A DNA stretch of 64,000 bases from Squalus acanthias (GCA_030390025.1 CM059431.1:146694001-146758000); one strand, 5' to 3'; counted from the first letter of the stretch, positions 1-64,000 are shown. A program made the numbers and translations. The notes: generated by a model from the letters alone, not told the origin.

Positions 1-3000
1 TCCATTGATGGTATCTGTCCATTCACTTTCCCAATCATTGATGGTATCTGTCCATTCACTTTCCAATCCATTGATGGTATCTGTCCATTCACTTTCCCAA
101 TCCATTGATGGTATCTGTCCATTCACTTTCCCAATCCATTGATGGTATCTGTCCATTCACTTTCCCAATCCATTGATGGTATCTGTCCATTCACTTTCCC
201 AATCCATTGATGGTATCTGTCCATTCACTTTCCCAATCCATTGATGGTATCTGTCCATTCACTTTCCCAATCCATTGATGGTATCTGTCCATTCACTTTC
301 CCAATCCATTGATGGTATCTGTCCATTCACTTTCCCAATCCATTGATGGTATCTGTCCATTCACTTTCCCAATCCATTGATGGTATCTGTCCATTCACTT
401 TCCCAATCCATTGATGGTATCTGTCCATTCACTTTCCCAATCCATTGATGGTATCTGTCCATTCACTTTCCCAATCCATTGATGGTATCTGTCCATTCAC
501 TTTCCCAATCCATTGATGGTATCTGTCCATTCACTTTCCCAATCCATTGATGGTATCTGTCCATTCACTTTCCCAATCCATTGATGGTATCTGTCCATTC
601 ACTTTCCCAATCCATTGATGGTATCTGTCCATTCACTTTCCCAATCCATTGATGGTATCTGTCCATTCACTTTCCCAATCCATTGATGGTATCTGTCCAT
701 TCACTTTCCCAATCCATTGATGGTATCTGTCCATTCACTTTCCCAATCCATTGATGGTATCTGTCCATTCACTTTCCAATCCATTGATGGTATCTGTCCA
801 TTCACTTTCCCAATCCATTGATGGTATCTGTCCATTCACTTTCCCAATCCAATGATGGTATCTGTCCATTCACTTTCCCAATCCATTGATGGTATCTGTC
901 CATTCACTTTCCCAATCCATTGATGGTATCTGTCCATTCACTTTCCCAATCCATTGATGGTATCTGTCCATTCACTTTCCCAATCATTGATGGTATCTGT
1001 CCATTCACTTTCCCAATCCATTGATGGTATCGGTCCATTGACTTTCCCAATCCATTGATGGTATCTGTCCATTCACTTTCCCAATCCATTGATGGTATCT
1101 GTCCATTCACTTTCCCAATCTATTGATGGTATCCGTCCATTCTCTTTCCCAATCCAATGATGGTATCTGTCCATTCAGTTTCCCAGTTCATTGATGGTAT
1201 CTGTCGATTAACTTTCCCAATCCATTGATGGAATCTGTCCATTCAGTTTCCCAGTTCATTGATGGTATCTGTCCATTAACTTTCCCAATCCATTGATGGT
1301 ATCTGTCCATTCACTTTCCCAATCCATTGATGGTTTCTGTCGATTAACTTTCCCAATCCATTGATGGTATCTGTCCATTCACTTTCCCAATCCATTGATG
1401 GTATATGTCCCTTCACTTTCCCAATCCATTGATGGTATCTGTCGATTAACTTTCCCAATCCATTGATGGTATCTGTCCATTAACTTTCTCAATCCATTGA
1501 TGGTATCTGTACATTAACTTTCCCAATCCAATGATGGTATCTGTCCATTCACTTTATCAATCCATTGATGGTATCTGTTCATTAACTTTCCCAATCCAAT
1601 GATGGTATCTGTCCATTCACTTTATCAATTCATTGATGCTATCTGTCCATTAACTTTCCCAATCCATTGATGGTATCTGTCCATTCACTTTAGCAATCCA
1701 TTGATGGTATCTGTTCATTCCCTTTCCCAATCCATTGATGGTATCTGTCCATTCACTTTCCCAATCCATTAATAGTATCTGTGCATTCACTTTCCCAATC
1801 CATTGATGGTATCTGTCCATTCACTTTCCCAATCCATTGATGGTATCTGTCCATTCACTTTCCCAATCCATTGATGCTATCTGTCCATTCACTTTCCAAT
1901 CCATTGATGGTATCTGTCCATTCACTTTCCCAATCCATTGATGGTATCTGTCCATTGACTTTCCCAATCCATTGATGGTATCTGTCCATTCACTTTCCCA
2001 ATCCATTGATGGTAACTGTCCATTCACTTTCCCAATCCATTGATGGTATCTGTCCATTCACTTTCCCAGTCTATTGATGGTATCTGTCCATTCACTTTCC
2101 CAATCCATTGATGGTATCTGTCCATTCACTTTCCCAATCCATTGATGGTATCTGTCCATTCACTTTCCCAATCCATTGATGGTATCTGTCCATTCACTTT
2201 CCCAATCTATTGATGGTATCCGTCCATTCACTTTCCCAATCCATTGATGGTATCTGTCCATTCACTTTCCCAATCCATTGATGGTATCTGTCCATTCACT
2301 TTCCCAATCCATTGATGGTATCTGTCCATTCACTTTCCCAATCCATTGATGGTATCTGTCCATTCACTTTCCCAATCCATTGATGGTATCTGTCCATTCA
2401 CTTTCCCAATCCATTGATGGTATCTGTCCATTCACTTTCCCAATCCATTGATGGTATCTGTCCATTCACTTTCCCAATCCATTGATGGTATCTGTCCATT
2501 CACTTTCCCAATCCATTGATGGTATCTGTCCATTCACTTTCCCAATCCATTGATGGTATCTGTCCATTCACTTTCCCAATCCATTGATGGTATCTGTCCA
2601 TTCACTTTCCCAATCCATTGATGGTATCTGTCCATTCACTTTCCCAATCCATTGATGGTATCTGTCCATTCACTTTCCCAATCCATTGATGGTATCTGTC
2701 CATTCACTTTCCCAATCCATTGATGGTATCTGTCCATTCACTTTCCCAATCCATTGATGGTATCTGTCCATTCACTTTCCCAATCCATTGATGGTATCTG
2801 TCCATTCACTTTCCCAATCCATTGATGGTATCTGTCCATTCACTTTCCCAATCCATTGATGGTATCTGTCCATTCACTTTCCCAATCCATTGATGGTATC
2901 TGTCCATTCACTTTCCCAATCCATTGATGGTATCTGTCCATTAACTTTCCCAATCCATTGATGGTATCTGTCCATTCACTTTCCCAATCCATTGATGGTA

Positions 3001-6000
3001 TCTGTCCATTCACTTTCCCAATCCATTGATGGTATCTGTCCATTCACTTTCCCAATCCATTGATGGTATCTGTCCATTAACTTTCCCAATCCATTGATGG
3101 TATCTGTCCATTCACTTTCCAATCCATTGATGGTATCTGTCCATTCACTTTCCAATCCATTGATGGTATCTGTCCATTCACTTTCCCAATCCATTGATGT
3201 ATCTGTCCATTCACTTTCCCAATCCATTGATGGTATCTGTCCATTCACTTTCCCAATCCATTGATGGTATCTGTCCATTCACTTTCCCAGTCATTGATGG
3301 TATCTGTCCATTCACTTTCCCAATCCATTGATGGTATCTGTCCATTCACTTTCCCAATCCATTGATGGTATCTGTCCATTCACTTTCCCAATCCATTGAT
3401 GGTATCTGTCCATTCACTTTCCCAATCCATTGATGGTATCTGTCCATTCACTTTCCCAATCCATTGATGGTATCTGTCCATTCACTTTCCCAATCCATTG
3501 ATGGTATCTGTCCATTCACTTTCCCAATCCATTGATGGTATCTGTCCATTCACTTTCCCAATCCATTGATGGTATCTGTCCATTCACTTTCCCAATCCAT
3601 TGATGGTATCTGTCCATTCACTTTCCCAATCCATTGATGGTATCTGTCCATTCACTTTCCCAATCATTGATGGTATCTGTCCATTCACTTTCCCAATCCA
3701 TTGATGGTATCTGTCCATTCACTTTCCCAATCCATTGATGGTATCTGTCCATTAACTTTCCCAATCCATTGATGGTATCTGTCCATTCACTTTCCCAATC
3801 CATTGATGGTATCTGTCCATTCACTTACCCATTCAATTGATAGTATCTGTCCATTCACTTTCCCAATCCATTGATGCTATCTGTCCATTCACTTTCCCAA
3901 TCCATTGATGGTATCTGTCCATTCACTTTCCCAATCCATTGATGGTATCTGTCCATTCACTTTCCAATCCATTGATGGTATCTGTCCATTCACTTTCCCA
4001 ATCCAATGATGGTATCTGTCCATTCACTTTCCAATCCATTGATGGTATCTGTCCATTCACTTTCCCAATCCATTGATGGTATCTGTCCATTCACTTTCTC
4101 AATCCATTGATGGTATCTGTCCATTCACTTTCCCAATCCATTGATGGTATCTGTCCATTCACTTTCCAATCCATTGATGGTATCTGTCCATTCACTTTCC
4201 CAATCCATTGATGGTATCTGTCCATTCACTTTCCCAATCCATTGATGGTATCTGTCCATTCACTTTCCCAATCTATTGATGGTATCTGTCCATTCACTTT
4301 CCCAATCCATTGATGGTATCTGTCCATTCACTTTCCAATCCATTGATGGTATCTGTCCATTCACTTTCCCAATCCATTGATGGTATCTGTCCATTCACTT
4401 TCCCAATCCATTGATGGTATCTGTCCATTCACTTTCCCAATCCATTGATGGTATCTGTCCATTCACTTTCCCAATCCATTGATGGTATCTGTCCATTCAC
4501 TTTCCCAATCTATTGATGGTATCCGACCATTCACTTTCCCAATCCAATGATGGTATCTGTCCATTCACTTTATCAATCCATTGATGGTATCTGTCCATTC
4601 ACTTTCCCAATCCATTGATGGTATCTGTCCATTCACTTTCCCAATCCATTGATGGTATCTGTCCATTCACTTTCTCAATCTATTGATGGTATCTGTCCAT
4701 TCACTTTCCCAATGAATTGATGGTATCTGTCCATTCACTTTCCCCATCGAATGATGGTTTCTGTCCATTCACTTTCCCAATCCATTGATGGTATCGGTCC
4801 ATTGACTTTCCCAATCCATTGATGGTATCTGTCCATTCACTTTCCCAATCCATTGATGGTATCTGTCCATTCACTTTCCCCATCGATTGATGGTATCTGT
4901 CCATTCACTTTCCAATCCATTGATGGTATCTGTCCATTCACTTTCCCAATCCATTGATGGTATCTGTCCGATTCACTTTCCCAATCCATTGATGGTATCT
5001 GTCCATTCACTTTCCCAATCATTGATGGTATCTGTCCATTAACTTTCCCAATCCATTGATGGTATCTGTCCATTCACTTTCCCAATCCATTGATGGTATC
5101 TGTCCATTAACTTTCCCAATCCATTGATGGTATCTGTCCATTAACTTTCCCAATCCATTGATGGTATCTGTCCATTCACTTTCCCAATCCATTGATGGTA
5201 TCTGTCATTAACTTTCCCAATCCATTGATGGTATCTGTCCATTCACTTTATCAATCCATTGATGCTATCTGTCCATTAACTTTCCCAATCCATTGATGGT
5301 ATCTGTCCATTCACTTTGTCAAATCATTGATGGTATCTGTCCATTCACTTTCGCAATCCATTGATGGTATGTGTGCATTGATTTCCCTAATCCATTAATT
5401 ATATCTGTCCATTCACTTTCCCAATCCATTGATGGTAACTGTCCATTCACTTTCCCAATCCATTGATGGTATCTGTCCATTCACTTTCCCAGTCTATTGA
5501 TGGTATCTGTCCACTCACTTTCCCAATCCATTGATGCTATCTGTCCATTCACTTTCCCAATCCATTGATGGTATCTGTCCATTCACTTTCCCAATCCATT
5601 GATGGTAACTGTCCATTCACTTTCCCAATCCATTGATGGTATCTGTCCATTCACTTTCCCAATCTATTGATGGTATCCGAACATTCACTTTCCCAATCCA
5701 ATGATGGTATCTGTCCATTCACTTTATCAATCCATTGATGGTATCTGTCCATTAACTTTCCCAATCCATTGATGGTATCTGTCCATTCACTTTCCCATCC
5801 ATTGATGGTATCTGTCCATTCACTTTCCCAATCATTGATGGTATCTGTCCATTCACTTTCCCAATCAATTGATGGTATCTGTCCATTCACTTTCCCCATC
5901 CAATGATGGTATCTGTCCATTCACTTTCCCAATCCATTGATGGTATCTGTCCATTCACTTTCCCAATCCATTGATGGTATCTGTCCATTCACTTTCCCAA

Positions 6001-9000
6001 TCCATTGATGGTATCTGTCCATTCACTTTCCCCATCGAATGATGGTTTCTGTCCATTCACTTTCCCAATCCATTGATGGTATCTGTCCATTCACTTTCCC
6101 AATCCATTGATGGTATCTGTCCATTCACTTTCCCAATCCATTGATGGTATCTGTCCATTCACTTTCCCAATCTATTGATGGTATCTGTCCATTCACTTTC
6201 CCAATCCAATGATGGTATCTGTCCATTCACTTTATCCATCCATTGATGGTATCTGTCCGTTCACTTTCCCAATCCATTGATGGTATCTGTCCATTCACTT
6301 TCCCAATCATTGATGGTATCTGTCCATTCACTTTCCCAATCCATTGATGGTATCTGTCCATTCACTTTCCCAATCCATTGATGGTATCTGTCCATTCACT
6401 TTCCCAATCCATTGATGGTATCTGTCCATTCACTTTCCCAATCCATTGATGGTATCTGTCCATTCACTTTCCCAATCCATTGATGGTATCTGTCCATTCA
6501 CTTTCCCAATCCATTGATGGTATCTGTCCATTCACTTTCCCAATCCATTGATGGTATCTGTCCATTCACTTTCCCAATCCATTGATGGTATCTGTCCATT
6601 CACTTTCCCAATCCATTGATGGTATCTGTCCATTCACTTTCCCAATCCATTGATGGTATCTGTCCATTCACTTTCCCAATCCATTGATGGTATCTGTCCA
6701 TTCACTTTCCCAATCCATTGATGGTATCTGTCCATTCACTTTCCCAATCCATTGATGGTATCTGTCCATTCACTTTCCCAATCCATTGATGGTATCTGTC
6801 CATTCACTTTCCCAATCCATTGATGGTATCTGTCCATTCACTTTCCCAATCATTGATGGTATCTGTCCATTCACTTTCCCAATCCATTGATGGTATCTGT
6901 CCATTCACTTTCCCAATCCATTGATGGTATCTGTCCATTCACTTTCCCAATCCATTGATGGTATCTGTCCATTCACTTTCCCAATCCATTGATGGTATCT
7001 GTCCATTCACTTTCCCCATCGAATGATGGTTTCTGTCCATTCACTTTCCCAATCCATTGATGGTATCTGTCCATTCACTTTCCCAATCCATTGATGGTAT
7101 CTGTCCATTCACTTTCCCAATCCATTGATGGTATCTGTCCATTCACTTTCCCAATCTATTGATGGTATCCGTCCATTCACTTTCCCAATCCAATGATGGT
7201 ATCTGTCCATTCACTTTATCAATCCATTGATGGTATCTGTCCATTCACTTTCCCAATCCATTGATGGTATCTGTCCATTCACTTTCCCAATTCATTGATA
7301 GTATCTGTCCATTAACTTTCCCAATCCATTGATGGTATCTGTCCATTCACTTTCCCAATCCATTGATGGTTTCTGTCGATTAACTTTCCCAATCCATTGA
7401 TGGTATCTGTCCATTCACTTTCCCAATCCATTGATGGTATCTGTCCATTCACTTTCCCAATCCATTGATGGTATCTGTCGATTAACTTTCCCAATCCATT
7501 GATGGTATCTGTCCATTAACTTTCTCAATCCAACGATGGTATCTGTCCATTAACTTCCCCAATCCAATGATGGTATCTGTCCATTCACTTTCCCAATCCA
7601 TTGATGGTATCTGTCCATTCACTTTCCCAATCTATTAATAGTATCTGTGCATTGATTTCCCCAATCCATTAATGATATCTGTCCATTCACTTTCCCAATC
7701 TATTGATGGTATCTGTCCACTCACTTTCCCAATCCAGTGATGGTATCTGTCCATTCACTTTCCCAGTCTATTGATGGTATCTGTCCACTCACTTTCCCAA
7801 TCCATTGATGCTATCTGTCCATTCACTTTCCCAATCCATTGATGGTATCTGTCCATTCACTTTCCCAATCCATTGATGGTAACTGTCCATTCACTTTCCC
7901 AATCCATTGATGGTATCTGTCCATTCACTTTCCCAATCTATTGATGGTATCCGAACATTCACTTTCCCAATCCAATGATGGTATCTGTCCATTCACTTTA
8001 TCAATCCATTGATGGTATCTGTCCATTAACTTTCCCAATCCATTGATGGTATCTGTCCATTCACTTTCTCCAATCCATTGATGGTATCTGTCCATTCACT
8101 TTCCCAATCCATTGATGGTATCTGTCCATTCACTTTCCCAATCCATTGATGGTATCTGTCCATTCACTTTCCCAATCCATTGATGGTATCTGTCCATTCA
8201 CTTTCCCAATCCATTGATGGTATCTGTCCATTCACTTTCCCAATCCATTGATGGTATCTGTCCATTCACTTTCCCAATCCATTGATGGTATCTGTCCATT
8301 CACTTTCCCAATCCATTGATGGTATCTGTCCATTCACTTTCCCAATCCATTGATGGTATCTGTCCATTCACTTTCCCAATCCATTGATGGTATCTGTCCA
8401 TTCACTTTCCCAATCCATTGATGGTATCTGTCCATTCACTTTCCCAATCTATTGATGGTATCTGTCCATTCACTTTCCCAATCCATTGATGGTATCTGTC
8501 CATTCACTTTCCCAATCCATTGATGGTATCTGTCCATTCACTTTCCCAATCCATTGATGGTATCTGTCCATTCACTTTCCCAGTTCATTGATGGTATCTG
8601 TCCATTAACTTTCCCAATCCATTGATGGTATCTGTCCATTCACTTTCCCAATCCATTGATGGTATCTGTCCATTCACTTTCCCAATCCATTGATGGTATC
8701 TGTCCATTCACTTTCCCAATCCATTGATGGTATCTGTCCATTCACTTTCCCAATCCATTGATGGTATCTGTCCATTCACTTTCCCAATCCATTGATGGTA
8801 TCTGTCCATTCACTTTCCCAATCCATTGATGGTATCTGTCCATTAACTTTCCCAATCCATTGATGGTATCTGTCCATTCACTTTCCCAATCCATTGATGG
8901 TATCTGTCCATTCACTTTCCCAATCCATTGATGGTATCTGTCCATTCACTTTCCCAATCCATTGATGGTATCTGTCCATTCACTTTCCCAATCCATTGAT

Positions 9001-12000
9001 GGTATCTGTCCATTCACTTTCCCAATCCATTGATGGTATCTGTCCATTCACTTTCTCAATCCATTGATGGTATCTGTCCATTCACTTTCCCAATCCATTG
9101 ATGGTATCTGTCCATTCACTTTCCCAATCCATTGATGGTATCTGTCCATTCACTTTCCCAATCCATTGATGGTATCTGTCCATTCACTTTCCCAATCCAT
9201 TGATGGTATCTGTCCATTCACTTTCCCAGTCTATTGATGGTATCTGTCCATTCACTTTCCCAATCCATTGATGGTATCTGTCCATTCACTTTCCCAATCC
9301 ATTGATGGTAGCTGTCCATTCACTTTCCCAATCTATTGATGGTATCTGTCCACTCACTTTCCCAATCCATTGATGGTATCTGTCCATTCACTTTCCCAGT
9401 CTATTGATGGTATCTGTCCATTCACTTTCCCAATCCATTGATGGTATCTGTCCATTCACTTTCCCAATCCATTGATGGTATCTGTCCATTCACTTTCCCA
9501 ATCCATTGATGGTATCTGTCCATTCACTTTCCCAATCCATTGATGGTATCTGTCCTTTCACTTTCCCAATCTATTGATGGTATCTGTCCATTCACTTTCC
9601 CAATCCAATGATGGTATCTGTCCATTCACTTTCCAATCCATTGATGGTATCTGTCCATTCACTTTCCAAATCCATTGATGGTATCTTCCACTCACTTTCT
9701 CCACCCATTGATGGTATCTGTCCGTTCACTTTCTCAATCTATTGATGGTATCTGTCCATTCACTTTCCCATCGAATGATGGTTTCTGTCCATTCACTTTC
9801 CCAATCCAGTGATGGTATCTGTCCATTCACTTTCCCAATCCATTGATGGTATCTGTCCATTCACTTTCCCAATCCATTGATGGTATCTGTCCATTCACTT
9901 TCCCAATCCATTGATGGTATCTGTCCATTCACTTTCCCAATCCATTGATGGTATCTGTCCATTCACTTTCCCAATCTATTGATGGTATCTGTCCATTCAC
10001 TTTCCCAATCCATTGATGGTATCTGTCCATTCACTTTATCAATCCATTGATGGTATCTGTCCATTCACTTTCCCAATCCATTGATGGTATCTGTCCATTC
10101 AGTTTCCCATTCAATTGATAGTATCTGTCCATTCACTTTCCCAATCCATTGATGGTATCTGTCCATTAACTTTCCCAATCCATTGATGGTATCTGTCCAT
10201 TCACTTTCCCAATCCATTGATGGTATCTGTCCATTCACTTTCCCAATCCATTGATGGTATCTGTCCATTCACTTTCCCAATCCATTGATGGTATCTGTCC
10301 ATTCACTTTCCCAATCCATTGATGGTATCTGTCCATTCACTTTCCCAATCCATTGATGGTATCTGTCCATTCACTTTCCCAATCATTGATGGTATCTGTC
10401 CATTCACTTTCCCAATCTATTGATGGTATCTGTCCATTCACTTTCCCAATCCAATGATGGTATCTGTCCATTCACTTTCCCAATCCATTGATGGTATCTG
10501 TCCATTCACTTTCCCAATCCATTGATGGTATCTGTCCATTCACTTTCCCAATCCATTGATGGTATCTGTCCATTCACTTTCCCAATCCATTGATGGTTTC
10601 TGTCGATTAACTTTCCCAATCCATTGATGGTATCTGTCCATTCACTTTCCCAATCCATTGATGGTATCTGTCCATTCACTTTCCCAATCCATTGATGGTA
10701 TCTGTCGATTAACTTTCCCAATCCATTGATGGTATCTGTCCATTAACTTTCTCAATCCATCGATGGTATCTGTCCATTAACTTCCCCAATCCAATGATGG
10801 TATCTGTCCATTCACTTTATCAATCCATTGATGGTATCTGTTCATTAACTTTCCCAATCCAATGATGGTATCTGTCCATTCACTTTATCAATTCATTGAT
10901 GCTATCTGTCCATTAACTTTCCCAATCCATTGATGGTATCTGTCCATTCACTTTATCAATCCATTGATGGTATCTGTTCATTCCCTTTCCCAATCCATTG
11001 ATGGTATCTGTCCATTCACTTTCCCAATCCATTAATAGTATCTGTGCATTGATTTCCCCAATCCATTAATGATATCTGTCCATTCACTTTCCCAATCCAT
11101 TGATGGTATCTGTCCATTCACTTTCCCAATCCATTGATGGTATCTGTCCATTCACTTTATCAATCCATTGATGGTATCTGTCCATTCACTTTCCCAATCC
11201 ATTGATGGTATGTGTGCATTGATTTCCCTAATCCATTAATGATATCTGTCCATTCACTTTCCCAATCCATTGATGGTAACTGTCCATTCACTTTCCCAAT
11301 CCATTGATGGTATCTGTCCATTCACTTTCCCAGTCTATTGATGGTATCTGTCCATTCACTTTCCCAATCCATTGATGGTATCTGTCCATTCACTTTCCCA
11401 ATCCATTGATGGTATCTGTCCATTCACTTTCCCAATCCATTGATGGTATCTGTCCATTCACTTTCCCAATCCATTGATGGTATCTGTCCATTCACTTTCC
11501 CAATCCATTGATGGTATCTGTCCATTCACTTTCCCAATCATTGATGGTATCTGTCCATTCACTTTCCCAGTCAATGATGGTATCTGTCCATTCACTTTCC
11601 CAATCCATTGATGGTATCTGTCCATTCACTTTCCCAATCCATTGATGGTATCTGTCCATTCACTTTCCCAATCCATTGATGGTATCTGTCCATTCACTTT
11701 CCCAATCCATTGATGGTATCTGTCCATTCACTTTCCCAATCATTGATGGTATCTGTCCATTCACTTTCCCAATCCATTGATGGTATCTGTCCATTCACTT
11801 TCCCAATCATTGATGGTATCTGTCCATTCACTTTCCCATCCATTGATGGTATCTGTCCATTCACTTTCCCAATCCATTGATGGTATCTGTCCATTCACTT
11901 TATCAATCCATTGATGGTATCTGTCCATTCACTTTCCCAATCCATTGATGGTATCTGTCCATTCACTTTCCCAATCCATTGATGGTATCTGTCCATTCAC

Positions 12001-14895
12001 TTTCCCAATCCATTGATGGTATCTGTCCATTCACTTTCCCAATCCATTGATGGTTTCTGTCGATTAACTTTCCCAATCCATTGATGGTATCTGTCCATTC
12101 ACTTTCCCAATCCATTGATGGTATCTGTCCATTCACTTTCCCAATCCATTGATGGTATCTGTCGATTAACTTTCCCAATCCATTGATGGTATCTGTCCAT
12201 TAACTTTCTCAATCCATCGATGGTATCTGTCCATTAACTTTCCCAATCCAATGATGGTATCTGTCCATTCACTTTATCAATCCATTGATGGTATCTGTCC
12301 ATTAACTTTCCCAATCCAATGATGGTATCTGTCCATTCACTTATCAATCATTGATGGTATCTGTCCATTCACTTTCCCAATCCATTGATGGTATCTGTCC
12401 ATTCACTTTCCCAATCCATTGATGGTATCTGTCATTCCCTTTCCCAATCCATTGATGGTATCTGTCCATTCACTTTCCCAATCCATTGATGGTATCTGTC
12501 CATTCACTTTCCCAATCCATTGATGGTATCTGTCCATTCACTTTCCCAATCCATTGATGGTATCTGTCCACTCACTTTCCCAATCCATTGATGCTATCTG
12601 TCCATTCACTTTATCAATCCATTGATGGTATCTGTCCATTCACTTTCCCAATCCATTGATGGTATGTGTGCATTGATTTCCCTAATCCATTAATGATATC
12701 TGTCCATTCACTTTCCCAATCCATTGATGGTAACTGTCCATTCACTTTCCCAATCCATTGATGGTATCTGTCCATTCACTTTCCCAGTCTATTGATGGTA
12801 TCTGTCCATTCACTTTCCCAATCCATTGATGGTATCTGTCCATTCACTTTCCCAGTTCATTGATTGTAGCTGTCCATTCACTTTCCCAATCTATTGATGG
12901 TATCTGTCCACACACTTTCCAAATCCAATGATGGTTTCTGTCCATTCACTTTCCCAATCCATTGATGGTATCTGTACATTCACTTTCCCAATCTATTGAA
13001 GGTAACTGTCCATTCACTTTCCCAGTCCAATGATGGTATCTGTCCATTCACTTTCCCAATCTATTGATGGTATCTGTCCATTCACTTTATCAATCCATTG
13101 ATGGTATCTGTTCATTCACTTTCCCAATCCATTGAAGGTAACTGTCCATTCACTTACCCAATCCATTGATGGTATCTGTCCATTCACTTTCCCAGTCTAT
13201 TGATGGTATCTGTCTATTCTCTTTCCCAATCCATTGATGGACTCTGTCCATTCACTTTCCCAGTTCATTGATGACAGCTGTCCATTCACTTTCCCATCCA
13301 TTGATGGTATCTGTCCAGTCACTTTCCCAATCCATTGATGGTATCTGTCCATTCACTTTCCCAATTCATTGATGGTAGCTGTCCATTCACTTTCCCAATC
13401 CAGTGATGGTATCTGTCCATTCACTTTCCCAATCGATTGATGTTATCTGTCCATTCACTTTCCCAGTCCATTGATTGTATCTGTCCATTCACTCTCCCAA
13501 TCCATTGATGGTATCTGTCCGTTCACTTTCCCAATCCATTGATTGTATCAGTCCATTCACTTTCTCAATCCATTGATGGTATCTGTCCATTCACTTTCCC
13601 AATCTTTTGATGGTATCCGTCCATTCACTTTCCCAATCCAATGATGGTATCTGTCCATTCACTTTATCAATCCATTGATGGTATCGGTCCATTGACTTTA
13701 CCAATCCATTGATGGTATCTGTCCATTCACTTTCTCACTCAATTGATGGTATCTGTCCATTCACTTTCTCAATCTATTGATGGTATCCGTCCATTCACTT
13801 TCCCAATCCATTGATGGTATCTGTCCATTCACTTTCCCAATCCATTGATCGTATCTGCCGATTAACTTTCCCAGTCCATCGATGGTTTCTGTACATTAAC
13901 TTTCTCAATCCATTAATGGTATCTGTCCATTAACTTTCCCAATCCATTGATGGTATCTGTCCATTCACTTTCCCCATCCATTGTTGGTATGTGTGCATTG
14001 ATTTCCCTAATCCATTAATGATATCTGTCCATTCACTTTCCCAATCCATTGATGGTAACTGTCCATTCACTTTCCCAATCCATTGATGGTATCTGTCCAT
14101 TCACTTTCCCAGTCTATTAATGGTATCTGTCCATTCACTTTCCCAATCCATTGATGGTATCTGTCCATTCACTTTCCCAGTTCATTGATGGTAGCTGTCC
14201 ATTCACTTTCCCAATCTATTGATGGTATCTGTCCACTCACATTCCCAATCCAATGATGGTATCTGTCCATTCACTTTCCCAGTCTATTGATGGTATCTGT
14301 CCATTCACTTTCCCAATCCATTGATGGTATCTGTCCATTCACTTTCCCAATCTATTGATGGTATCCGTCCATTCACTTTCCCAATCCAATGATGGTATCT
14401 GTCCATTCACTTTCCCAATCTATTGATGGTATCTGTTCATTCACTTTCCCAATCCATTGATGGTAACTGTCCATTCACTTTCCCAATCCATTGATGGTAT
14501 CTGTCCATTCACTTTCCCAGTCTATTGATGGTAGCTGTCCATTCACTTTCCCAATCCATTGATGGTATCTGTCAATTCACTTTCCCAATCTATTGATGGT
14601 ATCTGTCCATTCACTTTTCCAATCCATTGATGGAATCTGTCCATTCACTTTCCCAATCCATTGATGGTATCTCTGCATCGATTTCCCCAATTCAGTGATG
14701 GTATCTGTCCATTCACTTTCCCAATCTATTGATGGTATCTCTCCATTCACTTTCCCAAACCAGTGATGGTATCTGTGCATCGATTTCCCCAATCCATTGA
14801 TGGTATCTGTCCATTCACTTTCCCAATACATTCACGGTATTTTTCCACTCACTTTCCCAATCCATTGATAGTATCTGTCCATTAACTTTCCCAGT
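1..14895. repeat. 34-bp tandem satellite (TCCATTGATGGTATCTGTCCATTCACTTTCCCAA)n, ~440 units, running off the left edge
   Basis: Directly visible head-to-tail repeat. Units become more diverged from ~12800 to the end of the array. Confidence 0.99.
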
Positions 14896-15235
14896 CGAAG
14901 TGGAAAGGCGTCGGTCCCCTGAATCCAGGAGCCTGTGTTCGATCACTATCTGTACCAGCTTTTAGATTTCCATCTTATTCAAAAAAAATTTGCCAGGCTT
15001 ATTAAGACTCCTCTCTCCTTGTCCCGCGCCATCTCAGCTGGAATGTCAAACTGCCCTTGCAAACTTTGAACATTTAACAATTTGCCGGACCGTTTTCTCG
15101 AGAGTAGCGATCAGTATTAATTACACTTTAAGTTCTCATTTCTATTGCAGGGAGACAGACAAATAGAGAAGACGTGTTCCAGATGTTAGTAATTACGAAA
15201 ATAAATTAATTTACTCAAACATTTCCTCAATCGTA

Positions 15236-15500
15236 GTTTCCAAATGATTGATATTGCGTGATTCATCGATTGATTCCAATCTATTGATAATCCACCAAAT
15301 CATTGACGATTTTAAATGATTGTTGTTTGCCGATTATAAACGGTTCTCAGTTCTTTTGCTGTAGCCGATTCATCAATGTTTCCCAATTCGTTCATGTTTC
15401 CCAGACATTAATATTTCCCATTCCATTCATGTTTCCCCATCCAGTACGCTTCCCATTAAAAGTGAGAAATTTCGATTCCATATCCATTGAGTTAAGTACA
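15236..15500. repeat. Highly degenerate ~17-bp repeat related to the satellite
   Basis: Recurrent tccatt/cattga...tttccca motifs at ~17-bp spacing, e.g. atgtttcccaattcgttc atgtttcccagacatta atatttcccattccattc atgtttccccatcca. Confidence 0.55.
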
Positions 15501-15821
15501 ACCTCTTTATCTGAGCTTTTGGATCTTCCACCGCAATTCCCAGGACGGCCTCGGGCTGATTTTCCATCGATCTGCACAGGAAATTCTGCCGGGAAATGAC
15601 TCGGGTCCCGTTTCATTCATTTTTTTGGTTTGCTGATTTACTGGGAAAGCCTTCTGGTCATCAACAATATATGTAAATAATGAACTATGGGATTGAATCT
15701 GAACGCACAGACAGGTAAAAGCATGGAAGATTCACTTGTTTTAAATTACCTGACTAATTAAATGCGGACTTGTTAAACACTCAAGACGCATTCAAACATT
15801 AGACTGATAGATGATCAGAAC

Positions 15822-15900
15822 TATCTGGAGTGGGGTTCGAATTCACGAAAACCTTTATTGGGTCTTCAGTCTAACGTCTTAAACATTCAGCTACCCTATT
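15822..15900 (-). pseudogene. Degenerate tRNA-Leu(TAA)-like pseudogene
   Basis: The reverse complement (agggtagctgaatgtttaagacgttagactgaagacccaat...cgtgaattcgaaccccactccagata) aligns with vertebrate tRNA-Leu-TAA (...GGTTAAGGCGTTGGACTTAAGATCCAAT...CGTGGGTTCGAACCCCACTCCTGGTA). The stems are broken. Confidence 0.7.
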
Positions 15901-15976
15901 GCGAAGATTACGCTGTGGGCCTGGACCCACAGGAGTATTTTCTTCAGTATTAATTATATTGTTTTCGTGTATATTG

Positions 15977-16758
15977 TACAGAGAGAGAGAAACAGACAAA
16001 CAGATAGACAGACAAGGACAGAGGGACACACATATAGAGATTAAGAAGGAGATATGGAAGAGAATGTGGGAAAGAGAGAATGATGCAGTTAGACTGGGAA
16101 GGCCACATAGATAGACGAAGACAGAGCGATAAAGAGAGGAGAGAGAGACTGAAAGATACAGAGAAACCGAGTGAGAAAGAGAGAACCACAAACAGAGCGA
16201 AAGGTAGAAAGAATGAGAACTGAAAAAAGGATAGAAAGGATAGAGAAATGGAATGAGGGAAGGATACTACTGCTGAAACGAGGAAGAATCAGAAGGTGCG
16301 AAAACTGATTTGGTGTTAAGGGACAGAAGCCCAGAAACAGAGGAAGAACTGGAATAGAAAAATTACAGAAAGTGAGTAGGATAGAAACAACAGGAAACTG
16401 AGAAAAGCGACAACAATGGAAAGCTAAATGAAAAGTAATAAATAATCGGTTCAGAGGGACTGCCTATGAAGAGAAGAAATTGAAAGTGCTGATTGAGGGA
16501 CAAGGAAACCGTGAGAAGAGTTAGCGATAGAGAGAGAGAGAGACAGACAGTCAGAGAAAGACAGAGAGAGGGAAAGACCGACAGAAGGAGGGAGGGGCAG
16601 AGAGAGTCAGAGAGAGAGAGAGAGCGACAGAGAGTCAGAAGTTGACAGGGGTGAAATTTATAGGTAGACAGGAGTGAGACAGACAGACAGAGAGTGCGAG
16701 AGACCGACAGAAGGAGAGAGGGACATAGAAAGAGAGACAGAGAGAGACAGGAGAGAGC
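15977..16758. repeat. GA-rich low-complexity tract, containing a tiny RTE 3' tail remnant at ~16446-16480
   Basis: (GA)n/(GACA)n runs. The sequence tcggttcagagggactgcctatgaaga matches the RTE tail seen reversed at ~58665-58695. Confidence 0.85.
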
Positions 16759-17324
16759 CACGATGGTGGTGTCCATCTCAGAGTAGAACTTATTGTCAAA
16801 GAGCTGATGCAGATGCTGCCGGGAACGTCAGGCATTGTGTGGCTCGTGGCCCAGAAGTGCTCTACGGGTCTATAGGATTCTTATCACCACTTGAAAAACT
16901 GCTGGATTTCGGGGCTCCACAATACGTAGATTAAAAATTTCCTGGTAACTGAAAATATGCGTTTCGTGCAAAAATCCTATTATTTGCTAATTTCATTTTC
17001 AACTCCGGAGTTCTATGTACAACGTCTCCAACGCAAGAACGGTACAGCCACAGTCTCTGAAAGTTACAACAATGGGGACGGCTTTAAAAGAAAACAATAT
17101 ATATTAACATTTATTTTTTGATCTAATAGAGGTGGTTAAAATGTTATGATATCGCATTCAAGTTTACTTTATCCAAAGCGACGATGTAGTGACAGGTTCT
17201 GGGTACTAGGCTGCGCTGTGAATGGAGTTGCTGATGTCTCCCAGCTCAGTTGCCATCTGATATTCAAGAAAATAAAGTATCCATTAACTAGAGATCAGCA
17301 ACACAAAGGGACAATGAAAAAGTT

Positions 17325-18980
17325 ATCTTTTATTTTATTTATGCATTCTCGGGATGAGAGCAGCGCTGGCAAGGACAGCCTTTATTGTCCATCCATAGTT
17401 TTCCTTGAGTATGTGGTGGTGAGTCGCCTTCTTGAACCGCTGTAGTCCGTGTGGTGAAGTTACTCCCACAGTACAGTTGGACAGGGAGCTCCAGGATTTT
17501 GAAACAGCGACGATGTCGAAACGGCGATATATTTCCAAGTCAGGAATGTTGTGTGACTTGCATTGGAACTTGGAGATGATCGTGCTCCCCTGCGCCTGCT
17601 GCCCTTGTCCTTCTAGATGCAAGAAGTCACGAGTTTGCGAGACGCTGTAGAATAAGTCTTGGCGAGTTGCTGTAGTGCATTTTGTAAATGGTACACACTG
17701 CAGCTACGGTGCGCCGGTGGTGGTGGAAGTGAATTTTTAAGATGGTGGATGGGATGCTGATCAAGCGGACTGTTTGTGTTCGGTTGTTTCGAGATTGCTG
17801 AGTGTGGCTTGAGCTGCAATCATCCAGGAAAGTGAAGAATATTTCATCACACGAATGGAACACTGAAATACATCAGCGAAAACATGCCCATTCTGACCAT
17901 ATGACAGAGCGAAAGTCATGGATAAAGCGTCTGAAGTTGGTTCAGAAAAGGACACTGGCCTGAGGAAGTAATGTAGCGATCTGCTGGGGCGGAGGTTATT
18001 GGTCTCCCAACAATCACTTTGTGCTAAGTATGACTGCAGAGTATTGCGCCTGATTCCCATTGACTTCAGTTTTTGCACAGTTAGGGTCACAGTCGGTCGA
18101 ATGCTTCCTTGCTGTCAAGGGCAGTCACTTCCACCTCACCCCTGGAATTCAGACCTTTGCCATGGTTGGACCAAGGCTGTAATGAGGTCTGCACCTGAGC
18201 AGTCCTGGCGAAACCCAAGCTGAGCATCAGTGGGCACGTTAGTGGTGAGTAAGAGCAGCTTGACAGCACATAACTTCTTCTATCACTTTGCTGATGATTG
18301 AAATTAGTCTGATGGGGCAGTAATTAGCCGCATTGGATTTGTCCTGTGTCTGAACAAGAAAATCCTGGGTAATTTTCCACTTTTTCGGATAGCTCCAGTG
18401 TTGTTGCTGTACTGCAATAGTTAGGTTGGAGTCACGACTAGTTCTGGAGCGCAATTCTTCAGCACTACAGCCGGGATGTTGCTGGGGGCTAAGAGCCTTT
18501 GCTGCATCTCGTGCGCTCCGCCGTTTCCTGATACCACGTGGATTTGTTCAAATTGACTGAAGATGTTTTGGGACCTCAGGAGGAGGCCGAGATGGATCAT
18601 ACTCTCGGTACTTCTGGCTGAAGACGGTTGTAAACCCATCAACTTTCACGACTGGATGCGACAGCACTGCAGATCTTTGACCTGTTCCGCTGGTTGTGGA
18701 ATCACTCAGCTCTGTCCATAGCATGCTGCTTCTTCAGTTCAACATGCATTTTGCAGCCTTACCAGTTGACGCCTCATTTTTAGGTGCGCCTGATGCTGCT
18801 CCTGGCAATCTCTTCTACTGTCCTCACTGAACCACGTTCGGTCCTCTGGTTTGATGTTAATGGTAGAGTAAGGGACATGCCGGGCCATAAGTTTGCAGAT
18901 TATTGTTGCGTAGAATTTTGCTGCAGCTGTTTGTCCACAGAGCCTCATGGGTGTGTTGAGCTACTTGATCAGTTCTGAAT
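17325..18980 (-). mobile_element. Decayed, internally deleted CR1-group (CR1/L2-like) LINE, RT region and 3' end
   Basis: Fragments DKSNAANYCPIRLISIISKVIE, ALDSKEAFDRL and LKNCAPELV. The 3' tail ccttgccagcgctgctctcatcccgagaatgcataaa is the same family as 59985-61160. Confidence 0.85.
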
Positions 18981-18985
18981 CTTAA

Positions 18986-19058
18986 ATATAAACAGAAAGT
19001 TCAGGAAATACTCAGCAGGTCAAGTAACATCTGTAGAGAGAGAAACAGAGTTAAAGTT
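18986..19058 (-). mobile_element. Penelope-like inverted pseudo-LTR, left part (split by the ERV; continues at 31736-31866)
   Basis: The reverse complement matches the PLE terminus at 33010-33090. Joining 19058 to 31740 restores gagttaaagtttcagg. Confidence 0.85.
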
Positions 19059-20710
19059 TGTAAGGGGTTCGGGTGGCTCTGTGCTCAGCCTGGGTGCTAG
19101 TGCGGGGTTAGGCCTCGTTGCCTGTTCTGGTCTCCAGTCAGCCTGGTAACACTAGACACCTGTCAGTGGTTCGACCCACTCGCCCTTACGGTTCTGACAC
19201 TGGACTTAGGTGCGAGAGCAATAATGCAGAGAAAAGTCAGGTAGACCCGGTTGAATAGTACGAAATGGAAAATCTTTATTGCATGTTGTTCAAGATTACG
19301 AAATACATGTCATAAGCACAGATTAACGACAGTACAAGCTTACATACATTTATGAAACTAGGTTTAGGGAAACGAGGAGCGCACGACACATCGTAAAAGG
19401 GGACACACATTATAATTATCCTTAAAACAAAAACCCTCCCCTATTAATACCTGTCCTAATCTAGATCTGTAGGATCGATAATCATGCTCACCACTCGTGA
19501 TAACTCAGAGAATTCTAAAACGATGCTCGGATGTTTTCGCCACAACACCTGACTATTCACGTGTTGATCAGGGGTCTCTGTACCCAACTTGTTTACTCAC
19601 ACTGCTCCGGCTAGCAGGCTGGACCATCTGCTGCCATGAAGATCTGTGTTGACCTCGGATTCCTGATAAAATTCAAAGAAGAGTCTTCCTGTGCCGACAC
19701 CCGTTCGGTAAAACTCGAAGAAGAGTCTTCTGGTGCCAGTTGTGGAGTAGCCGATAAAATTCAAAGAAGTGAACAATCGATTTTCGGGCGCAGTCGGGGC
19801 TTACTGACCGCGGCGGCACGTGTAGTCTTCTTCTTCTCTTCTCATCTCATCTCATCTCATCTCCTCTCGGGCCTTCAGATCCAACACCGTTTCCCCACCT
19901 CTCGGGATGGTACACCCGCTTGCAGGCCTTCGCAGACCAGCTCTCCACAGATCTTCGTGGCAAGCCACGAGGTCGACCCCAGAAGGATCAGCGGATCAGA
20001 GAATAAGAGTCAAGAGCTCGAGTCGGTGGTCGGCAGAGAATAAGAGAGTCAAGAGTCGGCCGGGATAAGAGGAAGATGGACGTTTGGAAACTACAGTTAT
20101 AGTACTGTAATTCCTTATCTCCCGCCCAATCTTAACCTTCATCTTTTGTCATGTTTTGGCGCTCAAACTTCTTGTATGGGGTGGTTCTTGTAGTTAATGG
20201 GTTTCGGTGATACTTGTAACTGTCTAAGTACCCGTTAATATTTCTTCCATTGTGGAACCGGCTAGGGGTCTCCCTGGAGGGGTTTTGGGGGCCTCCGAAT
20301 TCTTGCTGTGAGTACCCGCGAACGGCTCTCTCATCGTAGAGCCGCGGGGACTTTGCGTATCAATGTCTTTGGATGGGCCCTTGATTGCCCAGTACAATAG
20401 CCCTCGTTTGTGCATGGAAAACCGATTCCAGCACTTATATTTCTTAGGTGTTAAAATGCAAAACAATCGCGCCTTGTCTTATATCAATATGCTGAGTACT
20501 GTCCGATCTTGCAGAAATGTTTATTGAACCGCCATCTTGTCTGCCTACTGAAAGTCTGGAACCTTCTGCCACGAGGCGCGGCGGCCATTTTACAGGCTGC
20601 TTGTGTCCGTTTTGAAACCTGACAGCATTTTGCTGAAATAAAGCTGTTTATACGAAACTGTATGTCTCTATCTCGTTATTTCGAAATCGCGATAATTTGC
20701 GAATTCTACA
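19059..20710 (-). repeat. 3' LTR (1652 bp)
   Basis: Direct repeat of 30084-31735. Minus-strand AATAAA at 19275-19280. Confidence 0.97.
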
Positions 20711-20722
20711 GTCCCTCCTGTT
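20711..20722 (-). promoter_or_regulatory. Polypurine tract (AACAGGAGGGAC) abutting the 3' LTR
   Basis: Purine-rich run ending 2 nt (AC) before the LTR start TG on the minus strand. Confidence 0.75.
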
Positions 20723-21162
20723 GATGCGAATAACTCCGCTTATCGTATCAATTAAAAGTGGTGGTGAGCAACAATATCTCGATTCTCCATATCCAAATAT
20801 TCCTTTGACTTAAAACTATCTAGGGTCTCCGTGTCGTGCTTATTTCCCAGGGAAAAATTATAATTTTATCAAACCGTTGGCAGTATTTGCCTTTAACTTA
20901 CACCGCGTGTATGTCTTCCAGGTGTAACAGGCCGATGCCTCTTGCACCACCTGTATGTGCATGTTTTTTTTTATTATTCAGGAAAAGAAAAACAAAACAA
21001 TCACACAACCATTTTAACAACACAAAATTAAAAATAATCCAAGAACAACTCTTTTTAAAAAACCGAATTCCAAACTTAGCTACAGGTTCTAAGAAAAATA
21101 ACAATCAATAAACAACTACGAGACACAACATGGAAAAACTGGAGTGTCGTCACTCTGGCCGT

Positions 21163-23513
21163 TTACGCGGCGCTTTCTCCGTGCACGCGCACGTAACGCT
21201 CTCGCCACTCTCCTGTGTTTTCCTGTTCTGTGAGGCGCTTGCCTCTCTTACAGTGCACGACCAACAGGTATACTACAATTATGACCTGGCATACAACTAA
21301 AATGTGGGAGGCTATTCTAATCCAGGAAGGCACTTCGATGTTGGTGAACAGATCCCACCACGGTGGGATTACTATGTCTAGGATCTCTGACCCAATCGTG
21401 ACAGTCTTTTGCTCAAGGGTATAAAAATGTTCCTGCGAAACCGCAACGGCTTTCACAAGTTTGGTGAGGTGTTCAGGGAGAGGGGGAATGATGTATCCGA
21501 AATGTGCGACGAATCGCTGCAAGTCGGTAAAATTCTCTTTTACTGTTAGATGAACAGTGGATGGTTCAGGGATCGGGACAATTCGCTGCTGTGCCACTTG
21601 AACTTCAGCCCTGGGTTTAAAACAGAAACTGCTGTCACTCACCGGACACCGGTTACGGTTTCCATGCTGGTAGTGTTGCGCTGCAGTGGTAACACAATAT
21701 GTTCCACCCCCTATGTATGCCACCTGCGGAGGCACATGATCTTGTGCCATTGCCTCCATGGTGCAATTCATGGGCTTGGCGCCAGCCGTTCTGAACCCGC
21801 ACTGTGGTGATAAAAAGGCATTCAAGTGCTGGAGACACAGGATTATATGTGCTCCCCTGCCACGACAACCAGAGAGATCTGTACCTGTCATCGTTTGCTC
21901 CCAGTGGATGACGTAAGGTGGGACCGCTGCATAGCGAATGTGGGCTCCCCCATGAATGACACCAATGTTCTCTACCCGATACACTGGGGCGGGCTTTGCT
22001 GTGTCGCCCAAAACCGGCATACGTAAAACTATACCCGTAATGGTATGGTTTGACCGTCCGCAGTCCACGGGGACTGGATATGCTTCTGAAGCTAGCCTGA
22101 GCTGGCACGGGCTTAATGCGTTCTGAAAAGGGTGGAGCGCCTGCAGGTGTTTGTTACTTATCCAGGACGGGACCAAACCTTGTTTTAAATCCTCCAAATT
22201 ACTGCGGCCCTCGCCCAGTAACCACGCCCCATAGAGCACGCACACCTCGTTCTGCGCAGCCTGATCGGATGCATTCCGATCTTCCCTGATCAGGGCATTT
22301 ACCGTACGCGCATGTTTCTCCAGTTCAGCTATAATTTCCTTTAAATGGAGCGTCATGGCCTGGTCTTCATGTAACCCAGATCCTACCACCTTATTTTCGT
22401 CTGTAAGGATATTCTTTAATTGAGTTTTTAAACCATTAATCTAGGTCTGCAAATCCACGTTATCTAGAGTGTTGACCACAGATGTCCCTGTATTGAACGC
22501 AGTGAACATGTCGTTCACAAAACCCCTTCTTTGTCTCCCCACCTGGCCCAAAACTTCATGTGGTGTGGTGTACAAACTTGTTTTATCAATCTCCGCAAAA
22601 TCGAATTCATTAAATTGTCTAAACATATTGGTCAACAGGACCTGGTACAACTGTTCCATCTCTTAGGGGCACCACTCTGGCAACCGCACCTCGGTGAGAT
22701 TTAAAATCACCGAGGCCACCGCGTAATGTACCCCCTGAAATAGTATCTGGTCTGTAGGGACCAGTACCAAACCATTCCCGGGTCCCTTACTGGTTTTAGG
22801 GCACCCTTCTTCCTGAGCCAAAACCACCGGAATCGTGGGCGGGGCCTTGCGTGGGCGCGTAATGAGTTCAGTGGCGTTTACCGGGATCGGAGAGCAAGGG
22901 GCTCCGCACCCCCTGGTGCTAAAATCCCACCTCATCCCTTTCTCATAATCCTGCCACTGATTCACAAAAAATATGGAGATGCCTTTGGGGCAAACGTGCT
23001 TTGACCCCCACATACACACATAAATTCCCTCATCCAGTTCCCACCATTTGTCCCAACAGACTTTCAATTGCCTGTTAGTCCCCGTAATTGTCCGATGGGT
23101 ATTATTACCCAGTCGCTCCCACTCGACAGAAGAATTCCTCATATTTCTGCTCAGCTTTCGTAGCCACCACCATCGGCTCAATGGGACATTCCCAATACAA
23201 GTTAAACAAATCCGTTTGCCGACGGTGACGCTGACTCTGGGTGCGATGATCCTCACTTTGGGGCACATCAAAGAAGTCTCTTTGTAGGCAAAACCCGTTG
23301 TGCTGGAGTATTCAGTTGAATTCGTTCCCAGCCATCCTGGCACCTTCCCTTGTGGAAATAAATGGCGGTCTCCTCAGCCTCTCGCCTCCCGGTCGCATCC
23401 ACCGTGATGGGGGCCGTGTCCCCGGAGCATCCAAACACCACGACATCCTTGGTGTGGCCTCGATAGGCCAGTCCACATCCGCTTGCCGCGAGCACTATCA
23501 GAATCCGTTCCAT
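21163..23513 (-). pseudogene. env: env: signal peptide, Ig-like domain, Pro/Cys linker, F2-like segment, furin site RQRR, F1/foamy-TM-like fusion subunit and TM anchor (~780 aa reconstructed)
   Basis: ATG at 23513 gives MERILIVLAASGCGLA. One frameshift lies at ~23270-23373. In-frame stops at 22663 and 22441 link ORFs 22663-23343, 22441-22659 and 21163-22389. RQRR is at 22525-22536 and the TM helix is WIRIASHILVVCQVIIVVYLLVV. Confidence 0.92.
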
Positions 23514-23789
23514 CCTTCCTTGATTCCAGTGATCAGATAAAATGATGTAGCCAGCCTCCCAAGAGTCTCTGGCTTTTGTGAAGGGTGAGCGGGTCCCCTG
23601 ACCTCGCCTCACGTAAGAAGACATGTGCACTGGATAGATCTTTTAACTAAACCTAATCTAAACTCCCATCATTTATCTTTTACTTATCAAAATGAAACTA
23701 TAAAACTTACAAGAATTACAAACTATAAAACTTCTAACTTATCTTATAAAACTGTACAGCGCCGCCCGTTCCCAAGGCGGCCTATTCAA

Positions 23790-24346
23790 ATTCTGTGAAG
23801 GCGGCCACAAGCTTTTCCCGACGGTGGGTGGGCGCTGACCCCCCCCCCCCCTTTGATCTGCCGCAGCCTGTTGCTGCTGGGCTGTGACTGGGCTCTCCCT
23901 GGGCTGCCTAGCCTTGAACCTACGCCTTGGGACACTCTGGGGACTTGACCATATCTTCCTGGGCTGGGGTGTCCGACTTCACCTACGGGGGCCTACCGGG
24001 GGCAAGAACTCCAGGACCGACGGACCGGGTTTCGAGACTTCCACCGTCGCGACCTGTGGTCCCACCACAGCCGCTGGCTCCGCCTCCCCTGGCTCCGCCT
24101 CCCTCAACTCGTGATCAGCAGTCTCTGGCACCGCCCTACTTGGCCCAGTAGGCGGCCCTTCACTCGCAGTCCCTACCTCCACCGAGGGCAAGACTTCCAA
24201 GGCGGACGGGCTGGGCTCTGAGACTTCCATCGCCACGTCCTGTGGTCCCACCACAGCCGCTGGCTCCGCCTCCCCTAGCTCCGCCCCCCTGATTTCGGGA
24301 CCTGCAGCTTCTGCTTCCACCCTGTGTGGACCTCCACTCGCAGTCC
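23790..24346 (-). other. Acidic/Pro-rich repetitive coding-like segment between integrase and env (pol extension or accessory ORF)
   Basis: ORF 23979-24320 contains two copies of GEAEPAAVVGPQ..EVS.P.PS.LE.LP, with a DNA repeat period of ~186 bp. Confidence 0.5.
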
Positions 24347-27300
24347 CTATCTTCCTTTACCTGAATCGGGGGCGAACCTTTCGTCCTCCGATCCCAGCTC
24401 CTCTTCGCTCGGGTCACTATCTTGGTCGACCTCTTTGAACTCTTCCTCATCTGACTCCCAACCCCAATAAAGGATCCTACATTTTGCTAGGATGTCCTCT
24501 CCCCTGATGCAAGCTGCTTTGCCAGCCTGCGTGCCCTGCGGTCCTACCCGGGGCTGTGTGTCCCCACTCGCAGGTTTGGCCCCTGTGGTTGGCCCTTGTG
24601 CACCCGGCTTATACAGTTTGCACTGATTTACTTGGAACCACTTCGTGCGTCGAGGTACCTTTACGGCGTATACCATGGGACTCGCCTTATCTACAATACT
24701 GTAGGGTCCCATGTACAATGGTTCCAGACTCCCTACTCTGGCATAGCTTCTGACCATGACTTGGTCTCCTATTTCCCACTCCTGTTTCTTGCGGGGTTCC
24801 AGCAACAGGCGATTGCCCTGATGCTGCCTTACCATGTTCCCAGCCGCCTGCTCATAACCCTGCTTCAGGCGCTCCAAGTGGGTCTGGACGAACTTGTCCT
24901 TGCTTACCTCTTGGAGCTGACCCTCAGTGAGCACCGGCGCTAGCACATGGGTGGGGGTTCGCATGATCCTCCCAGTCATCACCTCGTGCGGGTAATACCC
25001 CGTACTTTTCGACTGACTGGCCCGGATCCCCATGAGGACTAGAGGCAGAACCTGCGCCCATTTTTGGGGCGAGTTCATAGTCTCTTTCCTCAATTTCTCC
25101 TTCAGGGTCCGGTTCATGCGTTCAACAATCCCGGCTGACTGGGGATTGTGCGCTACGTGCCACTTCCCTTCAATGCCCAAAAGCATGAGGGTGTTCTGCA
25201 TCACCTGGCTGGTGAAATGACTCCCTTGGTCTGACTCCACGAAACGGGGGAGTCCCCACCGCGAGAACACTTCCCGGACCAAGATTTTTGCAGTACCCAG
25301 CGCCGTAGCTGTTCTACAGGGGAAGGCTTCCACCCATTTGGAAAACACGTCCACCAAGACGAGGCAGTATTTATAGACTCCCTGGGTGGTGGGCAGGGGC
25401 CCTATATAGTCGATCTGGATCGACTGCCAGGGTCCCTCTACCCTCCTGATGTGCCCCATGGGCACTTTCCTTTTCTGGAGGTCTGGGTTGTTTGCAGCGC
25501 ACACAAGACAGCTTGCAAAGAACTCGCGGACCTGCTCCCTGAGTCCCGGCCACCATCTTGCCTGCTCTACCCGTTGCCATGTAACCTCGGGCCCGGGGTG
25601 CCCTGCCCCCGCCCCCCTCATGAGCCAACTGGAGGAATTCCCTCCTGTGCTGCTGCGGCACAACCCACTGCTCCTCGCGGAACAGCATGCCTTCTTTGAC
25701 GGAGAGGGTTGCCGTTCTGTACGGACCCTCTACCTGCTTGCCCTCAGCAATGGTTCTGCGAACTGCTTTTAGGGCGGGGTCCTGGTTCTGGACGGTCTTA
25801 AGGTCTAGGGGCAATGCTACCCTGGTGTTCCCGGGATTCCCGTCCCTACCTTGGATCGCTGCCACGGGTCCGGGCCCATAGGGGTCCCAGAAAATGCCGT
25901 TACGGGCACCTTCCCTGGCTAGCGCATCCGCCTGCTGGTTGCCCTCCCCACGGGGCTCTGTGGAGGAGTGAACCTTCACCTTATGGATGAAAATCTCCCC
26001 TTCCTCCCCTACTGCTGCTAGGATCTTTTCGAGCAAGGGCTTCACCGTTAAAGGTCGCCCGTCCGCGGAGGTGTATCCACGGCGGGACCAAATGGCCAGG
26101 TATTCCGTACATGAATTGCATGTGAACATACTGTCTGAGCAAATCATGTATGGGGTTGGGAAAATTTCTGGGTGGGTAATGACATACGCCACCGCAGACA
26201 GCTCAGCCTGCTGCGCGCTCATGGTGCTGGGGAGCTTAATCGCCAGGGCAAGGTTTGCCGCAGGGTCATAAACTCCACACTCTGTGAGTCGTTCGCCAGC
26301 GGACACTGTGCTGGACCAATCAACATAAATTTCGCGCCCTGTGGGATGTATCCCGGCCCGCAAACCCATGTTGACTTCCCACACCCCTTCCACCGAACAC
26401 TGGTGGGCTGCACCGGGGTATACCAAGTTGGCCGCAAGCCTGGGCTCGCAAAGACCTTTAACTCTAAGATCCATCTGGGAGAGGAGAACGGTCCAGCGCG
26501 CAATTCGAGCGCTGCTTGCGGTCCCATCCTTGATCCTCCCATCGAGAAGCATCATAGTCGGTGTGTGATGGGTGAGGAGAGTGATGGGAGAGAGCCCTTT
26601 GAAGATCGCTGATCTTTTCTCAGCCCAATGCGTGGCTAAAAGATGCCTTTCGCAATTGGAGAAACTCCTCTCCACATCCGTTAACACCCTGGACGAACAG
26701 ACAACCGGCCTCAGCTTGCCGTGACGCTCTTGGAGCAGCACAGCGCTCAAGCTGTCTCCGCTGGCAGCTACCTCCAGGAAAAACTCCTTCCCCCCGTCTA
26801 TGGCCCCTAAAGCTGGCGCGGTCTGCAAATTCCTTTTTAACTTCTCGAAGGCTGCCTGGCAGCCCTCGTCCCAAGACCACTCCACTCCCTTATGGAGGAG
26901 TCGGAGCAGCGGCGCTGCTGTGGCCGCATAGTCTTCGATGAAGTCTCTGCAGTAACCGGTCAGTCCCAAAAAGGACCTCACACCCCTTATGGTGTTGGGA
27001 ATCGGTAACTCTTGCACCGACTCCCTCCTAGCCTTATCTATGGCTCTTTCCCCAGCGCGAATGGTCAGCCCCAGGAATTTTACTTCCTGCTGACCGCTAC
27101 GTGCTTTCTTAGGGTTAACTTTAAAACCCTTTCTCGCTAGCAGCTCCAATAACTCGGCCAGCAGTGTTCCATGCTCCTCCCTTGTGTCCGTAAATAGGAG
27201 CAAATCATCCACGTACTGCACTATCTGATTGGGCTGACTAAACTCCTTTAAACTTCCTGCCATACACTGGTGGAAAATACTGGGGCTGTTGTGGAAACCC

Positions 27301-28279
27301 TGTGGCAAACAGTTCCACGTGTACTGTTGTCCTTTGAAAGTAAAGGCAAATTGTACTGGTCCTCTCGCGGCAGCGGGATGGACCAAAAACCGTTCGAGAT
27401 ATCCAGCACCGTGAACCTGGTCGCGGATGCTGGGATACTCCCTATTAGGTCAGCAAATGCTGCTACCGTGGGCGTGCAGGCGGGAATGTTACTATTGAGG
27501 ACTCTGTAGTCCACCGTGGCCCTCCACGAATTATCCGGCTTCCTCACCGGCCATAATGGGGAGTTCACGTGTGTGGCTATCGGTCTCAACACGCCCTGCT
27601 GCACCCAGGAGGACAGTGCTGTCTCCATATCGGGTTCTGCTTCTTTGGGGAAGTTATACTGCTTTTGGGGCCGGGTCATGGGGTCCCCGTCTACGCTGAC
27701 CTCAAACCCGGTAAACCTCCCACAATCATGCTTGTGGGTTGCAAACGCGTGCATATTATCTGACACGTACGTCTGCATGTCCGTTGGGACATCCGCGACC
27801 ATAAGCCCGAGGTCGTAGCCTCCGGATGGCTTCATGGTACACAGGGCCCCTTTACCTTCCTCCCCCGGGATTACCACTACCTTGCCTTTTCCACCCTTGG
27901 CTCCCCAGAGACAGTGATTCCTAAGGTCCACGAGGATCCCGTGCTCTGATAGGAGATCTGATCCGAGGATGCCTCTCCCACCCCCCTCTTGCCATTTCAT
28001 CAGTATGCACTTCCACGTGGTGTGGAGTGCTCCTAAATGAATGGAGAGCGAAATGGAGAACGCGCCAGCCTGCTCTTTTCCCATGAACCCCGTCAGTGTG
28101 TATGGGACCTTGGTAGACAGTGGTGAGTCAAAGGGGCTATCCGTATGAATCACGGTGCATGAAGCTCCCGTGTCCAACAATTAACTACCCTTCTGCTTCT
28201 CTACCTCCATCTCCACCAGGGTTCGTTTCCACGCATCATAGCTGAGCGGACACAGGTAGATGGGCTGTGCGGGCTCCAG
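24347..28279 (-). pseudogene. pol: pro-pol: aspartic protease, RT, tether RNase H, RNase H and integrase
   Basis: Protease LLDTGA. RT motifs RPQKQY, LPQGFHNSP and QYVDD. A degenerate RH followed by IYVD/QQAEL/SDS/GNQQAD. Integrase HHCC, QIDYIGPLP, SDQG, VERMN and GPY. Disrupted by a TAA at ~28181-28186 and frameshifts at ~27350 and ~25615. Confidence 0.97.
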
Positions 28280-30007
28280 TCATTGGGTTCCGGCGGACGG
28301 GGCTGCGGCATCTGCGGGGCTGGTAGCAACTGCCACCCTCCCTTGCGAAATCATGAGGGTCCGCATGGCTCCCAGCATTGATTCTATCGCATCGGGATGG
28401 ATATGCACACCAGCTCCCTTATCGGAGGCAGGCACCTGGGCTCGGGCTGTGGGATTTTTATCCCTGGACTCCTTCCAAGGGTTCCTGCAGTTCTTGCGCC
28501 AGTGCCCTGTCTTTCTGCACATGAAACAAGCGTTACTGGCTTGCGGGATGCGATTTGCCTCCTGATGTCACTCCTTTTGAGCCGGGGCTGCGGATCGTGC
28601 CTCATGCACCTTTCCCTTAAGGGGACGCGCTCCCGTACTCCTAGTATTACGGTACCCTACCGTGAGTTGGTTTAAGACCGACTCCTCAGTTGTGATGAGG
28701 TTAGTGCGGTCAAACCACACTTTGGCCTGCTCCCTGACGGCTGGGAAGCTGTTGGCTACTAAACATCTGAGCCAGTGGGCTAAACCGACACCGTCTATGT
28801 GGTGACGCGCTGTCGCGCCTGGGCAGCTATGCCGATATACCGGCCACAGCCTGTCAGCAAAAACCTTCGGGGGTTCTCCCTACATCTGCATAGTCTGTCC
28901 CAATTTAACAAACGGACCTTCTTCGTCCGCCCCCGACACTTCCAGGACCTCCTCTCTTAACTCCTCATAGGTCCTATTACCCCTTTTACTCGCGTCTGAG
29001 AGACACTGGAGGATCGAGCTGTCTAAGGAGAACAGCAGCATTTTAGCCCTTTCACCATCGTCGCAGCCGTTAATGGCTGCGGACTGCTCTACCTCCCTGA
29101 AATGTACGGAAGGGTCGTCTGACTCGGACAGCTTCCGTACATGACTGATCATAGCCCTCAGCTGGTGTGAGCTGTGAGGCAACACAAGCTGGTTGAGGAG
29201 ATTCCCCGCTTCCCCATTTTCTCTGTCCGGGCCTCTCTTGTGGCCCGTGACCGGACACAACGGTCCCGGCTTCACTACTACCTCAGGGGGCTGCACTACC
29301 TCAGGGACCACTTCCTCTACTTCTACCACTTCCTCCCTTACCCAGTTTGCTGAATAGCTGGGTGGCGCGGAGGGCACAGTGGCAAATACCTCCTCTGCTC
29401 TGTTTGGTAGGGATTTTTGGAATTCCCCACCCACCGGCGGCTGGTGTGCTGATGGGCTGATAAGGCACACCATGCCGTGCACTTTCTTCAGGGCCTCTTT
29501 AAGGTGTGGTCGGCCCCCTCATGCTTATCTTCGAGGGACATTTTATATGCCGCACTAACTCCCTCTAAGCTCTCTTCCTGGGCTTTTATTTGAGCAGCTA
29601 GGCGGGCACATCGTTCCCTGATTCTGCCCTCATTTAATTTTGCCTCAGTGACCTGGCACTCGAGGTAATCTATTTTCGTCTCATGGTGGTTGGCGACTAG
29701 CTGGCGTTCCTGATGCAACGCATTTAAGGACGCGATGAGCTGCTGCCCCCCCCGCGAACTTTTCTTCCATCTCCACCTCCAAACCCTTGATCTGAGCTGC
29801 CTGTGCTACGATGACCTGGTCCGAAATCTGGACTTGCCTTTTATAACACATCAGCCAAACCGCTTTCTCTACCGATTTTTTGTGTTCTTTGCTACCTGTC
29901 CACCTGATGGCTGCGTCTTGCGGACGCTTATCCACCAGCAGGTCACTTATCCATCTCTTAGTCAAATTAACTTTCCCAAAAACATAATCGGCTATTCTCT
30001 CTTCCAT
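28280..30007 (-). pseudogene. gag: gag: coiled-coil N-terminus, PSAPPSY late domain, capsid and one CCHC zinc knuckle
   Basis: ATG at 30007 gives MEERIADY. MHR-like Q..GEPPKVFADRL and knuckle CFMCRKTGHWRKNC. Frameshifts at ~29750 (poly-G) and ~29500, and premature stops at 28880 and ~28570. Confidence 0.9.
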
Positions 30008-30061
30008 AACATTTCGCCCATTCAAACCAGGGTCTAACACATTACTTTCTCGCTACCAGTT

Positions 30062-30078
30062 TCCCTTCGTGGTCGCCA
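30062..30078 (-). promoter_or_regulatory. Primer binding site complementary to tRNA-Arg(TCG)
   Basis: TGGCGACCACGAAGGGA is complementary to the vertebrate tRNA-Arg-TCG 3' end TCCCTTCGTGGTCG-CCA. Confidence 0.88.
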
Positions 30079-30083
30079 TTTCC

Positions 30084-31735
30084 TGTAAGGGGTTCGGGTG
30101 GCTCTGTGCTTAGCCTGGGTGCTAGTGCGGGGTTAGGCCTCGTTGCCTGTTCTGGTCTCCAGCCAGCCTGGTAAAACTAGACACCTGTGAATGGTTCGAC
30201 CCCCTCGCCCTTACGGTTCTGACACTGGACTTAGGTGCAAGAGCAATAATGCAGAGAAATCTCAGGTAGACCCGGCTGAATAGTACGAAATGGAAAATCT
30301 TTATTGCATGTTGTTCAAGATTACGAAATACATGTCATAAGCACAGATTAATGACAGTACAAGCTTACATACATTTATGAAACTAGGTTTAGGGAAACGA
30401 GGAGCGCACGACACATCGGAAAAGGGGACACACGTTATAATTATCCTTAAAACAAAAACCCTACCCTATTAATACCTGTCCTAATCTAGATCTGTAGGAT
30501 CGAGAATCATGCTCACCACTCGTGATAACTCGGAGAATTCTAAAACGATGCTCGGATGTTTTCACCACAACACCTGACTATTCAAGAGTTGATCAGGGGT
30601 CTCTGTACCCCACTTGTTTACTCGCTCTGCTCCGGCTAGCAGGCTGGACCGTCTGCTGCCATGAAAATCTGTGTTGACCTCGGATTCCTGATAAAATTCG
30701 AAGAAGAGTCTTCCTCTGCCGACACCCGTTCGGTAAAACTCGAAGAAGAGTCTTCTGGTGCCAGTTGTGGAGTAGCCGATAAAATTCAAAGAAGTGATTA
30801 ATCGATTTTCGGGCGCAGTCGGGGCTTACTGACCGCTGCGGCACGTGTAGTCTTCTTCTTCTCTTCTCATCTCATCTCATCTCATCTCCTCTCGGGCCTT
30901 TGGATCCAACACCGTTTACCGACCTCTCGGGATGGTGCGCCCGCTTGCAGGCCTTTGCAGACCAGCTCTCCACAGATTTTCGTGGCAAGCCACGAGGTCG
31001 ACCCCAGAAGGATCAGCGGATCAGAGAATAAGAGTCAAGAGCTCGAGTCGGTGGTCGGCAGAGAATAAGAGAGTCAAGAGTCGTCCGGGATAAGACAAAG
31101 ATGGACGTTTGGACACTACAGTTATAGTACTGTAATTCGTTATCTCCCGCCCAATCTTAATGTTCATCTTTTGTCATGTTTTGGCGCTCAAACTTCTTGT
31201 ATGGGGTGGTTCTTGTCGTTAATGGGTTTCGGTGATACTTGTAACTGTCTAAGTACCCGTTAATATTTCACCCATTGTGGAACCGGCTAGGAGTCTCCCT
31301 GGAGGGGTTTTGGGGGCCTCCGAATTCTTGCTGTGAGTACCCGCGAACGGCTCTCTCATCATAGAGCCGCGGGGACTTTGCGTATCAATGTCTTTGGATG
31401 GGCCCTTGATTGCCCAGTACAATAGCCCTCGTTTGTGCATGGAAAACCGATTCCAGCACTTATATTTCTTAGGTGTTAAAATGCAAAACAATCGCGCCTT
31501 GTCTTATATCAATATGCTGAGTACTGTCCGATCTTGCTGAAATGTTTATTGAACCGCCATCTTGTCTGCCTACTGAAAGTCTGGAACCTTCTGCCACGAG
31601 GCGCGGCGGCCATTTTACAGGCTGCTTGTGTCCGTTTTGAAACCTGACAGCATTTTGCTGAAATAAAGCTGTTTGTACGAAACTGTATGTCTCTATCTCG
31701 TTATTTCGAAATCGCGATAATTTGCGAATTCTACA
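30084..31735 (-). repeat. 5' LTR (1652 bp)
   Basis: Direct repeat of 19059-20710 with about 50 substitutions by eye and equal length. Confidence 0.97.
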
Positions 31736-31866
31736 AGTTTCAGGTTAATGCCATTTCATCAGAACTGATAAAGTTAGAAATGTATCAGGTTTTAAGCAAG
31801 TACAAAGGCATGGAAAGTGGGTGAAAGAGAGGAAAGAACAAAATGGAAGGTCTGTTATAGGGGGGA
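31736..31866 (-). mobile_element. Penelope-like inverted pseudo-LTR, right part
   Basis: The reverse complement matches 32895-33015. Confidence 0.85.
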
Positions 31867-31879
31867 ACCAGGAGTGTTC

Positions 31880-33090
31880 TGAATTTCTATTCCATTGTCC
31901 CAGTTTCTCCGTATCCGCCACATCTTCTATGACGATGCCACCTTCCAGACCAGTGCTTCCGATGTTTCTTCCTTTTTCATCAACCGAGATTTCCTCTCTA
32001 TTGTGTTTGACACGGCCCTTGATCGTGTCCATTCTATTTCCTGCACTTCTGCTCTTAAACCTTCCCCTCCCTCCCGGAACCGCGATAGGGTTCCCCTTGT
32101 CCTCACCTTTTACCCCACCAGCCTCTGCATTCAACGGATCATCCTCCGCCATTTATGCCACCTCCAGCGTGATCCCACCACAAAACACAACTTCCCCTCA
32201 CCTCCCATTTCAGCATTCCGAAGGGACCGCTCCCTCCACGACACACTGTCCCACTCTTCTATCACGCCCAACTCCCCTTCCCCTTCGACCGGCACCTTCT
32301 GGTGCAAGCGCAGGAGATGCACCACATGCCCTTTTAACTCCTCCCTTCCCACTGTCCAGGGCCCCAAACATCCCTTCCAGGTGAAACAGCGATTTACTTG
32401 GACTTCTTGCAATTTAGTATACTGTATTCACTGCTTAGTATGCGGTCTCCTCTACATTGGGGAGACCAAACGCAGATTGGGTGACTGCTTAGCGGAACAC
32501 CTCCACTCAGTCCGTAAGGGTGATCCCGAGCTTCCAGTCACCTGTCACTTTAATTCAACTCTCCGCTCCCACTCAGACCTCACTGTCCTCGGCTTCTTAC
32601 ACTGTTCCAATGAAGCTCAACGTAAGCTGGAGGAACAGCACCTCATCTTTCGATCAGGCCCTTTACAGCCTTCTGGACTCAACATCGATTTCAACAATTT
32701 CAGAACAAAACATCTGCCCCTATCTTTTTTTCCCATTTTTCTCTCTCTCTCACATGGAAGCTGTCTTTCATTCTGCCATTGCCATTTTCATTTCATCTAG
32801 AGCCATCTTTTCTTTCTTAACTTGTCCCATTACCATCTCCTTTTGCCTTGCACCATCATCCCTTTCGTCTCATAATCTCTGCTGCCTTCCATCCTATCAC
32901 AGACCTTCCCTTTTGTTCATTCCTCCCCACCCACCACTCCCTGCCCCTGCACTTGCTTAAAAACCTATTACATCTCCAACTTTTTCAGTTCTGACGAAGG
33001 GTCATCGACCTGAAACGTTAACTCTGGTTCTCTATCTACAGATGCTGTCTGACTTACTGAGTATTTCCACCATTTTTTGTTTTTATTTCT
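31880..33090 (+). mobile_element. 5'-truncated Penelope-like element: RT C-terminus, Cys-rich linker, GIY-YIG endonuclease and pseudo-LTR
   Basis: ORF 31895-32800 contains SQFLRIR, VPLVLTF, CKRRRCTTC and NLVYCIHC..CGLLYIGETKRRLGD.LAEH. Confidence 0.93.
32987..33023 (+). ncRNA. Minimal type I hammerhead ribozyme of the PLE pseudo-LTR
   Basis: AGTT-CTGACGA-[AGGGTC atc GACCT]-GAAAC-GT-T-AACT. Both core boxes are present, stem I is AGTT/AACT and stem III is the palindrome ACGT. Confidence 0.75.
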
Positions 33091-33153
33091 TAATCTGTGG
33101 GTCATTTATTCGAGGCCCACTTTAGGCGAATATTTTTCACTTGTTTGCTGTGA

Positions 33154-33240
33154 GTCCGGATGGCCGAGCGGACTAAGGTGCTGTTCCCAAGTCGCGATAC
33201 TCTTCACTACAGGCATGGGTTCGAACGCCCACTTCTGACA
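33154..33240 (+). pseudogene. Degenerate tRNA-Leu(CAG/CAA)-like pseudogene
   Basis: gtccggatggccgagcggactaaggtgctg...ggcatgggttcgaacgcccacttctgaca against GTCAGGATGGCCGAGCGGTCTAAGGCGCTG...GGCGTGGGTTCGAATCCCACTCCTGACA. The anticodon arm is disrupted. Confidence 0.85.
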
Positions 33241-33329
33241 TACTGATCCTTTCACTTCTCCGTGCAATTGTATTTTATGGAATTCGCTGCAATTGCTTCT
33301 TCGGTTGATTTGTTGCCATCAGAAAGCTA

Positions 33330-33915
33330 ACCCTCGGATTGTTCTCCTTTAGGCAGAGAAGGTTAAAGGGAAAACTAAAAAAGATATTCAAAATAATGAG
33401 GGGTTTCGATAGAGTAGGGAGAAGCTTTTTCCTCGGGCGAGTGGATCGACAACCACAGGTCATAGATTTAAAATAATTGTCAAAAAAAACTAGATCATTG
33501 AATATTAAGGCAATCAAGGGATATGGTGATAGTTCAGGAAAGTGGAGATGAGGTAGAAGATCAGCCATGATCTTCTTAGACGGAGGAGCAGGCTCAAAGG
33601 GCCAAATGGCCTACTCCTGCTCCTATTTCTTATGTTCTTATGTTCTTGTGTAGAGGGAACATTCGGAGATTTTTTTTCACACAGAGGGTTGTTAAATCTG
33701 GAACGCATTACCTGGAAGAATGGCGGAATCAGATTACTTAGAAATTTTCCAAAGGCAATTGGTCATGTATTTGTAGATAACTAATTAGCAGAGTTGTGGG
33801 GAAATAGCTGGGGTGTGGGAATACATTGGACAGTTCTTTCAAAGAGCCGGCACAGGCAGGACCGGCCGAATGACCTCATTCTGTGCTGTAAGATTCTATG
33901 ATCCTAAGATTCTGT
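33330..33915 (+). mobile_element. Nested CR1 LINE 3' ends
   Basis: CR1 ORF2 end (ggattgttctcc..agaaggttaa) and tails ending in the octamer repeats ttcttatg and attctatg. Confidence 0.75.
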
Positions 33916-34024
33916 TTCTATGACTTCGGCGCCTTGTGCATCCACCATTCTCTTCACTCTATAAATAGTCTACTATAACCTGTGTCTCACTCTTTGGAAT
34001 TACCTCCCCAACCGTTCCGTCTTC

Positions 34025-34172
34025 AGCTTTTTCCAGTTTGACGAAGGGCCATCGACCTGTAACGTTAACTCTCTTTCTCTCTCTACAGATGCTGCCTGAC
34101 CTGCTGAATAATTCCAGGATTTTCTGTTGTTATTTCAGATTTCCAGCATCTGCAGTATTTCGCTTTTGTATT
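34025..34172 (+). mobile_element. Penelope pseudo-LTR fragment with degenerate hammerhead
   Basis: Matches 32980-33090. Confidence 0.8.
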
Positions 34173-34204
34173 TGTGGTCTGAATCTATCCCGTTTAGCAC
34201 GGCG

Positions 34205-35135
34205 GCAGTGCTACACAACACGATGGAGTGTGTCCTCAGTGTGAAGACGGGACTTCGTTACCACAAATACTGTGCGCTGGTCATTCCTACCAATACTGTC
34301 ATGGGCAGGTGCAACTGGGACAGGTAAATTTGTGAGGACAAGTTCAAGTAGGTTGTTTCCCTCGTGTTGGATCTTTCACCACTTGCTGCAAGCCCAGTCT
34401 GACAGCCATGTCCTTCAGGACTCAGCCAGCTCGGTCAGTAAAAGTGCTACTGCGCCACTCTGGGTGATGGACATGGTCGTCCTCCACCTATAGTACATGT
34501 TGTGCCCTGTGGTATTCAACATGGAGGAGTAAAGACTCATCAGCTGAGTTAGGGCGTTAGGTGGTATATGATGGATGTTTCCTTGGTGATGGAAGGGTCT
34601 GGCACGTTTACTGATAGACATGATTCTGTGAGTGTGACTCTGTCAGCTTATTGTTTGACTAGTCTTTGGTACAGCTCTCCCAATTTTGGCACAAGTCCCC
34701 AGATGTTAGTGAGGAAGACTTTGTAGAGTTGACTGGACTGTGTGTCTGAATCCGATGCCTAGTTAGATTAGTGTTCTGGCCGGTTTCATTCTTTCACTAT
34801 TTTGCAACGGGTTAGTACGACTGAGTGGATCGCTCGGCTATTTCTGACGGCGGTTAAGAGTCAACCACATTGCTGTGGGTCTGGTGTTACATACAGGCAC
34901 ACCGGATAAGGATGGCATGATTCTTTCTCTGAGGGGCATTAGTGAACCGGTTGGATTTACAACAATGCAATAGTTTCATGGTCACCATTACTAATATTAG
35001 CTTTTTATTCCTGATTTATTTATTTAACTGAATTCAAATTCACAAACTGCCATGATGGGATTTGAACTCACAGTCTCCGGATAATTAGCCCAGGCTTCTA
35101 GATTACTAGGTTAGAAACATAACCACTATGCTAAC
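34205..35135 (-). mobile_element. 5' part of a LINE: tRNA-like head, UTR and APE endonuclease
   Basis: A-box TAGCATAGTGG and B-box GAGTTCAAATCC. These are followed by VFLTNIWGLVPKLGEL...LTES and later LGLQQVVKDPTRG, which are APE motifs. Confidence 0.75.
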
Positions 35136-35199
35136 ATAATTTTTTGCTGGTTCTGAAAACATTGATGTTTACAATCCTTGACTGTCCTCATCCATTTCA

Positions 35200-35268
35200 A
35201 TATCCCAGTCTATTGACTTTCCCAATCCACTGACATTCCCAATCCATTGACTTCCCAATCCACTGAAT
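35200..35268. repeat. Four 17-bp units matching one half of the 34-bp satellite
   Basis: tctattgactttcccaa tccactgacattcccaa tccattgac-ttcccaa tccactga. Confidence 0.7.
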
Positions 35269-35269
35269 A

Positions 35270-36120
35270 TGCAAACGACCTTCGATATGGGAGCACAGTG
35301 TAGTCTCGTGACAAAGGTCAGAGCATGTGGAGTCAGGGGACAAGTAGCAGGATGGAAAAATAAACTGACTACAAACTACCAGAGAGTGGGGGTTACTCAA
35401 ACAGCCGGCTGGCCGAAAGTGACGTTCCACAAGGATCGGTGCTGTGACCTTTACACAGATTGTTTGGACTCGGGAATCTGAAATACAATATCAGATTAGT
35501 GTTTGACACCAAACTGATTGGTAAAGTTTATGCTGAAGAATATTGCGACTACATACAATAAGATGGTAACAAACTTGCAGATTGGGAGTGTAAATAGCCA
35601 TTTAATTTCAAAATAAAAATGCGTGAGGTGTTTTAATATGGGAGGAGGAAAATGGAGGCCACATACGCCGAGAGTAAAGTTATATTAAATGGGTATAGAA
35701 CCCTGTTTAGACCACACTTGGTGCACAGTGCACAGTTTGGTCTCCATCTTTAAAAACAGGATATAGATTCACAGGAGAAGGAGATAAAAGGATATACCTG
35801 GATGATACCGGAACTGAGAGGTTATAACAATCAGGAAAGACTGAGCAGGCACGGGCTATTTTCTCCAGAAAAATGAAGGCGGATGGATAACCTAATAGAG
35901 GTCGTTAAAATTATCAAGTGGTGGACGTAGAGAAAATGTTTCTCATTGTGAGGCTCTACCAACAATAGGGGCGATTAATACAAGATCGCCAGTAATAAAT
36001 CCGACAGGAAATCAGGATTAACTTCTTTACCCAGAAAGTGTTTGGAATGTAGAACTCGCTACCACATGGACAACGTTGAGGTGACTAGTATTGACGCATT
36101 TTAAGGGAAACTAGAAAAGG
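35270..36120 (+). mobile_element. Decayed CR1 LINE, RT and 3' region
   Basis: Degenerate LVRPHLEYC-like (gtttagaccacacttgg) and 3' CR1 segments. Confidence 0.7.
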
Positions 36121-36195
36121 TACCGACTACCTGTCCCAACCCCAGCTCCGTGTGGGGGATGGTTAATTCAGATATAAGCATTGAAACATGATTGA

Positions 36196-36306
36196 CATCT
36201 GGAGTGTGACACCTGGAGTGTGGCATCTGGAGTGTGACAACGGGAGTGTGGCATCTGGAGTGTGACACCTGGAGTGTGGCATCTGGAGTGTTATGTCCAG
36301 AGTCAC
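36196..36306. repeat. 14-bp tandem repeat (catctggagtgtga/gg)
   Basis: About 7 visible units. Confidence 0.85.
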
Positions 36307-36555
36307 GGATGACACGTGTGGAGGCGTCGCGGTGATGAAGCGGTAATCAGTTGGTATTATCAACCGCGGGTTCATTCCCCGTCCCTGCCTCTGCTAGTTT
36401 TGAATATTTAACAGTTTCAGTGGTTTACATATTTGAATATTTAAGGCGATGTTTAAGCTGCACCAACTTCAATGCCAATATGTCCTTCCTGAGGTGCAGT
36501 GCCATAAACCGAATGAAGCACTACAGATGGGGTCTAACCAAGCCTCGTTGTAACT

Positions 36556-36870
36556 GAAACATAGAAACATAGAAACATAGAATCTAGGTGCAGGAGTAGG
36601 CCATTCGGCCCGTCGAGCCTGCTCCACATTCAATACGATCATGGCTGATCATCCAAATCCAGTACCCTGTCCCTGCTTTAATCCCCACAGTACACATATC
36701 CCACCCTACCCCCGTAACCACATGTATTTAATTCCCCCTAACATATCCCATCCTATTCCCATAACCCCACATATTTAATCCCCCCCTAACACTAAGGGTC
36801 AATTTAACAAAGCCAAATCAACCTAACCCGCACATTTTTGGACTGTGGGAGGAAACCGGAGCACCTGGAG
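36556..36870 (-). mobile_element. 5'-truncated HE1-like V-SINE
   Basis: (gaaacata)3 tail, CR1-type 3' tail (caggagtaggccattcggccc) and V-domain ggactgtgggaggaaaccggagcac. Confidence 0.75.
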
Positions 36871-37459
36871 TGTTATGTCCAGAGTCACATAACTTGCTCC
36901 ACTTTCTATTCCATCCCGCTTGAGATAAAAGCCAACATTCCTTCAGCCTTTTTGACTGGGCCGCTAGCAACTTACTGAACAAACATTGAATTGATTGGGA
37001 TCCTGCGGGACACTCACAAGATTTATTTTTGGCGTTTTTGTAGTGAATTAGAGTTTGCTAGTAAGTGAGATTTCCGTACTGAAATTTTAGTATCAGTGCA
37101 AGTCTGCTTTGTATTATATACAGGCCTAAGATAGAGACTGTTCGATTCTGAATTGAAATTTGTAACCCATTAAACTAATGACCTCAGCACCAGAAGATTA
37201 ATTAACCTTTTCATATTAACAATCCTATGAACAGTACACAAAAAATCACAGGAATATCGAGGACCTGAATGTATGCGAGACACTGCTCTGAATCCACTCG
37301 ATAAGGTGGACCATGACGAACTGTTTCACCTTTTCCAGAACAATAGAACCAGAGGACACGAAATGAGATTGAAGAGGGCAAATTCAAAACTAATCTCTGG
37401 AAACATTATTTCAGTAGCGACTGTCTATCTGTGCAACAGGATTCCTTCCTAATCTTCAT

Positions 37460-37975
37460 AATTAAAACTAGAGGACAGGGGAGTTCAGGGGAACACGGGC
37501 AGCAAAGTTAGAAATAGAATAAAGGGGAATTTCGGGGAACACTGTAAATGTTTAATTAGAAACGGAGAACAGGAAAATTAAGTGGAACAAAATAACTGTT
37601 AATTAGAAATAGAATAAAGGGAATATAGGCGAACACAGTAATGGCTTAATTAGAAATAGAGGACAGGGGAATATGGCAACTGATATTAGAAATAGGGCCC
37701 AGCGTAACACAATAATCCTTCATTTAGATGTAGGGGACAGGGGAAGAAATCAACTGTTCAATTATATATAGAGCACAAGGGAATTCAGGGGAATAAACCA
37801 ACTGTCTAAATAGAAATGGAATAAAAGGGATCATACGTGTAACACGGTAACTGTTTATTTAAAAGTACTGAGCTGAATAGACAGTAACTGTTTATTTAGA
37901 ATTAGAGGAGATGGGAATTTCAGGGAAACACAAGCGAATACAACAACTGGTTAATTAGAAACAGGGAACGGAGAA
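37460..37975. repeat. Degenerate ~45-50-bp tandem repeat (aattagaaatagaggacaggggaattcaggggaacacagtaactg)
   Basis: About 10 recurrences of aattagaaa...aactg. Confidence 0.7.
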
Positions 37976-39579
37976 TCAGAACCAAATCAGATTGAATGTG
38001 ACACGGTAATGTAATGGTTAATTATTCATGCCTTTCCTTTCTATTTTACCAGTGGAGTTTGGATGATGTGGTCGATTGCACGTCGCCTTCTCAGTATTGT
38101 AGCTGATTGCAGAACATCGCTCCCTGATGGAACTAAAATATTTGCCGGCTGGCTGACCTGGGCCTGGTTGTCCGCATCCAGTTAAATGAGAATGTGGCTC
38201 TAACAGAAAACCGCCCGCAACTAATCACCACTTTCCCCAGAAGCTGGATCCCAGCCCGATTGGCGGAGCCCGGATTCCACGGGGCCCTGCAAACAAGAGG
38301 ATTTTGGTTTTGGAGAAGGTCTGGGTCAAGTGGAATGTTAAAAAGTGACGGGCAAAGGGGGCTCTTAATGACAGAAAATGAATGAAGCCCATTCACAATT
38401 AAATTACAGAGGCTATTGTTAACATACGATTTTCAATAATGTTCTTGAACATTGGAGTGAGGTGCCATAGGTTTATTAAGCACATAATACATACAATAGT
38501 CCTTACACACACACTTAAAAGGCAGAAATTAGAATCACACCTGATGATGGTTGGATGGAGACCCAAACATGTCACAGTCCTGAAATCCTATTTTATGCTT
38601 TACCAAACCGAATAATACATTGTCTCACACCCTGCACTTGACAATCCACACAATTCTGCACTGCATCATAATTTGAACGTTAAAATTAATCTCCTCATAA
38701 AGATAATTTAATTGACTTATCTTATCGATAGTTTCACTTGACCAAATAATTGCAATTGTACCAAGTGAAACGTTTAACAGTAATTCTGTCTGTTTCTGTA
38801 TCTATTGTACTAATTGAAAATGATGATGGATGTCCAGATGTTTTCCTTTGCAAAACTGCATGTCTTCCAAAACTGTTACCAAATGATGAAAATCCCTGAA
38901 ATTGACGAATCTTCTTGCAATGACATGTGTTTAATTAAATCGTTGATTACTTCATCCTGAAACTGACCATTGTTGCAGAGTCAGCCCTGACCGAACAGCC
39001 CAGTGGTACTTTAAACAGACGTGTAATTCCCTGCTTAATAGGACAAGGCTAGAGATTAATATTGCTACATTATCAAGAGAAAACAATACTCTATGACATT
39101 ACCATTCGTTAGGATAGCCTGATTAATCCTTTCTTTACAGCGCCCCCTTCGTTGGCGTTAGAGTATTTAAGGTGAACACTAAACAATATCTCCTCAGCAT
39201 CATAAATCTATCTCGGCCTATTCTATTGCGCAGATCTCCGTCCATTGATTTTACATAAGTTGTCACTATCCAGAGCCATAATAACCATTTCATGTAATGG
39301 TGTTGTCTGCGTGACTGACCAGTTTTTGGATCCGTTCCTCAAAATACCTTCATCACGCATAGACCATGCTGGTTGCTCATGTACAAAGCATCAGCAGGTT
39401 TCGGGCATTTGCAGGCTGTCAAATATATTATTTTATTTCTTCAGCCAAATCAGGGATTCAGACATCACCAAGAGAAATCTAGCTATTAACCCTCTTGACT
39501 ACACTTTCCAGACTTTCACTAGACTGTGCTTTGATACCAGACTCATATCTTTAGGCGAGTCGTACCCAGGTGGTTTACT

Positions 39580-39920
39580 TTAAGAAAGGATGGCACAGGA
39601 TAGATAGAAGCAGAACCTTCCGTTAGTTGAAGGATCAGGATCTAACGGCCAGAGATAAAATGACAAATGTAAGAGATTTAGAACTAAAGGTATGAAAACC
39701 CCTTTACATGGAGAGTTGTGAGACGATGGAAATAACGGAGGCAGAAATAAGATCAATATTGAAGATTAAACTGTATAGACGGCTCAATAAAAATAGTTTG
39801 AAGTGATTTTGAGACCGGCTGGCTGAAGTGTATGGAACAATTGCCGCGGGTGGAGGGTAAAAGTCGACAAGAACTGATTGGGTCGAATGGACCGTCTCCT
39901 GTTATAACATTCCAACATTG
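39580..39920 (+). mobile_element. Old CR1 3' fragment
   Basis: gagagttgtgagacgatggaa...gggtcgaatggaccgtctcctg is a CR1-type tail. Confidence 0.55.
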
Positions 39921-40499
39921 TGATGACCAGTTCAGATTTTCAGTAAATATCTGTGAACAAAGATGTCTAATGTCACATTGACGAGTCAAGTTCCTACTGT
40001 CTCCATCATCAGACACTGATCAGGAGACAGGGCCCCGTTCTATTGGTCCAGGAGACAATGGTGGGCGGAGTCTGATGGAGAGACCAGCGCCTGCAACATT
40101 CACACCGAGATTACAGAATTACAGATAACCACCATTGTAACACATTGTTTCTGCACTAAAGATAACTTTATCTGTTAATTAAACTGGGGCGTCTCATTCC
40201 AGTACCTGCGGTGTGAGGCAGTTAACGCTGATGCCCACATGTTCTACTCCACTGCTGAAGCTCAGTCACGACTGTTCTCTTTGAATTTAGAGCGGGAAGG
40301 GCGCTGTTTTACGGGAATCGATTATGATCACCCGGGGAAAGCAGCAGACATCAAACACCCAGCACAAAGTGGGAGAAATGTTTTCTGATTCTTGTTCATT
40401 TTCACAATAACAAACCGCTTTCCGACCAACAGAAAGATGGCTATTCCAAAATGGAACACGGGCTTTGATTTATCTCTAGATTGAACTGGGATATTTGTT

Positions 40500-41404
40500 T
40501 TAATTTTTCAATTTTTTGCCAATAAATGTGCAAGGAGATTTCATCAGCTGCTTCAGCTCTTCCCTGAATTTAGTTTGAGTAGCTGCATAAATACATGTAT
40601 TTGTACAGGAACTCAAATACATGAGCATAAATCCTGTTTCAGCGGCAATATAGGCAGGGGCTGCATAATCACCTCTGTAATGCACGGTGCTTGTCATTCT
40701 GGTAGTTACAAAAGTAACAACAGTTGTCAGCCACAACAGTATAAAACTGCCCGATACACTGAACAGTAAAATGATGGATTTCCTTCGGTTCTCCATCTCT
40801 GGATCGCTCTGATTCTCACTGCTGTGACCCCGGAGTCCCCTGCGGGCTCTACTGGCCACTAAAATACGTCTGACTGTCAAACAATTAAACAGTAATATCA
40901 AAGCAAAAGCAAGCCAAGAAAACCAAACGCTTTGTAACCAAGAGAAAGCCACACCTACAGGCGATGAAAAAAATTCCACTCTGGCGCGGCAACCCCAGGG
41001 AACATTGTTAATTATTCGCTCAGGTTCATATGCAAACCAAAAGAGGAGGCTCTGTAAACAGATCAGGACAGAGACCGTGGTTATAACCGCGATCGCAGTT
41101 CTCACTGTGCAATACTTGGTTTTAAACTTCTCACAACATATAGCTACAAATCGGTCAAAGGTGAACGAGACTGTAAACCACACCGACAAATACAGGGTGA
41201 CACATTGCACATATATAATTAACTTACAAACGGCAGTTAACGACAGGAATGAATGTGGAAAGTGATAACGTAAAATGCGGTTCACTAATATATTGATGAT
41301 CATAACCAGTAGATCTGCTGTTGCCATGGCCACCATGTAGACAGAGATACAATTGGAAAGGCCGCAGTTTCCTCTGCAGAGAATCACGATTGTCAGTAGG
41401 TTCG
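40500..41404 (-). CDS. Class A GPCR, GPR139/GPR142-like (shark-expanded family), exon 2
   Basis: Acceptor tctttctcacAG at 41405-41406. Motifs ANLLTIVIL, ATADLL, FTFDRFVAIC and TNTCIY. The 905-bp exon is open to the stop. Confidence 0.92.
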
Positions 41405-42155
41405 CTGTGAGAAAGAGGGAGACGGGGTCAGTAACGGGGTCACTCAGATAAATCTCACTGCTTATTGTGGGGAAATGTTCAGATGTGTCCCTACTTAGGG
41501 TTATGCACACGGATTGTTATCATGAATATAGGCGAGGGTTAATGTATTTTGTTTACCATAAATTATTCATTGGACATTCAATATAGAGGGACTGAAAATC
41601 CATCATCCTTCCAGCATACTTCACTCAGTCTTTGTCAAATATTAAAAAATAATTTCACGGCAATTAATGGAAAGATATAATTCAAATGAAACACTCAGCT
41701 GAGACATAAACTTTCAATCTATGTCCAAATTACGCCGAGGGGAGTGGAGCATCTTCTTGAGTGGAAATTATTTCTCAAAATATCTTGCAAAGTCCTCTGT
41801 TGGGTGGAGGTGGCTGCAGTCCGAGGAATTATCAAATTAATATAGACAGGGAACATCGGCACAAATGAGGTGAACATTATAGACACTGAGCAACACGTTC
41901 TTTATTGATCTATGCACGGTTGTAGAGCCCGGGGAATTAGCCTCGCCCTCCCTCAGTATAGGGAGGCAGGTTGAGCGCCCGGTACAAAGGATCTGCCCAT
42001 CAGAACAGCGGCCGCGCGGTCTGGTAGGATTCCCGCTGATATTCAGCGACTGATCCCGGTGGATGAATGAATCTGCATTAAGGACATTCTCAGAAGATGT
42101 TGCATTAACACTCAGATAGTCAACAGCTATTAGGCAACAGGATACATTGACTTAC

Positions 42156-42225
42156 CGGGAACGCCAAAGGCTGCGAGAACATGATAGTAAACGTCCCTTA
42201 TCTGTAGAATTGCTGGCCGTGCCAT
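42156..42225 (-). CDS. Same GPCR, exon 1 (MARPAILQIRDVYYHVLAAFGVP)
   Basis: ATG at 42225 and donor G|GTAAG at 42155. The two exons total 70+905=975 nt, i.e. 324 aa plus stop, with a consistent phase-1 intron. Confidence 0.88.
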
Positions 42226-42304
42226 TGTTTTCCAGATTTGTGTGAAGATTGAGTGGATTTACGGTTCCGACTAGAGTCAATCGGAGATCCGTAAATGCTC
42301 CCCC

Positions 42305-42310
42305 TTTATA
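42305..42310 (-). promoter_or_regulatory. TATA box (TATAAA) of the GPCR gene
   Basis: cctataaagggg lies 80 bp upstream of the ATG. Confidence 0.65.
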
Positions 42311-42689
42311 GGACCGCCGCTGCCCCTGTGAAAAAATCATGTTACACAATAATTGGCGTTAGTTACAGTCACTTAACAAACAAGGAGCGATTTTCCTCTT
42401 CAGTGCGCCCCGGCCGCCACTGGGGAAATTGTACAACTTAGTCCATGAAACTCCGTCCATTAAAATCAATGAACGGAAAGTAATCCCAGAGGGAATGTGC
42501 TCTGCGAATCTCTGGTGAAAACTGAAGGCAACATCCCTCTAGAACTCTGCATTAGGTTCTTGAAGTCACATGTTAATTTGGTGAAATCGTCACTCATCCA
42601 TTGTTTAACGATTTGCTTTGTACTGTGATGATGAATGATGATGAATCGGCTCTATGACTGAAGATGAATCTAATCTTACATTACTGGTG

Positions 42690-45600
42690 ATGAACCGACT
42701 CTAACATTACTGGTGGTGACCCTACTCTAACATTACTGCTGGTGTAACTACACAAACATTGCTGCTGGAGACCCTACTCTAACATTATTGCTGGTGACCC
42801 TACTCTTACATTAATGGTGGTGACCTTACTCTAACATTACTGGTGGTAACCCTACTCTAACATTACTGGTGGTGACCCTACTCTAACATTACTGGTGGTG
42901 ACACTACTCTAACATTACTGGTGGTGATCCTACTCTAACATTACTGCTGGTGACTCAACTCTAATATTACTGCTGGTGACCCTACTCTAACATTACTGGT
43001 GGTGATCCTACTCTAACATTACTGGTGGTGACCCTACTCTAACATTACTGGGAGAGACCATACTCTTACCTTACTGGTGGTGACTCTACTCTAACATTAC
43101 TGGTGGTGACCCTACTCTAACATTACTGGTGGTGACCCTACTCTAACATTATTGGTGGAGACCACACTCTTACATTACTGGTGGTGACTCTACTCTAACA
43201 TTACTGCTTGTGACCCTGCTGTAACATTACTGGTGGTGACCCTACTCTAACATTACTGGTGGTGACACTACTCTAACATTACTGGTGGTGACCCTACTCT
43301 AACATTACTGGTGGTGACCCTATTCTAACATTGCTGGTGGTGACACTACTCCAGCATTACTGCTGGTGAACCTACTCTAACATTACTTGTGGTGACCCTA
43401 TTCTAACATAACTGCTGGTGGCCCTACACTAACATTACTGGTGGTAACTGACTTCTAACATTACTGCTGGTGACCGTATTCTAACATTACTGGTGGTGAC
43501 CCTACTCTAACATTACTGATGGTGACCCTACTCTAACATTACTCGTGGTGACCCTGCTCTAACATTACTGGTGGTGACCCTTCTCTAAAATTACTGGTAG
43601 CGAACCTACTCTAACATTACTGCTGGTGACTCAACTCTAATATTACTGCTGGTGACCCTACTCTAACATTACTGGTGGTGATCCTACTCTAACATTACTG
43701 GTGGTGACCCTACTCTAACATTACTGGGAGAGACCATACTCTTACCTTACTGGTGGTGACTCTACTCTAACATTACTGGTGGTGACCCTACTCTAACATT
43801 ACTGGTGGTGACCCTACTCTAACATTATTGGTGGAGACCACACTCTTACATTACTGGTGGTGACTCTACTCTAACATTACTGCTTGTGACCCTGCTGTAA
43901 CATTACTGGTGGTGACCCTACTCTAACATTACTGGTGGTGACACTACTCTAACATTACTGGTGGTGACCCTACTCTAACATTACTGCTGGTGACCCTACT
44001 CTAACATTACTGGTGGTGACCCTACTCTAACATTACTGGTGGTGCCCCTACTCTAACATTACTGGTGGTGACCCTGCTCTAACATTACTGGTGGTGACCC
44101 TGCTCTAACATTACTGGTGGGGAACCTATTCTAACATTTTTGGTGGTGACCCTACTCTAACATTACTACTGGTGAACCTACTCTAACATAACTGCTGGTA
44201 TCTCAACTCTAACATTACTGTTGGTGACGCTACTCTAACATTACTGGTGGTGACTCGACTCTAACATTACTGGTGGTGACTCTACTCTAACATTACTGGT
44301 TGCGACGCTACTCTAACATTACTGGTGGTGACTCTACTCTAACATTACCGATGGTGACCCCACTCAAACATTAATGGTGGTGACCCTACTCTAACATTAC
44401 TGGTGGTGACCCTACTCTAACATTACTAGTGGTGACCCTTCTGTAACATTACTTGCTGGTGACCCTACTCTAACATTAATGCTGGTGCCTCTACTCTAAC
44501 ATTACTGGTGGTGACCCTACTCTAACATTACTGCTGGTGACCCTACTCTAACATTACCAGTGGTGACCCTACACTAATATTACTGGTGGTGACACTACTC
44601 TAACATTACTGATGGTCACCCCACTCAAACATTAATGGTGGTGACCCTACTCTAACATTACTGGTGGTGACCCTACTCTAACATTACTGGTGGTGACCCT
44701 ACTCTAACATTACTCCTGTTGTCCCTTCTCTAACATTACTGGTGGTGACCCCACTAAAACATTACTGGTGGTGACCCTGTTTTAACATTACTGCTGGTGA
44801 CCCTACTCTAACATTACTGGTGGTGAACCTGCTCTAATATTACTTGTTGTGACCCTGTTTTAACATTACTGATCCTGACTCTTCTCTAACTTTACTGCTG
44901 CTGACCCTACAATGACTTTACTGGAGGCGTGCCTACTCTGAAATTAATGGTGGTGATTCTACTCTAAAATTAATGCTGTTGTTCCTACGATAACATTGCT
45001 GGTGCTTTTTCACTCTAACATTACTGGTGGTATCTCTAGTCTATCATTAATGATGGCAATCCTACAATAACATTATTGTGGTGACGCTACTCTAACATTA
45101 CTGGTGGAGACTCTACTCTAACATTACTATATTGACACTGCTCTATCATTACTGGTGGAGACCCTTCTCTACCCTTACTGGTGGTGAAATCACTCTAAGA
45201 TTAGGTTAGCTGACCCTACTCTAACATTAAATTTGTGGTTTCCCTACTCTAACATTATTGGTGGTGACTCTACTTTTTTATTACTGAAGGTGGCCCTACT
45301 CGAAAATTACTGGTGGTGACGCTACACTAACACGACTGGTGTTGATCCTAATCTAACATTAATTGTGCTGGCCCAAACCGAACATTACTGGTGTTGACCT
45401 TACTCTAGCATTAATGGCGGTGAACCAATCTTAAATTACTGGTGGTGCCTCTACTCTAACATTAATGGTTGTGACCAAATTCGAACATTATTTATGGTGA
45501 CTGTACTCTAACATTGCTGGTGGTAACACTATTCTAACTTGACAGGTGGTAAAACTACACTAACACAACTGATGGTGACACTGCTCTAACATAGCTCATT

Positions 45601-47470
45601 GTGACCCTACTCTAAAATCAATGGTGGGGAACTTAAACTAACATTACTGATGGTGATTTACTCTAGCATTCTGTTGGTGAAACTACACCAACATTACTGG
45701 TGCTGACCCTATACTAACATTACTGATGCTGAATCCACGCTAACATTAATGGTATTGACCATACCCTAACATAAATGTTGTCTTGTCTCTGCTCTAACAT
45801 TACTGATGGTGATCCCACTCCAACGTTACTGGTGGTGGCACTACTCCAACATTACTGGTGGTTAACCTACCGCAACATTGCTGGTGTTGACCCTACTCGA
45901 ACATTACTAGTGGTAAATCTATGATAACTTTAATGGCGGTGATCCTACTCCAACATTACTGGTGGAGACCCTACTCTAACATTACTGGTGGTGAAACGTC
46001 TTTAACATTACTGTTGGTGACCCTGGTCGAACATTACTGGTGGTGAACCTACTGCAACATTATTGGTGTTTACCCTGCTCTAACATAATGGTGGTGACCC
46101 TACTCTAGTGATACTGCTGTTGAAACTATTCTAACATTACTGTTGGTGACCCTGGTCGAACATTGCTGGTGGTGAACCTACTGTATCATTACTGGTGGTG
46201 ACTCTACTCTAGCATTACTGATTTTGACACGGTGATTACATTACTGCTGGTGACACTACTCTAACATAACTGGTGCTGTCTCGACTGTAACATTACTGAT
46301 GATGAACCTACTCCTAACATTACTAGTGATGACACCACTCTTACATTACTGGTGGTGACCCTACTCTAACATTACAGGTGCTGACCCTACGCTAACATTA
46401 ATAAAGTTGATCGTACTCTCAGTATACATGTCATTACACTAGACTAACATTGCCGGTAGTGATCCTACTCTTGCATTACTAGTGGTGAACCTACTCTAAA
46501 ATTAATCCAAATATCCCAAGTCTAACCTCAATGGTGTTGATCGTACTATAACGTTACTGTTGGTGACGTTACTCTAAGTTTCTCCTCGTGAAACTAATTT
46601 AACACTACTGATGGTGACCATTCTCCAACATTACTGGTGGTGACCGTGATTTAACATTACCTTTGGTTACCACACTCTGACATAACTGATTGTAACCCTT
46701 CTGTATAATTGCTGTTGGTGACCCTACTCTAACATTATTGGTGGTGAATCTACTACAACATTAATGGTGGTGACCCCACACTAACATTACTGGTGCTGAC
46801 TGCACTCTAACATTACTGGTGGTAACTCTACTCCAACATTACTGGTGGTGACCCTACTCTAACATTACTGTTGGTGACCCTGGTGAACTACTTTAACATT
46901 ATTGGTGTTTACCCTGCTCTAACATAACGGGTGATGACCCTACTCTAGCGATACTGCTGTTGAAACTATTCTAACATTACTGTTGGTGACCCCGGTCAAA
47001 CATTACTGGTGGTGAACCTAGTCTAGCATTACTGAAGGTGATCCTACTGTAACATTACTGGTGGTGACGCTACTCTAACATTACTGATTGTGACACGATG
47101 ATTACATTACTGCTGGTGACTCTACCCTAACTGTATTGGTGGTGAACCTACTCTAACATTACTGGTTGTGTCTCTACTCAAACAGTACTGGTGGTGACAC
47201 TATTTTAGCATAACTGATGGTGAAACTATTCGAACATTATTGCTGGTGACTCTACTCTAACATTACTGGTGTTTACCATGCTCTAACATAACTGGTGGTA
47301 ACCCTAATCTATCGTTACTGGTGTTGAAACTACTCTAACATTACTGTTGGTGAACCTGGTCGAACATTACTGGTCGTGACCGAGTCTAGCATTACTGATG
47401 GTGACCCTACTCTAACATTACTGATGGTGACCCTATTTTAACATTACTGGTGGTGAGCCTATGATTAATT
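42690..47470. repeat. 26-bp minisatellite (CTCTAACATTACTGGTGGTGACCCTA)n, ~180 units
   Basis: Period 26 (42855 to 42881). Homogeneous to ~44800 and diverged beyond. Confidence 0.98.
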
Positions 47471-48963
47471 TACTGGTATAAAACAGAAAATGCTAGAGAA
47501 ACTCAGCCACATGCTGTTTAATCTGATTACAGTCAGACTGTAAACATACATTTCTCTTGGACGCAATGAGAAATTATTGCACTTCAAAATTAACCGTACG
47601 ACAAATTAGAGGCATTAGCATCACCAATAATTAAACAGTAACTGTTACAAAGCAACCAGAGAGATTTTTATTCGGGGGACATTGTATTGGTTGCTGATGC
47701 TGAATGCCCTGTTACATTGTTCCGGACATTGAGTGGGTATGACGGTGAACTCTGAGACTACGTCATCATACCCCTTTGAATTATGATACAAGTTCGGGAT
47801 TTCCGCGCATGCGCTAAATCCTGATCTTGCGCTCTTGCCTTGACAGATCCTCCTGTGAAAAAACAATTATTGGCGCAGAGTTGGGCTGTTTGCCCACCAA
47901 CTACCCAGCAATTACCGAGGTGTTTCTTTTGCTTGATGAAAGCAAGCGAACGAGCCTGTTTCACATCGTAAAAGGAGATCTGCAGTGGAAAAATCACCAC
48001 TTTGCATTTCCTGATACCAAGACAAACATGGGAGAGCGCCGGTTACATCTGCTCAATCAATTTTGATTGGAAAATGATTAGTCCTCCCTTACATGTTTTC
48101 TTAACAATGCTACAAAGCAATTTTAGGAAAAAATACAGAGCGAAAATACCTGTCACTTGCAATAAAAAAGGTTCCTGAATATTGGTGGAGAAAATGTGGC
48201 AAACAGACTCTTCGCTTAAAAGTAGCTGATTGCAGAGCGGTTTGAATTGATTTGATGCAGATACAGAGGACAATAATCTCATTCATCCTGTGAGGTGTCT
48301 GTGTGATGAATAAAGCTTTTTAGAGCAAAGACCCCAGCACACAGACGGTTAGACGGGTTGAAGCTGATTTATTAATAGCAGATCTACATCGTGCAGGTTT
48401 AGGTGGAGAAGACTGTTTTTCTTAGACCGAGTTTCATTTTAATTACTTGGGAAGTTGAATACGAAATTTAAATAAAGAGAACCTCTGTCAGATTTAAGAG
48501 AACAATTCTGTCCTTTCAACTCAAAAATGAACAACATAACAAACAATATAATGCATCCAAAGACAAGGAAAATAGTTTTTCTATTACCATTATAAATGAT
48601 ATATTTTAATCCTGAAAATTAACATTGAATATCTGGCTGGGAATCTCTTTCTGAATTTCAGCCACATTACTTGTAGAAGGTATAAAACATTGTTACTCCT
48701 TTAGTGAGCATCAGAACAGGAAGTTGTAAACATAGGGACTATTGAATTGTGAGTTTGATGAAAAAAAGCAAATGCTGATCAATGAAATAAGTCCACGTTC
48801 CAGTTTAATTAGAAGGTTTTAACAGCTTAGTTCTTCCTAATATTTAGTTGGAGGAAATTTCTGTTCATCCAGGACTGGATGTCGGACAAGCTGTCTGACA
48901 ATATAGAGACCGTGCCTATTTGGAGCAAATAATGAATCATACAAGGGCAGCATTTCTATTGTA

Positions 48964-49432
48964 GCTCTTTTGGTGGAGACAATAAACAAATAAACTGTAA
49001 CTTAACAAAAAACATTAAATGAAACTTAACAGCTTAAATTAAAATCCTGTTGCCGGGGGTGATGATACACTCCAGTCCCTGCGGTGCCCACCGGTCGCAG
49101 GAGGCCTCGAGCGTGCTGGAGGACACCACGTGCTCCATCTCCAGGGCCACCCGGGCGCGAACGTGGCCGCGGAAGAGAGGCAGGCAGTCGGGCCGAACGA
49201 CCCCCTCGAACGCCCGCTGCCTGGACCAGTTGTTGGCCACTTTGGCCAGGCTCAGGAGCAGTCCTATCGGGAGATAACCGACCTGCCCGCTCCCCTCCGC
49301 ACCGGGTGACCAAAGATCAGGAGAGTGGGACTGAAGTGCAACCAAAAATCGAGGAGCAGCCCCTTCAAATAATGGAAGAGGGACTGCAACCTCTCATATT
49401 CTATATAAACATGGAACACGGACTCCTCCAGA
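48964..49432 (-). mobile_element. 5'-truncated Tx1/L1-clade LINE with a 16-bp TSD
   Basis: ORF2 C-terminus EESVFHVYIE..FWLHFSPTLLIFGHPV..RWAPQGLECI. TSD CAGCATTTCTATTGTA at 48948-48963 and 49433-49448. Confidence 0.85.
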
Positions 49433-50149
49433 CAGCATTTCTATTGTATTGAGAATATTGTGAAACACTAATTGCAAAGCATCTCGTTAGAAATACAAAT
49501 TCACAATCTTCTGCTGTATTTACAATCAATTTGGCCGTAGATAGCTCGTCCACTCACCGTGAACACAAGTATTGCAGTCCTGCTGAGTCACTTTACAGTG
49601 AAATTAAAGCTAACAACTTTCCGATATCAAGTTATTGTGCAAGCGCTGACTAACTCTCACTAACTCCCAATACAAAGCACACAGTTTGTGCGCTCAATGC
49701 TAATCGCATCACTGGAGCGCTCCTTCAGTCTGGAACCAGAGGAGCACGGCAAGCGCGGGGCTGGATTCAGGCAGCGAGCTCAGATCTTTCTTTGCATCTC
49801 CGCTGAACTGATTCCAACTCAGCCTTGATAAACTCTTCCAAAATAAACACAATGTAAACGGTCGGAATGCATTTCAAAGCCCAGAATTCGGCAATTTCAC
49901 TTGAATAATAAATCACTGGGGCAGTCTGCAGCGATAGAATTGGAATCATCCATCATTATACAGTAATACAGTACTTATCGCTCTCGTCTCGAAGTCCAGT
50001 TAAATTGGTCCTAAATGACTTTATAACAGGGCCTGAATCTACAACAGGTCGTCCGTGTACTTGGGACTCCAGGCGGTGCAAGCTTGGCTGCTACCGGGGC
50101 CTCACACCAATGACCTCCCTCGGGTGGGGAGCGGATTCTTCCACTGCTC

Positions 50150-50860
50150 TGATACAAAAGCAAAACACTGCGGATGCTGGAAATCTGAAATATAATCAAA
50201 AAATGCTGGAAACACTCAGCAGGTCAGGCTCATCTGTAGAGAGAGAAGCAGTGTTACGATTGCAGGTCGATGACACTTTGTCAGAACTGGAAAAAGTTAG
50301 AGATATAACAGAGTTTTAAGCAAGTGTAGGGGCAGGGAAAGGGGGAGCGGGGAGGAAAGAACAAAAGGGAAGGTCTGTGATAGGATGGAAGACAGGAGAG
50401 ATTAAAAGACAATAGGGATGATGGTGCAAGTCAAGGAGATGGTAATGGGACATGTTAAATAACAAAAGATGAGTCTAGATGAGGTGTCAGTGGCAATGGC
50501 AGAATTAGCAACAGCGACCTCGTGAGAGAAAAAAAATAGGGGCCGAGGTTATGATCTGAAATTGTTGAACTCGATTTTGAGTCCAGAGGCTGTAAAGTGC
50601 CTAATCGAAAGATGAGGTTCTGTTCCTCGAGCTTACGTTGAGCTTCATTGGACAGTGTAAGAGGCCGAGGACGGAGAGATCAGAGTGGGAGTGGAGTGGA
50701 GAATTAAAGTGACAGGTGACCGGAAGCTCGGGGTCACACTTACGGACTGAACGGAGGTCTTCCACAAAGCGGTCACCCAATCTGCGTTTGGTCTCCCCAG
50801 TGTAGAGGAGACCGCATCCTGAGCAGCGAATACAGTTTACTAAATTGCAAAAGTACAACC
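50150..50860 (-). mobile_element. Penelope-like element 3' fragment (GIY-YIG and pseudo-LTR)
   Basis: CNLVNCIRCSGCGLLYTGETKRRLGDRFVEDLRSV. Same family as 31880-33090. Confidence 0.92.
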
Positions 50861-51659
50861 TCGAGTGGGAGAGGGTCCGGCTGCTGTGTAACATTTTTCT
50901 TGGCTGCTCTGTGATTGGCTCCTGGCACATTTGTAATGTCACCTGGAGACAGGTTTTCAGCCCTGTTTAAACAGCATCAGTGGGATATTATTGTGAGCCG
51001 AGCTGGAGCTGGCAACGTAAATTGTTAGTGAGTTCAGTCTGCGAAAAGAGTACTTCAAGCAAATGTAATTAATTGTAAATAGGTTCAAATTAAAAATATT
51101 CATACTCGCAAAATTAGTCCCATTCCTTTCGACTAACAGATTCTGGAATTAATATGAATCATTTTTATATTAAAAATTCTTGAAGTGAGCATTATGTCAG
51201 GAAGGTGGAGGGAGCAGAATCGAATCAGCACCTTACTAACCGGGACGAGAGAAAGGTCGCTGGTTTCACAGAGCTGATCTGGTGGGACTAACACTCACAT
51301 TGGACAAGACGGGATGAAACAGGACGTTTCATCAACGATTGCAAAGGCGAGGAGCTCCACTGAGAATCCCATCAGTACAGGATTTTTTCAAGGTGAGAGA
51401 CTAACAAGCTATTGGGTGCCGTTTAATTTCTGGCAAAAGGCTCGGCCTTTGATGCGGTAATTTGACTGGGGATTCACTGGGATGTAAATGTCGTCCATAC
51501 CTCACCTGGGAGTGCGTGATGCTTAAATGTACAGGGATTTCTGTCCTGTATTCACACCATGCTGTACGTGAGATGGTGAGCTTTAGTGGGTAGTGTAAGA
51601 GGAGCTGTATGCTGCATTGGCCACATGCTGTATCTGTGTTCACTGTGGTTGATGAACGA

Positions 51660-52010
51660 CAATACAGTGAGCTTTACACTTATTCTAACGCCTGTCTACC
51701 TGCCCTCTGAGGTTTTGATGTGCCAGTGTTGAAGAAGTTTTACTCTGTTTCTAACCCGTGCTCTACCTGCCCTGGGGGTGTATGATGGAAATTTGTAGAG
51801 GGACCTTTACTCTGTAATTAACTATTTCTGTACCGAACCTGAGTATGTTTGATGGGATCGTGTAGAAGGAGCTTCACATAGTATCTACCCCGTGCTGAAT
51901 CTGATCTGAGAATGTTTGATGGGTAGTTTAAATATGATTTACACTGTATCTAACCCATGCTGTACCTGACCTGGGACAGTTTGATGGGAAAATGTGGAAG
52001 AAGCTCTAAG
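51660..52010. repeat. Degenerate 67-bp tandem repeat
   Basis: Same unit as 53430-53935. Confidence 0.75.
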
Positions 52011-53429
52011 TATTATTGCCCATGATTTCCAGTCCAATTATGGCATTAATTGCCCCACCCATTAATATGCCTAATGATCCCTTCAATGTGGCTCTGCCGC
52101 CCCTTCCTGTTACAGGGCATAGACTGGTTTTAGAACACCGAGATGTTTGTTATATCATCATCCAAACACCATTACCACAAACTGCCTTTCACTGCCAAGG
52201 CTGGAGGAGACAAACTGTCTGATATTATGTGAGGGAAGCTTTAGGGTGTATAAACCAAAAGGTGGATACTACGGCCATTGAATAGTGGGTCCTCATATTT
52301 GGAGGATGGAAGGTAGAATTCGTAAGGGGCAATTTTGCGAGTTTGTTCTCCATGCCTATTATTTTTCCATTCATGGGACTTGGACGTCGCTGGCAAGGCC
52401 AGCATTATTGCCCAACCCTAATGGCCCTTGAGAAGTTGGTGGTGAATCGCTGCAGTCCGTGTGGTGAAGGTTCTCTGCGGTACCTGAGAACGGGGTCGGT
52501 GACAGGACAGAATGAACAACATGTGTTCTTCCCCACTGAGACTGCGCACCAGGAGCAGAGCATGGTCATGTGACCCTGTGACACCTCGAGAGGGCCGAGC
52601 AACGGCTGCTTTGTGACATTGTTACTGGCTGCTGTGTGATTGGCTCCTGGCTCCTTTGTGATGTCACCTGGAGACAGGTTTCCGCCCCTGGTTAAGCTCC
52701 ATCAGTGGTGAGTTACTGTGGGCGGAGCTGAAGTTGGCAGCAGATATTGTGAGTGAGTTCAGCCCCTATAAATAGGGGTAAGGAAATATAAGAACAATTT
52801 AATATTAAAGTAAGTAATTCAACCAAATGTCATTAATGATAAATATATTCAAATTAAATATATTGATAGTCGCAAAATTATTACCATTGTTTTTGAGTCA
52901 TAGATTCCAGAATTAACGAGTCATTTGGATATTAAATGATTCTCGGAGTGAGCATTATCTCAGGAAGGTGGAGAGAGCAATGTCGAATCAGCACCACACT
53001 AACTGCGACTCGAGAAAGGTCGCTGGTTTCACAGAACAGAACTGATGGGAACAACACTCTCATTGAACAAGACGGGTTTAATCAGGAAGCATTATGAATG
53101 ATTGGAAAAGGCGAGCAGCTCCACTGAGAATCAATCCCATCAGTACAGGATTTTTTCAAGGTGAGAGTCCAACACGCTGTTGGATGCCGTTTAATTTCTG
53201 GCAAAAGGCTGAGCATTTGATGCGGCAATTTGACTGGAGATTCACTGGTATGTAAAGCTAGTCCATACCTCCCCTGGGAGTGCTTGATGCTTACGTGTAC
53301 AGGGATTTCTCTCCTGTATTCATACTATGCTGTTCGTGAGATGGTGAGCTTCATTGGATAGTGTCAGACGAGCTGAACGCTGCATTGGCCATATGCTGTA
53401 TCTGAGTTCACTGTGTTTGATGAAATATA

Positions 53430-53935
53430 TTACAGTGACCTTTACTATGTATCTAGCCCGTGCTGTGTCTGCCCGGGGACTGTTTGATGGGACAGTTTAG
53501 AGGGAGCTTTACTCTGTATCTAACCCGTCCTGTACCTGCCCTGGGAGTGTTTGATGGAACAGTGTAGAGGGAGATTTACTCTGTATCTAGCCCGTGCTGT
53601 ACCTGCCCTGGGAGTGTTTGATGAGAAAGTGTCGAGTGAGCTTTACTCTGTATCTAGCCCGTCCTGTACCTGCCATTGGAGTGCGTGATGGGAGACTGTA
53701 GATGGAGCTTTACTCTGTATCTAACTCATGCTATACCTGCCCATGGATGTTTTGATTGCACTGTGTAGATGGAGCTTTACTCTGTATCTAACCCATGCTG
53801 AACCTGCTCATGGATGTTTTGATTGCACGGTGTAGATAGAGCTTTACTCTGTATCTAACCCATGCCGTACCTGGGAGTGTTTGATGGTACAGTGTTGAGG
53901 GAATTTTTCTCTATATCTTACCCGTGCTGTTCCTA
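53430..53935. repeat. 67-bp tandem repeat (GGAGCTTTACTCTGTATCTAACCCGTGCTGTACCTGCCCTGGGAGTGTTTGATGGGACAGTGTAGAG)
   Basis: Period 67 (53511 to 53578), about 7 units. Confidence 0.9.
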
Positions 53936-54889
53936 ACTTGACGATTCAGACATTTGATACCACCGATGATCCCTCCACTTATTGCCTCTGATGCTCCTTC
54001 TTGTTAAAGCTAATAGACTGTTTTTAGTAGAGAGAGGTGGTTGTAATATCCCTGCCTCATCTCAGCACTCTCACCTCAGAGTGCCTGTCACTGCCAAAGC
54101 TGTAGGGAGACACTTTGCCTGATATATAGAGAAGGGGTACTTTAGAATTTATAAACAGGTGGTGGACATGAGGACCATTTGGATGATGCGAGGGAGAATG
54201 TATAAGGGGTAATTTAGCGAGCCGGTACTCCCTGTCTCGAGTCTCAGTAAATGGAGGCGGGGTCGGAGACAGGACAGATTGTGCAGACTGTGCTCATGCC
54301 CAGTGAGACTGCGCACCAGGAGCAGAGCACGGTCATGTGACACTGGAACACATCGAAGGGGCGGAGCTCCGACTGCTTTGTGACATTGAGTGAGTACAGT
54401 CCCTATATATAGGGGCAAGGAAAGAAAAGAACAATTTTATATTAAAGTAAGTAATTCAAACAAATGTAAATATTTTCATATTATATATATTAATAGTCAG
54501 AAAAATTGTCCCATTTTTTTCCTGTAACATATTCTTTAATAAAGATGAATCATGTTTATATAAAAAATATATCTAAAAAAATTATTTGCTTAAGCAGTAT
54601 CCCAGGAAGGTGGAGAGAGAGAAGTCGAATCATCACTACACTAACTGGGACTGGAGAAAGGTCGCTAGGTTCATAGAGAAGATCTGTTGTGACCAAGACA
54701 CCCAGTGTCGAAGTCCGGAAATGCGAAGCTTCAACAATGATTGGAAATGTGAGGAGCTTTACTGAGAATCTCTTCAGTCGATGATTTTGCCGAGGTGAGA
54801 GTCTAACACGCTATTGGGAGAAGTTTAGCATCTGGCATAAAACTCGGCCTTTGATGCGGCAAATTGACTGCAGATTCACTGGTAGCCAA

Positions 54890-55700
54890 TATCTCGAGTT
54901 CTTGACCCACTCCCTAGAGGGAATAGTTTTTCTCTGTCTACTCTATCAAACCTCACATCATCCTGAAAACCTCTATTAGGCCTCCTCTTAACTTTTCTGT
55001 TCCAAGGAGAACAGTCCTAACTTTTCCAACCTCTCCTCATAACTGAAGTCCCTCATCCTGGTAAACCTCCTCTCTACCCTTTCTAAGGCCTTTACATCGT
55101 TCCTGAAGTGTGGTGCTCAGAATTATCAACAGTACTCCAGCTGAGGCTTTACCCGTGATTTATAAAGTTCTAACTTACTCATCTTTTTTATATTCTATTC
55201 CTCTATTTAAAACCCAAGTAAACCAGGTGAATTTTTAACCAACTTATCAACTTGCCTTGCCACATTTAAGGATTAGTGTTATGGACATTTAGTTTCATCT
55301 GCTCATTTAAACGTTTCCAAATTGTGCCATTTATAGCACACTGTCTTTCCATTTTAGTCCTCCCAAAGTGCATCACTTACACTTCTCTGCACTTCTCTGC
55401 CATGCTTCTTCCCATCGCAACATCCTTGCTATGTCATCCTGAAGCCTATAACTATCCTCATCATTATCTACTACTTTTCCAAGTGACGTTTTATCTGCAA
55501 ACGTTGTAATGTTGCTCCCTAGGTTGTTTATTAAAAAAAAAGAGTGATGGACCCAAAATGACCCTTGGGGAACAACACGGCAAACTACCACCCAGTCTGA
55601 AAAACATCCATCTACTACCACCATTGGCTTCCTATCACTGAACCAATTCCGTAGCCATGCGCCACTTTCCACTTCATTCCATGGGTTTCCATCTTCTTAA
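54890..55700 (-). mobile_element. Decayed CR1 LINE
   Basis: WLRNWFSDRK..VVVDGCFSDW..VPQGS..FADKT. Confidence 0.85.
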
Positions 55701-55724
55701 CAAGCCGCATATCCACACCAGATA

Positions 55725-56580
55725 TCCACGTTTGCCGATATAGGCGGCATTGTAAGCAATGTAGATGGAAACATCACATTTCAAAGAGATATTAATAGAT
55801 TAAGTGACTGGACAAAACTGTGGCACATGGATCTTAACGTAGGCAAGTGTGAGATCATCGACTTTGGACCTAAAAAGGAAAGATCAGAGTACTTTCTAAA
55901 TGGTGGAAAGCTGGAAACAGTGGAAGTCCAAAGAAACTTACGGGTCCGTGTACATTGATCATTAAAATATCATGGACAGGAACAGAAAATAATCAAAAAG
56001 GCTAACGGAATGCTGGGATTTATATCTAGCCGACTAGATTATAAGAGGTAGAATGTTTGCTACAGCTATACAAAGCCCTGGTTAAACCATACCTGGAATA
56101 CTGTGTTCAGTCCTGGGCACCACACCTTAGGAAGGATATGTTGGCCTTGGAGGGAGTGCAGCGTAGGTTTTGCCGAAATTATACATAGACTCCAGGGGTT
56201 AGATTACGAGTAGAGATTACACAAACTAGGGCTGGATGTCTGGAATTTGGAAGGTTAAGGGGTGATTTCAACGAAGTTTTCAAGATATTAAAGTGAACTG
56301 GTAGGGTCGATAAAGAGACACATTTCCGATGGTTGGGGAGTCTAGGTTTGGGGAACAATTCTATATGCAAATGGTGGTAGAGATTTGGAAGTCTCTTCCA
56401 CAAACGGCAGTTGATGCTAGGTCAATTGTTAATTTAAAATCTGAAGTTGATGAATTTTTATTAAATAAATGAATTCTGGGGACAAAGGCTGTTATATTGA
56501 GCTCAGTCACAGTTCAGCCATGATCTCAATGAATGGCAGAACAGGCTCGTGGGGCTAAATAATCTACTCCGGTTCCAATT
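55725..56580 (+). mobile_element. Decayed CR1 LINE, RT end and 3' tail
   Basis: [23 protein letters not shown] and tail cagccatgatctcaatgaatggc. Confidence 0.85.
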
Positions 56581-56627
56581 TACTGTCACTGCACGAATCT
56601 GGAGATTGGAATCGTGATATAAATGAA

Positions 56628-56701
56628 CACCTGATCTGGGATTCGAACCCTGGACCTTCAGATTATAAAGTTTGATGCTCTACTGACTGAGCAATCCAGG
56701 C
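56628..56701 (-). pseudogene. Degenerate tRNA-Lys(TTT)-like pseudogene
   Basis: The reverse complement gcctggattgctcagtcagtagagcatcaaactttataatctgaaggtccagggttcgaatcccagatcaggtg aligns with tRNA-Lys-TTT. There is a 1-nt insertion in the anticodon loop. Confidence 0.85.
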
Positions 56702-56729
56702 TCTGGATCTCGGGCTCACAAAGTGACAT

Positions 56730-58085
56730 TCACTAGCTGACGTGCATCATTACACCCTCTATAGTTTCCATTTACTTCACCATTGATCCACTCTGAACAG
56801 AACATTTTTCTCACACACCGAGACTGACTGCCTCACACAGGCTTCACTTGAGGAATATTCTCCCTCCCACAAACGACACGCTGTTTAGCAGCGGCGTCAG
56901 ATGTGAGAGTGCTGTTCCCCAGATATCTGTATTGGATCTTCAACTTTTCACCATGTTTATTATTGACTTTGACGGAGCAACAGAGTGTTATAGATCCATG
57001 TTTGAAGATCGCAGTAAGTTAGGAAGCACGGTAGTAGTGCAAATGGGAGCGGGACTTAACCAAAGGGACAGAGACAGATGAAGTGAGTGGGCAAAACAAG
57101 GCAACTTGAATTCATTGTGCGCAAGTGTGACCTCATCCAATTTGGAAACAAGTAAGATAATCGGTTTATTTTCTAAATAATTGAGGAGAAAAGAGATGTG
57201 TGAGTCCCAGTTCCCAAATCATTAAACACTAGTAGACATGTACAGACATCAGTCAAAAGACTAATGTCATCCTGCCCTTTATCTCAAGGGGGCTGGACAT
57301 GGAGGAGGAGGTTATGCATCAGTTGTATGGACCCTTGTTCACTGCCATCAGAATAACTGCATTCAGATATTGCCTGACCTGCTGAATATTTCCAGCATTT
57401 TCTGTTTTTATTTCAGATTTCCAGCATCCGCAGTATTTTGCTTTTGCAATCGAAATCTGGAACCCTGTTCTCAAAGGGGCTGTGGATTTTAGGACAAATG
57501 GTGGTTTCAAGGCTGAGAAAAAAACCCGGCTTCCATGCAAAGTTTCGAATTGTATCAATCAGTTTTGCTAAAGTTCACACAACAACCTTCACTGGCTGAC
57601 CTGCATCAATACACCCTCTACATTGGGCATTTCCTTTTCCAGTAATCCCGCCTGTACAGCGCATTTCTCTCACACACCCAGACTGACTGCCTCCCACAGG
57701 ATTCACTGCAGAAATAGTCTCCCTCCCACAAACGACACACTCGATAGCAGCGGCGTCAGATGTGAGAAGTGCTGTTCCCCAGATATCTGTATTGGATCGT
57801 CATCTTTTCACCATATTTATTAATGAACTGGACGGAGCAACAGAGTGCGGCAGCTCTAAGTTCGCACTAAGTTCGGAGGCACTGTAGTAGTAAGCGACAG
57901 AGACAGATGAAGTGAGTGGGCAAAATTATGTTAAATCGAGTTCATTGTACAAAAGATCATCCACTTTGGAAACAAGTAAGATAACTCGGGGTATTTTCTA
58001 AAGGATGGGAAGCTGTTGCGGAGCAAACAGGTTTGTGAGTCCCAGTTAAAAAATTATTAAAAGCTAGTATACATGTACAAAAATG
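56730..58085 (+). repeat. Local duplication (~56730-57260 vs ~57585-58085) of unique sequence plus a CR1 remnant
   Basis: Shared acacacc.agactgactgcctc.cacagg..cccacaaacgacac..agcagcggcgtcagatgtgaga..ccccagatatctgtattggatc. Confidence 0.85.
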
Positions 58086-58662
58086 CATTCGATAAATTCA
58101 CTCATAAGAGACTCTTAGCTAAAGTTGAACCTCGTGGAAATGAAGGCAAATAATTGTCCTGGTTAGGAAATGGGTTGAGCGACAGGAAACACATTATATG
58201 GATAATGGGCAGGTACGTCATTTGGAAGAATATGACTAGTGGTGCCCCGAGGGTTCTGTGTTGGGGCCTCACCTATTCACCGTATTCATTAATGAATTAG
58301 ATGATGAAATTGAGAGCCACAGATCCAAGTTGGACGATGAAACAGATAGGCGGCATTGTAAGCAGTGTAGATGGAAGCAAAGCATTACATAGAGATATTA
58401 ATAGATTGTGAATGGACAAAATTGTGGCAACTGGATTTAACTTTGGCAAATGTGAGGTCATCCACTTAGGAACAAAAAAGGATAGATCAGAATACGTTCT
58501 ATATGGTGAAAGGCTAGAAAACGTGGAGGTCCAAAAAGACTAGGGGTTCCGTGTACCTATGGGTGCAGTAGCACAGTGGTTATGTTAATCGACTAGTTGG
58601 TCATCCCGAGAGATGGGTTCAAATTCCCCCTGCGGCAGCTCAGGAACTTAAATTCAATTACA

Positions 58663-59310
58663 TTTTTCTTCTTAGGCAGTCCCTCGGAACCGAGGATGAC
58701 TTGCTTCCACACTAAAAATGAGTTCACATGTGACTGATGAGTCTAATGCGGGACCTACAGTCTCTGTCACAGGTGGGGCAGACGGTGGTTGAAGCTTCGA
58801 TGCTGGGGATCTTGGCCTGAGCGAGAACACTTTCGTTGGTGCGCCTGTCCTGCCAATGGATTTGCAGGATCTTGCGGAGGCAGCGTTGGTCGTACCTCTC
58901 CAGTATTTTCAGGTGCCTGCTATACATGGTCCATGTCTCTGAAGCATACAGGAGGGCGGATATCACTACAGCTCTGTAGAAACATGAGCTTGGTGCTGTG
59001 TTTGAGGTCCTGGTTTTCAAACACTCTCTTTCTCAGGTGACCGAAGACTGCACTGGCACACTGAAGGCGGTGTTGGAATTCGTCATCGACGGCTGCCCTT
59101 GTTGACAGTAGGCTCCCGAGGTATGCAAAGTGGTCCACATTGTCCAAAGCTTCGTCATGGATTTTGTTAATCGCGGAGCAGTAAAGTGCGGCCGGGGCAG
59201 GTTTGTAGAGGATCTTGTCTTACGGATGTTTAGTGTAAGGCCCATGCTCTCGAACGCTTCAGTGAAAGTGTTGACGATGGTTTGGAGTTCGACCTCCGAA
59301 TGTGCGCAGA
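58663..59310 (-). mobile_element. RTE-clade LINE fragment, internally deleted
   Basis: GLTLNIRKT, FAYLGSLLS, ALLYASETWT, QRCLRKIL and CPTCDRDCRSRIRLISH. Confidence 0.9.
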
Positions 59311-59317
59311 CTATTAA

Positions 59318-59322
<5 letters not shown>

Positions 59323-59358
<36 letters not shown>
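59323..59358. repeat. (TA)n microsatellite
   Basis: Directly visible. Confidence 0.95.
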
Positions 59359-59362
<4 letters not shown>

Positions 59363-59984
59363 TGAATATCAATTAAATGTTAAATCAGTATAGGCAAAAC
59401 TACCACATTGTCGCAAAAATGCATCTGTTTCACCAATAGAAGCCAATCTGCCGTTCTGGTCAATATGTGATTCCAGACCCACAGCAATGTGTTTAATTCT
59501 TAACTGCCCTCTGACATGGTCTAGGAAGCCATTCAGTTGTATTCAAGAATGCGGCTCATGACCACCACTAAATGCTGGCCTTGCTGGCGATGGCCACACG
59601 TCCAATGAATAAAAAAATCATTAAAATATAATAGGCAGGTACAGAAACAATCAACAAGGCTAATGGAAAGCTGGGGTTTATATCTAGAGGACTCTAATAT
59701 AGGGGTGTGTTACTTGTGCTCCAGCAATACAAAGCCCTGGTTAGAACACAGCTGGAGGACTGGATTCATTTCTGGGCACCTTAGGAAGGATTTATTAGGT
59801 TTGGAGAGATTAATGCAAACTAAGAAGGCAGATAGAAAGAAACAATTTCCAATGGTTGGGAAGACTAGGACTAGTGGACAAAGCCTACAAAATAGAGCCA
59901 GGAGTGAAGTTAGGAAACCATTTGACGTGCAAAGGGTGGTAGAAATTTGGAATTCCCTCAAGCAAATGGCAGTTTTTCAGAGGT

Positions 59985-61160
59985 GATGTGAGGTGAGAGT
60001 GATTGCGCTTGACAGCAAGGCAGCATAAGCTCGAGTGTGGCATCAAGGAGCACTCGTAAGATTGAAGTCAATGGGAATCAGGGGTAAAAATCTCCACTTG
60101 CTGCAGTCATACCGAGCACAAAAGAAAATCTTTGAGGCTGTTGGAGGCCAATCATTTCAACCACAGGACATCGCTGCAAGAGTTTCTCTGGGCAATGTCC
60201 TAGGCCCAACCATCTTCAGCAGCTTCATCAATGACCTTCCCTTCATCATAAGGTCACAAGTGGGGATGATCACTGATGATTGCTCAGTGTTCAGTTCCAC
60301 ACGCAAATCCTCAGATAATGAAGCAGTCCATGTCCACATGCAGAAATACCTGGAGTATATAAATGACAAGGATCATTCGCGCCACACAAGTGTCCGGCAA
60401 TGACTATCTCCAACAATAGAGTGTCTAACCACCGCGCCTTGAAATTAAACGTGATTACCATCACCGAATCCCCCACCATTAATATCCTCGGGGGTCACCA
60501 TTGATTAGTAACTAAACTGGACCAGCCACATAGCTACTGTGGCTACAAGAGCAGGTCAGAGGCTGGGTATTCTGTGGCGTGTTTCTCACCTCCTGACCCC
60601 TCAAAGCCTTTCCGCCATCGATCTACAAGGCACAAGTAAGGAGTGTGATGGGATATTCTCCACTTGCCTGGATGGGTTCCCCTCCAACCACACTCACGAA
60701 GCTCGATACCATCCAAGAGAATGCAGTTCGCTTGATTGGCAGGCCATCCACCACCTTAAACGTTCACTCCCTCCACCACCAGTCTACCGTGGCCGCAGTG
60801 TGTACCATCTACAAGATACACTGCAGCAAATTGCCAAGGCTTCTTCGACAGCACCTCCCAAACCTGGAACCACTACCACCTAGAAGGAGAAGGGCAGCAG
60901 TTGCATGGGAACACCATCACCTCCAATTTCCCTTCCAAGTCACATATGATCCTGACTTGGAAATATATCACCGTTCCTTCATCGTTTTGGGACAAAATCC
61001 TGGAGCTCCCTTCCTAACAGCAATATGTGAGTACTTTCACCAAACGGACTGCAGTGGCTCAAGAAGGCGGCTCACCACCACCTTCTCAAGGGCCATGAGC
61101 AATAGGCATTAGATTCGAGCCTTGCCAGCGACGCCCACATCGGAAGAATGAAAAAAAATA
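59985..61160 (+). mobile_element. CR1-group LINE, RT and 3' end
   Basis: VWHQGALVRLKSMGIRG, LGPTIFSSFINDLP and GMITDDC. Tail gccttgccagcgacgcccacatc followed by an A-run. Confidence 0.88.
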
Positions 61161-61559
61161 TTGTTGCAGATTTAAAAATAAATATATAAATAATTATTTT
61201 TTAACTTTTCCTTTTGTCTCTTGTATCTCTCACTCTCTTAATCACATCTTTCTTTTCTCTCTTTATTTCGCTCTCTGGACATGATTTGTCACTGAATTAA
61301 CTATTCTAATTTACACTTCCTGGTTCAGACGCTGAGAGCCTCAGTAAGGATTCTTTAATCTGATTGGTTGAGGAGATGCACAGTTGCCTGTCCAGTTCAC
61401 CCGGTTCCCAGATCCCCTGTAGGGGGCGCCGCGCTGTTTTGGATTTCTAATCACCGCAATTCATGAGCAAAAGCCCAGAGAAAATCTGTGGGCAAGAGGA
61501 AGTGTAATGAACAGCGAGCGCTGTTAATTCACTGCTGACCGCAAAATCCAGGCCACAAT

Positions 61560-62220
61560 TTAGGACAGATGACCAAATATTTGTCAAACCGATAGGTTTT
61601 AAGGAGCGTCTTAAAGGAGGAGAGAAGTGGAGAGCTTTAGGGAGGTAATGCCAGAGTTTACGGACTGGACAGCTTAAGGCACGGCCACCAATGGAGGGCT
61701 GAAGAATGTGAGCGATGCACAAGAGGCCGGATTAGGAGCAACGCAGATTTCTCGGAGACATTAAAAAACAAACCTCGCCATCTCTGCTCTTGTAAGGCAG
61801 TAAGTACACATTATAGGACTTGTAGAGCTGGGGGAGTTTTCAGAGATAGCGAGGGGGCGAGGCAATGATGGAGAATTTTCAAATCGAGACGTTTCTGGAC
61901 CGGGAGCCAGTGTAGATCAGCGGGTGCAGGGTTGAGCTGCGATTCGGAGTTAGTGCGAGTTAGGTTACAGGCAGCAGAGTTTTGGATGAGCTCATGTTTA
62001 TGGAGATTGGAAGATGTGCGGCAGTTCAGGAGAGTATTGGCTTAGACATGTCTGGAGGAGACAATGATATGGATTTTGATTTGATGCCAGATGGAGCGGA
62101 GCTGATCGATGTGACGCACCCTTTGTGATGGACAGGATGTAGGGGCAGAGCTCAGCTCAGGGTCAAACAGGACAGTGAGGTGGATAACAGTCCGGTTCAA
62201 CCTGAGACACTGGCCAGGGA
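61560..62220 (-). mobile_element. L2-type LINE 3' fragment
   Basis: PSIGGRALSC...LWHYLP-type C-terminus and ccttaagacgctccttaaaacct-like 3' UTR. Confidence 0.65.
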
Positions 62221-62289
62221 GGGGGACACGTAGTGCCTGATGATCAGTTCCATTGACAGCAATAGAGCAGAATATCAGGTGCTGCGTAT

Positions 62290-64000
62290 AACGGGAATAT
62301 AGAAAATTTTAGGGGAAGTGAAAAAGGAAATAAGAGGGGCATAGAGAGTATGAAAATAGACTGGCAGCTATCATAAAATGGAATACAAAAGTCTTATATT
62401 GGCATATAAATAATAAAATGGTAGTAAGAGGAGAGGTGAGGCCAATTTGGGACCAAAATGGGGATCTACACATGGAGGCAGAGGGCATGGCTGAGATGCT
62501 AAATGAATACTTTGCATCTGTCTTTACCAAGGAAGAAATGCTGCCAAAGTCATAGAGAAAGAGGAGGTAGATGATATACTAGATGGGATAAAAATTGATA
62601 AAGAGGGGGTAGTAGAATGGCTGGCTGTACTTAAAGTAGATAAACACCAGGACTGAATGGGATGCATCCTAGGATACGGAGGGAGGTAATGGTGGAAATT
62701 GCGGAGGTACTGGCCATAATCTTCCAATCCTCTTTAGATTCGGTGTGATGCCAAAGGAAAGGAGAATTGCAAATGTTACACCCTGGTTCAAAAAAAGGCT
62801 GTAAGGATAAACCCAGCAACTACAGACCAGTCAGTTTAACCCCGATAGTGGGGAAGCGTTTAAAAACGATAATCCGGGACATAAGTAGCAGTCACTTGGT
62901 CAAGTGTGGATTAATTAAGGGAAGCCAGCACGGATTTGTCAAAGTCAAATCGAATATAACTAACTTGTGAAAGACGTGCGGAATTACCCCTCGTCCCGTC
63001 CAACAGGTTATAGAGTTCGGACTTTAGACTTATGTGAAATTACACCAGACACACGGGTTCTGTCTTTAACCTTTTATTGTTCCTAAAACAGATTCAAAAC
63101 CACAACCACTATTCGAGCAGTTCACCAATAATATTACAGGAAATCCTTCATAAAACCAGCCGCCGATGATCAGTCCAGCGTTGATTGTAGGTCCTCGTAC
63201 ACGGAAAGACTGACCAGGCCCCTCCTTCCACTGACTGCAGCTTGATCCTCATAGACAAGATGACTGGCCAGGCCACCTTCTTCTGACTGCAGTGCTGATT
63301 TTCTTTAGCGACTGTGTTTTATACAGATTTCCTTGTCTTTTGCATTAAATCATTCATTCAGAGATAGTAAAATTTTCCTTTAATGTTGGTCTGAGATGTT
63401 TGAGCTGTCAAACCTTTACACTCAAACATCGTGTGTGGCTATTATTCAGTTTGTCCTTATCACAGCCCAAAATTGTTCATTCACTCCTAAAGTTTACTTA
63501 CAAAGGTGACAGAGAACCACTTGGTTCGGTTCATGAGTTAGGTTGCAATTCAAAGCTTCAAAAGTTTAACTTCTCACCTCAGAAAGATCACCAGAGACAC
63601 CATGTCTACAATCTGAGAGGGTTTGTTTATTTCTGTTGACTATCACTACCCCTGCAGTAACAACCATGTTTCCTGCCTTATCAGTGAAAGATTGCTTGTT
63701 ACATTTACCAACTTTATTTCACTTTGTAAAAGCTTTTTGCCTGGCAAAGCATTTCATGAAAAATTAAAGGTCTGTATATACTTTCGACATTTGATTGAGG
63801 TTTTTGATGAGGTAACAGAGAGGGTTGATGAGGGCAATGTGCTTGATGTGGTGTACATGGACTTCCAAAAGGCGTTTGATAACGCGCCACATAATAGGAT
63901 TGCCAGAAAAGTTGAATCCCATGGAATAAAAGGGACAGTGGCAGCATGGATACGACTACACAGAGAGTAGTGGTGAATGGTTGTTTATCGGACTTGAGGA
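62290..64000 (+). mobile_element. CR1 LINE ORF2 fragment interrupted by a solo LTR
   Basis: KDKPSNYRPVSLT..SQHGFVK..TNL | IEVFDEVTERVDEGNVLDVVYMDFQKAFD. Confidence 0.9.
62966..63789 (-). mobile_element. Probable solo LTR (~820 bp) of a different LTR element
   Basis: Termini TGTGAAAG...CTTTCGACA. Minus-strand TATAAAA at ~63317-63323 and AATAAA at ~63073-63078. It splits the CR1 TNL/IEF motif. The TSD is ambiguous. Confidence 0.7.

Follow-up and report, generated by a model that had tools for sequence, protein, structure and literature searches.

An abundant SnRV-grade endogenous retrovirus of Squalus acanthias with a predicted F-type envelope

Does a provirus in a cartilaginous fish whose envelope (Env) resembles the fusion (F) proteins of Mononegavirales belong to the lokiretroviruses (Loki)? 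We addressed this question for a provirus of Squalus acanthias that runs on the minus strand from position 31735 down to 19059 of a 64,000-nucleotide stretch of DNA (GCA_030390025.1 CM059431.1:146694001-146758000; hereafter the window). It had been predicted from the sequence to be a complete lokiretrovirus-like provirus, either a recently active chondrichthyan member or a new related clade. We conclude with good confidence that it is a decayed copy of a high-copy class III endogenous retrovirus (ERV) of the grade of snakehead retrovirus (SnRV), that it lies outside Loki and that it has a predicted F-type Env with a likely Ig-like N-terminus.

Organization, decay and abundance of the provirus

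The layout of the provirus is complete, with LTRs, a primer-binding site (PBS) and all genes in order (Table 1). However, the word applies to the layout only, because stops and frameshifts break every gene: gag is fragmented, pol has a stop ahead of the protease motif and frameshifts inside the reverse transcriptase (RT) and at the start of the integrase (IN), and env has one frameshift and two in-frame stops. Several predicted features were confirmed. Gag contains a CCHC knuckle (Pfam zf-CCHC, E 0.0005-0.002; coiled-coil families matched only weakly), the Gag stop and the protease share one frame, the PBS matches genomic tRNA-Arg(TCG), and no accessory ORF follows env, where the window provirus has no ATG ORF longer than 63 aa. 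No accessory gene is shared among sister copies either, in which post-env ORFs of at least 80 aa represent later insertions or sporadic LTR frames. Among the window translations, a Pfam cobra-toxin match (E 0.08) fell below the cut-off and was disregarded, and a phage collection searched with the window proteins was matched by RNase H alone.

Table 1. Features of the provirus and their positions in the window
Feature	Position	Strand	Basis
Target-site duplication AGTT	31736..31739 (other copy 19055-19058)		Sequence
5' LTR, 1,652 bp, TG..CA ends; AATAAA at 30305	30084..31735	-	LTR comparison
PBS for tRNA-Arg(TCG), 17/18 bases, 5 nt past LTR	30061..30078	-	Genomic tRNA match
gag, five fragments; likely N-terminal coiled coil; one CCHC knuckle (~28487-28528)	28280..30007	-	Frames, Pfam
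Gag stop, same frame as pol; type II readthrough site (predicted)	28276..28285	-	Sequence, sister copies
pro-pol: protease (DTG), RT (YVDD), tether, second RNase H, integrase and acidic tail	24347..28279	-	Pfam, frames
Two imperfect 152-nt repeats (78%), pol end	23995..24332	-	Repeat analysis
env 5' part: candidate signal peptide, likely Ig-like domain; frameshifted	22960..23513	-	Weak but concordant measures
F2-like segment, furin site RQRR at end; one in-frame stop	22525..22790	-	Alignment, model
F1-like subunit: fusion peptide, heptad A, Cys-rich beta domains, heptad B, membrane anchor, tail; one in-frame stop	21163..22524	-	Fold model
Likely PPT: short purine-rich tract preceding 3' LTR, conserved in sister copies	20711..20722	-	Sequence
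3' LTR, 1,652 bp	19059..20710	-	LTR comparison

The two LTRs are 96.9% identical (51 mismatches, ungapped; K2P 0.0315). At two literature rates, 2.2e-9 and 2.2e-10 per site per year, this divergence gives an age of approximately 7 to 72 million years, the rate being uncertain. We regard the window provirus as a decayed copy, probably millions of years old, of an endogenous retrovirus that is very abundant. It lies ~4 kb from the end of a 34-bp satellite array (window 1-14893; 439 copies, 94% matches), and a 26-bp minisatellite with 184 copies occupies window 42670-47461. The 5' LTR is adjoined by an element (window 31790-32962) that has inverted ends of 25 nt and contains a frame of 305 aa (no Pfam match), which we take to resemble a GIY-YIG/Penelope-type fragment.

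When the 3.7-Gb genome was searched at the DNA level with env, 4,102 first-look candidates emerged, and the 40 that were scored are 95-100% identical. The genome contains 1,676 exact matches to the gag-stop 16-mer compared with 2 for a control, and by this census the family numbers at least 1,676 copies. Twenty of the 40 scored copies formed our sister-copy sample. LTR divergence spans 0.5-3.2% in the 13 of these with both LTRs at least partly present, which suggests long-lasting activity of the family, also after the window copy. Younger members thus exist, whereas the window copy, at 3.1%, is among the most diverged of the measurable copies and does not fit the predicted recent activity.

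Integration leaves 4-bp duplications: among nine copies with both outer ends, seven have an exact 4-bp duplication, one has a single mismatch and one reads as 5 bp. Two PBS types occur in 13 copies (nine like the window, four of a second type), and both match genomic tRNA-Arg(TCG) genes. Reverse transcription would be primed by tRNA-Arg(TCG), with two isodecoders used across copies. In the genome, the 3' end of one tRNA-Arg(TCG) isodecoder has 424 matches, mostly in tandem arrays with a ~1.6-kb period on one contig, and the other isodecoder matched once.

Five of the 20 copies carry the same 3.6-kb deletion, in which most of pol is gone and gag and env are kept; such a pol-less subfamily may have been mobilised in trans by the family. 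These copies (L017, L025, L027, L045 and L051; deletion equivalent to window ~24630-28250) lie on different chromosomes. Three other copies (L018, L026 and L040) have one and the same unrelated element inserted in the region of the 3' LTR, either at it or close by. Across 10 copies, env has a pN/pS of 0.16, a ratio in which CpG decay may inflate pS. We infer purifying selection on env and read it as selection for entry during spread; because env was kept under such selection, the family likely spread by repeated germ-cell infection. The best env match (L013/L014) lies on the same contig, ~75 kb before the window copy and inverted. Because it shares both flanks (92% and 97%), we interpret it as a segmental duplicate, and the window copy would have arisen by a single insertion that was duplicated with its flanks and then decayed. 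Contigs from three sequencing runs of uncertain type span the whole element and are uninformative on expression.

Phylogenetic position of Pol

Tree references were picked by motif from IMG/VR and metagenome contigs and named by RT match to the supplementary alignment of Wang and Han (PMC7947760); the Loki reference loci also match Pfam Fusion_gly. The trees contain three Loki sequences, all teleost-type, and are without ERV-L/S, fish foamy-like ERVs, Odin and non-teleost Loki. Among the 48 sequences of the RT tree, Loki formed a clade (100/99) with the non-Loki retroviruses, including the window, as its sister (100/97). The window fell outside the foamy clade (100/100) and the class I groups, so that it nests in neither Spumaretrovirinae nor class I. 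For a second tree, of RT plus tether, 26 of the 48 sequences were kept, after removal of the long lenti/delta sequences and of two 'gypsy'-labelled sequences that fell among epsilon-like ERVs. Here too the window belonged to the non-Loki retroviruses (99/97) and the foamy clade formed without it. The window grouped with its frog, coelacanth and turtle relatives and SnRV, with a support of only 38/75. In AU tests, a window-Loki grouping was rejected (p=0.0019), whereas a position of the window as sister to foamy was not (p=0.31). Given the RT position and the AU result, we place the window family outside Loki. We use 'SnRV-like' as the name of a grade, because the grouping with SnRV has the low support given above and the foamy-sister position is not rejected.

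The nearest Pol sequences come from coelacanth (48% identity), Xenopus (41%) and turtle (35%), and relatives at 60-87% identity occur in sawshark, skate and sevengill shark. The motifs on which the RT had been called foamy-like (RPQKQY, NGFW, LPQGFHNSP and YVDD) are all present; however, they are specific to neither foamy viruses nor Loki and best match SnRV and the elephant-shark CmiERV lineage I. Loki RT motifs differ from them (CPFGY.NSP/IYVDD). A strict-pattern search of the S. acanthias genome for the exact Loki RT motif gave no match, which is no evidence of absence. Together with the RT position, these differences in RT motifs, and those in the Gag knuckle and PBS, contradict a lokiretrovirus identity. 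The published hosts of Loki are lampreys, bony fish, amphibians and reptiles, as the original prediction had stated, with none of three chondrichthyans positive in the part of that report accessible to us (PMC7947760).

Other regions are mixed in their affinities. RNase H scored 31 bits with SnRV, 27-32 with gamma, 24 with Loki and 12-23 with foamy sequences. The integrase scored 191 bits with Loki, 127 with SnRV and 100-109 with foamy; its best PDB match is PFV, and an integrase tree (without CGIN1) was a polytomy in which Loki integrase joined the coelacanth relative at 92/90. Pfam also finds a tether and a second RNase H in the window pol, which are common to all retroviruses. For Gag, phmmer against SnRV Gag gave nothing above 4 bits, and Gag had no match of any kind past the knuckle; the CCHC knuckle is present in the SnRV reference and absent in three of three Loki ORFs. 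Gamma/epsilon-type membership was rejected, since the RT lies outside class I and the window env has neither CX6CC nor an immunosuppressive motif.

The gag-pol junction and the envelope

The sequence CAA-TGA-CTAG, in frame with pol, occurs in all 18 copies in which the junction was found, of 20 examined; the window has CAA-TGA-CTGG instead. In alphaviruses and some human genes, UGA-CUA(G) serves as the type II readthrough context, whereas the retroviral contexts given in the part of a 2026 review available to us are UAG-GGA, UAG-GGC (SnRV) and UGA-AGA/CGA/AGU (PMC13517186). The family is therefore a retroviral candidate for a readthrough class absent from those contexts. As judged from this signal, Gag-Pol is likely made by UGA-CUAG stop-codon readthrough, and no stable stimulatory RNA structure was found 3' of the Gag stop (z -0.8). 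TGA-CTAG also stands between in-frame gag and pol in one Loki locus (L109, 3726-3747); the other two Loki loci are broken or different there. All four published Loki gag genes examined end in TGA, and the accessible text of the Loki paper makes no mention of TGA-CTAG at the junction (PMC7947760).

The Env had been predicted to be Mononegavirales-F-like, with a furin site followed by a Cys-rich block (VENIG...PPYVI...DLSGC...C...CG...C...GGGTYCV). The sequence confirms both, the furin site reading RQRR and ending at 22525. The following comparisons agree with an F-like Env at the level of the predicted fold. The Env model, built from a 36-row alignment, has pLDDT >70 for 303 of 665 residues, with a confident core. 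All 43 PDB matches listed by Foldseek are F proteins of paramyxo/pneumoviruses or foamy Env (lowest E 1.2e-11, with TM-scores of only ~0.3), and VIA-align to hPIV3 F (Z 13.3, 323 residues, rmsd 6.3) aligns from ahead of the furin site, covering F2 and F1. The top five matches of a BFVD fold search are F-type fusogens, and the ESM atlas gave Baculo_F at 0.96. The family Env is thus predicted to be an F-type (subclass Ib) fusogen with an F2/F1 core, a furin site, two heptads and Cys-rich beta domains. The first-ranked BFVD match is the glycoprotein of a fish filovirus (Wenling thamnaconus), which suggests an F-type fusogen there too.

The foamy Env 8rm0 is among the Foldseek matches (E 6.7e-6). 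Together with PFV as the best integrase structure and the AU test that leaves a foamy-sister position unrejected, this would suit a divergent, spuma-sister element, like the endogenous foamy viruses of cartilaginous fish. However, the foamy clade excludes the window with full support, and the zinc knuckle, in-frame gag-pol, Arg PBS, lack of accessory ORFs and lack of a Foamy_virus_ENV Pfam match are all unlike spumaviruses, the first four having been recognized as such from the outset. We consider a foamy-like element very unlikely.

Sequence similarity of the Env is remote. Single-sequence Pfam, PDB and pairwise searches found no matches, and a PDB sequence-profile search returned coiled-coil noise only. 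On the Env profile, Loki Env scored 47 and 46 bits, foamy Env 16, 13, 6 and 3, and SnRV Env 3, with 3.8 for the top of 252 controls; by this measure, Loki Env is the best-scoring retroviral relative. Paramyxovirus F scored weakly (at most 9.4 bits; 10 of 37 sequences exceeded the highest of 222 controls), and a reciprocal paramyxovirus profile gave 13.4 bits for a family member versus 5.6 for controls. A foamy TM profile gave nothing above controls, and an SnRV-core profile only 4.8 and 4.2 bits (top control 4.1). By hhalign, SnRV Env aligned over 281 columns (probability 94.7, E 6e-8) in a hand-picked region. By alignment, the SnRV Env (L102, 6131-9535) appears F-type with Ig-like N-terminal stretches.

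Env homologs occur in sawshark, skate, bamboo shark, smooth-hound, horn shark, sevengill shark, catshark and two frogs. In Xenopus, one gene model combines the same Pol type with the same Env family (P0015 versus P0137, E 1e-31), so that this pairing is not shark-specific. Three full-length homologs of 720-750 aa, from bamboo shark, frog and a third source (P0131, P0137 and P0152), are candidate co-opted genes. Two other gene models fuse the Env family to an F-box protein (P0146, a horn shark fbxo15 isoform) or to cadherin repeats (P0129), by exonisation or as an annotation artefact. According to the part of its description that we consulted (PMC2717909), chicken OVEX1 is an SnRV-grade ERV whose env-like ORF of 873 aa is without gamma motifs; we regard this ORF as a candidate F-type Env.

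Ahead of the F2-like segment, the Env N-terminus matched Pfam Ig_3 weakly (E 0.15); six of seven weak PDB sequence matches are Ig, the ESM atlas gave Ig at 0.91-0.92, and one Env homolog in UniRef is named Ig-like. The model of this domain has a pLDDT of 43 (Foldseek best E 0.03). Frog and other homologs have weak Ig matches as well. Judged by four measures that are weak and in part dependent on one another, and by one database name, this part is likely an Ig-like domain. Furin cleavage would likely divide Env into Ig+F2 and an F1 part, the latter refolding as in paramyxovirus F, with the Ig-like domain as a likely attachment module.

Would these Env and junction data, together with the Loki-like integrase, make the family a true lokiretrovirus, the first from a cartilaginous fish? 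The F-type Env scores best against Loki Env, TGA-CTAG is shared with L109, TGA ends the published Loki gag genes, and a tether plus second RNase H is present. Nevertheless, Loki is defined by RT, and the AU test, with its three teleost-type Loki sequences, rejects the grouping; RT motifs, knuckle, PBS and the short protease region differ as well. This reading is extremely improbable. The fallback of a new related clade came nearer the truth, as Env, integrase and gag-pol signal are Loki-like, although the RT is not.

Alternatively, the family could be a recombinant of a class III gag-pol with an env, and perhaps an integrase, captured from a lokiretrovirus. Env swapping is documented in class III, with gamma-type env having been captured by XtERV-S and by elephant-shark lineage I, and such a capture would suit Loki Env as the best-scoring relative. 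However, it would need to be very old: the frog gene model has the same pairing, SnRV Env is homologous too, and an Env tree, although it leaves the branching among retroviral F-type proteins poorly resolved, does not nest the family in Loki. We therefore judge recombination rather unlikely and retain a non-Loki class III ERV as the preferred reading. Tentatively, a shark-frog-coelacanth-turtle lineage may have kept an ancestral kit in which a non-Loki RT is combined with an F-type Env, a Loki-type integrase and UGA-CUAG readthrough. One F fusogen would then have been inherited by Loki, foamy and SnRV-grade retroviruses, gamma/beta Env would be a later replacement, and with the Ig-like module there would be a third way to add a receptor-binding domain to the F scaffold.

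As a class III/SnRV-grade ERV with an F-type Env, the family bridges Loki, foamy and SnRV. Wang and Han, in the part of their paper at hand, left four scenarios for the origin of retroviral Env (PMC7947760). The occurrence of F-type Env among the non-Loki retroviruses of the RT tree, in many sharks, frogs and apparently SnRV, makes this question testable with dense sequences and favours early acquisition. Our search of the literature outside the subscription journals found no report of an F-type Env in SnRV-grade ERVs, and a prior description is possible. In the accessible parts of two preprints, one covers gamma- and beta-type Env only (bioRxiv 2021.11.23.469661) and the authors of the other announce vertebrate results to follow (bioRxiv 2023.10.26.564294). 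The locus also documents an env-retaining family of more than 1,600 copies in a slow-evolving genome. Furthermore, an F-like env by itself does not identify a lokiretrovirus.

Comparison with known retroviral systems

SnRV has an Arg primer site, like the family, whereas those of CmiERV lineage I and XtERV-S are Ser. The family further shares RT motifs, tree grade, an in-frame gag-pol stop and one CCHC knuckle with SnRV and the clade Huo class III ERVs, as far as the latter are described in the sections available to us (Xu et al. 2018, PMC6001957), and a likely Gag coiled coil and a homologous Env core with SnRV. It differs from SnRV in its UGA-CUAG rather than UAG-GGC context, much longer LTR, integrase nearer to Loki, lack of 3' accessory ORFs, and shorter, only remotely similar Env; the two also have no clade support.

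SnRV-like ERVs are known from a chondrichthyan, with gamma-type Env (PMC4422223). From what we could consult of their descriptions, CmiERV lineage I (Han 2015, PMC4422223) and XtERV-S (PMC8278194) resemble the family in SnRV-like/class III Pol, gag-TGA-pol and a simple genome, and in CmiERV lineage I gag likewise ends in CAA-TGA-C. In contrast to the F-type Env of the family, both have a gamma-type Env with an immunosuppressive domain and CX6CC.

With Loki, as described in the accessible text of Wang and Han 2021 (PMC7947760), the family shares an F-type Env with a furin site, a tether and RNase H, a related integrase and a gag that ends in TGA. It differs in an RT outside the Loki clade, a CCHC knuckle, an Arg PBS and the likely Ig-like N-terminal Env extension, and we saw neither the long protease-RT spacer nor the smc gene of Loki in the family. 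The predicted F2+F1 core fold is like that of foamy Env and paramyxo/pneumovirus F, which are subclass Ib fusogens in the portion of Fernandez et al. 2024 that we consulted (PMC11468914). Unlike in foamy viruses, the rest of the family genome is not foamy, and the accessory module of Env lies N-terminal to F2, whereas that of foamy Env is inserted between the subunits.
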